DNA of 64,000 nucleotides, taken from assembly GCA_043826435.1 (NCBI GenBank), contig JBDRQF010000007.1, forward strand, positions 973 through 64,972. The letters are read 5' to 3'. Positions 1-64,000 of the stretch are shown here, piece after piece (the stretch's first letter is position 1; every line of letters starts with the position of its first letter). Both the position numbers and the translations under genes were made by a program. The stretch is from Elusimicrobiota bacterium. Its GTDB lineage: Bacteria > Elusimicrobiota > Endomicrobiia > CG1-02-37-114 > JAHJSO01. The notes under the pieces were generated by a model, which saw only the letters and a program-made list of their open reading frames with translations, was not told where the DNA came from and did no database searches.

Positions 1-178
1 CATAAAAAAATACCGAAATAAGCTCGGTATTTCGCAAGATATCTTATCAAAAAAGGCGAATTTGGCTTTTCATACGATTGCCAAAATAGAAGCGGGAGCG
101 ACGCCTAACCCTACCATTGATACTGTTAAAAAAATCGCGGACGCATTGGGCGTTTCGCTTGATGTTTTAATGAAATAA
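1..178 (+). CDS. XRE-family helix-turn-helix regulator (5' partial; missing from ORF track)
   Basis: Frame starting at nt 2 reads IKKYRNKLGISQDILSKKANLAFHTIAKIEAGATPNPTIDTVKKIADALGVSLDVLMK*, a typical Cro/C1 HTH; stop TAA 176-178, 2 nt before the MTase ATG. Confidence 0.85.
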   Translation, partial: IKKYRNKLGISQDILSKKANLAFHTIAKIEAGATPNPTIDTVKKIADALGVSLDVLMK

Positions 179-180
179 AT

Positions 181-1218
181 ATGACAGCAAAATCTTTAAA
201 CAAAAATTTACATAGAGCGAACCAAGCCAAGAAAGACGAGTTTTATACTCAGCTTGTTGATATTGAAAAAGAACTCAAACACTATAAAGATCAGTTTCGT
301 GGCAAGATTGTTTATTGTAATTGTGACGATCCATTTGAAAGCAATTTTTTAAAATACTTCGCCGCTAATTTCAACGCGCTCGGATTAAGGAAACTCATCA
401 CTACGAGTTATGTAAAGTCACCAATTGTCGGCGGACAGTTGCCGTTGTTTGAAGTAGAAGGATTGAAGCCGTCGGGCAAAGAACCATTCAAAATTGAAAT
501 CAAAGAAGTGCCAGATAGCGACAAAGATGGCGCGATAAACCTTGATGACGTGGAGCATTTATTAAAACATGACAAAAACACTGCCACGCCCCTGAAAGGC
601 AATGGTGATTTTAGAAGTGATGAATGTGTAGAATTGCTCAAGCAAGCTGATATCGTTGTGACCAACCCACCCTTTTCTCTTTTTCGCGAATACGTTGCAC
701 AGTTAATGGAGTATAAAAAGAAATTTTTAATCCTGGGTCAACAAGGTGCAATTATTTATAAAGAATTCTTTCCTTTGGTAAAAGAAAATAAAGTTTGGCT
801 TGGGTATGACAACGGTGGCACAAAATGGTTTCAAGTTCCGATGGATTATGACATTCCAACAGAGTCAAGAAAGAAAATTGTAAACGGTGTGAAATATTTT
901 AGTATGGGAAGCGTTAATTGGTATACAAATCTTTATGTCTCTAAACGTCATAATGAATTTACTTTGTATAAAAAGTATTCCCCAAAAGAATATCCAAAAT
1001 ATGACAACTATAATGCTATCAATGTAAATCGATTTATTGATATTCCAAAAGATTATAACGGAGTAATGGGGGTACCAATAACTTTTCTTGATAAACACAA
1101 TCCTGATCAGTTTGAAATTATTGGGTTAGATAGATATACAGGAAAAAATGGCGACAAAGACTTTACTGTTAACGGTAGGTTATTGTTTCGGCGTTTATTA
1201 ATAAAAAAGAAAAAATAG
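181..1218 (+). CDS. Adenine-specific DNA methyltransferase, M.EcoRI family
   Basis: 345 aa; KKDEFYT, VYCNCDDP and DIVVTNPPFSLFREY (NPPF motif IV), as in EcoRI_methylase-family proteins. Confidence 0.88.
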   Translation: MTAKSLNKNLHRANQAKKDEFYTQLVDIEKELKHYKDQFRGKIVYCNCDDPFESNFLKYFAANFNALGLRKLITTSYVKSPIVGGQLPLFEVEGLKPSGKEPFKIEIKEVPDSDKDGAINLDDVEHLLKHDKNTATPLKGNGDFRSDECVELLKQADIVVTNPPFSLFREYVAQLMEYKKKFLILGQQGAIIYKEFFPLVKENKVWLGYDNGGTKWFQVPMDYDIPTESRKKIVNGVKYFSMGSVNWYTNLYVSKRHNEFTLYKKYSPKEYPKYDNYNAINVNRFIDIPKDYNGVMGVPITFLDKHNPDQFEIIGLDRYTGKNGDKDFTVNGRLLFRRLLIKKKK

Positions 1219-1219
1219 T

Positions 1220-2326
1220 ATGAAAATCGATCTACAAAAAATTAAAATCCGAAAAGTAATTACTGGCTATAAAGATAGCGCCGAGGAAGGCGTGGTGGCG
1301 TACGGCGGTAAACTAGATATTCGCCCGAAATATCAGCGCGAGTTTGTTTACAAGGAAAAGCAACGCGATGCCGTAATAGAAACCGTAAAAAAGGGTTTTC
1401 CGTTGAATGTGATGTATTGGATGATTAGAGATGATGGTGGCTACGAAGTGCTGGATGGTCAACAGCGCACTATTAGCATCGGTCAATATATAAATGGCGA
1501 TTTTTCTCTGAATAACCGTTTTTTCCATAATTTAACCAAAGAAGAGCAGGATAAAATTTTGGATTATGAACTGATGATTTATCTTTGCGAAGGCACTGAT
1601 AAAGAGCGGATCGATTGGTTTACGGTCATAAATACGTACGGAGAAAAGGTGAACGAGCAAGAAATTCGCAACGCGGTTTATACCGGCCCGTGGCTATCCG
1701 ACGCTAAATTGAAATTCAGCAAATCAAATTGTGCGGCTTATCTTTTGGCAAATGACGGCGGGCAATTAGTAAGCGGCTCACCGATACGGCAAGATTATTT
1801 AGAAACCGCACTTTCATGGATCAATGACGGCAATATTGAGGATTACATGGCAAAACATCAGCACGATAAAAGTGCTGACGAGCTATGGGATTATTTTCAA
1901 AATGTAATTGAGTGGGTAAGAACAGTTTTTCCAAATTATCGTCGGGAAATGAGTAATGTGCCGTGGGGCGTGCTGTATAACCAATTCAAAGGTAAAAAAT
2001 TTGATTCAAAAAAACTGGAAAAGGAAATAACCGCGCTGATGCAAGATGAGGACATAACTAAAAAATCCGGTATTTACGAATACGTTTTGACTAGAAATGA
2101 AAAGTTTTTGAATATCCGCGCTTTCACCGACAGGATGAAGCGAGAAGCGTATGAGAGGCAAAAAGGCATTTGCCCACACTGCAAAGGCGAGAATAAGAAA
2201 AAGAAATGGGAAATTGAAGAAATGGAGGCCGATCATATAAAACCTTGGCACGAAGGCGGAAAAACTACCGCTGAAAATTGCCAGATGTTGTGCAAGGAAC
2301 ACAATCGAACTAAATCTGGAAAGTAA
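1220..2326 (+). CDS. GmrSD-family (DUF262) protein with C-terminal HNH endonuclease
   Basis: PKYQREFVY and EVLDGQQR (DUF262/ParB-like motifs); C-terminal CPHC...EADHIKPWHEGGKTTAENCQMLCKEHN (HNH with Zn ligands). Confidence 0.88.
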   Translation: MKIDLQKIKIRKVITGYKDSAEEGVVAYGGKLDIRPKYQREFVYKEKQRDAVIETVKKGFPLNVMYWMIRDDGGYEVLDGQQRTISIGQYINGDFSLNNRFFHNLTKEEQDKILDYELMIYLCEGTDKERIDWFTVINTYGEKVNEQEIRNAVYTGPWLSDAKLKFSKSNCAAYLLANDGGQLVSGSPIRQDYLETALSWINDGNIEDYMAKHQHDKSADELWDYFQNVIEWVRTVFPNYRREMSNVPWGVLYNQFKGKKFDSKKLEKEITALMQDEDITKKSGIYEYVLTRNEKFLNIRAFTDRMKREAYERQKGICPHCKGENKKKKWEIEEMEADHIKPWHEGGKTTAENCQMLCKEHNRTKSGK

Positions 2327-2347
2327 AAACTCGCGGGCGCTTAACTT

Positions 2348-4051
2348 ATGAATGTATCTTACTTAGAGCCAATTTTAAAAAGTCTCGATCCTTCACTTTT
2401 TCAAAATATCATTTTGGGTGTTTTGGCAATTTTCATTCCCTTCGCGATTGTTTTTCTAACCGATATTTTAAATTCAAAAAAGGAAAAGCGAAGTGAATTT
2501 GAAAAAATGGTTTTAAGTGATGAAGTATTAGGAACAAAAAAGATTTTTTGGTTAGCGATAACGGGTATAGTTTTCTTTGCTTTCTTTTCCGGAAAAGATA
2601 TTTCCTTATCTGCAAAAGTAATATCTATTTTTGCTGCCTTGATTTTAATTTTTCTCTTTTGGACCCCCTTTAAGAAGATTTTGAGGTTTTCCGAGGGCAA
2701 TAAGCCTGAATTTGAAATACCTTTTTTGAAGAAGTTAAGCTTTTCTAAACTGCTTTGGTTCAAAAACAAAAGAAAGGCAGAGAAATTATTTAGGGCATGG
2801 AACTCTTTTTGGTCTGAAAAATCAGAAATTAACGAAAGAGATTTTACAAATATTTTTATTGTTCACATTGACGAAGCCGTAAAACACGGGGAACTAAATC
2901 TTGCAATTCAACTCTCACAAACCTATGTAAATAACATTGAGAAGCGGGACCGCTTTTCCATTGGCTATGAGATTTTACCAAAAATTTTTGAATGGAACGA
3001 GATACTTTGGAATGAGCAACAACTTTGGCTAAAAGGATACGATACAGAGAAAAGAATTCAAAATCTAATTTCGCAAAAGCATTTTCCAACATTCAGGAAT
3101 TGGATTTTGAAGTCGTATAATAAAATAAATTTAAAAAGAGATCGTTTTTGGAACTGGCATTATTTCGGTGGAGAATTTTTTCAAGCAATAATCAAAGCAT
3201 TGCTTAAAGACGGACACGGACCATATCAACTCTTTTCTTCATTCAAAAAACATATTGAAGAAAGTGAGAAAAAACTAGATAAGATTGAAGATGAAAAAGA
3301 GAAAGAAAAATATTGGCACTACATTACTAGGCTTTTCGCAAGTTTTTGTCCTACTTTTTTTAATGAAATAGATAAAGCGCCGTCAAATTATAGTATTTGG
3401 GAACATGATTTTCCGAAAGAGTGGAAAGTAACAATCGCCAACAAAGATAATAGGATTCCTCGCGTTATCCTGCATGAATTCTTGCAGTGGTCGCGGGATC
3501 GTATTTTTAAAAAAGAAAACGAGGAAAACTTTGATAAAGATTTAACTGAAGTAATAAATGGAATTTTCCCGAATGTACACTCATCGCTATTTACAACATT
3601 TTTAATGTTGTTTTTCTCAAGCGAAATCAAATATGCGATAGAAAAAGAACCTAATTTTTATATCTTGGGCGTAAGTGTGTCGTGGTCTGGGTCTATTGAA
3701 GAAAGTGAAGAAGATGGAAATAAAAGACTTTCTGAAATGATGAGGGCAAAAGAAATTTCACAAAAAGATGAAACCATGCAGATTATCCTTAAATTTTTTC
3801 ATTTTTGGTCAACGCTTACAATTTATAAAGATAACTTGAGTGAAGATGAATCAAAAAAATGGAGTAGCTATACAGAGGGGCAGAGACAGTTAATAGTGAA
3901 AAAAGTTAGAAAGGAAAAATTAGAGAAAATTAAGATAGATATAGAAAGCGACGAGATTAAAAAAATCTGCAAGGATTCCGAACGAAAAGAATTGTACAGA
4001 AAAGAATTTTTGGAGTTGGTTGAACTACTGCTTTCGGAAATAGAAAAATAA
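2348..4051 (+). CDS. Hypothetical membrane-anchored protein (about 3 N-terminal TM helices, large soluble helical domain)
   Basis: 567-aa ORF; hydrophobic segments at about aa 18-40, 65-80 and 87-105; no recognisable catalytic motif. Confidence 0.7.
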   Translation: MNVSYLEPILKSLDPSLFQNIILGVLAIFIPFAIVFLTDILNSKKEKRSEFEKMVLSDEVLGTKKIFWLAITGIVFFAFFSGKDISLSAKVISIFAALILIFLFWTPFKKILRFSEGNKPEFEIPFLKKLSFSKLLWFKNKRKAEKLFRAWNSFWSEKSEINERDFTNIFIVHIDEAVKHGELNLAIQLSQTYVNNIEKRDRFSIGYEILPKIFEWNEILWNEQQLWLKGYDTEKRIQNLISQKHFPTFRNWILKSYNKINLKRDRFWNWHYFGGEFFQAIIKALLKDGHGPYQLFSSFKKHIEESEKKLDKIEDEKEKEKYWHYITRLFASFCPTFFNEIDKAPSNYSIWEHDFPKEWKVTIANKDNRIPRVILHEFLQWSRDRIFKKENEENFDKDLTEVINGIFPNVHSSLFTTFLMLFFSSEIKYAIEKEPNFYILGVSVSWSGSIEESEEDGNKRLSEMMRAKEISQKDETMQIILKFFHFWSTLTIYKDNLSEDESKKWSSYTEGQRQLIVKKVRKEKLEKIKIDIESDEIKKICKDSERKELYRKEFLELVELLLSEIEK

Positions 4052-4171
4052 AATGCGGCGCGCCAACTTCGTTGGCACAAATTCCGTCGGCGTCCAAAGT
4101 TCGCAGTCCGGATTTTCGTCAAAAAAGGTTCGGATTTTGTCCAAAAGGTGCCGTTTTATTCTTCTGGGTAA

Positions 4172-4221
4172 TACGCTCATCAGAACAACAGGATACCAAT
4201 GGATAGAAAAGAACTGGGACT
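4172..4221 (+). repeat. 50-bp direct repeat, copy 1 (left of fic)
   Basis: tacgctcatcagaacaacaggataccaatggatagaaaagaactgggact; 48/50 identical to 5634-5683. Confidence 0.95.
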
Positions 4222-4351
4222 GATAATCAAAGAAGGCGAAGGACTGACAATAGAGTTCAGAGGTGGGTTTATCCTGCCGACAACAAGAGGGTACTGACAA
4301 AGGAAACTGTAGAGAAAACTATCAAGAAAACTATAGAGGAAACTACTAAAA
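4199..4351 (+). pseudogene. Collapsed relic of an AlbA_2/Schlafen-HATPase-HTH type gene
   Basis: 4199-4297 reads MDRKELGLIIKEGEGLTIEF..* (AlbA_2-like N-terminus); 4303-4350 is four 12-bp repeats encoding ETVE-KTIK-KTIE-ETTK in another frame, like the pre-HTH repeat linker of such proteins. Confidence 0.55.
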
Positions 4352-5398
4352 ATGTTTAAACCAAAATTTGCCATAACGGCTAAAATCAATAAGGCACTTG
4401 TTGAGATAGAACGTGTGCGAGGATTCCTTGATGCTGTTAAACTCAAGGACGACTGGATTTCTGATATGCAGAAAAGAGCACTTATTCTTGAATCTCATCA
4501 TTCCACGCACATTGAGGGAACGGCATTAAGTCTTGAACAGGCAAAAAGCATTCTGGAAGGCAAGAAAATCAAGGGTATCAACCGGGATGACGAGAAAGAA
4601 CTTTTGAATTACAAGAAGGCAATGGATTTTATTTCAAAGTATCTTGGTAAAGAAGACCCTGTCACGGAAGGTCTTATCAGAGAACTACATAAAATATCAG
4701 TAAAAGGAGTGCGTGACGAGCAGGCAGATCCGGGCAATTACAGAAAGATACAAAACTATGTTGTTAATTCCAGAACCCGTGCGGTCATTTACACTCCATC
4801 GCCACCCCTTGACGTTCCTCGTCTTATGAAGGAATTTGTGGAATGGATTAACACCACAGGAGACGTTTCCCCCGTTCTCGTTGCAGGCATATCGCAGTTT
4901 CAGTTCGTCCATATTCACCCGTTTATTGATGGCAATGGCAGGACTGCAAGACTTCTCTCAACGCTTATTCTCTATAAGACCGGCTATGACTTCAAACGGC
5001 TATTTACCATTTCTGAGTATTACGACAAAGACAGGCCAGGTTATTATCAGGCAATACAATCTGTTCGTAGGAATAAGCTGGATATGACCGTATGGTTGGA
5101 GTATTTTGTAAATGGACTGCAGTCACAAATGGAAGAAATCCAGCAAAAAGGGGAACAGATTATAAAACAGGATGTTGCGTTACAGAAGATTAAAAAAATC
5201 GGGTTAAACCTGCGTCAGGAAAAGGCAATTAAATATATCATAAAAAATGGCAAAATTACTGTGAATGAATATCGGTCTGTGGCTTCCTGTATCAGGAGAA
5301 CGGCCCAGAGAGATTTGGAAGAACTGATTGTTAAAGGCGTTATTAAGGCGGTCGCTAAAAGTGCTACAGATCCCACAAAGTATTATGTTTTACTGTAA
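4352..5398 (+). CDS. Fic-family protein (class II-like) with C-terminal winged HTH
   Basis: Canonical HPFIDGNGRTAR Fic motif; N-terminal STHIEG inhibitory motif (S/T)xxxE(G/N); C-terminal HTH (ITVNEY..RRTAQRDLEEL). Confidence 0.92.
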   Translation: MFKPKFAITAKINKALVEIERVRGFLDAVKLKDDWISDMQKRALILESHHSTHIEGTALSLEQAKSILEGKKIKGINRDDEKELLNYKKAMDFISKYLGKEDPVTEGLIRELHKISVKGVRDEQADPGNYRKIQNYVVNSRTRAVIYTPSPPLDVPRLMKEFVEWINTTGDVSPVLVAGISQFQFVHIHPFIDGNGRTARLLSTLILYKTGYDFKRLFTISEYYDKDRPGYYQAIQSVRRNKLDMTVWLEYFVNGLQSQMEEIQQKGEQIIKQDVALQKIKKIGLNLRQEKAIKYIIKNGKITVNEYRSVASCIRRTAQRDLEELIVKGVIKAVAKSATDPTKYYVLL

Positions 5399-5473
5399 CA
5401 TCTTACTGTGACATTACTGTGACATTTACTGTGACAGCGATATAGGACACTATGGGACATGCTTATAGGACAC
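5390..5473 (+). repeat. Short tandem arrays at the fic 3' end
   Basis: TTACTGTRACA at 5390, 5403, 5414, 5426; TATAGGACAC at 5441 and 5464, with a variant TATGGGACAT at 5451. Confidence 0.85.
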
Positions 5474-5633
5474 TGGCTTGATACTGTGAGACAAGGTGTT
5501 TTTTACCCAGAGGACTTATAATGATGCGGAATTTGAAGGAGTCGGAAAAGCAGACGGGACAATAGACCCGGGTATCAGGGCTTAATGGGTTTTGAAAGGC
5601 GTCGCTGGCGCTCCGTTTATTCTCATAAGGTGC

Positions 5634-5683
5634 TACGCTCATCAGAACAACAGGATACCAATGGATAAAAAAGAACTGGAACT
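5634..5683 (+). repeat. 50-bp direct repeat, copy 2 (right of fic), containing a second stub MDKKELEL
   Basis: tacgctcatcagaacaacaggataccaatggataaaaaagaactggaact; ATG 5661 opens only 15 codons. Confidence 0.95.
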
Positions 5684-5704
5684 ACGGGAAAATTTAATTC
5701 GGTA

Positions 5705-8700
5705 TTAACCAATTTCTACTTCTGCCAGATGTTCCTTGCGGTCGTCAACAAGCATAATTTCCTTATTTTCCCGTTCAGCGCCGTCAAGTAATACTTTTAT
5801 AACATCGTTTCCCGTTCCTGTAATACTGATGTTTATATGGTAGAAAGTTTCCCTGTGCCTGTAATGCAGTTTAAAGAACTTCCATTCTTCGGGTAAACAA
5901 GGTGAAACAAAACGCAATTTATCAATTTCAACCTTTAATCCAATCAATGATTCAACCAGCAGCCGGTACATCCAGCCGGCAGAACCGGTGTACCATGTCC
6001 AGCCGCCCCGTCCAATGTGTTGAGGATTAGTATATACGTCAGCCGCGACAACATACGGTTCAACTTTATAAGTTAAAATTTCCTTGTTGGTTTTCCCGTG
6101 GTTTATCGGATTAATTATTGAAAACAGTTCCCATGCTTTTTGTTTTTGCCCCATTTTAGCAAATGCCATAATTGCCCAAATCGCAGCATGCGTATATTGT
6201 CCCCCGTTTTCTCTTATTCCCGGAGCATAACCTTTTATGTATCCCGGTTCTTTTGGTGTTTTATCAAAAGGAGGTTTTAATAATAAAATCAATGAATTTT
6301 TTCTGTCAACCAGATGGTTATCAAGAGAATCCATCGCCGTGCGTGATTTATTTAAATCGCCTGCTTCCGATAAAACTGACCAGCTCTGTGAAATGGAATC
6401 GATTTGACACTCTATGTTTTCAGCTGAACCGAGGGCGTCGCCGTTATCAAAATAAGCCCGTAAATACCAATTGTCCTTCCAGCCGTATTCGTCAATATTT
6501 TTCTTCAGTCGGTTTGCCTCGCTAATACAGAATTCCTTAAAATTACCGTCTCCGTGTAAGTTAGCTATTTCGGAAAACTGAATAAACACATGATACAAAA
6601 AGAACCCTAACCAAACGCTTTCTCCTTTACCCTGAACTCCGACAAGGTTCATACCGTCATTCCAGTCCCCGCCGCGCATAAGAGGTAACCCATGATGTCC
6701 GTATTTCAACCCGAATCTGATAGCCCTTACGCAATGCTCATATAAAGTGCCGAGTTCATCGGATTTAGCGGGTTTATCATAATATGACTCTTCTTCCTGT
6801 TTTAATTGACGGCCCTCAATAAAATTTATTTTTTCGTCAAGCACACCCGTGTCTCCGGTAGCCGTAACATAACGGGCGACGGCAAGCGGTAACCATAAGT
6901 AATCGTCCGAACAATGAGTGCGTGTGCCGCGGTCTATCGGCGGGTGCCACCAGTGCTGCACATCTCCTTCTTTAAATTGTTGCGCGGCGGAACGCAGGAT
7001 ATGTTCTCTGACAAGTTCCGGCTTCGCGTAAGTAACAGCCATGACATCCTGTAACTGGTCGCGAAAACCAAACGCTCCGCTTGACTGATAATACCCGCTC
7101 CTGGCAAAAATCCGGCTGGCTAAAGTCTGGTAAAGGAGCCATCCGTTAATCAAAAAATTAACAGGCTGGTCAGGTGTTTCCACATATACAGTGCCGAGGT
7201 TATGTTTCCAGTAATTCCAGACATTTTCCAGTTCGGCATGCGCATAATCGGAATTCCTGAATTTTTGAATAATGTTTTGAATTTCTTCACCGCTTTTTCC
7301 TGAACCAAACGCGAAAATAATTTCACGCTCTTCTTCATCGGCAAGTTCAATTTGTACCTGCATTGTTGCGCAAGGGTCCAGCCCCGGGCCCGTTTTACCG
7401 GATAATTTTGTCAGTTTCATGGCTGACGGGTTGGAAAGAGTTCCGTTCCTGCCGATAAATTCCGCCCTATCTCCTGTGACAGAGCGTTTTGCTTCGTTTA
7501 CATCAAGAAATACAACACGTTTGGAAAATTCGGTACTAAACAAATTTCTGGCAAGCATGGCGCCGCTCTGGGGGTCTATTTCAGTTATGATATGCATTGA
7601 ATTCTTTTGACGTAAAGTGCCGAGCACTAATTCACAATAATTGGTGATTGACAGTTTGCGAAGACGCCCGGAACAATTTTTTATTTTCAGAACAGAAAAC
7701 TTAACGGGGTCGTTTATGGAAACATACACGGTCAAAACAGAGATAATCCCATCATCTTTGTATTCAAAAATGCTGTAACCAAACCCGTGCTTGCTTATAT
7801 AAGGCATGGGGCCCCTTGCCGGTAAAGGTGTCGGAGACCAGAATTTACCTGTTTCTTCATCGCGAATATACATGGTTTCGCCGGTCGTGTCACTAATCGG
7901 GTCATTATACCAAGGGGTAAGACGAAATTCATGCGCATTCTCGCTCCATGTGTATGCCCCTCCGCTCTCTGATATAACCGTTCCGAAATTCGGGTTCGCC
8001 AAAATATTTACCCATGGTAACGGTGTTACCTGCCCCGGTTTTGTAACAATTATATATTCACGGCCGTCTTGAGTAAACCCGCCTATTCCGTTGAAGAAAA
8101 CAAGGTCCGGCCTGATTTCTTCTTTTTGCGGGATATTTTTGCTCTCGTATATTTTTATGGGTTTAACCGCTGTGATAGATGTTTCTAAATGACTCCTGTG
8201 TTCAATTTGTTCTAATAACGTTCCTCCGGTATCTGTGATAACTATACGCGCAACCGTCTGTATTAAAATCTTATCTTCGTCAGAGATATGTTCCGCGCGT
8301 CTTACAAAAATACCTCCCGGATTATTAACTGCATGTGATTCGTGGCTTGCCGCCAGCATGCCCATAATTTGGTCGTGAAGCTGTTGGCGATATACAGAAT
8401 GGTCTTCATTCAAAATCATGAGGTCAACAATAAGTCCTTTTCTTCGCCAGTAGGCATGCGCGCTAATAAGTTGCCGGACAAGTTCTATATTCATACTATC
8501 GCTTATTTTTAGAAGCACTATGGGCAAATCGCCCGAAATACCGTAACCCCATAAATCGGATTGTCCCCGGGTATTTTTGGTTAAGGTAACTGTGTTCGCT
8601 CTCCATAAGGGATTCGCATAAAGTATTGAACTCGTCAGGCTGCTATAAAGATTAGCGTCTGCTTCCGTTGTATTTAATTGCTGCAGAACAATCTGTCCAT

Positions 8701-11700
8701 GCGCCCATGCCAGGGTGAAAACACGGTTCGAAAGATGGCGGTCTTTATATTTTTCAACCAAACTTATTGCATGGTCACGCGTTTCAGTTACACCGGATAT
8801 AACGTCAAACGTAACCGTTTGTTCGGGTTCAACGGTAACAACGTAACGTATTGATACAATCGGGTCCAGGACAAAACCGTCAGTATTTGATAACTCAACC
8901 GAATCGTTAATAACCTGGGGATCATGAATGCTCCTTCCCCTCCCTGTAAATTTTGACCTGTCAGTTTCATAAGAAACCTTATTGGGAGAAGCCCCGTACA
9001 CGTTTACTAAATGGAATAAAAAGGGAGGTTTTTCTTTTTCCGAACTGGGCCGCCTTGTACAAAATATCGCCTTATGAAAGTGTATGATTTCCGTGCGGAT
9101 AAAAAGATTATTAAAAGCAGGATGCAATTCATCCGCTACCGGATTGAGTAAAACGACTTCCGCATAAGTGGTAAAATCAATTGTTTTGCGGGTCCCCGAA
9201 TGATTCGTAACTCTGACCCGGCGAAGTTCAATATCGTCTTCGGGAGAAACAGCAATCTCGGTACATGTTTCAAAATCTAAGTCCTTGCGACGAAATTCCG
9301 CGTGGGCTTGCGAAAATATGGCAGTATAATATTTCGGCTTTTTCAATGCCGGTTGATAAGTATTTGACCATATTTCCTTGTTTGTTAAATCGCGGATATA
9401 ACAAAAGGCGCCACAATCATCGCGAGTGGTATCTTCACGCCAGCGTGTAACATTCAAACCTTTCCAATTACTATACCCACCCCCTGAATTTGTAATCATT
9501 ACATTATATGCGCCGTTAGATAAAAGATGTACTTCCGGTTTCGGCGTATTTGGTGTGTTGAAAACACGCATAAAAGATTCCTTTACGCCTTCAACGTTGA
9601 GATTTCTGGGAGTTCCCGAAAGATGTTGATAAAACGGGATAATTTTTGGAATCCTTTCCTGGAGCAGTAAGACCGCAGATTTAACGGCAAGGTTGTTCTC
9701 AAAACGTCTTTGCATTGGACGGTTAAGCAGTAAATAAGCCAAAGACAATAATGCCATTCCCTGGTGATGGGACATAAAAGATTGAACAACCACTTTTGAC
9801 AACCCGGGCGGTAAACGTGAAGGAGTAAAATCTATTGCCTCATAGAAACCATATCGCCCTTCATAACCTTCTTCAGACATCCTTTGCAGGTTTTCACATG
9901 CTTTTTCAGGAAAAACCATTAATGCCATTACGGAAGCATAAGGCGCTACCACAAGATTTTCAGCCAGGCCCGGCCTGATCCCGAGTTCCTGAATACCGAA
10001 AGCGCTGTACTGGTAATTGAACTGTACGTCGGTTTTATTATATCCGGATTCAGAAATACCCCATGGGACTCCTCTCTGCATACCGTATTTAATCTGCCGG
10101 TTAACGACTGTTTTACAAGTAGCGTCAAGCAAACTATCCTCATAGGTTGGCATTACCAGAAGAGGCATCAGGTATTCAAATATTGAACCGCCCCACGAAA
10201 GTAAAACCGGTTCCCCGCCGGCAATGGTCAGCAACCGCCCTAAAGCAAACCAGTGTTCCACCGGCAGTTGCCTTTTTGCAATTGACACATAACTTATCAT
10301 CCTCGATTCTGATGCCAATAAATCATAATAACCATTATCTTTACGCCTCTGGCTCACATTATATCCTATGCATAGAAGGCGATGTAACTTATCGTATAAA
10401 AATTCAAAATCGGCATCGGCAAATTCGGCGCATTGAAGCGCGAGTTGCTTAATTGCTCCAATCCTCTTTGCGGCACATTCGCTCCCCTTCATTACGGCAT
10501 CAGACAGGTCTCTTAACCACGATATTGTTTCACCAAAAGTCCCATCGCCTGCTCCCGATAACTTATTGATTAAATCTCTTATTACCGGCGATAAAGTTAT
10601 AGGAAGTTCTGCCACTTCATCAAGGTCCGGCGTTTCTTCAAATAATATTCTTGATACCTTCTGAATCCCTGCTGTTTGTATTACTTTTAAGGCTCCCTCT
10701 TTTTGCAATATGTCTTCCGGTTTATTTACCAGGAACATCCATGGAGCAAGAGAAACTAAATCGTCAAGTAATCCGGCGCACTGCATTTTGAATATCCCGT
10801 TCCAGATTTTAACCTGCTCATCGTTTGTTCCGGTAATAAACGCATCCAGTTCCGACGCCGTTGTTTTGACATGGTTCAGGCATGTGTATATGTCTTTAAT
10901 CGACCGGGAATTACATGCGAGGTGTTTTTGAAGTTCTTCTATACACATTGCGGTTTTTTTAGATTTGGATTCGCGTATTTTGTCAATTAATATATATAAT
11001 GTATCTTCCAGCCCTCTGAATATTTCCGGTGAAATTATTTTTCTGCCCGGCAATTCGTTTAAGCCGGATTCCAGCACTAGTAAATGCCCTGCAAGATTGC
11101 CGCTGTCTACGGTTGAAACATACAAAGGATGAAGAGGATTAAGGGACTGCAGGTCGTACCAGTTGTAAAAATGATTTTTGTATCTTTCCAATAAATTCAT
11201 GGTATCAAAAGTATTTTTTATATGTTCAATACAACATCCGGCTGAAACATAACCGAAGTCAAAAGCCGAAAGATTGGCAAGCAGGTATAATCCGATATTT
11301 GTCGGTGAGGTGCGGCGGGACGTTCTTTCAACCGGTTTCTCCTGATAATTGTCCGGTGGCAGCCACTTGCTTTCCGGAGTGACAAATGTTTCAAAATAAT
11401 GCCATGTTTTCCTTGATAATTTGCGTAGGAATAATATTTGCCCGGTATTTAGCAATGGTTTATGGATAGTCAGTGGTTTGCTGAGCCACCATGCTATGGC
11501 AGGGGAAAAAAACCACAAACCTAAAAAAATCCACGATAAGTTTATTATACTTATCTGAAAATAAACAAAATAAATGAAACAACCGGCGGGAATCAGCCAT
11601 GTAACCCACATTGCCCTGATAAATTCAAGCAAATTATTACGGGGGGTTTTTGTAACGTTATGCGAAGGATTCCACTCAAGCATTTTTTTACGGGTGATAA

Positions 11701-14476
11701 ACGTCCTTGTCAAAGTAAGAAATATCGCATGGATACTGTAAAACGCTTCATAAGGCAGTGATATTACCGTAAACAATGCCTGGCAAAGGCGTATTATTAT
11801 CGAATCCAATATGTTGCTATAATGAATTTTTAATGATAATTCTTTGGGTTTTTTCATTGTGTCAATAATTATAGTAAGTAAAGTCGGAATAATTATTATA
11901 CCAGTAATTATCAGAGTTATCAGCCATGACATATCAAGGACAGTCCAGCCCATAAGAAGCAGTATTAACATTGATGCGGGGACGATGCTCCGGCGGAGAT
12001 TGTCAAGTATTTTCCACTGAGAAAGCAAGGACATGGGATTTTTTGTTTTGCCCGGAACAACCGGTTCCAGCCACGATAACAACTGCCAATCACCCCTGAT
12101 CCATCTATGCCTTCTGCTTACGTCGGACAGATAACTGGAAGGATGTTTTTCATAAAACTGTATGTCATTTACAAGCGCTGACCTTACATAACATCCCTCT
12201 ATAAGGTCATGGCTTAATATACGGTTTTCAGGGAAACGATTGCCGAGTAACCTGGAAAACAATTCCACATCATAAATACCCTTGCCGATAAATGAACCCT
12301 CGTAAAAATAATCCTGGTAAACGTCTGATACGACTCTAGTGTAGGGGTCTATGCCCGGTTCACCGCCGAAAATTTTAACAAACCATGACTTGTTCGCATG
12401 CTCCATGTTTACCGCTAAACGCGGCTGAAATATTGTATAACCGTCAACAACTCTCTGTTTTTTTTCATCATAAACCGCTTTATTTAGAGGGTGGGCTATT
12501 GTTCCGACAAGTTTCCGCGCTGAATCAAGCGGCATTCTGGTATCCGTGTCAAGTGTAATTACATATTTAACTTGTTTCAGAATATCAATATTATTCCCTT
12601 CTATTACCGTCCTTTCATCCCTAAAATCACCGCCCGTCAAAAATGCGTTTAATTCCTCAATCTTCCCTCTTTTTCGTTCGTATCCCATCCACACATTTTC
12701 TTTTGCGTTCCATATTCTCGGCCTGTGAAAAAGATAAAAAATATCATTACGGTCCTGTTCGTATTTCTCGTTTAATTCCCCGATACGCTCTCTAATATAA
12801 CTTAAACATTTATCGTCATCAGGCATTGCCTCTTCCGTCGCGTCGGGAAAATCCGTAAGCAGGCTAAAATGCAGGTTTGAATCCCTGTTCGCCAGGAATT
12901 CTATTTCTAATCCTTCCAGCAAATCGTCAATATTATTTTGATTATATATAATTGTGGGGACTACAATAAGCGTGCGCGCTCCGGCAGGGATTCCTTTTGA
13001 AAAATCCATTCTCGGCAATACACCGGGTTTAACAAGGACAGTTATCATCCAGTTTACCAGCGCCGTGGCAAGATTGCTGAAACAAATAAACAATAATGCG
13101 ATGCTCGCTAAAAGGAGCCATCCGTTTATCGCATAAGTGCTGATATACTTAAACACAGCGTTCGAAAAACCTGCCGTGATCGCAAATATTGAGATTAAAT
13201 AAACAAATAAAGGATGTTTCCTGATTTTTTTTTGCAAATATTCAATCAGGGAGGGACGCTTCATGGTCGCTTGTTCCAGGCGGGGCAATCCTTTGTCAAT
13301 CAAGTAGAATCCGACATGAGACATCCTGTCACTTGCGCCTTTTTGCCTTATGTTTTGGACAGCTAATCCCACCGATTTAACCGCAACTTCGTTTTCCGTA
13401 AACCTGCTTTTTTTTGCAATGTTTTCTATGACATGACGATAATGGTCACGGGTTTCAAAATCCATATTAATATATACACCGCCAGGATCATCTTTAAGAA
13501 TGGAATTAACCGAACTTGTTTTTTCAACAAATTCCTTCCAGTCCAGCACATTTAACAGCCTCAAACTATTGATAGTGTTGCCGATAGAAACCTGGTCTGA
13601 AGCCAGCATCTGACTTTCAGCATGGACAAGTTGTTCAATTTTTGTCCCTTCTTCAAAAAGCCTCTGCTCTATCCAGGTAATCGGAAGGGCCAGATGAGTG
13701 CTTTGCCCCTGCAACCGTCTAACAAGTTCTGAAACAAAAGTGCTTGACATGTCCGGGTCTGACCGGGCTAAATCAGCTATTTCTATGACAAGTCCCTTGG
13801 GGTCTTCTCCGACAACCTTCAGCATTCTGTCTGCCCAGTAATTTGCCCTGTCCCTGTCCTTCATCCTGGCATATAGGCGGACCGCTACACGCCTGAGGTT
13901 CTCTAAAAGCGCCAGTCGAAGCATAATGGGGATCGCCCATAATTCGCCTAATTTAAGCACTTTCTCGGACTGGTAGGCGCTAACAAAATTATAAAGATCT
14001 TCTTTGTGTACCCGCCCGTCGGAATGTGATATTAATTTTAGCGCGATATCATATACTCTCGGATATCCTTCCAAATGGCCTTTTTTTAAACGGGGGATTC
14101 CACGGCTGTAATTTTTGGGGAAATGTTGCCTGGCGGTTCGAATTTGTTCTTCAACAAGATAAAAATTGTCTATTAACCATTCTCCAGGCGCAGAGATTTT
14201 ATTCTTGTTTTCAATTGCGGATATTAACAGTTCATAAACATGGGTTAGAATATCTTCGTTTTCCGACAGCCTGGGCAGGAGTTTGTCTTTCCCGCGGGTT
14301 ATATCAACTTCATGGTTTTTGGCAAGTAATTTGGCATACTGTTCCAATTGACTGATACTAAATAATTCAGCCTTCAATGGCTGCTCTATTTTATATTTTT
14401 TTGTGATATCATAACTAATAATTTTTTCTTTTAAACGCTTAAAACTTCCTTTTATTGTATAACTACTGGTTTTCAT
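5705..14476 (-). CDS. ndvB: Cyclic beta-1,2-glucan synthase (Cgs/NdvB/ChvB; GT84 plus GH94 phosphorylase domains)
   Basis: 2923 aa; WLIDNFYLVEEQ, WMGYERKRGK, ITLDTDT, SHDLIEG, RRHRWIRGDWQ (GT core), TM block, LLASESR/WGISES glucoamylase-like region, GAFGFRDQLQD, GDWNDGMN, RENGGQYTHAA, GRGGWTWYTGSAGW (GH94). Confidence 0.95.
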   Translation of the reverse strand: MKTSSYTIKGSFKRLKEKIISYDITKKYKIEQPLKAELFSISQLEQYAKLLAKNHEVDITRGKDKLLPRLSENEDILTHVYELLISAIENKNKISAPGEWLIDNFYLVEEQIRTARQHFPKNYSRGIPRLKKGHLEGYPRVYDIALKLISHSDGRVHKEDLYNFVSAYQSEKVLKLGELWAIPIMLRLALLENLRRVAVRLYARMKDRDRANYWADRMLKVVGEDPKGLVIEIADLARSDPDMSSTFVSELVRRLQGQSTHLALPITWIEQRLFEEGTKIEQLVHAESQMLASDQVSIGNTINSLRLLNVLDWKEFVEKTSSVNSILKDDPGGVYINMDFETRDHYRHVIENIAKKSRFTENEVAVKSVGLAVQNIRQKGASDRMSHVGFYLIDKGLPRLEQATMKRPSLIEYLQKKIRKHPLFVYLISIFAITAGFSNAVFKYISTYAINGWLLLASIALLFICFSNLATALVNWMITVLVKPGVLPRMDFSKGIPAGARTLIVVPTIIYNQNNIDDLLEGLEIEFLANRDSNLHFSLLTDFPDATEEAMPDDDKCLSYIRERIGELNEKYEQDRNDIFYLFHRPRIWNAKENVWMGYERKRGKIEELNAFLTGGDFRDERTVIEGNNIDILKQVKYVITLDTDTRMPLDSARKLVGTIAHPLNKAVYDEKKQRVVDGYTIFQPRLAVNMEHANKSWFVKIFGGEPGIDPYTRVVSDVYQDYFYEGSFIGKGIYDVELFSRLLGNRFPENRILSHDLIEGCYVRSALVNDIQFYEKHPSSYLSDVSRRHRWIRGDWQLLSWLEPVVPGKTKNPMSLLSQWKILDNLRRSIVPASMLILLLMGWTVLDMSWLITLIITGIIIIPTLLTIIIDTMKKPKELSLKIHYSNILDSIIIRLCQALFTVISLPYEAFYSIHAIFLTLTRTFITRKKMLEWNPSHNVTKTPRNNLLEFIRAMWVTWLIPAGCFIYFVYFQISIINLSWIFLGLWFFSPAIAWWLSKPLTIHKPLLNTGQILFLRKLSRKTWHYFETFVTPESKWLPPDNYQEKPVERTSRRTSPTNIGLYLLANLSAFDFGYVSAGCCIEHIKNTFDTMNLLERYKNHFYNWYDLQSLNPLHPLYVSTVDSGNLAGHLLVLESGLNELPGRKIISPEIFRGLEDTLYILIDKIRESKSKKTAMCIEELQKHLACNSRSIKDIYTCLNHVKTTASELDAFITGTNDEQVKIWNGIFKMQCAGLLDDLVSLAPWMFLVNKPEDILQKEGALKVIQTAGIQKVSRILFEETPDLDEVAELPITLSPVIRDLINKLSGAGDGTFGETISWLRDLSDAVMKGSECAAKRIGAIKQLALQCAEFADADFEFLYDKLHRLLCIGYNVSQRRKDNGYYDLLASESRMISYVSIAKRQLPVEHWFALGRLLTIAGGEPVLLSWGGSIFEYLMPLLVMPTYEDSLLDATCKTVVNRQIKYGMQRGVPWGISESGYNKTDVQFNYQYSAFGIQELGIRPGLAENLVVAPYASVMALMVFPEKACENLQRMSEEGYEGRYGFYEAIDFTPSRLPPGLSKVVVQSFMSHHQGMALLSLAYLLLNRPMQRRFENNLAVKSAVLLLQERIPKIIPFYQHLSGTPRNLNVEGVKESFMRVFNTPNTPKPEVHLLSNGAYNVMITNSGGGYSNWKGLNVTRWREDTTRDDCGAFCYIRDLTNKEIWSNTYQPALKKPKYYTAIFSQAHAEFRRKDLDFETCTEIAVSPEDDIELRRVRVTNHSGTRKTIDFTTYAEVVLLNPVADELHPAFNNLFIRTEIIHFHKAIFCTRRPSSEKEKPPFLFHLVNVYGASPNKVSYETDRSKFTGRGRSIHDPQVINDSVELSNTDGFVLDPIVSIRYVVTVEPEQTVTFDVISGVTETRDHAISLVEKYKDRHLSNRVFTLAWAHGQIVLQQLNTTEADANLYSSLTSSILYANPLWRANTVTLTKNTRGQSDLWGYGISGDLPIVLLKISDSMNIELVRQLISAHAYWRRKGLIVDLMILNEDHSVYRQQLHDQIMGMLAASHESHAVNNPGGIFVRRAEHISDEDKILIQTVARIVITDTGGTLLEQIEHRSHLETSITAVKPIKIYESKNIPQKEEIRPDLVFFNGIGGFTQDGREYIIVTKPGQVTPLPWVNILANPNFGTVISESGGAYTWSENAHEFRLTPWYNDPISDTTGETMYIRDEETGKFWSPTPLPARGPMPYISKHGFGYSIFEYKDDGIISVLTVYVSINDPVKFSVLKIKNCSGRLRKLSITNYCELVLGTLRQKNSMHIITEIDPQSGAMLARNLFSTEFSKRVVFLDVNEAKRSVTGDRAEFIGRNGTLSNPSAMKLTKLSGKTGPGLDPCATMQVQIELADEEEREIIFAFGSGKSGEEIQNIIQKFRNSDYAHAELENVWNYWKHNLGTVYVETPDQPVNFLINGWLLYQTLASRIFARSGYYQSSGAFGFRDQLQDVMAVTYAKPELVREHILRSAAQQFKEGDVQHWWHPPIDRGTRTHCSDDYLWLPLAVARYVTATGDTGVLDEKINFIEGRQLKQEEESYYDKPAKSDELGTLYEHCVRAIRFGLKYGHHGLPLMRGGDWNDGMNLVGVQGKGESVWLGFFLYHVFIQFSEIANLHGDGNFKEFCISEANRLKKNIDEYGWKDNWYLRAYFDNGDALGSAENIECQIDSISQSWSVLSEAGDLNKSRTAMDSLDNHLVDRKNSLILLLKPPFDKTPKEPGYIKGYAPGIRENGGQYTHAAIWAIMAFAKMGQKQKAWELFSIINPINHGKTNKEILTYKVEPYVVAADVYTNPQHIGRGGWTWYTGSAGWMYRLLVESLIGLKVEIDKLRFVSPCLPEEWKFFKLHYRHRETFYHINISITGTGNDVIKVLLDGAERENKEIMLVDDRKEHLAEVEIG

Positions 14477-14621
14477 ATCTATCCCACAAATTTGTAATTA
14501 TTCCAACGGTTTTTCAAACCAGGATTCTGCGTCGGATTTTTTGATAAAGAATGCCCGGCAGTCGCTATATCCATTGAAGGTAAATTATATCATTTTATCA
14601 CTCAAATTACAAATTAACGAC

Positions 14622-14647
14622 GGACATAGGGACATCGGGACATAGGG
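14622..14647 (+). repeat. Tandem GGACAT-core heptamer/octamer repeat upstream of the rubrerythrin promoter
   Basis: ggacatag-ggacatcg-ggacatag-gg. Confidence 0.7.
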
Positions 14648-14651
14648 CTCT

Positions 14652-14681
14652 TTGACTTCCAATATAAATATTTGCTATAAT
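14652..14681 (+). promoter_or_regulatory. Sigma70-type promoter for rubrerythrin
   Basis: TTGACT-N18-TATAAT with extended -10 TGn; SD AAGGAGG before GTG 14767. Confidence 0.65.
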
Positions 14682-14766
14682 CATCTCAGGCAAATTATGT
14701 CCGTCTTTAGCCCTTATTGGAAAAGTTAAGATTTAAAAAGGTGATGCTTATAAAGGAGGACACGTC

Positions 14767-15345
14767 GTGAAAAGCGTTAAAAACACAAAAACGGAGAAGA
14801 ACCTGCTGGCTTCTTTTGCAGGCGAATCACAGGCAAGGAACAGGTACACCTACTTTGCATCCGCTGCAAAGAAGGAAGGGTATGAACAGATTTCAGGGAT
14901 ATTCCTTGAGACCGCCGACAATGAAAAAGAACATGCGAAAAGATTTTTTAAATATCTGGAAGGCGGAGAGGTTGAAATTACCGCCTCATATCCTGCCGGC
15001 GTTATAGGAAACACAGCGGCAAACCTTGAAGCGGCAGCGGCCGGCGAGAACCTTGAATGGACAAAACTTTACAAGGAAGCCGAAGAATACGCTCGCAGGG
15101 AGGGCTTTGAGGAAATCGCAAAACAGTTCAAGGAAATAGCGGAAGTGGAAGTAGAACACGAAAAGAGATACAGGAAACTGCTCAGGAACGTAAAGGAAAA
15201 AAGGGTTTTCAGGCGGGACACCGTCGTCAAATGGAAATGCAGGAACTGCGGTTATATCCATACCGGGAAAGATGCGCCGGATACTTGTCCTGCGTGCGAT
15301 CACCCGAAAGCGTATTACGAACTGTTTTGTGAATGTAACACATAA
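14767..15345 (+). CDS. rbr: Rubrerythrin
   Basis: AFAGESQARNRY, ExxH diiron motifs (EKEHA, EVEHE), C-terminal CRNC...CPAC rubredoxin domain. Confidence 0.96.
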   Translation: MKSVKNTKTEKNLLASFAGESQARNRYTYFASAAKKEGYEQISGIFLETADNEKEHAKRFFKYLEGGEVEITASYPAGVIGNTAANLEAAAAGENLEWTKLYKEAEEYARREGFEEIAKQFKEIAEVEVEHEKRYRKLLRNVKEKRVFRRDTVVKWKCRNCGYIHTGKDAPDTCPACDHPKAYYELFCECNT

Positions 15346-15393
15346 CCCCCGAGGAAAAGCCCTTCCCGGTTTCCATCGGATCGGACTGAATGA

Positions 15394-16740
15394 TTACCTG
15401 TCAAGGTACCCTGTCAGCGCCCGCCCCAGCCAGAAATATGACAGCGCTCCTGCGCCTATTGACGACAACGCCATTCCTATAAATATCCCCTTCAGTCCCC
15501 ACACACTTGAACCAAGCCAGCACAGGGGGATAAGCAGCACTACCATTTTCATCAGGTTCACGCCGGTGGCGTTCAGCGGGGAATTAAGCCCGTTGAATAC
15601 CGCGGCAATGTTTGAAGTAAGCCCCTGCAGCCCGTAGCCGACGGACACCAGCATCATATACCACCCTATAACTTCTATCGTCTCCGGCTCTGCGGTAAAT
15701 ATTCCGGCTATGGGGGCGCGTAAAAACAAAAATGCAAAAAATATTATTCCCCCGAACAACAGGGACGCATGGGCGCTGAACCGCACGCCCGAACGGACAC
15801 GCAGCATCCTGCCTGCCCCGAGGTTCTGGCCCGTAAACGGGGTCAGCACCATCCCGAGGGCAGCCACGGGCGCAAGGGCGAACATCTCAATCCTGCTGCC
15901 GACGCCGAGCCCTGCGACCGCCTTCTCCCCGTATAAAGAAACAAGTTTTGTAATAAACCCCATGCCGAGAGGCGTAAGCATCTGCGTCACTGCTGCCGGA
16001 ACGCCTATGTAGAGTATCCTCCGCCATGAGTCCAACGTTTGCCTGATGCCGTCAAAACGTCCGGTAAACATATGTAGTCGCCGCTGGAGAAAGAAAAATG
16101 ATACCGCCAGGGAAATGGAGCGGGCGAACACAGTGGCGATTGCAGCCCCTTCAATGCCCATCCGGGGGAAAGGCCCTATGCCGAAAATCAGGAGCGGGTC
16201 AAGGATTATATTCACCATTATTGAAACAATCATAACGCCGCTCGGTATTTTTGTATTGCCAGCGGCACGGATTGCGTTGTTGATCACCATCGTAACGATT
16301 ACAAACGGCACTCCAAGGTACCAAACGGACATGTACTGCCTCACCATCTCAAGCGTTTCGCCACCGGCGCCGAGTGCGCTGAAAACCTGCCTGATACTGA
16401 CGAGCCCCGCAGTACACAGGACAATTGAAAACAAACCCGCAAGCATTATGCCGTCCGCGGTCAACCTGCGGACCTGATCCGTGTCGCCGCTACCGATTGC
16501 CCGTGAGATTACCGACGACGCGCCAACACCCAAACCCACCGATATTGCCGCCTGAAACATCACCACGGGAAAAGTGAAACTCATGGCAGCCAGCGCTACG
16601 GTGCCGAGGCGGCTAATATAGAAGGTGTCCACCAGGTTGAATACCACAAACCCCAGCATGCCCACAATCATCGGCAGGGTGAGTGAAACGATAATTTTAT
16701 TGACGGGCCCCTCCGTCATGGTTATATTTTTCATCCTCAA
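15394..16740 (-). CDS. MATE-family efflux transporter
   Basis: 448 aa, about 12 TM; FNLVDTFYISRLG, NIILDPLLIFG, GIEGAAIATV. Confidence 0.93.
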   Translation of the reverse strand: MRMKNITMTEGPVNKIIVSLTLPMIVGMLGFVVFNLVDTFYISRLGTVALAAMSFTFPVVMFQAAISVGLGVGASSVISRAIGSGDTDQVRRLTADGIMLAGLFSIVLCTAGLVSIRQVFSALGAGGETLEMVRQYMSVWYLGVPFVIVTMVINNAIRAAGNTKIPSGVMIVSIMVNIILDPLLIFGIGPFPRMGIEGAAIATVFARSISLAVSFFFLQRRLHMFTGRFDGIRQTLDSWRRILYIGVPAAVTQMLTPLGMGFITKLVSLYGEKAVAGLGVGSRIEMFALAPVAALGMVLTPFTGQNLGAGRMLRVRSGVRFSAHASLLFGGIIFFAFLFLRAPIAGIFTAEPETIEVIGWYMMLVSVGYGLQGLTSNIAAVFNGLNSPLNATGVNLMKMVVLLIPLCWLGSSVWGLKGIFIGMALSSIGAGALSYFWLGRALTGYLDR

Positions 16741-18506
16741 GACCTGCCCCCGTTACCGCCGCTGCTGCGAGGGGTCGCTCTTTTGCAGGCCAAGGACAGG
16801 AGTTCAACCGCGTGCTGCCTCGTTACCTTCGTTATGGTACCGCCACTGAGCATCCTGGATATTTCGTCCACTCTCTGCTCTTCTTTTAGGACGGCGGCAG
16901 TCGTGTAGGTCCTGCCCGCCTTCTCGGACTTTTCAATCCTGAAGTGCGTACCGCCGGGCGGCGAGGCGAAACACGCTATCTGCGGCAGGTGGGTGATGCA
17001 GAATGCCTGGTGTGTCCCTGATATTTCCAGAAGTTTCTTACCGAGCACGCTCCCCATGGGGCCGCTTACCCCGGCATCAATCTCATCAAAAATCATCACC
17101 GGGACGTCGCTCGCATTGCCTAACACCGTCTTTATCGCAAGCATCGTGCGGGACATCTCCCCGCCGGAAGCGATTTCCTTCAGTGGCCCCGGTTTCTCCC
17201 CGGGATTGGCGGAAAATAAAAACTCAAGTAAGTCAATCCCGGTTGAAGTACAGTCCACCGTCTCAACGTTTATACTGAAAGACGCCTTCGGCATACCCAA
17301 TTCCCTTAATTCCTTCAAGGCCGACGCTTCTAATTTCACGCAGGCCTTCTTTCTTTTTTTAGAAAGTTCCGCTGACGCCTCCCGGAGTTCCTGCGTTATC
17401 TCGTTCAGTTTTTTTTCCGTCTCAACGATGCTGTCGTCTATATGCATCATCCTTTCCAGATCCGACTTAACCTTCCTGCCGTATTCAATAATTTCAGTCG
17501 CCGTCGCCCCGTATTTCTTTTTGAGTTTTGATATAAGGTCTTTCCTTTCAATCAACCGGTCTAACTCCGCGGGATCCATGTTTATCGTTTCGCAATAGTT
17601 CTTAATTCTGCCCGCGACATCATCTAACTGCGAAACCACCGATTCAAGGGCCGGCACGTCGTCCGCAAACCTCCCGCCTGAAATTGAGTTTATCTCCCGT
17701 AAGTTATTAAGGGCTTTCTGAAGGGTTTCCAGCGTGGGGCTGCTGCTTGCCGTCGCTCCCCCGCAGTCCGGCTCCGACGGCAAATCGCCGGGCGACGAGC
17801 CGTCAATAAAACACAGCGCCTCCGCGGCAAGCCTCAGGAGTTTGTCCGCGTTCTTTATGGACGGAAGTATCCGTTCCATCCGTTCTTCCTCATCCGGCTT
17901 CAGCCCTGCGCTCTCAATCTCTTTCAACTGGAATTTATACAAATCAGTCATGCGTTCCCTGTCCGCCCTGCCCTGCCTGTCTTTCTCCAGTTCTTCTATT
18001 AGTTGCCGGTGCCGTTTCCAGAGTTGCCCTGTCTTCTCAGCAAGGGCGTGCAGCCCGCCGTACCTGTCAACGAGTTTTAACTGCTCCGTCGTTTTCAGCA
18101 GGGTCTGGTGCTCGTGCTGTCCGTGGATGTCAACGAGTAAATCGCCTAATTTCTCCATAAACCCTGCGGTTACCGGCTCATCATTGCAGTAGCACTTTGA
18201 CCTGCCGGAAGAGTCTATCTCCCGTCTGAGAATCAGCGCGTCGCCGTCCGGTTTTTCAATCACCTGAAGGATACGTTCTTTCTGCCCGGGGCCTTCCGGA
18301 TAAAACACGCCGGTTACCGTCATTTTATCCGCTCCCTGCCTGACAACGCCAGCGGACGCCCTCGCACCGAGGAGAATAGACACCGCCTCCACTATTATGG
18401 ATTTACCTGCACCCGTCTCGCCCGTAAAGACGTTAAGCCCTTTGGTAAATTTAAGGTTGACCTGTTCTATTACGGCGTAATTCTTTATGGAGAGTTCTTC
18501 AAGCAT
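16737..18506 (-). CDS. recN: DNA repair protein RecN
   Basis: Walker A GETGAGKS, DIHGQHEHQ, ASGGEMSR, Walker B IFDEIDAG, ITHLPQIA. Confidence 0.97.
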   Translation of the reverse strand: MLEELSIKNYAVIEQVNLKFTKGLNVFTGETGAGKSIIVEAVSILLGARASAGVVRQGADKMTVTGVFYPEGPGQKERILQVIEKPDGDALILRREIDSSGRSKCYCNDEPVTAGFMEKLGDLLVDIHGQHEHQTLLKTTEQLKLVDRYGGLHALAEKTGQLWKRHRQLIEELEKDRQGRADRERMTDLYKFQLKEIESAGLKPDEEERMERILPSIKNADKLLRLAAEALCFIDGSSPGDLPSEPDCGGATASSSPTLETLQKALNNLREINSISGGRFADDVPALESVVSQLDDVAGRIKNYCETINMDPAELDRLIERKDLISKLKKKYGATATEIIEYGRKVKSDLERMMHIDDSIVETEKKLNEITQELREASAELSKKRKKACVKLEASALKELRELGMPKASFSINVETVDCTSTGIDLLEFLFSANPGEKPGPLKEIASGGEMSRTMLAIKTVLGNASDVPVMIFDEIDAGVSGPMGSVLGKKLLEISGTHQAFCITHLPQIACFASPPGGTHFRIEKSEKAGRTYTTAAVLKEEQRVDEISRMLSGGTITKVTRQHAVELLSLACKRATPRSSGGNGGRS

Positions 18507-19359
18507 TCTTCGCAGGTTGATTCTTAAGGGGCATGCCCCAGCCGAGTTTTGTCCGCAGGATAGTATAATAATTCTGCCCCGGGGTCGTAATTAAAGACAG
18601 GGTGTGCGGGGATTTATTTATTTCCACCGTATCGCCGACGGAAAGCGGGACGTTCTCCTGCCCGTCAATGGAAAGTATCGCCCCCTTGTTGGACTTGTAT
18701 TCCGGGAGATGGATTTTAATCCTGTTTCCCGGATGGACGACCAGCGGCCTTTGCGAAAGCGTGTGCGGGCATATCGGGGTAATACAGAACACGGGCACGG
18801 ACGGCTGGATTATCGGCCCCCCCGCTGCGAGTGAATACGCGGTTGAGCCGGTAGGGGTTGAAACGATAACGCCGTCGCCGGTGTAGTCGGTTAAAAATTC
18901 ATCGTTGATTATGAGACGCAAAAGAATCACCCTTGTTGACGCACCCGACCTCACCACACAATCATTAACGGCAAGGTATTTTTTATTTCTGATTGAGACG
19001 CTGGCAAGAATCCTCTCCTCAACGTCGGAGAATCTGCTCTTTATAAGACCGGATATCGCCCGTTCAACACTGCCGGGGTCAACCTCAGCCAGAAATCCTA
19101 ATGAGCCCAGATTTATCCCGAGGACGGGCACGCCTGCCGGTGCGAGTTTCTTCGCAGTGTTTATTATTGTCCCGTCGCCGCCTAATGCGATGCACACGTC
19201 AACCCCATGGAGATGACTTGCCGTAAGTTTGTCCGTCGGCAGGCAGGCGGTACATTTAACAATGCCTCTCCCCTTTTTTTCAAGGACGGACATAACCCTG
19301 GCGAGTTCCTTTTTTGCCTGCTTCTTGGCAGGGTTATAGACAATAATGATTTTTTTCAT
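18499..19359 (-). CDS. nadK: NAD(+) kinase
   Basis: GGDGT, GINLGSLGFL, AVND, GDGVIVSTPTGSTAYSLAAGG. Confidence 0.97.
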   Translation of the reverse strand: MKKIIIVYNPAKKQAKKELARVMSVLEKKGRGIVKCTACLPTDKLTASHLHGVDVCIALGGDGTIINTAKKLAPAGVPVLGINLGSLGFLAEVDPGSVERAISGLIKSRFSDVEERILASVSIRNKKYLAVNDCVVRSGASTRVILLRLIINDEFLTDYTGDGVIVSTPTGSTAYSLAAGGPIIQPSVPVFCITPICPHTLSQRPLVVHPGNRIKIHLPEYKSNKGAILSIDGQENVPLSVGDTVEINKSPHTLSLITTPGQNYYTILRTKLGWGMPLKNQPAKNA

Positions 19360-19415
19360 CGGATTTAAACCCGCGTCTCAGATTTTACTCCGCGTTTTCG
19401 GCAAACACCTACATT

Positions 19416-20435
19416 TTACTGAATTATTTTTGATTTGTCAAACGACCCGAACACGTCCTTCCATTCCTGCTCGGTGGTTATTGTGAGGAGTTTGCCTGAG
19501 GGTATCCTGGGGATTTTCGGGCTGCCGGCGTTCTTCCATGCGGTGTACCAGAGTGAGGCGAGGGCTACCCTGGCGTTCTGCAGGGCTACAGAAGTCATCG
19601 GTCTCGTGTCCTGCCAGATGAGACGGTAATACCTGTCCGGGTCGCTTTCAATATTGCCCTTGTGTTTCGTATCGGCGTCCATAATGGGCTTCACCCCCGG
19701 ATAGGAAACGGTAATGTAATCAAATATATAATCAAGCGGCTTTTTCACGCTCTTTACCTTCTTCGCCAACTGGCTCCGTGTTTTCCTCGCCTGCGCGTCC
19801 GCCATCCCTGATTTTTCGTCTTTTTTCCCCGGTTTTTCGGGAGACGCTACCGACGCATACACCGGCGCACCGCCGTCTAATGTAATCTCCGCCAGAAACG
19901 CCTCTGTCATTGTAACCTCATACCTGAAGTGAATCCCGGTATTGCCGGTTAATTGTCCGTCATAATTTGCCGCTGTGTGAAGCGGCTGGTGTCCGTCGCC
20001 TACATAATGCCCCAGGGTGGCGGCTACCAGCAGGGCCTCGGGCCATTTCCCCGATTTCATATATCCGGTGAGCAGCTCAATGCATTGGAGCGTCGCCCAC
20101 GGGAGCAGGCCGTTCTCATGAACCTTCTCCCTGCCGTATTTTTGAATCATATCCTTGTATTTCCTGGGCATATTTTTGAAAGGATACTTTTCAAAGTTGT
20201 CCATATCCATGTAGTGCCTTATCCCCTCATCCTTCGCAAATGTTTTCCAGTGATCAGGAGCGGGTGCGTTTTCAACGAGATAATCCTCATAAAAACCAAA
20301 GTCATCCATTTCAGCAGGCAGGAGACGGACAGCCCCCCTGTTTATGTATTTGTGTATCTCAAACCCCCAGCCGAACAACTGGCCGGGTAGGAAAATACAA
20401 GCATAAACCATAAACCAAAAAATCTTAATATTCAT
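19416..20435 (-). CDS. Secreted S1/P1 nuclease / zinc-dependent phospholipase C superfamily protein
   Basis: Signal peptide then WGFEIH (N-terminal Trp/His Zn ligands), APD, HYMD, HYVGDGHQPLH, HFRYE. Confidence 0.82.
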   Translation of the reverse strand: MNIKIFWFMVYACIFLPGQLFGWGFEIHKYINRGAVRLLPAEMDDFGFYEDYLVENAPAPDHWKTFAKDEGIRHYMDMDNFEKYPFKNMPRKYKDMIQKYGREKVHENGLLPWATLQCIELLTGYMKSGKWPEALLVAATLGHYVGDGHQPLHTAANYDGQLTGNTGIHFRYEVTMTEAFLAEITLDGGAPVYASVASPEKPGKKDEKSGMADAQARKTRSQLAKKVKSVKKPLDYIFDYITVSYPGVKPIMDADTKHKGNIESDPDRYYRLIWQDTRPMTSVALQNARVALASLWYTAWKNAGSPKIPRIPSGKLLTITTEQEWKDVFGSFDKSKIIQ

Positions 20436-20548
20436 AAGTGATAGTATGTTACTGTAGATAAAAAATGCTTCGTATAATCACCATTTGATGAAACTTTCAG
20501 CACAAACTACATTTTGGGGCTTGTCTATATTTTGTAGCGCATTTACAA

Positions 20549-22737
20549 TTATTTTTTCCCATTATTTATGCTTACAGCACTTTCATTATATTTGTTTCGT
20601 ATGATTACATTGTCAGGGTCTATATTGAGGACAAATCCATATGATTCTTTCGCTCTCTGGTAATTCCCTATGGCAAAGTAAGCGTCCCCAAGATTAATGT
20701 ATGCCTTTATATTTCCGGGTTCTAACTTTATTGCTTGTTCAAGTATATCAACCGCTTTGTGGTATAGTTTTTTTATAAGGTATAATGTTCCAAGATTATA
20801 ATATGTTTTCACAAAATCAGGTTTGATTTGTATCAACTGTTCATACTCTTCAATTGCCTGGTCAAATTGGCCTTTATCAAAATAGGTTATACCTTTATTG
20901 TTCCGTGCATCAATATGATAAGGATTGATCTCAATGGCTTTATTATACTCAATAATCGCCTGGTCATATAGTTCCGCATCACGATATTTATTTCCAAGAA
21001 TAAAATATCCGTTTGCATTTTGGGGCTCCAGAGAAACCGCATGTTTGTAGTAATAAAATGCTTTATTGGGTAAATGTTTTTCTTTGTAAATGTCACCAAG
21101 CAAAATATAATTTCTGCTTTTTCCCCATATCCGGAGGAGATTAATTCTTCCATTGTTTTAATGGCGTTGTCATACTCCCCTTTGTCTTTATAGAGTTTTA
21201 TAAGATAGAAGTATGCTTCCTCTACAAACACTCCTGTTTTCTGCCATTTTATTGCTTCTTTAAATTTGTTCTCTGCCTCATAAAATAGCCCTTTTTGAGC
21301 ATAGATATACCCAATCCCAGCGCACGCCTGTGCTGCCGTAGGATTTATTGCCAAAACATTTTGATAAAATTGCATCGCTAAATCATACTGTCCCTTGTTT
21401 TGGTATATACTACCAAGGCTATAATTTGCATTTAAGGAATCAGGATTATTTTTATAGGCGCTCATCCAGAAACTAAAATCATCTTTCCAGTCCTGATTTC
21501 TTTTTATAGTTCTGACAGAATAAAACATTATTAAAAAACCCAGGACTAAATACAAAAATTTTACTTTTTTTACCAAACCAAAAATCATAGATAAAAACAG
21601 ACAGAACCCTATTGAGGGAATGTATAAAAACCGTTCCGCCATTACCACCCCAATAGGGATAATATGTGAGACAGGGAGTAAACTAACAAAAAAGAGAAAA
21701 ACACAGAAAGAGAGTTCCTTTGAGTACTTCTTAAGCAATACAGCGGAAATCAATATTCCAACAAGGATAATTATTGAACTAATCACGGGGAATTCAAAAA
21801 TAGAAAAAGATGGTAATACTAAATGATCTGCGCTTAATTTTAACGGATAAATTAACAACCACAGGTATCTGACAGTAACTTTGCACATTGTTAACATAGA
21901 AGTATAAATATTCCCACCCATGTATTCTATGGGTTTAGAAAAATCTCGGCCCCCTATAATATCTGTGAATTTCGCTGGATTGAAAACTAAAAATCTACCA
22001 AACAAATAAAGAGATAGCACTATAAAAAATGGAATATATCTCTTTATGTCAAAACGGGGGGCGTTCCGGGACGTTTTCTGAAATGAATAATCATATAATA
22101 TCAATATAAAAGGTAAAGTTACCGCCATTTCTTTTGCAAATAAAGAAAAAATGAAAAAGGTCAATGATAAGATATAAAAGAATATTTTTTTGTTTTTGAG
22201 AATATCATCGTATGACTTGATATAAAAAATGATACTTGATAGGAAAAATAATAAACAAATCAGATCTTCGCGAAAACTTACCACATTGACGGTTTCAGTT
22301 GAAATCGGATGGACGACAAATATCAAACCAGAAACCACGGCTATAAATTTATTCTTGGTGATTAATTTTGCAAATAAATAAATCAGGATGCCATTAAAAG
22401 CGTGAAACAATATATTTGTAAGATGCCATCCAACTGGATTGAGTTTCCACAACTGATAGTCAACAAATAGAGATAAAGTAGCGATAGGTCTATATGCCCC
22501 TTCCTGGGAAAGAACAAAATATTTTTTACTCAGGAGCAAGGGAATATTTTCCCACTGTTTTATAAAATCATTTCCTACTATTACTACTCTGTCATCCCAG
22601 ACAAAATCATTCTTAAATGTATTCCAATAAACAAGTACTGTAATAGATATGATTAAAACACAGATAACTATTAGTCCTTTGTTGCTTTTTTGTTCCAAGG
22701 TTTTCTGTTCTAAATTATTTTTAACTCTCGGGTTCAT
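20549..22737 (-). pseudogene. TMTC-like membrane glycosyltransferase with TPR tail, split by a single frameshift (ORFs 20887-22737 and 20549-21103)
   Basis: FVWDD, YRP, WHLTNILFH, HPISTETVN, FAKEMA, MAERFLY, RNQDWKDD are TMTC-family motifs; the TPR repeats continue in the shifted frame (YILLGDIYKEK) from about 21110; AT-rich. Confidence 0.8.
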
Positions 22738-22798
22738 TGATTTAATGCATCAAGGTAGTGCCATAACTGATTCACCTCGCACAACCCTGTTATCCTTT

Positions 22799-24181
22799 TT
22801 AGTATATATAACTGCTCCCGCCGATAAACTCTCTTAGTAGCGAATTAGCCGGCACAATTGAATCGTCCGGCACATCCTCAATTGATGTCATCAAATTATA
22901 TATCCTTTTCGCCCGTATATATGCGTCCGTTTTCTTCGGGTCTTTTTCATATTTGGCGATTATTTCGGGGAAATAACGGAACAGGTGTTTCTTGTGAAAT
23001 GGCATTTCGTAGGGGAGCGCCCCGTTAAAAACATAGTCCGCCTTGTTAATAAACGGCACGATGAACCTCATTTCACTCCGCCTTACATAATGCCAGTGTC
23101 CCACTGTCCTGGCGGGGTCATAGGCGCGGTGCAGGGAATCCCTGACCATCCTCCTCAGCATTCTCAAATCAGCCCACCTTATAAACTCCCCTGAATTGTC
23201 CTTTAACTGGCATATCGCCTCAATATAAAACTTAAACTTCATATCGTGCGGGATGCTGGATGTCATATCCCCGTAAAGGCCGTGTAAACTGTCCAGAAGC
23301 AGAATATGGTTTTCCGTCAGGCGGAATTTCCGGACATTTAATGTCCTTAGCCCTGTCCTAAAATTGTATTCGGGCATTTTTATCTCTTCGCCCTTTATCA
23401 GTTTATACAGATGTTCGTTTATAAGCGGCAGGTCAAGGGCCTGCGGGGTCTCAAAATCATAATCGCCATATTCATCCTTCGGGTGTTCCTCCAGGTTCTT
23501 AAAGTAATTGTCCAGGTTCATAAGGACAAAACTTATTCCTTTTGTTTTAAGGACCTCGCCTATTTTTGTGGTCGTCGTGGTTTTGCCCGAACTGGAAGGT
23601 CCCGCTACTATAACAATCCTTATTCTGTCTCTCCGCCCCATTATTTCTTCCGCTACCCTGCTGATTTCGTCGTGATATCTTTCTTCTGCGTCTTTGATTA
23701 GTTCAGGCAAGGTGCCATTGTGAATTCTTTTATTCAGTTTTTCTACCGTATCTACTTCATGGTCAACATTCCATGTATATGCCCTCCAGAGAACCTTGTA
23801 AGGGATGTTGTCCTCCACTACGATTCTGGATTCTTTGCCCTCCCGGAGCCGCTTGTGCTCCTGACGGTAAATTATGTACGCCTTCGCAGTCCTGAAATGT
23901 CCGTTCTCAACAAGGACCTTTTCTATTAAGTCCTGTATGTCTTCAACGGTTAACGTTGAACCGGCAGGGTACGTCTCCGATATAAGTCCCACCACCTTGC
24001 CTGCCAGTTCTTCGGATATTGCCCTGTCCGAGCCGCCCACCTCAACCGCAGCCCTGAAGATTGAGTCGGCAATTTTGTCTTTATTGAAAACAACGGACCT
24101 GCCGTCCCTTTTGATTATCTGGTTAATTTTGTAACTTTCCGTTTCTGCTGACGGGAAAAGAGAGGGTTGCTCGTCCATCAT
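22799..24181 (-). CDS. ATP-cone domain plus uridine kinase/phosphoribulokinase-like P-loop protein
   Basis: IIKRDGRSVVFNKDKI...VEDIQDLIEKVL (ATP cone); AGPSSSGKTTT Walker A; LDNYF, DFETPQALD, RRMVRD. Confidence 0.88.
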   Translation of the reverse strand: MMDEQPSLFPSAETESYKINQIIKRDGRSVVFNKDKIADSIFRAAVEVGGSDRAISEELAGKVVGLISETYPAGSTLTVEDIQDLIEKVLVENGHFRTAKAYIIYRQEHKRLREGKESRIVVEDNIPYKVLWRAYTWNVDHEVDTVEKLNKRIHNGTLPELIKDAEERYHDEISRVAEEIMGRRDRIRIVIVAGPSSSGKTTTTTKIGEVLKTKGISFVLMNLDNYFKNLEEHPKDEYGDYDFETPQALDLPLINEHLYKLIKGEEIKMPEYNFRTGLRTLNVRKFRLTENHILLLDSLHGLYGDMTSSIPHDMKFKFYIEAICQLKDNSGEFIRWADLRMLRRMVRDSLHRAYDPARTVGHWHYVRRSEMRFIVPFINKADYVFNGALPYEMPFHKKHLFRYFPEIIAKYEKDPKKTDAYIRAKRIYNLMTSIEDVPDDSIVPANSLLREFIGGSSYIY

Positions 24182-25224
24182 ATTAAGGTTGCCTTTCTAT
24201 AGAGTATAAGGACGGATGTTTTTATCATACTGGCGACGGGCACGGCGAGGAACATTCCAATGACGCCTCCCATCTGGGCGCCGGCCAGCACAACAAATAT
24301 AATAACGGCGGGATGGATTTTCATACCCTTGCTCACCACTATCGGCTGGATAAAGTTATTGTCTATAAACTGGATAATAACAAAAAGAAGTACAACCTTT
24401 ATTACTATGGTGCTGTCCTGGTGGAATGTAATAGCGGATATTATTGCCGGCACTGCCCCGGCAACGGGCCCCATATACGGTATCATATTTGCGAGCCCTG
24501 CGACAATCCCTATTATAACCGCATATTCAATATTGAGAAACAACAAACCCGCCACAGACATAACCGCAACACATACCGCCTCTATAATCTGCCCCCGGAC
24601 AAATCTACCGACGATTACATCAAATTCACATACAATGCTCAGCACTGTCTCTACGTACCTGCTGGGGACAGCCCTGAAAATTGCATTAAATACCTTCCTG
24701 CCATTCATAAGCATAAAAAATGTAATGACGGGTATCAAAACGAGCAAAGAAAGTACAGGGAACAATTCAAGCAGAAGCGTTGGTATCTGTGATATTTCCG
24801 ACTCAACAAATCCGGAGATTTTCTTTACTATCGTGTCAAAGATGCCCTTCTGTCGGACAATCGGATATTTTGTCTCTATGACATGCTGGAGTGTCCCGAG
24901 TGAACCCTTCAGCCCTTCGGCATATACCTGCAGATTGGAACTCAGTTTTGAGAGTTCCCGCATAATTTTCGGGGAAAAAGTTACAATAGCGGAAAGGCAA
25001 ATGGTCATAAAAAATATATAAATTGAAACAACGACTATGCCTCTCTTTATTCCGAATGATTCAAAATACACTACAAGGGGTGATATAAAATACGATAAGA
25101 CAGCGGACAGGAAAAACGGGAGGACGACTACCCTTACAGAATACAGGAATAAAACAACTATACCGGCAACCAGCAAAACAATGCTTGTTTTTTTCATTAT
25201 TACGGATTCAGGTGAGCCCGGCAA
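24178..25224 (-). CDS. AI-2E family transporter (PerM-like)
   Basis: Multi-TM; RFVRGQ, ANMIPYMGP, QFIDNNFIQP, IHPAVIIFVVLAG...GMFLAVP. Confidence 0.92.
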   Translation of the reverse strand: MPGSPESVIMKKTSIVLLVAGIVVLFLYSVRVVVLPFFLSAVLSYFISPLVVYFESFGIKRGIVVVSIYIFFMTICLSAIVTFSPKIMRELSKLSSNLQVYAEGLKGSLGTLQHVIETKYPIVRQKGIFDTIVKKISGFVESEISQIPTLLLELFPVLSLLVLIPVITFFMLMNGRKVFNAIFRAVPSRYVETVLSIVCEFDVIVGRFVRGQIIEAVCVAVMSVAGLLFLNIEYAVIIGIVAGLANMIPYMGPVAGAVPAIISAITFHQDSTIVIKVVLLFVIIQFIDNNFIQPIVVSKGMKIHPAVIIFVVLAGAQMGGVIGMFLAVPVASMIKTSVLILYRKATLI

Positions 25225-25810
25225 AAAATTCGCTCGTTTGTCTCAATCTTGAACTTACGATCTTTGCAAGGTTTCTTATTACGATTATTCCGATCCTCGG
25301 GTCTTTCTGAATTATATTGTCCATGTTAATTTTATACATAAAACACAGGACGCTATCCTTTGTTGTTTTTGCGGTCGCCGAGCGGGACATTTCCTCAAGC
25401 AGAGCCATCTCACCAAAAAAATTCCCCGCCGTAATGGTTGACAGGACCTTGTCGTCGGGCACGCTTCCTGCGGCAACGAACCCTGCAGGGGGCTTCTTCG
25501 CGGCAGCGATTCCTACCCCGGGCGGGTTTCCAATGGGGTTTGCAACAACACCCCCATAGTCGCATGGATTCATTCTGGACTTTGCAATAACGACTTCCCC
25601 GGACTTGATGATAAAAAGGGCTCTACCCGGCTCTCCTTCTTTAAAGACAGTTTCACCTGCCGGATATGTCTTTTCATACAGGACGGGAACAATTCTGCCG
25701 AGCGCCCGTCTGCTGAGCCCGTCAAACACGGGCACCCTTGACAGAAACTCAACCTTTTGTTTGAATTCCTTACTGAGAAAAAATGATTCAAATAATGATT
25801 TCATGTCCAT
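25208..25810 (-). CDS. Cyclic nucleotide-binding domain protein
   Basis: VFKEGEPGRALFIIKSGEV and FFGEMALLEEMSRSATA (cNMP pocket); about 30-aa G/P/A-rich insertion in between. Confidence 0.9.
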   Translation of the reverse strand: MDMKSLFESFFLSKEFKQKVEFLSRVPVFDGLSRRALGRIVPVLYEKTYPAGETVFKEGEPGRALFIIKSGEVVIAKSRMNPCDYGGVVANPIGNPPGVGIAAAKKPPAGFVAAGSVPDDKVLSTITAGNFFGEMALLEEMSRSATAKTTKDSVLCFMYKINMDNIIQKDPRIGIIVIRNLAKIVSSRLRQTSEFFAGLT

Positions 25811-25911
25811 ACGTTCACCTTGTGTGCGACATCATGCGTGCATTCGCATGTCCCTATGTTAAATATTACTCCGTTGCCTTTCACAGGTGCTTTTGCAGAT
25901 TCTACGGACTA

Positions 25912-25940
25912 TTTATACAAAATAAAAATGGGTTTGTCAA
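25912..25940 (-). promoter_or_regulatory. Sigma70-type promoter of the cNMP/AI-2E/uridine kinase operon
   Basis: Minus strand TTGACA-N17-TATAAA. Confidence 0.7.
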
Positions 25941-25973
25941 GAAAGGGTAGGCGATGCCTCATAAAAAATTTTT

Positions 25974-26462
25974 TTAATGTTTGGCATTTTTTGAATGACT
26001 CTGTCTATCCGTAAAACGCTGGAACGGGAGTATCGGGGGGAATACAATAAATAAAATTAGTGTGGAAACAGCAATGATTATCGTCGGTATTTCAATTATG
26101 AGCGGATGTACATCGGGATATACAAGTTTTTCAATCCACTCTGCGATGAAGGAACCATGGTAATCAACCGGCGATATTGAGTGAACCCTCTGTTTGAGAT
26201 TGTATTCAATGAGTGTCAGGGGGCAGTGTTTTTTAAGCAGGGTTAATGCGCCAACATAAATTATACCCGCCAGATGAATTATTCTCATAATTGATATAAT
26301 AAATTTTTTATCCGCCGACCCTGACGCCGGCGGCACTGACGCTGACACAAATTTTTTATTGAATAACACAAAATAGACGGTGAATAAAAACCCTGCAATC
26401 ATGAAAATTATCCAGAGAAAATGCAAGGTAACAATCAAATCAGCCAGAATTTTATAGTTCAA
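25974..26462 (-). CDS. DUF2784-like membrane protein
   Basis: LADLIVTLHFLWIIF, CPLTLIE, YHGSFIAEWIEKLVY pattern; TTG start with SD GGAGAGG. Confidence 0.75.
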   Translation of the reverse strand: MNYKILADLIVTLHFLWIIFMIAGFLFTVYFVLFNKKFVSASVPPASGSADKKFIISIMRIIHLAGIIYVGALTLLKKHCPLTLIEYNLKQRVHSISPVDYHGSFIAEWIEKLVYPDVHPLIIEIPTIIIAVSTLILFIVFPPILPFQRFTDRQSHSKNAKH

Positions 26463-26492
26463 AATAGCCCCTCTCCGATATTAAAATCTAAA

Positions 26493-28967
26493 TCATAAAG
26501 CGATAGATTTCGTAGAGTGTTGCTCTAATATACGTCCGCCAATAACAGCCATCGGCAGACATATCAACAAAAAAAATACACCCGCCAGAATACTTGAACC
26601 TGCAAGCCCTAACACAGGAATGAGAAAAACGGACGATGTAAAAGCGCCGCCGGCGGCACCTAACAAATCAAACCCGTAAACAACGCCTGCGCGGGAACCC
26701 GTTTTACTGTTTTCCGGCCGTCCCATTATACCGGTTGCAACAGGGAAAAGCAGTCCGGCGGGCATCCCTGAAATAAATGTCAAAAATGGATATAGCACTG
26801 CGGGCATATCGGATTTGATAATCAGGGGCAACAGCAGGGAAAAAATCCCGGCAGATGCTGTGACCACTTGGATTAAGGTAAAGGGTCGCGAATAATTATT
26901 TTTTGTTGCCGTCCCGTCTATGAATCTTGTAGAAAAATAACTTCCGGCCGCCAGCCCTGCCATGGACGCAGTAAGAAGTATGCCTATCTGGTGATAGACG
27001 TACCCGAATTTCACCTGGAAAGCGAATATCAGAACAAGTTCAAGCAAGAGTGAACAAAAACCTGTGCAGGCGACCGCAAGGAGCGTTATGCCCGCCCGCA
27101 ATCTCTCTGCCTGCAATCCCACTTTTTGCCTTCGTCTGATTTGGAACCACAGGGAAATGATTACAATGACCGCGCCGGCGAATGCGCCCGCAAGAAGCGT
27201 CCGCCTGTTTTTCATCAGCCATTCCATCCGGCTCACAAAACTTCTGCCCGAATACGATGCCTGTAACATGATGCCGTAAAAATAATTCACCGGCTGAAAG
27301 TCCCTGCTCAACGAGACCTCTTCTTCCCTTTCAGTTACCTGGTCGGACAATGTTTGCACCCGGGTCTCACCCAGAACGTATCTTACATAGAAAGGCGTAA
27401 GATATGTAAGATGAAATTTTTGACTGACCAGCAAGTCCGCCAGGGCGGGCGCAGGAACGCCTGATATATTCCCTGAAATGAAATAATTTTTCACCCCGGG
27501 CACCAGCGAGCATCCGCCGAACACCTTTTTTATCGTCTTGTATAAACCTGCACTGAGATACCTCATCTCCGGGGACATATAACCGTCCGCTGACGAGAGC
27601 CCTGTGATAAAAACCCCGTCATCAGACAGCAGCGATTTTATCTCCCTGAAAAATTCCTCGGTATAGAACCTGCTGACCAGCCCTGTGGTCGGGTCGGGCA
27701 TGTCAACAATAACGCAGTCGTATTTTTCAGCTCTGCGGACAGCCGTCTTTGTGAAATACCGTCCATCCCCAAAAAATATTTCTACTCTGGAATCAGAAAG
27801 GGCGGTTATATCCTCCGGTGGCAGATATTTTTTCGCCATTGAAACGAGCATCGGGTCAAGTTCAACGAGCATGACCTTACGGAGAGGGTGTTTCAGCACT
27901 TCATACAAATTGCCTGAAAGCCCCCCTCCAATGAGCAGGACTTTTTGGGAATTCGGACACAAAAACATTGCGAAGTGTACAATCTCTTCCGGCTGCTGTC
28001 GTTCCTGCGTTGAAAAAAGTTTACCCCCGTTTTCATAAAAATCATAATGTCCATCTGATAAATCGTGCCGTGCCCCTGAGTGCTGCCCCCGTAAGTGTTT
28101 CTCTCCCTTTGCGTGCCGTCCCTGTGGCGGCCCCAACACGACAATATTCCCGTAGAGCGAATTTTTTGATTCAACAAGGGTGAACGGCTTCCATTGAATT
28201 TCCCCTGCAAGCCCGTCAATCTTTACTATTTCACCCGAGAACAAGATAATGCTGAATAAAAACAGGAAAAAAATGCTGACAACCGCCTGCGGGTTTACAA
28301 ACTTCCGCAGGTGTATTCCCCGCGGAAGAGGTGTATGCTGTGCGGGTGTACCGTCGGGTGGCATGGGAGGTATTACGGTTATCCGTGAAACGGACAAAGG
28401 TATGAGTAGCAGAAAATTTACGATTGAAAAACCAGCCGCTATCTGCATTGATGAGAAATGTTTTATAAGGAGGAAACTTGTAATTAGTCCGCCGAGGATT
28501 GCCCCGACCGCCTCAAGAAAATACACCCTGCCAGCAGACACCCCGGTAAATGTCCCTGCGCTAAACCATGAACCTAACAATATACACATTGGTGAGAGAA
28601 GACAGAGAGAAAAAAACATTGTGTGTGTCATGCCGAGGGTCTCAAAGGGCGTCCCCTGTAACAAGGGCCTTATTATTTTCGTCAGAAAAATCACGGCAGG
28701 CAGAAAAACGGATATAACAAGAATTATTGTTCTGTATATCCCGAAAATGTCGGCGAGTGATTTGGCGGGTGATTTAGTGAGTGATTTAATTTTAGAAATT
28801 ATCCTGCCTGAAACAGCCGCTCCTGCGCCCACAAGCACCATCCACAGTGACATAACAATGCCTATTGTCAGTTCGTTCCCTGAAAAGATTGTAAAAAGTT
28901 CCCTGAGCAGGACTATCTGCATTGAGAGCGATGTAGCGCCAAGAAGTACCATTGACAGGGAAAGCAT
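26493..28967 (-). CDS. Fused membrane domain / spermidine synthase-like (class I SAM-dependent) protein
   Basis: TM blocks at both ends; VLLIGGGLSG, VELDP, DGRYF, CVIVDMPDP, FYTEEFF. Confidence 0.85.
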   Translation of the reverse strand: MLSLSMVLLGATSLSMQIVLLRELFTIFSGNELTIGIVMSLWMVLVGAGAAVSGRIISKIKSLTKSPAKSLADIFGIYRTIILVISVFLPAVIFLTKIIRPLLQGTPFETLGMTHTMFFSLCLLSPMCILLGSWFSAGTFTGVSAGRVYFLEAVGAILGGLITSFLLIKHFSSMQIAAGFSIVNFLLLIPLSVSRITVIPPMPPDGTPAQHTPLPRGIHLRKFVNPQAVVSIFFLFLFSIILFSGEIVKIDGLAGEIQWKPFTLVESKNSLYGNIVVLGPPQGRHAKGEKHLRGQHSGARHDLSDGHYDFYENGGKLFSTQERQQPEEIVHFAMFLCPNSQKVLLIGGGLSGNLYEVLKHPLRKVMLVELDPMLVSMAKKYLPPEDITALSDSRVEIFFGDGRYFTKTAVRRAEKYDCVIVDMPDPTTGLVSRFYTEEFFREIKSLLSDDGVFITGLSSADGYMSPEMRYLSAGLYKTIKKVFGGCSLVPGVKNYFISGNISGVPAPALADLLVSQKFHLTYLTPFYVRYVLGETRVQTLSDQVTEREEEVSLSRDFQPVNYFYGIMLQASYSGRSFVSRMEWLMKNRRTLLAGAFAGAVIVIISLWFQIRRRQKVGLQAERLRAGITLLAVACTGFCSLLLELVLIFAFQVKFGYVYHQIGILLTASMAGLAAGSYFSTRFIDGTATKNNYSRPFTLIQVVTASAGIFSLLLPLIIKSDMPAVLYPFLTFISGMPAGLLFPVATGIMGRPENSKTGSRAGVVYGFDLLGAAGGAFTSSVFLIPVLGLAGSSILAGVFFLLICLPMAVIGGRILEQHSTKSIAL

Positions 28968-28972
28968 ATTAA

Positions 28973-29000
28973 ATTATACAAAAATAAAATGAAAATTCAA
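28973..29000 (-). promoter_or_regulatory. Sigma70-type promoter of the spermidine-synthase-like gene (apparently leaderless)
   Basis: Minus strand TTGAAT-N16-TATAAT, then 5 nt (ttaat), then ATG 28967. Confidence 0.6.
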
Positions 29001-29020
29001 AATGGGGCAGGCAACCGGGT

Positions 29021-29052
29021 GGCGGCCGCGCGGACAGGCGGCCGCGCGGACA
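29021..29052. repeat. Perfect 16-bp tandem duplication between divergent promoters
   Basis: ggcggccgcgcggaca x2 (29021-29036, 29037-29052). Confidence 0.95.
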
Positions 29053-29081
29053 TTGAATATTCCCTGAAAAAGGTGTATAAT
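29053..29081 (+). promoter_or_regulatory. Sigma70-type promoter of the HhH-GPD gene
   Basis: TTGAAT-N17-TATAAT, ATG 29091 nine nt later. Confidence 0.6.
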
Positions 29082-29090
29082 GAGACCGAA

Positions 29091-29807
29091 ATGCTTTTGA
29101 GAATCTACCGCAAACTCCTGAAATACTTCGGCCCGCAGGGCTGGTGGCCTATTAACGCCCTGTATGACCCTTCAAAAAAGACATTCACCCGCGCTGAAAA
29201 ATTTGAAATAATGGCGGGCGCAATTCTCACCCAGAATACGTCATGGAAGAACGTTGAAAAAGCCCTCTCAAACCTGAGAAAAGAAAAACTCCTGGACATA
29301 ACGGCCATCTCCGAAGTTAACATAAAAATACTCCGGGGGGTAATCAGGCCGTCAGGATTTTTTAAGCAGAAGGCATCCCGGCTTAAAAACTTCGCAAGGC
29401 GTGTCCGGACGGAAGCCGACCGCTCGTATGGCAACATTACCAGGGAATATCTTTTATCCTTAAACGGCATAGGGCCTGAAACCGCGGATTCAATAATGCT
29501 CTATGCCCTCGGCAAACCGTATTTCGTCATTGACGCATATACGAAGCGGTTGATAAAAAGGGCCGGCCTTACGGACGCCGACGATTATGAAACACTGCGG
29601 CAATTCTTTCAGAAAAACCTGCCCGCAGACACGGAAATATTCGGTGAATATCACGCCCTGATTGTAGCCCTCGCTAAAAAATTCTGTAAAAAAGTCCCGG
29701 AATGCCGCGGCTGCCCGATTTCGGCCAACTGTTCGATCGTCAGGAGTGCACCGACAGTCAGGGGTAGGGGGCAGGGACTCCCGACGGACGCACTTGACAC
29801 CCGTTAA
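29091..29807 (+). CDS. Endonuclease III-related HhH-GPD protein with 4Fe-4S motif (ORF track starts at 28989; 29091 is the likelier start)
   Basis: GPQGWWP, GAILTQNTSWKNV, IRPSGFFKQKA, LNGIGPETADS, FVIDAYTKR, CKKVPECRGCPISANC. Confidence 0.88.
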   Translation: MLLRIYRKLLKYFGPQGWWPINALYDPSKKTFTRAEKFEIMAGAILTQNTSWKNVEKALSNLRKEKLLDITAISEVNIKILRGVIRPSGFFKQKASRLKNFARRVRTEADRSYGNITREYLLSLNGIGPETADSIMLYALGKPYFVIDAYTKRLIKRAGLTDADDYETLRQFFQKNLPADTEIFGEYHALIVALAKKFCKKVPECRGCPISANCSIVRSAPTVRGRGQGLPTDALDTR

Positions 29808-29823
29808 AAATTTATGGTATAAT
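29794..29823 (+). promoter_or_regulatory. Consensus sigma70 promoter
   Basis: TTGACA-N18-TATAAT with TGn extension. Confidence 0.7.
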
Positions 29824-29933
29824 CGCTAAGGTGATACCCGACACACCTGAAACAAACCTAAAGGGGCCGATAAAAAACAGGGTTTCACGAATCCCAGAAA
29901 CACAGTAATAACTTAAAGATAGAGTGGATTAAA

Positions 29934-30119
29934 ATGAAATCAGTCAGACATATTAAAGGCCTTACGGAAGGCCTGAATTGCTTTCTTCAACTTACCTCTG
30001 AATTTAGAAAAAATAAAATCTTTATACCGAAAGGGGTCTATAAATTTAAAACACTGGAAGAGGCAGAAAAATGGCGACACCTGATGATAATAGGCAAGAG
30101 TCCCGTCCACCGACGATAG
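29934..30119 (+). CDS. Small protein of the kind found upstream of minimal nucleotidyltransferases (antitoxin-like partner)
   Basis: 61 aa with IPKGVYKFKTLEEAEKW motif; its 3' end overlaps the NTase stub. Confidence 0.6.
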   Translation: MKSVRHIKGLTEGLNCFLQLTSEFRKNKIFIPKGVYKFKTLEEAEKWRHLMIIGKSPVHRR

Positions 30120-30238
30120 ATGACCTTGTTATGATATGCGAGAAACTCAATGAAGAGAAAGCAAAATATATTGTTATAAGAGTGAAGAAAAACAATAAGA
30201 AGTGGACGCATGACCGAACAGAACATTACCTTTTTTGA
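30071..30238 (+). pseudogene. Truncated nucleotidyltransferase (N-terminal stub)
   Basis: MATPDDNRQESRPPTIDDLVMICEKLNEEKAKYIVI, then the sequence departs exactly where the GG.A..H...RAT.DID catalytic segment is expected; stops after 55 aa. Confidence 0.6.
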
Positions 30239-31073
30239 TGTAGAAACAACGGGGCTGGACCCCGGTTTCGGCGACAGAATATGCGAAATCGCCATTCTGC
30301 GCTGCACACCTGACCTTAAAATATGCGACACGTTCCGGAGTTTCGTCAACCCCGAAAGAACCATTTCACCCGGCGCGTTTCAGATAAACGGCATTACCAT
30401 AGATATGGTAAATGCCGCTCCACTGTTTAAATTTCTGGCAGAAAATGTTTTGTCCCTGCTGGACAACTCGGTTGTCGTCTGTCACAACGCCCCGTTTGAC
30501 CTTTCATTCCTGGAATTTGAACTCTCCAGAATAAACATCCCTATGATAAATAACGGCGTCATTGACACGTTAAAAATCGCCAGGAAACATTTCAATTTTG
30601 TGTCAAACGGCCTCCAGAATATAGCCAGAGATCTCGGCATCAAAGTGGAAGAGAAACACCGGGCGCTGGCGGACGTCGTAACAACCAGGAAGGTACTGCA
30701 GTATTTCTGGAAGAACCTCTCAAAAGACGGGCGCCCGGGGCACCCCGGGGACCCAACGATTTTTTGTCTTGTTGAAAAATCCCCCACCGCCTCGCTCTGC
30801 CGGAATTATGAAAAATCAGGAACGACGAACGGTTCCTCAGCGCAAAAAAGATACCCTGCCCTGCCACCGGCGCTTGACGAGATAATTACTTCAGGCAGGA
30901 TGGTCCAGATAAAATACCTTTCACGGGGTGGGGTGCTCACAAAAAGGACGGTGGAGCCGACGCAGGTATTAAGGCGCCGCGGCCATTTATACCTGATGGC
31001 TTTCTGCCATGTGCGGCAGGAAACACGCATCTTCCGCATTGACAGGATTATTAAAATGAAGATATGCAAATAA
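30210..31073 (+). CDS. DEDDh 3'-5' exonuclease (DnaQ-like) fused to a C-terminal WYL domain
   Basis: FFDVETTGL, CHNAPFDLSFL, HRALAD; C-terminal IKYLSRGGVLTKRTVEP...YLMAFCHVRQETRIFRIDRI. Confidence 0.9.
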   Translation: MTEQNITFFDVETTGLDPGFGDRICEIAILRCTPDLKICDTFRSFVNPERTISPGAFQINGITIDMVNAAPLFKFLAENVLSLLDNSVVVCHNAPFDLSFLEFELSRINIPMINNGVIDTLKIARKHFNFVSNGLQNIARDLGIKVEEKHRALADVVTTRKVLQYFWKNLSKDGRPGHPGDPTIFCLVEKSPTASLCRNYEKSGTTNGSSAQKRYPALPPALDEIITSGRMVQIKYLSRGGVLTKRTVEPTQVLRRRGHLYLMAFCHVRQETRIFRIDRIIKMKICK

Positions 31074-31088
31074 TAAACTCATTCTATG

Positions 31089-31127
31089 AGCGTGCGTTAA
31101 CCCACTATGGCGTTCACACCCTTTTGG
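31089..31127 (-). repeat. Dispersed hairpin element (same family as 47819-47868)
   Basis: agcgtgcgttaa-N9-gcgttcacacccttt, versus agcgtgcgttaa-N9-gctttcgcaacgcttt at 47824. Confidence 0.7.
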
Positions 31128-31131
31128 TTTT

Positions 31132-32589
31132 TCAGGCCTTCCATTTATTTATCATACTGAATTTCATATTCTGCAGGTTTTTCGTGATGCTTACCTTGTA
31201 CACGTGCGGGTTCAGTAACCTCTTATAGGTCGGATGCAACGTTTTCAGGTTGGAGAGCGTCTTTGACTGAATCCCGGGTAGCGACGGGAATTCGTAATTT
31301 ATTTTCCCGCCCCTCACAACGTTCCTCAGCAGCGCCCTCGTCCGCCCGTAACCGCTTACCCTGACGCTCTTGTACGTATAGTCGGGATGAAAAAGCGCCA
31401 TTGTTGATTTAGCCCGCGACTTCCCCGTAATTGCGGTCTTTTCTTTTTCCAGAAATATCAGGTCAGCAAGCATGAATTTGTCCCTGCCATAAATACGTAG
31501 GACGTTTTTTACGCCCGGGTTTGTGGTCTTTCCGGGATTGTCGGACACCTTTATGCACGGGACAAACCTCTTCCCAGGTTTTCTTGCCACAAGTTTATAA
31601 ACCCCCGTAAGGGCGGAATCCCCCTTTGCCGTGACAAGGTTCGTGCCGACGCCAAACGAGTCAATGGGTGATTTTTTATTTATCAGTTGTTCAATCGTGT
31701 ATTCGTCAAGTTCGTTTGATACGACGATCTTCGCCTCTCTCAGGTTTGCGGAGTCAAGCATTGCCCTCGCCTGTTTGCTGATGTATTCCAGGTCGCCGCT
31801 GTCAAGACGAATGCCGAAGTTTTTTATCCCCCTGTGTTTAAGTTTCCTGAATACCTTTATTGCGGCGGGGATGCCCGACTTCAGCGTGCTGTAAGTATCC
31901 ACGAGAAGTATCGTGTTTTCAGGATACAACCGGGCGAAGTTTTCAAAGGCGTCCGATTCGGATTCAAACGACATAACCCAAGAGTGCGCCATCGTGCCTT
32001 TCGGCGGGATGTTAAACGTTTTGGCAGCCATGACGTTTGAGGTCGCCTCCGCCCCGCCGATGAAAGCCGCCCTTGAAGCGGACATCGCTCCGTCGGGTCC
32101 CTGCGCCCTCCTTAACCCGAACTCAATTATGCGCCTTCCCTTCGCCGCCTCCCTTATCCTTGCCGTCTTCGTAGCGACGAGTGTTTGATAATTGGTGATA
32201 TTCAACAGGATGCTCTCTAATAACTGGGCTTCAATGATACCGGAATGGACTCTTACCAGCGGCTCGTTCGGAAAAACCAGTTCCCCCTCTTCCACGGAAT
32301 ATAAATCCCCGGTAAATCTGAATTTTGACAGGTACTTCAGGAACTCCGGCTTAAACAGGCCCAAAGTATCCAGATAACCCAGGTGGTCGTCGGTAAACCT
32401 AAAATTCAGTATTGAGTTCACGAGCGGCTCAAGGCCAGCAAACACTGCATAGCCCCCATTAAACGGCGTTCGCCTGAAAAACATGTCAAACACCACGGGG
32501 ACGTTCTTATGACAGAGATAGTAGCCCTGCATCATTGTCAGTTCGTATAAATCGGTAAGCAAAACGGGGTTGTCTTTTTTATCGTTCAT
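31132..32589 (-). CDS. pncB: Nicotinate phosphoribosyltransferase
   Basis: LLTDLYELTM, EFGLRRAQG, GTMAHSW, LLVDTY, IRLDSGDL, FGVGT, GVYKL. Confidence 0.97.
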   Translation of the reverse strand: MNDKKDNPVLLTDLYELTMMQGYYLCHKNVPVVFDMFFRRTPFNGGYAVFAGLEPLVNSILNFRFTDDHLGYLDTLGLFKPEFLKYLSKFRFTGDLYSVEEGELVFPNEPLVRVHSGIIEAQLLESILLNITNYQTLVATKTARIREAAKGRRIIEFGLRRAQGPDGAMSASRAAFIGGAEATSNVMAAKTFNIPPKGTMAHSWVMSFESESDAFENFARLYPENTILLVDTYSTLKSGIPAAIKVFRKLKHRGIKNFGIRLDSGDLEYISKQARAMLDSANLREAKIVVSNELDEYTIEQLINKKSPIDSFGVGTNLVTAKGDSALTGVYKLVARKPGKRFVPCIKVSDNPGKTTNPGVKNVLRIYGRDKFMLADLIFLEKEKTAITGKSRAKSTMALFHPDYTYKSVRVSGYGRTRALLRNVVRGGKINYEFPSLPGIQSKTLSNLKTLHPTYKRLLNPHVYKVSITKNLQNMKFSMINKWKA

Positions 32590-32625
32590 TAACTCCTCTT
32601 GCAGGCGTGCGGGATAACGTAAGCG

Positions 32626-33072
32626 TTAAAGTTTCTTTATCAATGGGATTTCCTTGCAATTGGGGAAATATACGCACCTCACGCATTCAATCCATATTTT
32701 GTGCGGAAGTTTTTCTCTCGTGGTCTCCTTGAATTTATTCTTCCTGAAGAACGACGGGATAAAAGTCAGGGCGAACAACCGTTTCACCCCCAGTTGCCTC
32801 GCCTCTTTCTCGCTCTCTTTCAGGAGTAAAGTACCGTAGCCCTTCCTTGCATACCTTGGGCTAACCGCCAGCGATTTAATCTCAGCAAGGTCCTCCCATG
32901 TAACGTGGAGGGCGCAGCACCCGATTATCCTCTTGTTTTTCTCAATGACAAAAAACCCCTGGATGTTCTCGTAAATCTCGCTCAATGACCTCGCAAGCAT
33001 AAGCCGTTTATTGGCGTAGTAATGAATCAGTTTGTAAATATCCTGGGCATCTGAAATTCTGGCTTTTCTCAT
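32626..33072 (-). CDS. GNAT N-acetyltransferase, short ArgA-like amino-acid acetyltransferase (ORF track 5' extension to 33267 runs through a repeat)
   Basis: MRKARISD, MLARSLSEIYENI, LAEIKSLAV, GYGTLL, LFALT, LPHKIWIECVRC. Confidence 0.88.
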   Translation of the reverse strand: MRKARISDAQDIYKLIHYYANKRLMLARSLSEIYENIQGFFVIEKNKRIIGCCALHVTWEDLAEIKSLAVSPRYARKGYGTLLLKESEKEARQLGVKRLFALTFIPSFFRKNKFKETTREKLPHKIWIECVRCVYFPNCKEIPLIKKL

Positions 33073-33122
33073 GTTTACCCCCATCAGTCCCCCCCATCTA
33101 TAAACAGATTGGGGAACCCAAC

Positions 33123-33256
33123 TGTCATTGCGAGGGGCGAAGCCCCGAAGCAATCCCCTTTTACCGACGAGATTGCCACGCCCTTCGGGCTCGCAATGAC
33201 AATCCAATTGGTATTCAAATGATGTGTCATTGCGAGGCGCAGCCGTGGCAATCTCA
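33123..33256. repeat. Palindromic REP/RPE-like element (one full unit plus a half unit)
   Basis: TGTCATTGCGAG 33123-33134 and CTCGCAATGACA 33190-33201 form a perfect 12-bp inverted repeat with inner GCAATC/GATTGC; a second TGTCATTGCGAG..GGCAATCTC starts at 33225. Confidence 0.85.
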
Positions 33257-33835
33257 TTCCCCTGCACCCGCAGCCACCATCCCCTCCTTAAACGCTTTAA
33301 GGTTGAGTTGGATTACGGCGGGCGGCGTCTTTGAGAAAAATTTCTTTATTGACTCAACCGCGCTGTTTTCCGATATAATATTTTTGAGTTTCGTATAGGC
33401 GCCCAGCATCACGACGTTGGCGCACCTGAGGTCGCCTACCCTCCGGGCTATTTCCGACGCAGGGATGCCGATGGTTTTATTTTTGCCCTGCCCGGCGCCA
33501 TTCTTCTGTCCCGTGTGGATATCAACGAGGGATGAATTGACGATAAGCATCCCGTCCGGCGCCAGTCTTGACAGGAACTTCGCATAAGAAGGGGCATTCA
33601 TTATTATCATCGTTTTATACAGGGAGACCACCGGCGACCCGATTTCCCTATCTGAAATTATAACGGCGCAGTTCGCCGTACCACCCCTTATCTCCGCTCC
33701 GTAACTCGGGTAGTAGGTAACGAATTTTTCTTCCTCAACCGCCGACTGGACAAGGAGTTTCCCGAAAGCGAGCACCCCCTGTCCGCCTGCGCCCGCAGCG
33801 AATATTTCATCCTGTATTTGAGAAGTCATACTCAA
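33254..33835 (-). CDS. 2-oxoacid:ferredoxin oxidoreductase gamma subunit
   Basis: AGAGGQGV, PSYGAEIRGGTA, ANVVMLGA. Confidence 0.94.
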   Translation of the reverse strand: MSMTSQIQDEIFAAGAGGQGVLAFGKLLVQSAVEEEKFVTYYPSYGAEIRGGTANCAVIISDREIGSPVVSLYKTMIIMNAPSYAKFLSRLAPDGMLIVNSSLVDIHTGQKNGAGQGKNKTIGIPASEIARRVGDLRCANVVMLGAYTKLKNIISENSAVESIKKFFSKTPPAVIQLNLKAFKEGMVAAGAGE

Positions 33836-33873
33836 CCGCCTTTTATTCCGGTTATTCCGGCAATTTTATTATG

Positions 33874-34617
33874 CTATTTTATTATGCCCAGCGGGAACGT
33901 CTTTGTCATTACCTCGTCCACCCATTTGCATGCTTCAAGAGGCGTCATCTCCCAGTCAACCGGACACATTGACAGTACTTCAACGAGGGCGAACCCCTTT
34001 TTTTCAACCTGGCATTCAAACGCCTTTTTAACCGCCTTCTTCGTTTTCGCAACGTTCGCTGGATTGCTCACACTGCATCTCGCCAGAAACTTCACGCCTT
34101 CAAGAGGGGCGAGCATCTCACACACCTTCAGCGGGTAGCCATCGGCGTCTATCTTTCTGCCGTAAGGCGTTGTAGTTGTCTTCTGTCCGAGCAGGGTGGT
34201 CGGCGCCATCTGGCCGCCCGTCATCCCGTAAGTAGCATTGTTCACGAAAATTACCGTGATGTTTTCGCCCCTGTTAGCAGAATGGACTATCTCCGCAGTG
34301 CCTATCGCAGCCAGGTCGCCGTCTCCCTGGTAGGTAAAGACAATCCTGTCGGGAAGCACCCGCTTTATGCCGGTCGCCACCGCAGGGGGCCTGCCGTGCG
34401 CCGCCTCGGTAACGTCAAAATTCCAGTAGTCGTAGGCGAACACGGCGCAACCGACGGGAGCGATGCCGACTGTTTTCTCCCTTACGCCGAGTTCTTCAAT
34501 AACCTCGGCTACAATACGGTGAATTATGCCGTGCCCGCACCCGGAACAATAAAGGTGCCTTGCCGGCTTTAGTGTTGACGGCGGCTCAAACTTATATAAT
34601 TTTTTTGAGATGTTCAT
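33874..34617 (-). CDS. 2-oxoacid:ferredoxin oxidoreductase beta (TPP-binding) subunit, Vor type
   Basis: [52 protein letters not shown]. Confidence 0.95.
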
Positions 34618-35689
34618 AAATTTCTTCCGGGGTGAAAATCCCGCCGCCGGGCCTTCCTATAAATTCCACGGGGACAAGTCCGCCGGAAGCAAGCCGGACA
34701 TCCTCCACCATCTGCCCCATGTTCATTTCCGCGACCAGTATCTTTTTGATTTTTTGCGTGATGGAAAAAATTTCTTTTTCGGGGAAGGGCCACAGGGTTA
34801 TGGGCCTTATAATCCCCGCCCTTATGCCTGCGTCCCGGGCGATGTCCACTGCCGATTTGGCTACCCTTGCTGCTATGCCGAAAGCAACGATTGCCACTTC
34901 AGCGTCATCCATTCTGTCCAAATCAACCAGGACTTCATTCTCCCTGATATTCTGATATTTCCGGGCAAGTTTATAATTGTGTTTTTCAAGGGCGCCCTCT
35001 TCCATAATAAGCGACCTGATTTTTCTGGGCTCCCTGCCTTTACACCCGTCCAGCACCCAGTCGGGTAGATATTTTTCTTGCCCGGCAGCCGAATCCCCGG
35101 CAGCCGAATCATATGATTTCAACTCCACCGGCTCCATCATCTGTCCCGTGTAACCGTCGGAAAGAATCATCACGGGGTTCCTGTATTTCTCCGCAAGTTT
35201 GAATGACACAAGGGCGAAATCATACATCTCCTGGACGCCCGCTGGGGCTAACGTTATCATCCGGTAGTCGCCGTGTCCCCCGCCCTTTACCGACTGAAAA
35301 TAGTCCGCCTGTGAGCCGGCTATATTCCCCAGCCCCGGCCCGCCCCTCTGGATATTGGCGATAACGCACGGCAGTTCGCACCCGCACAGGTATGAAATCG
35401 TCTCCTGCATTAAACTTATCCCCGGGGATGATGACGAGGTCATCGCCCTCTTGCCGGCAAGGGCTGAACCGAACACCATGTTTATGGCGGACAGTTCGCT
35501 CTCCGACTGAAGAAATATTCTGCCTAACTCCGGCATTTTTTTTGACATGTAGGAGGCAACTTCGTTTTGCGGGGTTATGGGATAGCCGTAGTAGGCGTCA
35601 CACCCGCCTGCAATTGCTCCCTCGCACAGAGCTATATTTCCCTGCATCGGCACTTTCCTGTTTTTATTTGATTTATCGTTGGCCTTCAT
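34592..35689 (-). CDS. 2-oxoacid:ferredoxin oxidoreductase alpha subunit (3-methyl-2-oxobutanoate dehydrogenase type)
   Basis: [51 protein letters not shown]. Confidence 0.95.
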
Positions 35690-35749
35690 AACCTTTTACT
35701 TTGGGTCGCGTCTCATCCGCGGACTTTTATTCCGTCCGCCGCCTGTTCG

Positions 35750-35992
35750 CTAGCCGCCTGAGTGCTTCTCCGACTGCGCCATAATTTTTACGGCATAGTC
35801 GGGGCACATTAGATAGCATATCCCACAGGAGTTGCACCCTTCCGGCGCCGACAGAACCGCAAATTTATTCCCTGCACTGTTAAACCCCGCTGATATTGAC
35901 AGGCATTTCCTCGGGCAGTAAAAAACGCACAGTTCACACCCTTTGCATTTCTCTATATCAAACAACACAGGCCCGTTCTCTGTCTTGGCCAT
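35750..35992 (-). CDS. 2x[4Fe-4S] ferredoxin, delta subunit
   Basis: CKGCELCVFYCP and CNSCGICYLMCP. Confidence 0.93.
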   Translation of the reverse strand: MAKTENGPVLFDIEKCKGCELCVFYCPRKCLSISAGFNSAGNKFAVLSAPEGCNSCGICYLMCPDYAVKIMAQSEKHSGG

Positions 35993-36118
35993 ATTAAGTT
36001 ATGTTCCTTCCCTTCAAAATTTTCTTTTTCATAAAACCAAATCTCCAAACTTATTCTACCAAAAAATAAGAACAATTTCAAGCCAGCCAAGGATTCTGCC
36101 GGCCAAGTCCACTGCCGT

Positions 36119-36147
36119 TTGATTTTTGTCCGGAAATTTGGTATAAT
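36119..36147 (+). promoter_or_regulatory. Sigma70-type promoter
   Basis: TTGATT-N17-TATAAT with TGn; ATG 36156 eight nt downstream, no SD. Confidence 0.6.
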
Positions 36148-36155
36148 TTTTTTGG

Positions 36156-37223
36156 ATGGCGACGATAATACTTCTGATTTTACTCTTTCACTCCTTTCTT
36201 GCGCCTGCGATAGCGGCTCAGGAGGGTGCCGAAACTGCCCCTCAGTGGAGGGTTCAGGAAATCCCGGGCGACTCCGGTTTAATCCCTCCGCCGGTTTATC
36301 TTTGCGCCCTGCCGAACATAAACGACTACCCTATATTCGGCAACGCGGGGTGGGACGGCAACTGGTATGTCGGCTACAATCTCTGCTGGATAGAGAAACT
36401 GCCCCCCGCTCCGCCACGAAACTTCCGCAGCTCTTTCGTCGGTGTAAAATTAGGCAGGGCGAAGACGCACCCTGCGTCAGGCAAACCCTCATGGGAAAAG
36501 GAACCGATACCCGGCAACATATACATCGCAATATCATCAACCCCTGCATGGAAATCCGTACAGAGGTTTCACCTTGTTTCCACGGAAGACATTCCGCTGG
36601 AAGGGGACATGGAAAACGCCCTTGAGGGCGTCGGTGAAGCCCGGTGGTTCTGGGCCGAGGTCCCCATGGACATGATAAACTTTGAAGGCCCGAATTTTAT
36701 CTCCGTGTGGTCGCCGGCAAGTTATTTTATATCAAGGGATTCTGCGCCGATACTGTGCGGCGGCTGGGGGGCAAAGGGCGTGGAAGTGAACACATGGCTC
36801 AATGACGAAATTCAGGGCGCTCCGCCGATAAACCCGGACAACTCCCTGAAAACGCCGATATCCGTATTTGAGCCGGCTATCGCCATAAAACTCATTCCTG
36901 AGGAAACAACCCGGGAAATAAGGGTTTTTATAAACTCTGTCCGCGAGGGGAAACCCGGCGCCGGCACAAAGGTTATTGATTCGTCGGTGCAGGGCTACCA
37001 GATAGACAGGGCATGGCTTGAGGTTGCAACGGTGACAACAACATACAGGAAAATAGGGAGGTACTTGTATAACCCTCCATATACCTTCACGCTGAATCCG
37101 CAGTCGTTGCCGCGCGGGAACATTTTTATCCGCGTTGCTGCCGAAGACGAGTGGGCGAACAAGGGCAACAGCGCCCCTTTTGAAATGATAGTTGAGGCAG
37201 GCATTGAGAAAAAGGCGAGATGA
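36156..37223 (+). CDS. Hypothetical exported protein with C-terminal Ig-like domain
   Basis: Signal peptide (MATIILLILLFHSFLAPAIAA); Trp/Pro-rich beta-type body; C-terminal PPYTFTL..IFIRVAAEDEWANKGNS resembles Big-type domains. Confidence 0.65.
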   Translation: MATIILLILLFHSFLAPAIAAQEGAETAPQWRVQEIPGDSGLIPPPVYLCALPNINDYPIFGNAGWDGNWYVGYNLCWIEKLPPAPPRNFRSSFVGVKLGRAKTHPASGKPSWEKEPIPGNIYIAISSTPAWKSVQRFHLVSTEDIPLEGDMENALEGVGEARWFWAEVPMDMINFEGPNFISVWSPASYFISRDSAPILCGGWGAKGVEVNTWLNDEIQGAPPINPDNSLKTPISVFEPAIAIKLIPEETTREIRVFINSVREGKPGAGTKVIDSSVQGYQIDRAWLEVATVTTTYRKIGRYLYNPPYTFTLNPQSLPRGNIFIRVAAEDEWANKGNSAPFEMIVEAGIEKKAR

Positions 37224-37752
37224 CTCCCGTCAATTTTATGTAAAGAAGAGAAATTATCGTTTTGGAATCCATTATCTTTCCGCTCCTGACCCACTCAACC
37301 GCCGTATCAAAAGGTATTATTATCCTGTCGATAAACTCGTCCTTGTCCGGTTTTGTTTCAACCGGGGTCAGGTCGCGGGCGATATAAATGTGGACTACCT
37401 CCGTTGAAAATGCCGGCGTGGGCCAGTATGATATGAACCTTTTGACGCTCCCTGCAGCAAACCCCGTCTCTTCTGCGAGTTCCCTGCGGACGCAATCAGT
37501 AAGCCCCTCTTTACGGTCAAGTTTGCCTGCGGGTATCTCGTAGGTGATTTTTCTGACGGGATACCTGTATTGCCGGACAAGCACGATGTTGTTCTCGTCA
37601 ACAAACGGCACGACAGCCACCGCGTTCGGGTGATGGGTGAACTCCCTTTTCGCCTTATTGCCGTCGGGCAACAGCACGGTATCAACAAAAAAATCCAGAG
37701 CTTTCCCCGTGTAGAGTTTGTTTTTCCTGTATGGCTTTTCTATGAATTTCAT
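37126..37752 (-). CDS. NUDIX hydrolase (ADP-ribose pyrophosphatase-like)
   Basis: HPNAVAVVP, RQYRYP, EIPAGKLD...RRELAEETG Nudix box. Confidence 0.93.
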   Translation of the reverse strand: MKFIEKPYRKNKLYTGKALDFFVDTVLLPDGNKAKREFTHHPNAVAVVPFVDENNIVLVRQYRYPVRKITYEIPAGKLDRKEGLTDCVRRELAEETGFAAGSVKRFISYWPTPAFSTEVVHIYIARDLTPVETKPDKDEFIDRIIIPFDTAVEWVRSGKIMDSKTIISLLYIKLTGVISPFSQCLPQLSFQKGRCCPCSPTRLRQQRG

Positions 37753-37785
37753 TATAAGTGACGCACATGGGACTGCGTTCGTGCG

Positions 37786-38235
37786 CTAAACGTCAAATAT
37801 TATTTTCGTGGTGTATGAGCCATCTTTCCGCCGTTTTATCTTTATGTCGTGGTAAGTCGCCGCCTTGATCTCAAAATTCAGTTTGTGTTTTGCCGGGTCT
37901 ATTTTTTCTCCCGATGCCTCCGCCGACATAAAATATTTTCCCGCCTTTTCTCCCATCCGCTTCACCCTGAACAGGATGAACAGGAATTTGTCCGCACTGA
38001 AACGGTAAACGAGTTCGTTCAGAAAATTTATCAAGAGTGATTCGTAATCAACGCCTTCCGTTTTTATGCGGTATGTTTTCTTCGGCCTGACACCGTCGAC
38101 GCCGTCCAGCATGATGCTGAGCATTCCCGTTGCAGCGTTTTCAAAAAGACCGGCGAGCGTTCCGCCAAAAACCTGCAGGCCAATGTCTGCCGTATGTTCA
38201 ATTATTTTGAATTTCATGAAAGAGGCCGGCCACAC
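37786..38235 (-). CDS. Archease
   Basis: EHTADIG, LINFLNELVY, EIKAATYH, IIFDV. Confidence 0.93.
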   Translation of the reverse strand: MWPASFMKFKIIEHTADIGLQVFGGTLAGLFENAATGMLSIMLDGVDGVRPKKTYRIKTEGVDYESLLINFLNELVYRFSADKFLFILFRVKRMGEKAGKYFMSAEASGEKIDPAKHKLNFEIKAATYHDIKIKRRKDGSYTTKIIFDV

Positions 38236-38271
38236 GCCCGGACGGACACCGCCACGGGGTTAGTTACCCCT

Positions 38272-40920
38272 CTACCCGGTATGATTATTGTTGTTCACTT
38301 CTCCGATTATGTGGGCTATACCGGCGAGTTTATCCTCTTCCCCAAGACGGACAAGCCGCACACCCTGGACGTTTCTTCCTATAACCGAAATATCGTTAAC
38401 CGGCTGCCGTATGGTAATCCCGCCGGAGGTAATCAGCATAAGGTCGTCGCCCGGATTCGCCTTTTTTATTCCGACTACCTTACCGTTCCTGTTGGTCGTC
38501 TTTATGTTTATTACTCCCTTGCCGCCCCGCGACTGCAGGCGGTATTTGGAAATCGCCGTCCGCTTGCCGTAACCGTTCTCACAGGCGGTCAGTAAAATAT
38601 CTTCCGACGTCACCGCCTCCATACCCACCACCTCATCGCCCTTACCAAGGCGGATACCCCGGACCCCCTGCGTCGCCCTGCCCATACTTCTTATGTCCGT
38701 CTCCTTAAACCGTATTGATATGCCGTCTCTGGTCGCAATGATAACCTCGCTCTTGGCCGTCGTGCGCTTTACGGATATTAACGTATCGCCGGGATGCAGT
38801 TTTATGCCTATTATTCCGCTCTTGCGTATGTCGGAATAATCTCCCAGTTCCGTCTTTTTTACAAGCCCCTGCCGGGTGCACATCAGAAGGAATGATTTTC
38901 CCTCTTCTTCAAATGATTTTATCGGGATAGACGCTGTTATTTTTTCGTCGGCCGAGAGTTGCATAAGGTTCACAATCGCCTTGCCTTTTGAAATCCTTGA
39001 GCCCTCGGGTATCTCAAATACCCTCATGGAATACACCTTGCCCTTGTTCGTAAAGAACAGCATGTGGGCGTGGGTGTTGCTGACAAACATGTCCTCTATG
39101 AAATCCTCTTCCCTCGTGGTCATACCCGTTACGCCTCTACCGCCGCGGTGCTGCGCCCTGTAGGTTGAAATTGGTATTCTCTTGACATATCCCGCATGTG
39201 AAAGCAGAACCGCCACATCCTCTTCCTGGATGAGGTCTTCTATGTCCATCTCTACCAATTGGGCCTGTATCTTTGTGCGTCTCTCGTCCCCGTATTTTTC
39301 CTTCACTTCCTTCAGTTCCTGCTGGATAATGCCCGTTACCTTTTTGGGGTCCGCCAGCACTGATTTAAGCCGCTCAATGGTTTTGATAAGTTCAAGGTAT
39401 TCGTCTTCAATCTTTTTCCTTTCAAGTCCCGTCAGCTGGTGCAGGCGCATGTCAAGTATGGACTGTGCCTGTATTTTTGTGAAACCAAATTCGTCCATAA
39501 TCGCCGCGCGCGCCGCATCCACGTCCTTTGACTCTTTTATTATTTTGATGATTTTATTCAGGTTCTCAATCGCAATCCTTAACCCCTCAACGATGTGCGC
39601 CCTGTTCTCCGCCTTCTCAAGTTCAAACCTTGTCCTGCGGACAACTATTTCCCTCCGGTGATCAGTGTAACACTGCATCATGTCCTTCATTGGAAGGACA
39701 CGCGGCCGTCCGCCCACGAGGGCCAGCATGATCACGCCGAATGAAGTTTCAAGTTGCGTGTGCTTAAACAACTGGTTCAGCACGATGTTGGCGTTGCCGT
39801 CGCGTTTTACTTCTATAACGACCCGGATGCCGTCCCTGTCGCTCTCGTCCCTGATGTCCGAGATATCTTCCAGTTTCTTCTCTCTTACCAGTCCCGCTAT
39901 TGTCTCAAGCAACTGCGCCTTGTTCACCTGGTAGGGGAGTTCCCCTACAATTATCGCCTGCCTGCCTCCCTTTATATCCTCTATTTCCGCCTTCGCCCTG
40001 ATTTTAAAACTCCCCCTGCCGGTTTCAAAATAGTCCTTTATTCCCTGCCTGCCGCATATAATGCCTGCCGTCGGGAAATCAGGCCCTTTTATTATCTTCA
40101 TAAGTTCCTTGATATCAATGTCCGGGGTTTCCATATACGCAAGAATGCCGTCAACGACTTCACTCAGGTTGTGAGCCGGGATGTTTGTAGCCATGCCGAC
40201 GGCAATCCCGGAAGAGCCGTTTACCAGCAGGTTCGGGAGTTTTGAAGGGAGTACCAGCGGTTCCGTAAGAGAGTTGTCGTAGTTCGGCCCGAAGTCAACC
40301 GTGTTTCTGTCAATGTCGCCTAAAATTTCTTCCGATATCTGCTGCAGGCGGACCTCCGTGTAACGCATGGCAGCCGGCGGGTCGTTGTCAATTGAACCGA
40401 AATTTCCCTGGCCGTCAACCAGCGTATAACGAAGGGAAAAATCCTGCGCCATCCTGACCATTGAATCATATACGGCAACGTCGCCGTGCGGGTGAAATTT
40501 CCCGAGACACTCGCCCACCACGCGGGCTGACTTTTTATGTGCGGTGCTGTGGCGCAATCCCATTTCTTTCATCGTGTAGAGTATGCGGCGGTGTACCGGT
40601 TTGAGCCCGTCCCTGACGTCAGGCAGGGCACGGCCGACGATAACGCTCATTGCGTAGTCAATGTAAGACGTTTTCATCTCGTCTTCTATGTTACGGGGGT
40701 AGATACGCTCGCCCAGGGCAAGTTGAACGCCGTCTGGGGGGATTTTCGTGACATCGGATTTCTTGTCTGCGGGCGGGGTCTGAGCGTCTGGCTGGCGGCC
40801 GTTCTCGGCGGACTGATTTTCTGCCCGGGGTTTGTCTGTCTGCGGTTTCTCTGTCAGGTGTTTGTCGGGCCGAAGTGCGTCCGTATTATCTGATTTTTTT
40901 CTCGGTCGTCCTCGTGGCAT
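38272..40920 (-). CDS. gyrA: DNA gyrase subunit A with about 70-aa N-terminal extension
   Basis: [40 protein letters not shown] (catalytic Tyr), GyrA-box QHRGGRG in the CTD. Confidence 0.98.
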
Positions 40921-40967
40921 TTGTGAAGTTCCTTTCTAAGGTATATCTCTCGGCATTTTAGTTTCTT

Positions 40968-41192
40968 TCAAAAGTTTAAATAAAATTCCTTTGTCTTTTT
41001 GCAAATATCTTTTAAAAACTCTTTTTTTCTTTTATCGTCTGCTCCTGCATAATCAATGAGTAAACCCCTCAACCCAAAAAGCAATTCTCCCCTTAGCAAA
41101 TCCTTTCCTTTATATGGTGTACTCTTTGGCTTATTATAAATTACCTCGTTGCGCATAAAATTCCATTCTTTGCTTTTATTCAGATTTTCCAT
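40968..41192 (-). CDS. Small hypothetical protein, last gene of the RM cassette
   Basis: 74 aa; ATG abuts the upstream stop; AT-rich like the cassette. Confidence 0.55.
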   Translation of the reverse strand: MENLNKSKEWNFMRNEVIYNKPKSTPYKGKDLLRGELLFGLRGLLIDYAGADDKRKKEFLKDICKKTKEFYLNF

Positions 41193-41906
41193 TTATCTTG
41201 GTCTCTTCCGTTTTTCCGGTTTTCGCATAATGAACAAATACTTAAAACCCCTCAAATAAAAATTGTGTTCTCTTGCTAAATTGTGCCAGAGAGGCGTATT
41301 TGATGTTTGATTCTTTCTCGTTATACAAACAATGTCCATCGTGTCAAAATATTTAGAAAGCATCTGATATAACTTAAAACCAACCGGTGTAAATTTTTTC
41401 TTTTTCCACTGGTCTCCAATAAGCCATGCCATAACTTTTCCATATTTCAGAACACGAAATATTTCTTTTGTAGCTTTTTCTAATTCTTCAAAGAACTTTT
41501 CTTTTTCACAAGAAATCTTACCAATGCATGCGGGTTCATTGGAGTATTTTATATTATCCGAATATGGTGAATCGATAAAAACAAAATCCACTGAATTATC
41601 TTTTAATGGAATTTTTCTGGTATCATTTTTAATGATATCTTCTCTATAAGGTGCGATATCATATCCAACTGCCCTTCTTTCAAGTTCTTTTGCTACATCA
41701 ATTGTTGTTCCACTTCCGCACATCGGGTCAACAACCAAATCGCCTTCTTTTGTGTATCTCTGTAATAAGTTCCAAATAATAAAAGCAGGGGTAACTCCAT
41801 TGAATTTATTGTTTCCGTGCGGCTTATCGCCATAATTTTGCCTTGGAAAATCCCAAAGAGTAGTGGATTCTAATATTAATTGATTTTTTATTTTTTCTTG
41901 AACCAT
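41193..41906 (-). CDS. Small amino-methyltransferase (N4/N6 DNA MTase-like or TRM11-like)
   Basis: STTLWDFP, VVDPMCGSGTT (motif I), FIDSPY (motif IV variant), IFRVLK. Confidence 0.82.
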   Translation of the reverse strand: MVQEKIKNQLILESTTLWDFPRQNYGDKPHGNNKFNGVTPAFIIWNLLQRYTKEGDLVVDPMCGSGTTIDVAKELERRAVGYDIAPYREDIIKNDTRKIPLKDNSVDFVFIDSPYSDNIKYSNEPACIGKISCEKEKFFEELEKATKEIFRVLKYGKVMAWLIGDQWKKKKFTPVGFKLYQMLSKYFDTMDIVCITRKNQTSNTPLWHNLAREHNFYLRGFKYLFIMRKPEKRKRPR

Positions 41907-42607
41907 TTGTCAAAAATTGAATCCAAATCATCAAAAATTTTATTAAAATGTTTTACTTTTTTGCTCTCTGGAATCTCTTTAAAAATATATGCTCCATCCA
42001 ATTCGCCGAACTCAACTATTATTCTATTTCTACTAATATCCTTACCAACATCTTTGAAATCATCATCTTTATCAGATGAAACTAAATAACACACTATATT
42101 TTTAGTAATATTCCCACTTTGTAATTTTATTTTCCAATACGCAGCCTGTGCAACCCTTTCCCTCAAACTTGCTTTACAAGAAAGCACTGCAATAACTTTA
42201 AAGTTTAATTTATCATAAATAATTATATCAGCATCGGGTACGATAGAATAATTTGCATAAAGAATTTCAATATTTTTCCTTACTTTCTCCAATTCAGGAC
42301 TAAGTTTATCTCTTCTTAGAGTATCGTCATTTGTAACAGCGGCCATGTCATTCTTTGCATCTTTTATAAAATCTTCAACAATGTAATAAATTAACTTCTG
42401 GAAATTTTTTCCACTCCAAGCATTCCAAGATTGATTAGCATCTTTGCCTTGCTTTTTAGCCCTTTTTATATATTTATCATGGATATCAGAAAAAATATTA
42501 GCAACAAATCCAAAATCATTCTTACCAGCCAATGATTTCTTTTCCTTATAAATTTCTTCTACTTCTTTGAATGTTATCACGGGTGGTCCCCTTTTTTTCT
42601 TCTTCAT
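41888..42607 (-). CDS. Type II restriction endonuclease, BsaWI/Cfr10I-like PD-(D/E)XK
   Basis: WNAWSGKNFQ, IVPDADIIIY, SCKASLRERVAQAAYW. Confidence 0.78.
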   Translation of the reverse strand: MKKKKRGPPVITFKEVEEIYKEKKSLAGKNDFGFVANIFSDIHDKYIKRAKKQGKDANQSWNAWSGKNFQKLIYYIVEDFIKDAKNDMAAVTNDDTLRRDKLSPELEKVRKNIEILYANYSIVPDADIIIYDKLNFKVIAVLSCKASLRERVAQAAYWKIKLQSGNITKNIVCYLVSSDKDDDFKDVGKDISRNRIIVEFGELDGAYIFKEIPESKKVKHFNKIFDDLDSIFDKWFKKK

Positions 42608-43914
42608 ACTTTCTCCATTATAATTATGTATTCAGTCGGATATGCTAATATTTTTTTGTGATTACTTGACGAAGTAAACTGTCCTGTTTTAGGGTCGCGG
42701 GTTGAAGGTAAATTTTTTGAGGGAATTTCTCTTTTTATTATTTTATGAATTTCAAAACCAATGTTTTGCATTTGCTCCGCAAAGACCTCTGCATTTGGAA
42801 CATCTACACCACAAAATGAGGTATCTCCAATAACTATGCACGCCTTACCTCCAACTCTTAATACACGGTACATCTCAATAAAACATTCTCTCATTTCCCC
42901 AAAATACATTGCCACTTCTTCGCTTTTTTTACTGTCTTTTTCTTTTAATTTTTTTATACAAGTCCGTCCTATCTCACTATCAATTTCCAAATTTCTTTTA
43001 TTATGATGTGCCGTCCCAATAAATTTTTTTCTAAATTCCGTTAAACTATCGGTATATTCAAGCCATAACGCTGTCAATTGATGTAAGTCAGCATATTCAT
43101 AAGATGTTACATAGGGTGGCGAAGTAACTACTAAACTTGCTTTTTCATCCTCAACAGGAAGTTTTCTTGCATCCTGACATTTTACAACAGCCCCGCACCC
43201 ATTTGGTATTGTAGCATAAAATTCGGCATTTTTTTTCATCATAGACCTTATTTGTTTTTTGAAAACTTCTATCGGCTCTGTCGGTACCTTATCAAAATCC
43301 CTTGTTGGTTTATTGCTTTTCTGAAGCCATATTGAACAATTTTTAAGAATATTTGAAAACCCACATAAAAAAAACATTTTAATTCCACAATTTTTTATCT
43401 TATTTATATTTGAAAAAATAACTGCTAATTTCTCTTTTGTTCTCTTTGGAAACCAATAATCAATTCTTTCATTTTGAGGTAATTTAACGTTTTTTGTCTT
43501 CTCAATATTTACAAGTAAAGAATCAAATTCTACTGCTACTTTATCGGGTTTTATTGGAATTGTTTTTGCTTTTGATATCAACCATGCAACAAGATTTATA
43601 TCAACACCAATACCAATTCGTTCTGACATTATTGCTTCAACTACTGTTGTCCCGGAACCCATAAACGGGTCAACTACAATATTACCAACATTTGTATATT
43701 CCTCTATTAGCCGTCTTGCAAGTTGAGGAATAAACTTTGCTGGATAACGATGATAGCCATGAGTAATATAAGCAGTATCCTTACGGGTACAATCTGAAAA
43801 TGACCAGGTATAATCAACTCTTGTTTTAGCAAACAATTTTAATATATCAAACGATAATAATTTGGCTTTTTTGGAAATATTTAAAGTTGTGTCTGTTGGA
43901 TAATTATTTAACAT
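42604..43914 (-). CDS. N4-cytosine DNA methyltransferase
   Basis: THGYHRYPAKFIPQL, VVDPFMGSGTT (motif I), VVTSPPY (SPPY motif IV), YRVLR. Confidence 0.9.
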   Translation of the reverse strand: MLNNYPTDTTLNISKKAKLLSFDILKLFAKTRVDYTWSFSDCTRKDTAYITHGYHRYPAKFIPQLARRLIEEYTNVGNIVVDPFMGSGTTVVEAIMSERIGIGVDINLVAWLISKAKTIPIKPDKVAVEFDSLLVNIEKTKNVKLPQNERIDYWFPKRTKEKLAVIFSNINKIKNCGIKMFFLCGFSNILKNCSIWLQKSNKPTRDFDKVPTEPIEVFKKQIRSMMKKNAEFYATIPNGCGAVVKCQDARKLPVEDEKASLVVTSPPYVTSYEYADLHQLTALWLEYTDSLTEFRKKFIGTAHHNKRNLEIDSEIGRTCIKKLKEKDSKKSEEVAMYFGEMRECFIEMYRVLRVGGKACIVIGDTSFCGVDVPNAEVFAEQMQNIGFEIHKIIKREIPSKNLPSTRDPKTGQFTSSSNHKKILAYPTEYIIIMEKV

Positions 43915-43918
43915 TTTT

Positions 43919-46689
<2,771 letters not shown>

Positions 46690-46697
46690 TGGACTAT

Positions 46698-47810
46698 TTA
46701 TACCCTCATCGGCATTATAACGTTCAGATAATTTTCGTCTCCCACCGCTTTCACAACGCACGCATCAATGGGGCCGTTAATTTCAAATATAACCTCCTGC
46801 TCCGAAATATTCTTCAGTATGTCTATTATAAAAATATGGTTAAAAGCAATTTCCAATGGCGGGGCGGAGTAGTCAATTTCTATTTCAACGTCCGCGCTAC
46901 CCAGTTCTTGCGTCTTTGTTGAGACGTTCAGCAGGTTTTTGTCAAATGCAAATTTTACAGACCCGCCTTTTTCCTGCGTAAGGAGAGCGACCTGCCTGGT
47001 CGCTTGGAGAAGGTCTTTCGACTTCACCTTAATTGTTTGCTGGCATTTCTTTGGAATCACCTGTTCATAATTCGGGAAATTGCCTTCAAGCAGGCGCGAT
47101 ATAAGGGTGATGTCTTCCGTCTGAAACGACGCCTGGTTTCCCGTAATGCTGATTTTTATTTCATTGCTGTCCCCGATTGAAAGTATCCTGACAAGTTCAT
47201 TGGTCGCTTTTGAAGGGATTATCGCTTTTGAAATCGTCTTGCTCCCTTTTGCGGGCCTCGTAATGTAAGAGAGCCGTTTACCGTCGGTGGCGACAAATAT
47301 TATCTTCTCCGATTCAATTATTATGTATATGCCAGTCAGGATATACCTCGTGTCGTCCATTGATGCGGCAAAGGATATTTTCTTTATCATTTCTTTCATT
47401 GTTTCCGTTTCAACCGTAATTGCTTTTTCTTCTACGAACCCGGGGAGCGTCGGGAACTGTTCTATTGCGGTGCCGAAAAGCACAAAATGCGATTTACCCG
47501 CCCTGATGTCTATCTGGTTCTTCTCATCAACCTTAAGTTCTATTTTATCGTTCTTGTCAGGCAGTTCCTTTATTATGTTTGCAAACTTTTTTGCAGGGAT
47601 GGTTACCCCGCCCTCTTTTTTTATGTCGGTTGCGACGTAACATCGCACGGCAATTTCAAGGTCAGTCGTGACGAGTTTTAGCCGGTTGCTTTCTTTTTCG
47701 GTCTCAAGGAGTATGTTTGCAAGGACCGGTAAGGTTACTCTTGAAGAAACTGCCGCTTCCACGATCTGAATGCCTTTAAGTAATTCTTCCCTGTTACAGA
47801 TGAGATGCAT
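46698..47810 (-). CDS. dnaN: DNA polymerase III beta clamp
   Basis: TLPVLANILLE, TTDLEIA, ATDGKRL, SRLLEGNFPNYEQVIP, IAFN, VIMPMR. Confidence 0.98.
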   Translation of the reverse strand: MHLICNREELLKGIQIVEAAVSSRVTLPVLANILLETEKESNRLKLVTTDLEIAVRCYVATDIKKEGGVTIPAKKFANIIKELPDKNDKIELKVDEKNQIDIRAGKSHFVLFGTAIEQFPTLPGFVEEKAITVETETMKEMIKKISFAASMDDTRYILTGIYIIIESEKIIFVATDGKRLSYITRPAKGSKTISKAIIPSKATNELVRILSIGDSNEIKISITGNQASFQTEDITLISRLLEGNFPNYEQVIPKKCQQTIKVKSKDLLQATRQVALLTQEKGGSVKFAFDKNLLNVSTKTQELGSADVEIEIDYSAPPLEIAFNHIFIIDILKNISEQEVIFEINGPIDACVVKAVGDENYLNVIMPMRV

Positions 47811-47818
47811 TTTAGACT

Positions 47819-47960
47819 CCCCAAGCGTGCGTTAATTGGTTAGTGCTTTCGCAACGCTTTTTAAGTTGGTAATAACAATTAATAAAACATTCATTTGGTT
47901 GTTTATTTCGCCCCAAGCGTGCGTTAATTGGTTAGTGCTTTCGCAACGCTTTTTAAGTTG
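47819..47960. repeat. Perfect 50-bp direct duplication (47819-47868, 47911-47960) with a 42-bp AT-rich spacer, immediately upstream of dnaN
   Basis: ccccaagcgtgcgttaattggttagtgctttcgcaacgctttttaagttg x2. Confidence 0.97.
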
Positions 47961-48002
47961 AATATTTTCGCTCTATTTTTTGTTTTCATATATCTTTTAT
48001 TA

Positions 48003-48150
48003 TTATATATATAGTAGTCGTATATAGTAGTATGACTGAATTTGTGTGAAACTTCTGCGAAGTTTTAAAAATAAGTCAAAAATGTATGCAAAAGCCCGCA
48101 CAATGAAAGTATAACTTAAAGTGGAAAACCCTCCGGACTTATTCACACTA
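48003..48150 (-). other. Putative oriC unwinding region (DnaA-trio-like tract, degenerate DnaA boxes)
   Basis: Minus strand TTTCACACA, 10 nt, then TACTACTATATACGACTACTATATATA and an AT-rich run; TTATTCACA at about 48139. Confidence 0.6.
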
Positions 48151-48225
48151 TTCCTCAAGGAATCCCTCTGTCCACCGTTTTGCAAAGTTATTAACCTGGT
48201 ATTAACAAAAGGAATATTACCCGGT

Positions 48226-49587
48226 TTAATCCTCGGATTTTATATCCTTTATTATCATATTTATCTTTTCTGAAAAGAACGGGTTTGTTTTCACCAGTCC
48301 CTGAATCTTGTTACAGGCATGTAAAACAGTCGTATGATCCTTGCCCCCGAAACACCCCCCTATTTCCTTGCTTGAAAGTTCAGTAAAATTTCTGGCAAGG
48401 TACATCGCTATCTGGCGGGGCAGGGCGATGGCATCCGTGCGTTTTCTGGAACGCATATCCCTTGGGTCAATATGATAATGCCTGGAAACTATTTTCTGTA
48501 TCTTTTCAGGGGTTATCGGTTTTTGCGTTTCTTCCCTGCTTATTATGTCGTTTATAATCTCCTTTGTCGTGTCCACGGTCAAAGGGGTGCCGGTAAGAGA
48601 GGAGAATGCCACTATTCTTATAAGGGAGCCCTCCAGTTTCCTTATGTTGGATTTTATCTGACCGGCCAGGTAGAGTATTACGTCGTCGGGGACATAGATT
48701 TTTTCCACCTCCGCCTTTTTACGGAGTATTGCAATCCTGGTTTCAAGGTCGGGAGGTTTTATGTCCGCTATGACGCCCCATTCAAGGCGGCTCCGGAGGC
48801 GTTCTTCAACGTTTGCCAGTTCTTCCGGGGCCTGGTCGCTTGTTATTACTATCTGTTTTTTCTCGTCGTACAGAGCGTTGAACGTGTAAAAAAATTCTTC
48901 CTGGGAACGCTGCTTGTCAACCAGAAACTGTATGTCGTCTATGAGGAGGCAGTCCAGTTTCCTGAACCTGTTCCTGAATGATGCTGGCTTGTCGTATTTC
49001 AGGGAGTCAATGAATTCGTTTATGAATTTTTCCGATGTGATGTAAAGGATTTTTGCTCTCGGGTTGTTCCGGAGGACCCTGTTGCCGATTGCGTGCAGGA
49101 GATGGGTCTTACCGAGTCCGACTCCGCCATAGATGAATATCGGGTTGTATTCTTTGCCGGGGTTGTTTGACGCAGCCAGGCAGGACGCCTTGGCGAACCT
49201 GTTTGAGGGACCTTCAACGAAGGTATCAAAAGTATATTTCTGGTTGAATGATGTCTCTGCAAGCGGCATTACCTCGCTGATGTCTTCCGTAGGCGGTTCC
49301 TGCGCCGTTGTTTTTGATATTATTGAATCCAGTTCCTGCAGGTGTTTAAACTCCAGTTCTGATTTTTGCCCGATAAGTTCAGTTATTATATTTTCAACGT
49401 TCTTCTTATGTTTCTGGACAAACCAGTCGGAAAAGAATTTATTTGGCGCCTGTATTATGAGTTTGTTTTCCGTAAGAGACAGGGGTTTGAGGGGTTTTAT
49501 CCACAGGTCAAACGACTCCTTTGTTAACTGTTCAGTCAGGTAGTTTAAAATTTTTTCCCAGACGGGATCAAGGGTTACGTTTTCCAT
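48226..49587 (-). CDS. dnaA: Chromosomal replication initiator DnaA
   Basis: YTFDTFVEGPSNRFA, YNPIFIYGGVGLGKTHL, LLIDDIQF, RLRSRLEWG, NIRKLEG, GGKDHTTV. Confidence 0.99.
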   Translation of the reverse strand: MENVTLDPVWEKILNYLTEQLTKESFDLWIKPLKPLSLTENKLIIQAPNKFFSDWFVQKHKKNVENIITELIGQKSELEFKHLQELDSIISKTTAQEPPTEDISEVMPLAETSFNQKYTFDTFVEGPSNRFAKASCLAASNNPGKEYNPIFIYGGVGLGKTHLLHAIGNRVLRNNPRAKILYITSEKFINEFIDSLKYDKPASFRNRFRKLDCLLIDDIQFLVDKQRSQEEFFYTFNALYDEKKQIVITSDQAPEELANVEERLRSRLEWGVIADIKPPDLETRIAILRKKAEVEKIYVPDDVILYLAGQIKSNIRKLEGSLIRIVAFSSLTGTPLTVDTTKEIINDIISREETQKPITPEKIQKIVSRHYHIDPRDMRSRKRTDAIALPRQIAMYLARNFTELSSKEIGGCFGGKDHTTVLHACNKIQGLVKTNPFFSEKINMIIKDIKSED

Positions 49588-49595
49588 GGCGTGGC

Positions 49596-49712
49596 CAAGT
49601 TATCCACAGGGTTATCCACACCGGTGGATAACTTATTGTGGAATACGTGTGAACAGTTCTTTTATCTTTATTTGCTATATTTTGTTATATTTGTGTTAAA
49701 TTGTTATGTATA
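49596..49712. promoter_or_regulatory. DnaA-box cluster plus AT-rich tract upstream of dnaA (oriC / dnaA autoregulation)
   Basis: Perfect TTATCCACA at 49600 and 49612; near matches GGTGGATAA 49623, TGTGGAATA 49637, TGTGAACAG 49648; T/A-rich 49656-49712. Confidence 0.88.
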
Positions 49713-49810
49713 GGACACAGAAAACGAACACGAAAGCCCTGCCGGCGCGTATCCCGGTATGGAGAACGAACCGGTAATCAGGACCACAGAAAACATCTCC
49801 GGATAGTATA

Positions 49811-50713
49811 TCAAATTTTTCTTTTTAAGTCAAGAGATAGTGAAAAAAATTTTTCGGGAGAAATTTCTTCAGGCCTGGCGGATGGATTGATTTCGTTCCT
49901 TGCGAACGCTTCTCTCAGCAGTTGTTCAACGGGAACTCTTCCCGCAGCCGCAGGTAAAACCCATGGTGTCCGCAGGGATATCTTCAGGGAGTTAAGCATT
50001 GTTTTTCTCCTGTGGGTGAATGCGCCTCTGATTAATTTAAACATGACGCCGGAAACCGAGAGTTGCCGTTTTGAAAGCGGCCTGCGTTTCAGCATTATAA
50101 CGGTTGAGTCAACCGACGGGACAGGACGAAAACAATGTCTTGAAACATTGAAAAGTTTTTTTGCTTCTGCATAAAAATGTACGAACAAGGTCAGTGAAGA
50201 ATACTGTTTTGTCCCCGGTTTTGAGAATATCCTGTCTGCGAACTCTTTCTGGACCATAAATACGGCGACGGACCAGTTTTTCATCATCAGGACCTTTTCA
50301 ATGATAGGGGATGAGATGTAATAGGGGAGATTTGAAATAAATTTTATACAGGGAGCGGGTGCGTGGCTATGCGACGTTGTTTTGCGGCTATAGGGTTGAA
50401 GGTGTTTTGCAAGCGCGCCTGTCTTTAGTTTAAGAAAATCCGAATTTATTAAAATGAAATTTTTGGAGATTTGAGAAATTTTTTTTTCAAGCAGGCGGCA
50501 GAGAGACGAATCTATTTCTATGGCGATGAGTTTTCCGGCTTTAGGCAGGAGCCGCTGCGTTAGCACCCCTTGTCCCGGGCCGATTTCTATAACGGTGTCT
50601 GATGGCGATATCTCTGCTGAATTAACAATTTTATCGGCGATGTTTGCGTCTATCAGAAATGTCTGTCCGTATCTATTAATTTTTTCGCTGCCCCCCTTTT
50701 TCCCGCTGGTCAT
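49811..50713 (-). CDS. rsmA: 16S rRNA dimethyladenosine transferase RsmA/KsgA (likely start 50713)
   Basis: [52 protein letters not shown]. Confidence 0.95.
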
Positions 50714-51812
50714 CCCTTTTTTGCCCGGGTTCTGTTGACGGTTTAGCAGAGGGGGAGGCGGGTGTTGCAGGCGTTGCGGGTATTGCAGGCGAAACGCCGG
50801 GAACGGCGGGTATTGCAGGCGTTGCGGGTATTGCGGGTGAAACACCGGGGACGGCAGGCGTTGCGGGTGTTGCGGGCGAAACGCCCGGAATAGCAGGTAA
50901 ATCCTTCCCTTCTTTTGGTTTGCCTTTCAGTTTATTCTTAATGTCATTGATATACGTTCTGGCCGTGTCGGTGTATTTACTGCCGGGGTAAAGGGTGATG
51001 AAATCCGAGAAGTGTTCCTGGGATTCTTTATAGAATTTAGGACCCTTCCGATAGTAACTCTTTCCGAGAATAATGCGTGCATGAGGGGTCAGTATGCTGT
51101 TGGGCCGTTTAACGATGAACCTTCTCATCCTTTTTATCGCATCGTCGGGGTCATTTCTTTGATAGGAAATCGCAGCGAGTTTATATTCGCACAATTCTGC
51201 AAGCGGCGTATCGGGATTTTCGTTTGAGATTTCTTCAAACGTTTGTTGCGCGTTTTCCAGTTCACCGAGTGAAAGCTGTGTTTCTGCAAGGAAGAATTGC
51301 ATCTCCGCTGGGCCGACTACCATTAAACCCGACGTACCGGGAGGGCCCTGAGGACCTGTAAAGCCCCTTTCTCCCTGTGGACCCTGCGGTCCCGGTGGGC
51401 CCGGAGGGCCCTGAGGACCTGGCGCGCCCTGTGAACCATGGAGTCCCGGGTAGCCAATCGGTCCTTGCGGTCCCTGAGGGCCCGGGTCACCTTTTTCACC
51501 CTTTTCGCCCTGTGGCCCCGGGTCGCCTTTTTCACCTTTTAGTCCGAGCGATCCGATAGGTCCCTGCGGTCCTATTTCGCCCTTAGGCCCTTGAGGCCCG
51601 ATGGGGCCCTGAATTCCCTGTGAACCCTGGTCGCCTTTATCACCCTTATCGCCCTGGGGACCATGCGGTCCCTGCGGTCCAGCCGGCCCGACTTCACCCT
51701 TTAACTCTTGTTGTACATAAACACCTAATGGTTCAAGAAAAATCCGTCCTGCAATAATAAGCGAACCGACGATGAATACTAAAACCAGTGATTTTATATT
51801 TTTTTTCATCAT
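50676..51812 (-). CDS. Membrane-anchored collagen-like protein with BamD/YbgF-like TPR domain and Pro/Ala-rich repeat tail
   Basis: N-terminal TM; 41 uninterrupted Gly-X-Y triplets (about 51330-51698); TPR helices (NPDTPLA, YPGSKY); PGVSPA(T/I)PA(T/I)PA x3. Confidence 0.88.
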
Positions 51813-51875
51813 ACCTTAACCCCCATTTGACCTGTCTTAATTCAACCCACCCATATTATAGCAAATTACGGGCTG

Positions 51876-53432
51876 CTACTTCCCAACGCAAAATTTTGAA
51901 AAAATCAGGTCCAGCATTTCCTCTGTCGTGGTTTCACCGATTATTTCGCCGAGACAATCAATCGCGGACCGGACATATATAACAACGAATTCGGGCGCAT
52001 GTTTATTGTGTAAGGCGGACAGCGCTTCTTCTAATTGTTTCGCCGCCTTAACGAGTGATTGTACCTGCCTGGCATTGGCGATTATAGAAGACGACGAAAT
52101 ATCCGGCGAACCCCCGGTGGAAACGCAGCCGCGGGGAGGATTTGATGTTTCCGCTGCGGGGCAGGTTGAAATTTTATAGATTGCATTTTCCAGTTCAGTA
52201 ATCCCTTCGCCCGATAATGCCGAACATTGCACGGTGCAGTCCGCTGAAATTTCCCTGCTGATTTTTTTGAAGATGTCCCCGCCACTTTTTGTAACGGGTT
52301 TTATGTCCGTTTTATTCAGAACGAGAATAACCTTTTCGGTGTTTGCGGCATTGATGAGTTTGGTTACGAGCTCGTCTTCTTCGGAAGCCCCCTGCGAGGC
52401 ATCCATCACGAACAGAACGATGTCCGATTTTTCTATTGCCGACTGCGTTCTTTCCGATGACAGGTATTCAAGGCGGGACGAATAGTGCGAACGAATCCCG
52501 GCCGTATCCATTATTGTTACGGGTATGCCGTTTAGATTGAATGTCTCTGAAACCACATCCCTTGTTGTACCCGGCTCGGATGTTACGATAGAGCGGTCCT
52601 CCGAAAGGATTGAATTCAGCAGACTGGATTTCCCAACGTTCGGCCTGCCTATAATTGAAACCCGGATGCCGTCCGTATAGACATTCGCTTTCTGTGATGC
52701 CTCAACGAGTTCCTGCAAATCCGTCCGTATGGACCGGATGGAGTTGAGGGTGTCCTGGGGGGTGGAAAATTGTATATCCTCTTCGGAATAATCCAGCGAT
52801 ACCTCCATGTCCGCAGTCAGGTTCAGGAGTTTGTTTCTGGTATCCTTTATTTTTTGTGAGAGGCGTCCTTTTATCCGGCTGGCAGCGATTGCGGCCGCCT
52901 TGTCGGTCCGCGCCCTTATAAGGTCGCAAACCGCCTCCGCCTGGGAGAGGTCTATCCTGCCGTTCATGAAAGCGCGTTTCGTGAATTCGCCCGGTTCAGC
53001 GATACGGGCGCCATGCTTCAGGCATAACTCAAGAATTTTTTTCAGGACGCCCTGCCCACCGTGGCAATTAATTTCAACGATGTGTTCCCTGGTATAGGTG
53101 CGTGGCGCATGCATTACGGTCAGCAGGACCTCGTCAATGACGGAAGATGAGCCGTTGGTATTTTCAACAATCCATCCGTAATGAATCGTATGGGATAGGA
53201 AACCGGACGGCCTTTCCGGTGATGAGCATGTTTCCGGCGAAAATTCCTGGTTTTGCGCATTATGTGTGTCCTGTGAGGGCTGTGAATCCACGGTATGTTT
53301 TATCTGGAAGATTTTGTCTGCAATGGACAACGAGGAACCACCACTCAGACGCACAATGCCTATACCTCCCTCCCCGGCGGGAGGCGTTGATATAGCCGCT
53401 ATTGTGTCATCATGAATGTTTTTTGTCGCCAT
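51876..53432 (-). CDS. mnmE: tRNA modification GTPase MnmE
   Basis: DTIAAISTP, EINCHGG, GEFTKRAFMNGRIDLSQAEA, GRPNVGKSS, GTTRD, DTAG, NKTD, FCVGK. Confidence 0.98.
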   Translation of the reverse strand: MATKNIHDDTIAAISTPPAGEGGIGIVRLSGGSSLSIADKIFQIKHTVDSQPSQDTHNAQNQEFSPETCSSPERPSGFLSHTIHYGWIVENTNGSSSVIDEVLLTVMHAPRTYTREHIVEINCHGGQGVLKKILELCLKHGARIAEPGEFTKRAFMNGRIDLSQAEAVCDLIRARTDKAAAIAASRIKGRLSQKIKDTRNKLLNLTADMEVSLDYSEEDIQFSTPQDTLNSIRSIRTDLQELVEASQKANVYTDGIRVSIIGRPNVGKSSLLNSILSEDRSIVTSEPGTTRDVVSETFNLNGIPVTIMDTAGIRSHYSSRLEYLSSERTQSAIEKSDIVLFVMDASQGASEEDELVTKLINAANTEKVILVLNKTDIKPVTKSGGDIFKKISREISADCTVQCSALSGEGITELENAIYKISTCPAAETSNPPRGCVSTGGSPDISSSSIIANARQVQSLVKAAKQLEEALSALHNKHAPEFVVIYVRSAIDCLGEIIGETTTEEMLDLIFSKFCVGK

Positions 53433-54198
53433 GTTTTTTTCTTATAACGACCCTTCTTTCTATGCTCTCGCCTTCGGATACGGACTCAAACTCCACGGAG
53501 TCCTGTATGACCAGATGAATAAGACGGCGTTCGCGCGGCGTCATCGGGTTAAACCTGTACGGTTTGCCGGTTCTCCCGACAATCTCCATCACCTTGTTTG
53601 TTTCTTCTACGATTTTTTCGTCGTGGTGCAGCCTGTAACGGTTTATGTCAAGGGATATCCTGGGTATAGAAGGTATGCTGATTTTGTCTTTGAACTGGCG
53701 TATAAGAATCGTCTGTAATATCGTTGCAAGCGCGGACAGGGTCCTGCCGTTCCGCCCTATCAACAGCGAGGCGATATCAGGTTCAGTGAAAGTAATTTCA
53801 ATTTTCAGAACGCCTTCTGACGGCTCAACCGATATTGAAGGTTTCTCCGGAGTTATTTTCATATTCCTTATAATTTCCGAGGCATGATGAATCAGCAATT
53901 TTTCAATCTCTTTCATTACCTTGTCGTCAGGGGGCTGCGGCATGGAGTCATGCGCCGGTAAGGGTTCTGTACCGGCGACTGGCGACCCATGGGGCTCCGT
54001 GCCTTTTAACTGGAGACGCACCCTTGCCGGTTTTGCGCCCCTCAGCCCGAACAGTCCCGAGGTGCCCTCGTCCAGAATTTTTACATCAACCGATTCCTTG
54101 CCGACGTTGAGAGCCTCAAGCCCCTTCAGTATCGCGGACTCTACATTTTTGGCTTCAACCTCAATTGATTGTTTATCTGTTGCTTCATTTTTTTTCAC
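53410..54198 (-). CDS. jag: Jag/EloR (KhpB) RNA-binding protein
   Basis: N-terminal Jag_N (GLFGLRGAKPARV), KH (LIGRNGRTL), R3H (PMTPRERRLIH). Confidence 0.93.
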   Translation of the reverse strand: MKKNEATDKQSIEVEAKNVESAILKGLEALNVGKESVDVKILDEGTSGLFGLRGAKPARVRLQLKGTEPHGSPVAGTEPLPAHDSMPQPPDDKVMKEIEKLLIHHASEIIRNMKITPEKPSISVEPSEGVLKIEITFTEPDIASLLIGRNGRTLSALATILQTILIRQFKDKISIPSIPRISLDINRYRLHHDEKIVEETNKVMEIVGRTGKPYRFNPMTPRERRLIHLVIQDSVEFESVSEGESIERRVVIRKKHGDKKHS

Positions 54199-55898
54199 TG
54201 TGCTTCCTCCTTTAAAATTTCCCGTGTTGTAATATGTGTTTCCGGCTTACTCTTGAAAAGGGACGTCTGGGCCAATATACTGAATATACTGTTTATTGTC
54301 CAGTAGAGTACAAGCCCGCTTGAAAAATTCCAGAAGATGAAAGTGAACATTACGGGCATAAGGTATGTCATTGTTTTTTGCGTTGAGTCCGTCCCCATGC
54401 CGGACAACCTCTGCTGGAAGTACATTGCGGCGCCCATGAGTAACGGCAGGACCCGGATAGGCAGCCCGCTTACTGTGAGGAGTAAATCCGGGGAAGACAG
54501 GTCCTTTATCCATAAGATAAAAGGCGCCATTCTGAGTTCATAGGCGTTGTTAAGCGTTGTGAAGAGCGCCCAGAAAATAGGTATTTGCAATATCATCGGG
54601 AGGCATCCGCCCAGAGGGTTCACCTTATGACTGCGGTATAGATTGAGCATCTCGGCGCTTAGCCGGCGCTGGTCCGTCTTGTACTTTTCCTGGAGTTCTT
54701 TCATTTTCGGTTGCAGCGACCTCATTGCGGCTGACGCCTTGAAACTTTTTATTGTAAGGGGTAGCAGTACAATCTGGAGTATTATTGTAAGGATTATTAT
54801 AGCCATGCCGTAGTTGCCGGTTATGTTGTACAGGAAAAGGAGCCCGTTAAACGCCAGCACTGACAGGGGGCTGAATAGCCCGAAATCAATTATCTTTTCC
54901 AGCCCGCCGCCAAGGGGTTTTAATTTATTGTATTGCTTCGGACCCAGGTAAAAAGGGACAGACAGGGAGGTTTTTCCCGGCGGAGACAAGACGTCTGCGG
55001 ACAAACTAACCTCATTAAGTTTGCTCGGGGACACATTGTCCTCAACGGATATACCAAAAGGCGAATCCTCAAGGTTTAACATAATGCAGAAGTATCTATT
55101 GTGGATTCCCGCCCATAAAAAACTGCGCCCCGCATAATCGCCTTTTTTGAGTTTTGAGGAGGCATATGTTTTGCCCCGCGATTCTATGCCTATTGGTTTT
55201 GTAGCGGATAATTCCTGTTTTGCCCTGCTTGTGTCGCAACCGATGCCGGGCCCCAATGATACCACCTGTTCAATCCTTTTCGCTTTATTTCCCGTGTTTT
55301 TTATTTCAATGTCAAGTTTGTGGTAGTTGCTTTCATTCAGCGTAAATTTTTTCATGACAACGATATTTTTATCAAGGTTGCCTGAAAAGGTTACTTCACC
55401 GGGAGCGGAGGAAACGAGCCGGAAATCAATATCCGGGGACGTGGCGAAGAATACTCCTGTATCCATAACAAGGTCGGTGCATAATTCCGGGGCCTTTTCT
55501 TCCTTAAGGACCCAGTGGATTATTGTTGCGTTGTGCGTATCAAATACAGCCCGGAATGTTTTTGTTTCAACCGTAAATTCCTGCGGAACCACTGTTGCCA
55601 TTGTGTCCCGCTTAGAGGCATGCCTGGTGCCACGGACCGGGGAGTGTCCGGTGTCCTGCCTTGCGGTACGGATGTCCGCCGGGTGTTCCGCCGTCTTTTT
55701 GCCGGCAGCGTCACCGTTAATGTTCTGGCCGTTTTTCCCGAGTTCAACCCGGGCGTCCGCTGGCTGGGATGTCTGGGATTGTGTTGATGAAGGTGCCGGC
55801 TGTTTAAATAAAGGGGTATGCCGCGGGGCGGTAATAACCCACCACAAAACAATTACAATAACGGACAACAATGTTGCAGTAAGGACGCGTTTTTCCAT
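54195..55898 (-). CDS. yidC: Membrane protein insertase YidC
   Basis: YLGPKQY, IIDFG, GNYGMAIIILT, GGCLPMILQIPIF, WIKDLSSPD, GLVLYW. Confidence 0.97.
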   Translation of the reverse strand: MEKRVLTATLLSVIVIVLWWVITAPRHTPLFKQPAPSSTQSQTSQPADARVELGKNGQNINGDAAGKKTAEHPADIRTARQDTGHSPVRGTRHASKRDTMATVVPQEFTVETKTFRAVFDTHNATIIHWVLKEEKAPELCTDLVMDTGVFFATSPDIDFRLVSSAPGEVTFSGNLDKNIVVMKKFTLNESNYHKLDIEIKNTGNKAKRIEQVVSLGPGIGCDTSRAKQELSATKPIGIESRGKTYASSKLKKGDYAGRSFLWAGIHNRYFCIMLNLEDSPFGISVEDNVSPSKLNEVSLSADVLSPPGKTSLSVPFYLGPKQYNKLKPLGGGLEKIIDFGLFSPLSVLAFNGLLFLYNITGNYGMAIIILTIILQIVLLPLTIKSFKASAAMRSLQPKMKELQEKYKTDQRRLSAEMLNLYRSHKVNPLGGCLPMILQIPIFWALFTTLNNAYELRMAPFILWIKDLSSPDLLLTVSGLPIRVLPLLMGAAMYFQQRLSGMGTDSTQKTMTYLMPVMFTFIFWNFSSGLVLYWTINSIFSILAQTSLFKSKPETHITTREILKEEAQ

Positions 55899-55940
55899 AG
55901 GTCAGCAAAATTAATCAAACCCGTTATAAATATGGTTTTC

Positions 55941-56192
55941 TTACATCTTACGGGTATCAGGTGGGTCAAACCCGCCTTCAGAGAATGGGTGGCACCTTAT
56001 CACTCTTCTCAACCCTAACATCAGTCCTTTTATCGCCCCGAAAGAGTCAACCGCCTGATAAGTATATTCAGAACAGGTTGGGGTGAATCTACACCCGGCG
56101 GAAATCCCCGTAAGGGCGTGTACCCCTCCGGCCAGAACACCGGAGATTATTCTGTATAAAGAAATAATTTTTAAAACAATTAACCTTATCAT
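55941..56192 (-). CDS. yidD: Membrane protein insertion efficiency factor YidD
   Basis: [22 protein letters not shown]. Confidence 0.95.
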
Positions 56193-56626
56193 TGTTCAAA
56201 ATGTTTTGCCGTTACCGGCCCGGCACCTGCTGTTACGTTATGCTTCAGAACACCCGCTCTTTTCCACATGTCCAGAACGACTCTATTCAGGGAGTGAAAA
56301 TCCAGCGGGACTGCCCCTATCCTGGGCAGAAAAACAATGTCAAGACAGGGCGACAGGTACATTTTATTCAGCCGGATAATCTCCCTGAGCAGTCGTTTTA
56401 TTCTGTTACGCTTTGAGGCGTTCCCCAGTTTTTTTGTGACGACAATGCCGAACCGTGAAGCGGAGTCGGTTATCTTAATGCCAGCGGGGGTACGGACGGG
56501 ACGGTCGACAGAAAACATTATCAAAGCGGGGTGTTTAAAGACACGCCCTTTATTAAAGACCCTTTTTATATCCTTATTGAGACGTAGTCGCTCATGCTTT
56601 CTAAAAGTAAGTTTAGGTATGCTCAC
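56189..56626 (-). CDS. rnpA: Ribonuclease P protein component
   Basis: [32 protein letters not shown] (RNR motif). Confidence 0.95.
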
Positions 56627-56703
56627 TTTTCAGTTGTTCCGGAGCGCTCACATATCGCGCACGCCGATCCCCTGCGACTCATCCCACCGCCAGGCCAAGC
56701 AAA

Positions 56704-56841
56704 TCAGGCGCTTAATTTCCAGCGGCCTTTCTGACGCCTTCTCTTGATAGTCATTCTCCCTCCATGTTTTTTCATCCTTGAAAGGAATCCCATGACCCTT
56801 TTTCTGCGTCTGATATTCGGCTGAAAGGTATTTTTAGGCAT
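56704..56841 (-). CDS. rpmH: 50S ribosomal protein L34 (missing from ORF track)
   Basis: [45 protein letters not shown] (45 aa). Confidence 0.95.
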
Positions 56842-56846
56842 AACCC

Positions 56847-56875
56847 ATTATACAAATTAAAGGTACGAATGTCAA
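56847..56875 (-). promoter_or_regulatory. Perfect consensus promoter of rpmH (leaderless)
   Basis: TTGACA-N17-TATAAT, 5 nt (gggtt), then ATG. Confidence 0.85.
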
Positions 56876-56897
56876 GGTTACAGTCAAGGTTCCCGTA

Positions 56898-56926
56898 TTG
56901 ACAATCGTCCGGCAATTTTGTAGAAT
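56898..56926 (+). promoter_or_regulatory. Sigma70 promoter of the DUF3786/tRNA unit
   Basis: TTGACA-N17-TAGAAT. Confidence 0.72.
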
Positions 56927-56997
56927 ATCGTCAGGAAGAAATACGGCGGGTCAAAAAGAGCGAAACCCCGGGTTAATGCACACGCAGACGAACAAAC

Positions 56998-57549
56998 ATG
57001 GCTTATGAACTGGCGAAGACAAAAGCATTTTTGGGGATTAAAAAAGTTTCCGCTGAAAAACAATTCCGTTTGGCTTTTATGGCCGATGAATATGAAGTAA
57101 ACATGGAGAACGAAACGGTTCTGTCCGTGTCCTGTAATGCGGCTGCGCCCGACCATATTGTGTTACTGCTTCTGCACTACCTGAAGAAAAAGATTGAGGG
57201 GCTGCCGAGATTACAAAACGAGTGGATTAATTTCCGCCAGTTGCAGGGCGGCGACGGGTATTATCCCGTTTTTTATAAACGCGTAATAGAACCGGTTAAA
57301 AAGAAATACGGCAATTCGGTTGAAGGGTTTTTAGCCGGTATGGAGAAGTTCAATGCGAGGAAGTCGGACTACGGACAAAACAGCGTTATTATAGAGCCGT
57401 TTGAACGGGTGCCCGTGCTGGTAGCCCTGTGGCCGAAGACGGAAGAATTTTCCAGTGAAGCCAATGTCCTGTTTGACAGGTCAATAGAGCGGATACTTGA
57501 TACGGAGAACGTTGTAATTCTTGCGGAAGTTATTGCTCATTTTATGTAG
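56998..57549 (+). CDS. DUF3786-like protein
   Basis: LLHYL, WINFRQLQGGDGYYPVF, EPFERVPVLVALW, EANVLFD. Confidence 0.75.
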   Translation: MAYELAKTKAFLGIKKVSAEKQFRLAFMADEYEVNMENETVLSVSCNAAAPDHIVLLLLHYLKKKIEGLPRLQNEWINFRQLQGGDGYYPVFYKRVIEPVKKKYGNSVEGFLAGMEKFNARKSDYGQNSVIIEPFERVPVLVALWPKTEEFSSEANVLFDRSIERILDTENVVILAEVIAHFM

Positions 57550-57575
57550 ATTTTATCAAAGGATGTATAAAAGGC

Positions 57576-57650
57576 GGCCCCATCGACTAGTGGTTAGGTC
57601 GGCGGCCTCTCAAGCCGTAAACACGGGTTCGAATCCCGTTGGGGCCACCA
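57576..57650 (+). tRNA. tRNA-Glu (anticodon CTC)
   Basis: GGCCCCA/TGGGGCC acceptor stem, D-arm GACTAGTGGTTAGGTC, anticodon arm GCGGC-CTCTCAA-GCCGT, T-arm ACGGG-TTCGAAT-CCCGT, encoded CCA. Confidence 0.97.
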
Positions 57651-57659
57651 AAACTTATC

Positions 57660-58919
57660 CTACCATCTCGGTTCCTTCAGTTTACAGGAGAGCAGTTCCG
57701 AATTGCGGTATTCCTTCTTGGAGTGTTTCCCCTTGACAGTGATTAGAATTAAACCCGTGTCAGGCGCATAATACTCATATTTGAACGTGCCGGGAATCGC
57801 AAGGTCCTCATATCTGATTTTCAAACAGTCATCAAAGACGCCTGCCTTGGCCGTTATGGACGCTCTGTTATCCACGATTGTCGCCCGGATTTTTCTGCCG
57901 TCGCGTTCGGTTACCCATGTGTTGCCTGTTTCAAACGGGTATTTAAGCAGGACCGTGTATTGTGAAGACGTGGTGTCCGCCGAGGCGTATTCCCTCAGTT
58001 CAATACTGCTTTCGGTGTAGTATCTTATTACGGCGCTTACAGGTTTCCTGCCGGCAAAATATTTTTTCGTGATTTTAAAAACACCCTGCCGGGAAGCCCC
58101 CGTGGATTCGCTGCAGTGCCACTCTACCTGCATGTTTTTGCCGCCTGTTTCAGAATCCCCCTCCACCCATAAGTTGTCGTTCACCAGCGGGAAATAGTCG
58201 GGGCTGTTAAAGATTGCCGCCTTCGCCTTGTGGACAATCTGCGTCGCTTCGGGGTATTTTTTTATAAGTTCAAAAAATATATCGGTGCTCTTTGCGTATA
58301 GTTTGAATTTTATCTGACATAACTTCCCTGCGCGGTAGAGAGATTCTACTGCCGATGGATGGTCCGGGTTTGTTTCGGCGATGCGCAGATATTTCATCAG
58401 GGCTTCGTTGTATTGGCCCTTTTTTTCAAGGGCTTTTGCCCGGTTGAACTGGTAGTTCGGGCCGCAGGCGGTCAGATAAAAACAGCATAATACAAGGAGG
58501 CTGAAAAGAGCTGGGCCGTTGGCCGGTTTAATTTTCCACTTTTTTCTTATTTTTATTGCCGTCAGGGCGAGCAGGATGCCGGCGGAATCAAAAAACACGT
58601 CCCGTGCCGACGGGATTCTGCCTGGAACGAAATACTGGTGGTATTCGTCGGAAACGGCATACAGGAAACTCAGAAAGAATGCCCAGAAACTCACGGATAA
58701 AACGGTTCCCTCCCTCTTACCGACACTCCCGTCAAGTGCGCGGTACATGAACGCCCCGAGTAAGCCGAATTCAAAAATATGTGCCATCTTTCTCAGTATC
58801 AAATCCCATACACCGATTGATTCAATTTTTAAGTCCGGGATGCCCGACAAGAAATAAATCACCCCGCACCACAAAATAACAGGAGACCACAGCGAGGAAT
58901 ATCTAATGAAGGGTTTCAT
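57660..58919 (-). CDS. VanZ-like membrane domain fused to a TPR-containing lipoprotein-like domain
   Basis: RKMAHIFEFGLL, YAVSDEYHQYFVPGR..DV (VanZ); internal lipobox-like LTAC; TPR helices; C-terminal beta domain (LKYPFETGNTW, YYAPDTGLI). Confidence 0.75.
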   Translation of the reverse strand: MKPFIRYSSLWSPVILWCGVIYFLSGIPDLKIESIGVWDLILRKMAHIFEFGLLGAFMYRALDGSVGKREGTVLSVSFWAFFLSFLYAVSDEYHQYFVPGRIPSARDVFFDSAGILLALTAIKIRKKWKIKPANGPALFSLLVLCCFYLTACGPNYQFNRAKALEKKGQYNEALMKYLRIAETNPDHPSAVESLYRAGKLCQIKFKLYAKSTDIFFELIKKYPEATQIVHKAKAAIFNSPDYFPLVNDNLWVEGDSETGGKNMQVEWHCSESTGASRQGVFKITKKYFAGRKPVSAVIRYYTESSIELREYASADTTSSQYTVLLKYPFETGNTWVTERDGRKIRATIVDNRASITAKAGVFDDCLKIRYEDLAIPGTFKYEYYAPDTGLILITVKGKHSKKEYRNSELLSCKLKEPRW

Positions 58920-59590
58920 ATTATGTCGTTCTCCTTAAAACTGTAATAATCGTTTTCTGTTACGACTATGTGGTCAACAATCTCTATCCCGAGAATTTTT
59001 CCTGATTCAATAAGACGGGACGTAAGTTCCCTGTCGTCATTGGACGGGTTGGCGTTGCCTGACGGGTGGTTGTGGCTTAAGACAATGCTGCAGGCCCTGT
59101 GTTCAAGGGCAGGGGCGAATACCTCCCTCGGGTGGACCAGCGATGCGTCCAGTATGCCTATTGATATGAACTCCCTGTGCAGGAGTTCGTTCCGCGCATT
59201 AAGATAAAGGGCCACAAAGTGTTCTTTTTTTCTGGCGCGGATTTCATTTATCTGTGCGATAGATTCTTTCGGGTTTGAAATGACTATCCTGTTTGAATTG
59301 TTCATCAGCCGTTTTGCAAGTTCATAGCCAGCCAGGATTGTCGCTGCCTTTGACCTGCCCAGTCCCTTTATTTTGCTAAGATGACTGTATGACATTTCAA
59401 AGAGGGATTTTTCCGGATATTTTTTGAACAGATACTGGGAGAGTGGTTCAACACCCCTGCCCTTGTAGCCGGTGCGGAGCAACAGGGCGAGCAATTCGGC
59501 ATTTTGAAGCCCTGCAGGACCTAACCGTTCAAGTTTTTCCCTCGGTCGTTCTTTCATTTTCAGCAGTCCCAGGCCGGCGTGCGAATTCAT
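58916..59590 (-). CDS. radC: RadC family (JAB/MPN) protein
   Basis: RPREKL, ELLALLL, HPREVF, HNHPSG, DHIVV. Confidence 0.96.
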   Translation of the reverse strand: MNSHAGLGLLKMKERPREKLERLGPAGLQNAELLALLLRTGYKGRGVEPLSQYLFKKYPEKSLFEMSYSHLSKIKGLGRSKAATILAGYELAKRLMNNSNRIVISNPKESIAQINEIRARKKEHFVALYLNARNELLHREFISIGILDASLVHPREVFAPALEHRACSIVLSHNHPSGNANPSNDDRELTSRLIESGKILGIEIVDHIVVTENDYYSFKENDII

Positions 59591-59617
59591 GGCGTTTCCG
59601 CACCTTCCCGTCCCGTT

Positions 59618-61114
59618 TTAAACAACGTGCCGTTCCTTTTGCCGGGACATTTCTTCCTCAAGTTCTTTTTTCTTCTCTTCATATCCGGGCCTGCCCAGCA
59701 AGGCATAAGTTAACTGTTTGCCAAGTTCTACCCCCGGCTGGTCAAAGGCGTTTATGTTGAATAGTTCGCCTGCATATGCAGTCGCCAGTTCAAGCATGTA
59801 TATAAGTTGTCCTACCGTGTCTTCGTTTATTTCCTTCATGGCTATTGTACAGTTTGGTCTGCCCTGTTTTGTGAGTGCAAGCCGTGTTGCGGACTCTTCC
59901 GATTTAATAAGTTCATTCAGAGTGTGCCCGCCGAGATAGTGCTTTTTCCCGTCCGTTGGAATTTTTACAGACGGAATTTTTACACTCGCCCTGTATTTTT
60001 CCGATGACAGGAATGTAATAACTTTGTCGAAAGGTCCTTCAATGTAGAGTTGCGCCTGCGAGTGTTGGTCGGTAGCACCGACTGCCTTCACTGGTGTCGG
60101 TCCTATATTTACGACCTCGCCGGAGTTGTTTAATTTTTTGCCCAAACTTTCGGCCCAGAGTTGCCTGAACCAGTCGGCGATACCGTAGAGGGCGTTTGAG
60201 TAAGGCATCATAACATTTATTCTTTTGCCTTTCTGGTAAAGGAGCCACTGGACGGCCGCGTACACAAGCGCAGGGTTATTGTATGAAGATGCCCCGCTAT
60301 GGTCAGCCCCGGCTGTTCTGCTCGCGGCGGGTTCCATTGCGGCTGAACACCTGTCCGCCATACGAGCTGCGCCTGTTAGCAGTTTTTCAATGTCTATCCC
60401 GGTAAACGCAGCGGATACAAGTCCTACGGGTGAAAGCACAGAGAATCTCCCGCCGACATTCCGCGGTATCTCAAACGAGGCAATCGCTTCGCCTTTATTG
60501 ACGAGTTCCCGCAGGAATCCCTTTTCTTTGTCTGTCGTGATTATTATGTGTTTGGGATATTTTTTGAATCCGACACGCTTTATGAGTTTGTCCCGTATTA
60601 CAAAAAAGTTAGCGAGACATTCGGCGGTTGTGCCTGATTTGGATATTACATTGACGAGCGTTTTTTTGAGGTCAATTGCATCCAGCAGTCCTGCAATGAG
60701 TTCAGGGTCAACGTTGTCCGGGACAAAAAGACGCAACCAGCCCTTCCGGGATACCCGGTTGCCTGTGGATTTTTTCCCGAGCAGGTTCCACTGCGGATGA
60801 TTGAGCGACTGCTGGAGGGCGATATTTCCGAGCGCCGAGCCGCCTATGCCTATCACTACGAAATTTTCGTATCCGCCACAGGTCCGCCGTGCGATTTCCT
60901 TTATTTTTTTTGCGTCCGGGATTTTATAGGGCAACTCCATGAAACCCAGATTCCCGCCGGCTTTTTTTTCAGTTACGCTGTTGTGGGCAGATACAAGTTT
61001 ATCCTCAAGTGTTTTTAGTTCTTCAAAAAATATACCCTGTTCTTTGTCATGCTTTCCGAGGACTTCATTCAGACAATTCGAATAATCAAGTTTGATATCA
61101 TCCCTGTCTGCCAT
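59618..61114 (-). CDS. pgi: Glucose-6-phosphate isomerase
   Basis: IGIGGSALG, ISKSGTTAE, VGGRFSVLS, QLWAESLGK, TDQHS, FDQPGVELGK. Confidence 0.97.
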   Translation of the reverse strand: MADRDDIKLDYSNCLNEVLGKHDKEQGIFFEELKTLEDKLVSAHNSVTEKKAGGNLGFMELPYKIPDAKKIKEIARRTCGGYENFVVIGIGGSALGNIALQQSLNHPQWNLLGKKSTGNRVSRKGWLRLFVPDNVDPELIAGLLDAIDLKKTLVNVISKSGTTAECLANFFVIRDKLIKRVGFKKYPKHIIITTDKEKGFLRELVNKGEAIASFEIPRNVGGRFSVLSPVGLVSAAFTGIDIEKLLTGAARMADRCSAAMEPAASRTAGADHSGASSYNNPALVYAAVQWLLYQKGKRINVMMPYSNALYGIADWFRQLWAESLGKKLNNSGEVVNIGPTPVKAVGATDQHSQAQLYIEGPFDKVITFLSSEKYRASVKIPSVKIPTDGKKHYLGGHTLNELIKSEESATRLALTKQGRPNCTIAMKEINEDTVGQLIYMLELATAYAGELFNINAFDQPGVELGKQLTYALLGRPGYEEKKKELEEEMSRQKERHVV

Positions 61115-61721
61115 TTTTTCCTCCCGCGGTTTCCTTTGTAAGTCCTTTTTTCACGGCCGGAATAAAAAGGACCTGCTTCGGCAAAATCAAATCAAAATCC
61201 GGAATTTTTTCTTCATTCGCTCTCCATATCTTTACCCACATTGACCCCCGCCCGTAGTGTTTTTTCATTTTCGCTATATTCCAGAGGCAATCCCCTCGCC
61301 GGACGGTGTAACTGGCGCCCGTTTTTTTTGCTGATTTAAACTCTTCAATTGACTGTTTTGCCAGGTCAATCGCCAGTTGATAAGCGGTGTTTTTGTGTTC
61401 TGATTTTGCTCTTTTGAGAATCGCCTGTCCTTTTGAGATATCCCTGCCCTGCTGACGGGCAATTTTCCAGTACTCACCTGCGATTGCTATTGTCTTGCGG
61501 GAACGCAGGGCGAGTTTTTGAATGTCGGTGCCGGGTTGTTTTTGCGACACTTTTTGCTGCTGTGGAATTACGATCGGCGGATGCGTCTTGTGTGTTTCCG
61601 CGGGCGGGGCGGACATGGGGGCAGGCCTTCCAGCCCTTCTCTGCTTAATCTGTGCGATGAAGAGTCCCAGTGCAAACAGAACAATCAGTATCAGGAATAG
61701 ATGCAACCGCGTTAGTTTCAT
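61098..61721 (-). CDS. Membrane-anchored LysM-domain protein (likely start 61721)
   Basis: N-terminal TM; YTVRRGDCLWNIA...W.KIWRAN...DLILPKQVLFIP. Confidence 0.85.
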   Translation of the reverse strand: MKLTRLHLFLILIVLFALGLFIAQIKQRRAGRPAPMSAPPAETHKTHPPIVIPQQQKVSQKQPGTDIQKLALRSRKTIAIAGEYWKIARQQGRDISKGQAILKRAKSEHKNTAYQLAIDLAKQSIEEFKSAKKTGASYTVRRGDCLWNIAKMKKHYGRGSMWVKIWRANEEKIPDFDLILPKQVLFIPAVKKGLTKETAGGKNGRQG

Positions 61722-61785
61722 ATAATAAACGCTTACCCCTCCGATGTCGGCTCTTCGGGTTTTATAAATGGCAGTTCCGCGGCAC

Positions 61786-63378
61786 CTATGCGAATGCCCG
61801 AAAATCAATATTCGGGAAAAGATTATCCTTGGACTCCATGTCTTTCAGAAATTTCTCGTCAATCTGTCCTCTTTTTATCTGTTCATAGAGAGTATTGAAT
61901 CTGATAATATGCTCACGGCTGCGTTTTTCTGCATATTCAACCATCGTTTTGGCTGTCATAATAAATGCCCAGTCAGACGACTGTGCCAGAAGCAGTTCCC
62001 TGGCACACTGTTTGAGGGCTCGTATCTTGAGTTCATTTTTTGTTTTTTTGTTTTCTGCCGCTATTTCAATCATTCTTTCCGCTATTTTGTGTAGGTGTCT
62101 GTATATCCAATCGTTTGTTCCGTTTAGCCAGATCTCAAAGTAACCCTTGTCCCCCCAGGAGGATGCAGACGGGGTAATAACCTGATTTTTGGGAAACATA
62201 TCCAGGTATTCAGAAGGTGTAATCGGGGCAAAGACATTCTGGTCATAATGTATTTTTCTGAATAGAAAATTAAGGAACTCCGGACCTTCATACCACCAGT
62301 GTCCGAAGAGTTCTGCATCGTACGGAGAAACCACTATCGGTTGCCTGCCGATGCAGTCCCTTAGATGTTCAATTTGCTTTTTCCTATTGAACATAAAATT
62401 CCCGGCATGGCGGGCCGCCTTTTCAATCGCCCACACGGGGTTATATGGCTGTTTTTCATTTAGCCCGACCCTACCAGTTATCCTATGGTATTTAATGCCG
62501 ACATTTCGCCTGGCCCCGTCCATATGCAGATATGGTTTTATGTAATCGTAATCAAGGTCATAGCCGACGTCCCTGTAGAATTCCTGGTAATCAATGTCAC
62601 CGGGATAGCCGACTTCGGCACTCCAGACCTGTTGTGCGGATTCAATGTCTCTGCCGAAGGCAGCGACCCCACTGGGACACAGCGCCGGGGCGAATACACC
62701 AAATTTTGGACGGGGAGTGCCATAGAGAATCCCGTGTGCTTCAAGGAAGAAAAAGGCAATGCGCTGTTCCTTAAGTAATTCATCAACCCCTGGTGTATAA
62801 GCACATTCAGCGAGCCACATACCGCGGGGAGGCCTTCCGAACTTCTCGGTATAGTCGTCAATTGCTGTTTTAAGTTGCCCCCTGACCGCCTGTTTGTGAA
62901 TCTTAAGAGGCAGGAATCCGTGCGTGGCGCAGCAGGTGACTATTTCCATTTTGCCGGTGTCCTGTAAATTCTTAAAACCGGTCAGAATGTTGCCATGATA
63001 TTTTTCAAAAATCCTGCGGGCATTCTTAAATTTTGCCTCGTACATTTTCGCCGTCTCGTGAAATTCAGGCAGGTACTTTGTCCGCATCACCTCTTTTTCT
63101 GCGAGTTCGCATAGGTTGTTTATGCGGCGGGAACATCTTTGCTGAAGGAGTCCGTCTGTCATCATACCGGCGAGCGTCGGGGTGATTGACATCGTTACGC
63201 GGAAATCAATCCCTTCTTCAAGCAATTTCTCAAAACAGGAAAGCAGTGGAATATATGTTTCAACCACCCCCTCATAAAACCAGTCCTCTTCCAGGAAGTC
63301 CTCGTATTCGGGGTGTCTGATATAGGGCAGGTGTGCATGCAGCATCAGGCACAAGTATCCTTTTGGTTTATGTCTCAT
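61786..63378 (-). CDS. GH57 1,4-alpha-glucan branching enzyme (DUF1957 family)
   Basis: LHAHLPY, ETYIP, ATHGFLP, WLAECAY, PYDAELFGHWWYEG, LLAQSSDW. Confidence 0.93.
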   Translation of the reverse strand: MRHKPKGYLCLMLHAHLPYIRHPEYEDFLEEDWFYEGVVETYIPLLSCFEKLLEEGIDFRVTMSITPTLAGMMTDGLLQQRCSRRINNLCELAEKEVMRTKYLPEFHETAKMYEAKFKNARRIFEKYHGNILTGFKNLQDTGKMEIVTCCATHGFLPLKIHKQAVRGQLKTAIDDYTEKFGRPPRGMWLAECAYTPGVDELLKEQRIAFFFLEAHGILYGTPRPKFGVFAPALCPSGVAAFGRDIESAQQVWSAEVGYPGDIDYQEFYRDVGYDLDYDYIKPYLHMDGARRNVGIKYHRITGRVGLNEKQPYNPVWAIEKAARHAGNFMFNRKKQIEHLRDCIGRQPIVVSPYDAELFGHWWYEGPEFLNFLFRKIHYDQNVFAPITPSEYLDMFPKNQVITPSASSWGDKGYFEIWLNGTNDWIYRHLHKIAERMIEIAAENKKTKNELKIRALKQCARELLLAQSSDWAFIMTAKTMVEYAEKRSREHIIRFNTLYEQIKRGQIDEKFLKDMESKDNLFPNIDFRAFA

Positions 63379-63543
63379 TATTTAATTGCTCCTTTGATTG
63401 ATATATTTTCCGCGACTGATACAACTGATCCCGAGTGCGACAGGGTTTCTTTGCCCGCATCCCCGGCCGCCGTCTCCATCAGCGAACAACTTCAGTTTTT
63501 ACTGCCGGGCGTTTTAACCGCTTGAGTCACCCGCTTTACTGCC

Positions 63544-64000
63544 TTATTCCGTTTTTCTGGAGACGCTGAATTTTATCTGTTTCCGCATTTTTCTATCGGG
63601 AGACACCGCTTTTATCGGGATTTCTTTTTTACCATCGGGCAGTTCAAGCCGCAGTGAAAAACTGCCATCGGACTTGAGTTTAACTTTTTCTCCCGCCACG
63701 CTGAGGGTTGCGTCCGATTCCGTCGTGCCATACACAATGAGTTCGGTGTTTGCCTTTAACCAGAATTTTCTCTCTTTGGGGTATTCTTCTACGGGCGGCT
63801 GCTGCCTGAAGGAAGAAATACCTTTTGGTGAAAAAGGCATCCGGGCCGAGGAAATTGATATAATTTGTTCCCACCGCTCCCTCATCAATCTGGTTACATC
63901 AAAGGAACTTTTGCCGATGTGTTCAACCCCTGAAAGTTCCAGCAGCCGCTCAAACTCTTTTTGCAATATACCCCACTTTTCGTCTGTAATCGGCGACACG
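63544..64000 (-). CDS. DUF4912-family protein, C-terminal part (5' truncated by window edge)
   Basis: ISSA/ISSF Ser-rich segments then RKFWLKANTELIVYGTTESDATLSVAG...DGSFSLRLELPDG; typical neighbour of GH57. Confidence 0.78.
   Translation of the reverse strand, partial: VSPITDEKWGILQKEFERLLELSGVEHIGKSSFDVTRLMRERWEQIISISSARMPFSPKGISSFRQQPPVEEYPKERKFWLKANTELIVYGTTESDATLSVAGEKVKLKSDGSFSLRLELPDGKKEIPIKAVSPDRKMRKQIKFSVSRKTE

Follow-up and report, generated by a model that had tools for sequence, protein, structure and literature searches.

[quoted passage not shown] In the cases described by Furuta, Abe, and Kobayashi in 2010 (PMC2853133; reviewed in PMC2993543), Type II RM systems with no linked integrase or transposase occupy a translation start/stop boundary between genes of linked function, share the strand of those genes, and have both neighbors intact. 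Furthermore, a published RM pair of Helicobacter begins fewer than 10 bp downstream of the gyrB stop codon, again on the same strand, and has been long inherited. The locus described here is of the same kind. It lies in a 64,000-nucleotide stretch of DNA (the window) from an Elusimicrobiota bacterium, in which the minus strand carries, in order, dnaN, dciA, gyrB, M1 (436 amino acids), R (239 amino acids), M2 (237 amino acids), orf74, and gyrA. The features are as follows.

Upstream of dnaN, minus strand: dnaN Shine-Dalgarno sequence, GGGGAG
46698 to 47810, minus strand: dnaN (sliding clamp), the putative first gene of the transcription unit; open reading frame; L171 and L172 carry an identical gene with DNA_pol3_beta domains
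46420 to 46761, minus strand: dciA; Pfam DciA, 45 bits; the gene callers' ATG start gives 89 amino acids
43919 to 46393, minus strand: gyrB, 824 amino acids; open reading frame of native composition (GC3, 0.57)
43915 to 43918, minus strand: AAAA spacer of 4 nt from the gyrB stop to the M1 ATG; read from the sequence
42604 to 43914, minus strand: M1, 436-amino-acid predicted amino-methyltransferase; open reading frame, Pfam, and PADLOC
41888 to 42607, minus strand: R, 239-amino-acid predicted PD-(D/E)XK restriction endonuclease of the CCGG family; open reading frame, Pfam, and fold
41193 to 41906, minus strand: M2, 237-amino-acid predicted small amino-methyltransferase; open reading frame, Pfam, and PADLOC
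40968 to 41192, minus strand: orf74, member of a small three-helix, RM-adjoining family; open reading frame, HMMER, and AlphaFold2
40936 to 40969, minus strand: first, degenerate copy of the gyrA start and its ribosome-binding site (GAAAGAAACTAAAATGCCGAGAGATATACCTTAG); sequence and L177 alignment
38272 to 40920, minus strand: gyrA, 882 amino acids; open reading frame
38150 to 38168, minus strand: terminator-like hairpin, about 100 nt past the gyrA stop

These open reading frame coordinates confirm the preliminary description of an RM cassette between gyrB and gyrA on their strand, and its spacings were reproduced exactly: M1 starts after a 4-nt gap from gyrB, R overlaps M1 by 4 nt, M2 overlaps R by 19 nt, orf74 follows M2 at 0 nt, and 47 nt separate orf74 from gyrA. 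As it also stated, no integrase or transposase is present, here within about 10 kb of the cassette in the gene and Pfam tables. No flanking direct or inverted repeats or target site duplication were found around the cassette beyond chance. A GATATA hexamer is common to both cassette junctions and is too short for interpretation. Separately, the gyrB of one strain variant contains an intein between 45016 and 45018.

The two gyrase genes had been taken to be normally adjacent, and a synteny comparison bore this out: the raw gyrB-gyrA gap is at most 471 nt (adjacent) in 56 of 57 other loci, all from distant relatives whose gyrB is at most 62% identical over most of the protein. RM genes occupy the spacer in none of these 57 loci. 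Scans for gyrB in GTDB representative genomes and JGI metagenomes returned no relative that is both close to the host and free of the cassette (the best match reaches about 62% identity across most of the protein, with 65% at most in a partial segment), and we therefore infer the insertion from distant synteny together with composition. An exact-pattern scan of genome contigs for orf74 DNA and a scan of viral contigs for the junction of L177 (a contig described below) likewise found nothing. The cassette thus has the same-strand orientation of the class of Furuta et al., and, among distant relatives, its neighbors are adjacent where the RM system is absent. The cassette genes are AT rich, as first reported (GC, 0.29 to 0.33, versus about 0.50 in the flanks), and their GC3 is 0.21 to 0.32, versus 0.50 to 0.62 in host genes. 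The possibility that donor DNA had replaced the 3' end of gyrB was considered and ruled out; the last 200 codons have a host-like GC3 of 0.54. These data support the view that the cassette is foreign DNA truly inserted between gyrB and gyrA. An AT-rich Type II RM module would have been gained horizontally and set precisely in this short spacer, and the donor pool would have been AT rich and would have resembled bacteria of the Candidate Phyla Radiation (CPR). As for possible carriers, searches of IMG/VR viral contigs, PLSDB plasmids, and INPHARED phages yielded nothing related to R.

The identity of the endonuclease agrees across three lines of evidence with the BsaWI-like enzyme originally proposed. 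R matches Pfam RE_BsaWI (PF18643) over residues 105 to 209 with 88.2 bits against a cutoff of 26.2. A direct sequence search against the PDB gave no match, and profile and fold searches were needed to place R there. The AlphaFold2 model of R (pLDDT, 90.5) had as its top six PDB matches in Foldseek PfoI, PspGI, AgeI, BsaWI, and Kpn2I structures, with a probability of 1.00 and E values of 4e-9 to 5e-4 (PMC4652773, PMC5389614, and PMC6344858). Thus, R has a fold in common with these CCGG-family enzymes, although it shares only 14 to 18% identity with them and, at 239 amino acids, is shorter (258 to 312 amino acids). Residues P124-D125, K145, and R149-E150-R151 of R are intact and are invariant or nearly so across 24 homologues. 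In a profile alignment with BsaWI (4ZSF), they align with D145, K165, and R169-D170-R171, and the K-x3-R-E-R motif has the BsaWI spacing (K165-x3-R169-D170-R171). In BsaWI, the roles of the catalytic PD...K and the CCGG-recognizing R-(D/E)-R motifs are known (PMC4652773). No second acidic residue was recognized in R, where an alanine aligns with that of BsaWI, D175. From its sequence and modeled fold, R is a predicted CCGG-family Type II PD-(D/E)XK endonuclease.

The target of R would have a CCGG or CCNGG core. The outer bases cannot be read from the sequence, and WCCGGW is only one among several CCGG-family specificities possible for R. Four ACCGGT sites had been singled out in the window; those at 40595 and 46086 were located correctly, whereas the other two lie at 45458 and 49620 rather than at about 45467 and 49619. 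The accompanying claim that ACCGGT is not avoided held, with 14 sites observed and 14.7 expected in the window minus the cassette. Site counts revealed no host avoidance of any CCGG-family candidate site. This result and the unameliorated GC3 fit the recent arrival that had been suggested.

Both putative modification enzymes are predicted methyltransferases by domain content. M1 matches Pfam N6_N4_Mtase (PF01555) with 86.7 bits, above the cutoff, and PADLOC MTase_II end to end (8.6e-59), and its motif order is motif I (FMGSGTT), a variable region, and motif IV (SPPY). The initial assignment of M1 as an N4C methyltransferase is supported as to methyltransferase, whereas N4C is only suggested by SPPY. 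M1 homologues with 43 to 58% identity adjoin BsaWI-like R genes. M2, correctly described as a second small methyltransferase, has 237 amino acids, an above-cutoff Pfam N6_N4_Mtase match (84.5 bits), and an end-to-end PADLOC MTase_II match. Its motif I is DPMCGSGTT, and its noncanonical motif IV, DSPY, is conserved among M2 homologues. Within the module, M2 is the gene most strongly conserved, keeping 56 to 90% identity to homologues even where R has only 30 to 35%. The base modified by M1 or M2 may be m4C or m6A.

The module itself recurs. M1-R-M2, M1-R, or R-M2 architectures are present at at least 30 loci across different phyla, and the full M1-R-M2 order is found in CPR, Cloacimonadota, Chloroflexota, and Nitrospira MAGs. 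This recurrent pairing of R with an adjacent methyltransferase across genomes is what is expected of a Type II RM system, and it provides evidence that an endonuclease of the CCGG family can have one or the other of two distinct methyltransferases as its partner, or both. In no other genome with the module does M1-R-M2 lie beside gyrase genes. An HTH or LexA-like gene is often found upstream of M1-R-M2 elsewhere and is absent at the gyrB-gyrA locus.

The fourth gene had been called a 74-amino-acid orphan, which was not borne out. An exhaustive HMMER search recovered 11 genuine representatives of an orf74 family of RM-adjoining, three-helix proteins of 70 to 84 amino acids, with E9, W10, E16, L38, and Y71 invariant in the alignment. 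The top match in that search, P0084 (2,186 amino acids, 21 stretches), was discarded as a low-complexity repeat artifact. The AlphaFold2 model of orf74 (pLDDT, 90.6) has three helices and no PDB match at an E value of <1, and orf74 has no Pfam, NCBIfam, or PADLOC match. Genes of this family resemble those of controller (C) proteins, such as C.Kpn2I (PMC6237814), in being small and in lying beside or upstream of R. However, C proteins have an HTH, and the orf74 family has neither an HTH signature in Pfam or NCBIfam nor a fold match to HTH proteins, and a role for orf74 as an HTH controller was rejected. L083 carries a classical HTH_3 gene in addition to its orf74-family gene. This family, which adjoins several kinds of RM system, may prove more useful than the insertion itself, as may the methyltransferase pairing.

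The closest homologue of orf74 (66% amino acid identity) is on L177, a 532-nt contig (ENA assembly ERZ27293391) that aligns to the window minus M1-R-M2. On L177, the orf74 homologue sits directly behind a gyrB 3' tail (CTGGATATATAAAAAATG); after it come the Shine-Dalgarno sequence also seen in the window and a start resembling that of gyrA, MPRGKPKK*. This arrangement suggests that orf74 could have entered the spacer first, with M1-R-M2 inserted afterward precisely between the stop of gyrB and the ATG of orf74, and therefore that the four genes are not one unit. Also in keeping with such a nested origin, the closest relative of M1-R-M2 (L168; 79% identity for R and 86% for M2) has an unrelated small open reading frame after the module. 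However, genes of the orf74 family occur linked to BsaWI-like R genes elsewhere (R-small-M2 in L083 and small-R in L208), deletion of M1-R-M2 from a four-gene unit through a shared AAATG microhomology explains L177 equally well, and L177 is a single contig of 532 nt. We regard the nested origin as a serious possibility, at somewhat less than even chances.

The start of gyrA bears on the insertion history as well. At the right end of the cassette, about 33 nt comprising the gyrA Shine-Dalgarno sequence and start are duplicated in a degenerate tandem copy. Within the 47-nt spacer, this copy forms a six-codon mini-ORF, MPRDIP* (40956 to 40936), whose stop overlaps the true gyrA Shine-Dalgarno sequence (GAAAGGAAC). 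gyrA itself has a lineage-specific N-terminal extension of about 70 amino acids that starts MPRGRPRKK, and relatives align only from residues 50 to 78 onward. Among other genomes, gyrB or gyrA relics adjoin the module in L177 only. With these relics on L177 and a duplicated gyrA head in the window, the spacer might be a landing site at which such relics serve as homology arms for recombinational reinsertion of the cassette in new hosts. This would amount to homing-like, integrase-free targeting of an essential, universally conserved operon by a defense module. We consider it improbable.

How the cassette is expressed can be judged from its signals and spacing. The hairpin at 38168 to 38150 is the only coding-strand terminator-like site in the 38- to 50-kb region, and none precedes 38168 on that strand. 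M1 lacks a Shine-Dalgarno sequence, and only 4 nt separate its start from the gyrB stop, so that both transcriptional and translational coupling fit; M2 likewise lacks one and overlaps the preceding gene. R has a good Shine-Dalgarno sequence, GGAG. As there is no regulator gene, recognizable promoter, or terminator, expression by read-through is most likely, and the cassette is likely cotranscribed with gyrB and gyrA. Three metatranscriptomes of the same study (X10 to X12) contained no transcripts of the host organism. Read-through from the dnaN-dciA-gyrB transcript would express the cassette, with translation handed from the gyrB stop across 4 nt to M1 by presumptive termination-reinitiation coupling, through an ATGA overlap to R, and onward through the 19-nt overlap to M2 and through TAAATG to orf74. 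This gene order would yield methyltransferase ahead of endonuclease, and gyrA would reinitiate from its own Shine-Dalgarno sequence.

Alternatively, promoters in the AT-rich insert could make the cassette semiautonomous, driving R, M2, and orf74, supplying much of gyrA transcription, and splitting the operon in which it physically lies. AT-rich DNA is full of promoter-like sequence, and the coding strand of the cassette has four 9/12 sigma-70-like matches (43265, 42152, 42048, and 41338). One of them, TGGACA-17-AAGAAT at 41338 to 41310, is upstream of orf74 and gyrA, and a TTGAAA element lying about 45 nt ahead of gyrA overlaps the orf74 stop; additionally, gyrA and R have Shine-Dalgarno sequences of their own. 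However, such matches occur at chance level (26 found versus 21 ± 5 expected, with a consensus that may not be the host's), M1 and M2 without Shine-Dalgarno sequences overlap or abut the preceding gene, as in coupling rather than independence, and the regulator genes that precede the module elsewhere are missing. A split operon is possible but unlikely. We thus favor, as the probable explanation overall, a horizontally acquired Type II RM module in the gyrB-gyrA spacer that is most likely expressed by read-through.

The RM system could instead be a decaying or inactive passenger, with a dead endonuclease and orphan methyltransferases, that is tolerated as harmless. The lack of avoidance of any CCGG-family site is what such a passenger would leave. 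However, all four reading frames are intact and identical across six assemblies from 2018 to 2025, R retains every residue that is invariant in 24 family members (PD, K145, and R-E-R), and its structure model is confident. We consider inactivity quite doubtful, and the conserved motifs suggest that the system would be enzymatically active.

The cassette is physically real and was fixed in the population over seven years. Contigs crossing the junctions were recovered from eight runs of at least five studies (at least six independent runs, 2018 to 2025). Logan contigs of three runs (X2, X4, and X5) extend through each junction with equal depths (50/45/55 and 220/227/224/236), X1 gave a single contig spanning 38000 to 47818, and contigs of X3, X6, X7, and X8 also cross junctions. 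Six separate assemblies from 2018 to 2025 carry the cassette with zero SNPs in it, and no junction-crossing run contig has a cassette-less joint. With even depth across the junctions and no alternative joint, the misassembly that the preliminary description had raised against itself was rejected. A chimera in which AT-rich DNA of a co-occurring CPR bacterium was misjoined into the gyrB-gyrA locus would account for the resemblance of the cassette to CPR genomes with the same module (GC, 0.29 to 0.34), but it is scarcely credible given that eight runs, two of them small low-complexity data sets (X1 and X3), cross one or both junctions and that cassette and flank depths are equal.

Protection of the cassette from loss by polarity on gyrA, as originally proposed, proved a weak argument, because a clean deletion would restore the ancestral gyrB-gyrA arrangement and polarity penalizes only disruptive mutations. 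For RM insertions in operons, the published view invokes postsegregational killing (PMC4615327), and by analogy this cassette would be maintained in that way rather than by polarity.

Because RM insertion into operons has already been described, this locus is a clean new example and not a new principle. It is a clear natural example, in an uncultured groundwater bacterium, of a defense module whose expression appears to rely on an essential, origin-proximal operon. It could be used to test whether operon insertion stabilizes RM systems or shields AT-rich foreign DNA from silencing and whether restriction and methylation levels are tied to gyrase expression. Compared with the insertions of Furuta et al., the interrupted pair here is the essential, origin-adjacent gyrB-gyrA, and the module has two methyltransferases and a small accessory gene. 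Their long-target-duplication class has repeats of tens to hundreds of base pairs, whereas only the tandem gyrA-start duplication of about 33 nt is found here. The authors who described the Helicobacter pair have already proposed that an RM system inserted in an operon has its maintenance and expression tied to that operon via postsegregational killing. In that case, however, the downstream neighbor is an outer membrane protein gene and the enzyme is a DNA glycosylase, whereas here the neighbor is gyrA and the enzyme is a predicted PD-(D/E)XK endonuclease of the CCGG family.

A restriction-modification (RM) cassette of four genes lies between gyrB and gyrA, and this structural claim of the preliminary description stands, as gene order, junctions and Pfam families agree. 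The genes concerned are listed here.

Genes from dnaN to gyrA
46698-47810, minus strand: dnaN
46420-46761, minus strand: dciA
43919-46393, minus strand: gyrB
42604-43914, minus strand: M1, a 436-aa methyltransferase (Pfam N6_N4_Mtase)
41888-42607, minus strand: R, a 239-aa endonuclease (Pfam RE_BsaWI; 88.2 bits, cut-off 26.2)
41193-41906, minus strand: M2, a 237-aa methyltransferase (Pfam N6_N4_Mtase)
40968-41192, minus strand: orf74, a 74-aa ORF with no Pfam match
38272-40920, minus strand: gyrA

Four nucleotides (AAAA) separate the gyrB stop from the M1 ATG, M1 and R share an ATGA overlap, R and M2 overlap by 19 nt, M2 meets orf74 at TAAATG, and 47 nt remain before gyrA; all of these spacings match those first described. 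GC content is about 0.50 up to the gyrB stop, drops at precisely that point to 0.29-0.33 and rises again at the gyrA start, with third-position GC (GC3) of 0.21-0.32 in the four inserted genes versus 0.50-0.62 in dnaN, gyrB and gyrA. The neighborhood runs ksgA-like, dnaA, dnaN, dciA, gyrB, cassette, gyrA, archease, NUDIX and ferredoxin/POR genes, and in it we likewise found no integrase or transposase. Codons 1 to 72 of gyrA (40705-40920) form an N-terminal extension (about 70 aa) that is specific to the lineage and absent from relatives, with host-like GC3 (0.57), an AT-hook-like start (MPRGRPRKK) and three 15-nt (5-aa) repeats at 40817-40866.

Searches with gyrB returned no close relative of the host in the collections used. 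The best matches over most of the protein had approximately 55 to 62% identity (as much as 65% in a partial segment) and came from Elusimicrobiota, Omnitrophota, Nitrospirota and Desulfobacterota metagenome-assembled genomes (MAGs). Among the 57 loci with both genes, 56 have a raw gyrB-gyrA gap of at most 471 nt, in keeping with the expected adjacency of the pair, and none carries RM genes there. The remaining locus (L103, 8417-9439) has a 340-aa fabH-like gene whose start overlaps the gyrB stop as ATGA; therefore, the spacer can take other, single-gene insertions. Because the cassette is without counterpart in the 57 loci and its composition is unameliorated, a lineage-specific horizontal insertion is the only reasonable reading of the sequence.

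Misassembly had been named as a refuting explanation, and we checked for it. The stretch occurs in groundwater metagenomes of several studies and years. Contigs of sequencing runs X2 (2025), X4 (2018) and X5 (2019) extend across the gyrB/M1 and orf74/gyrA junctions at the same depth as the flanks (about 50, 225 and 7, respectively), a single X1 contig covers 38000-47818, and contigs of X3, X6, X7 and X8 span one or both junctions, which makes eight runs. No contig among the run contigs searched linked gyrB straight to gyrA. In a gene-position index, six assemblies have an identical R gene with the same surroundings, and the cassette shows no nucleotide differences among them. Junction-crossing contigs and six assemblies exclude an assembly chimera for practical purposes, and the insertion is real and well supported.

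The six assemblies of the species also showed one variable site only (44239) in the 8.8 kb centered on the cassette (39336-48100), with far more variable flanks (about 45 sites in 33.7-39.3 kb and 11 in 48.1-51.6 kb); the pattern may come from a recent sweep, from recombination having spread the segment or simply from the small number of genomes. One strain of the species (99.5 to 100% nucleotide identity) carries a 1,303-nt intein in gyrB (L171, 2938-4240; window position 45016-45018) with Intein_splicing and HNH_3 homing-endonuclease domains, giving a 1,258-aa precursor. At exactly 45016/45018, the unitigs of X2, X4 and X5 are interrupted; the populations therefore probably contain both intein-plus and intein-minus alleles. 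Directly before dnaN (47819-47960), two copies of a 50-nt direct repeat (CAACTTAAAAAGCGTTGCGAAAGCACTAACCAATTAACGCACGCTTGGGG) lie at a period of 92 nt and take in the region of the dnaN Shine-Dalgarno sequence. One copy is missing from X1/L172 (a 92-nt skip in X1), and X2 and X4 show twofold depth at this place. The adjoining AT-rich 47970-48040 may be an origin unwinding element.

Next, we considered the endonuclease. R has 81 detectable homologues (46 to 79% identity), all with PF18643. A direct sequence search of R against the PDB gave no match; a 24-sequence R profile matched BsaWI (4ZSF, E 0.016), aligning K145-A-S-L-R149-E150-R151 over BsaWI K165-T-S-I-R169-D170-R171 and P124-D125 against the D145 region. 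Of these residues, the lysine and an aspartate are catalytic in BsaWI, and the continuous R-(D/E)-R motif reads CCGG (PMC4652773). P124-D125, K145 and R149-E150-R151 are invariant or nearly so across the family. The AlphaFold2 model is confident (pLDDT 90.5), and its six best PDB matches are all CCGG-family enzymes (PfoI, PspGI, AgeI, BsaWI and Kpn2I). Given the profile alignment, the kept residues and the model's PDB matches, R is, by its predicted motifs, an intact CCGG-family enzyme; together with the RE_BsaWI score, these results confirm the BsaWI-like assignment proposed earlier. Its site probably has a CCGG or CCNGG core, with outer bases not readable from sequence.

Sites in the window without the cassette (61 kb; observed, expected, observed/expected [O/E])
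CCGG: 363, 405, 0.90
ACCGGT: 14, 14.7, 0.95
TCCGGA: 20, 20.6, 0.97
GCCGGC: 32, 31.2, 1.02
CCCGGG: 28, 25.9, 1.08

WCCGGW occurs 64 times in this sequence. The lack of ACCGGT avoidance noticed initially thus held (O/E, 0.95), as it did for the CCGG family (0.90 to 1.08). Unavoided sites fit the composition evidence of recent arrival; full methylation would equally lift avoidance pressure. In the same 61 kb, GATC (0.27), TCGA (0.17), AGCT (0.24), CTAG (0.22), GGCC (0.53) and GTATAC (0.08; 1 observed versus 12 expected) are strongly avoided, suggesting that the host has long been exposed to other restriction systems; CGCG stands at about 0.5. A second low-GC (0.32 to 0.42) defense-type island at 181-5398 encodes an EcoRI-like adenine methyltransferase (447 bits), a GmrSD_N+HNH protein, a family-less 567-aa protein and a Fic-domain protein; GAATTC occurs 21 times in the window. 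A giant minus-strand ORF (2,923 aa) occupies 5705-14476.

The order M1-R-M2 recurs in Zambryskibacteria, Staskawiczbacteria, Cloacimonadota, Chloroflexota and Nitrospira MAGs (M1, 43 to 58% identity; R, 35 to 60%; M2, 67 to 90%), never beside gyrase genes in those genomes. The nearest relative is a 1.8-kb contig of GC 0.32 (L168; R, 79%; M2, 86%; M1, 82% over its C-terminal ~60 residues, all that the contig contains of it). M2 is far better conserved than M1 or R. The genes are combined in three architectures (M1-R, R-M2 and M1-R-M2); therefore, judging from gene content, either methyltransferase alone can evidently partner a BsaWI-like R. Elsewhere, a regulator gene often precedes the module (HTH_3 in L083, LexA-like in L085), and the window has none there. 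No R relatives were found on phage or plasmid records. In Candidate Phyla Radiation (CPR) genomes, a free LexA-like gene lies 17 nt upstream of M1 (L085, 4058-4708), and a 613-aa fusion joins LexA DNA-binding, S24 peptidase and Eco57I/N6_Mtase domains (L203, 3041-4882); this linkage hints at SOS-type control of CPR RM modules.

The 74-aa ORF had been called an orphan, a label that no longer applies. A word-indexed search gave a single homologue (P0083, 66% identity). When all 1.8 billion representatives were scanned with HMMER, 11 genuine relatives (69 to 115 aa) came up; one further match was a low-complexity artifact. E9, W10, E16, L38 and Y71 are invariant in the alignment.

Loci of the orf74 family
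Window, 40968-41192: orf74
L083, 6691-6924: 77-aa ORF between R and M2 that also fits the alignment; beside a BsaWI-like R gene
L202 (Aenigmarchaeota MAG), 5001-5228: beside an N6_N4 methyltransferase and an MvaI/BcnI-like R
L203, 5001-5228: beside the LexA-Eco57I/N6_Mtase fusion
L208, 231-443: beside a BsaWI-like R gene
L209, 1169-1423: beside another N6_N4 methyltransferase

Structure prediction confidently gives a three-helix bundle (pLDDT 90.6) with no significant fold match in the PDB, and Pfam, NCBIfam and PADLOC have no model of the family. Among uncultured lineages, CPR and DPANN included, these unannotated three-helix proteins of 70 to 84 aa lie by several different RM systems, and orf74 belongs with them to a small family of putative RM accessory proteins. 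Every test applied here rejected an HTH controller.

The P0083 gene lies on L177, a 532-nt AT-rich contig (ENA ERZ27293391 k141_147610) that aligns to the window once M1-R-M2 is taken out. A 13-codon relic of a gyrB 3' end (...GAAGTAAGAAATCTGGATATATAAAAAATG; window, ...GAAGTGAAGAACCTGGATATATAAAAAAATG) is joined directly to the orf74 homologue; then comes GAAAGGAACTT-N5-ATGCCAAGGGGAAAACCGAAAAAATAA, which corresponds to the Shine-Dalgarno sequence and the first codons of gyrA in the window, the codons forming an 8-codon gyrA relic (MPRGKPKK* versus MPRGRPRKK...), and last an unrelated gene weakly resembling DUF1016. In the window itself, the gyrA head is present twice: a degenerate copy at 40969-40936 makes a mini-ORF (MPRDIP*), and the real head comes next. 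Either orf74 may have come first to the spacer, with M1-R-M2 inserted later, or a four-gene unit may have lost M1-R-M2 in the L177 lineage via shared AAATG microhomology. Under either history, the alignment implies that a piece of the gyrB-orf74-gyrA locus moved to another genome with bits of both gyrase genes attached. Such relics are present at no other RM locus. A cassette that brings gyrB/gyrA homology arms with it and targets this spacer is an improbable reading.

As for expression, the only coding-strand terminator-like hairpin in 38-50 kb lies about 100 nt past gyrA. Promoter-like matches are at chance level (26 in the region versus an expectation of 21 ± 5), and the insert has four of them on its coding strand. 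G-rich Shine-Dalgarno sequences precede dnaN, gyrB and gyrA, and R has GGAG; M1, starting right after the gyrB stop, and M2, overlapping R, have none, and orf74 abuts M2. Plausibly, the simplest mechanism would be read-through from the dnaN-gyrB unit with ribosomes handed on from gene to gene, so that a methyltransferase would be made first. Cotranscription with the operon is most likely, as predicted from this layout. Three metatranscriptomes of the X2 study hold nothing from the host.

The argument that loss of the cassette is prevented by polarity on gyrA is weak because polarity selects only against disruptive mutations within the cassette, and a precise deletion would rebuild the ancestral operon. 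RM units inserted on the same strand in operon-like clusters have been described (PMC2853133; PMC2993543). In Helicobacter, PabI-family RM pairs lie <10 bp downstream of gyrB, and such pairs also lie within the gltBD and hisBH operons; operon insertion was suggested to tie RM and operon maintenance via postsegregational killing (PMC4615327). Given these reports, the gyrB-gyrA cassette is an unusually clean further case of a described phenomenon. Particular to this case are its host operon, the essential gyrB-gyrA pair, an M1 without a ribosome-binding site, the two-methyltransferase architecture, the orf74 family and the L177 relic.
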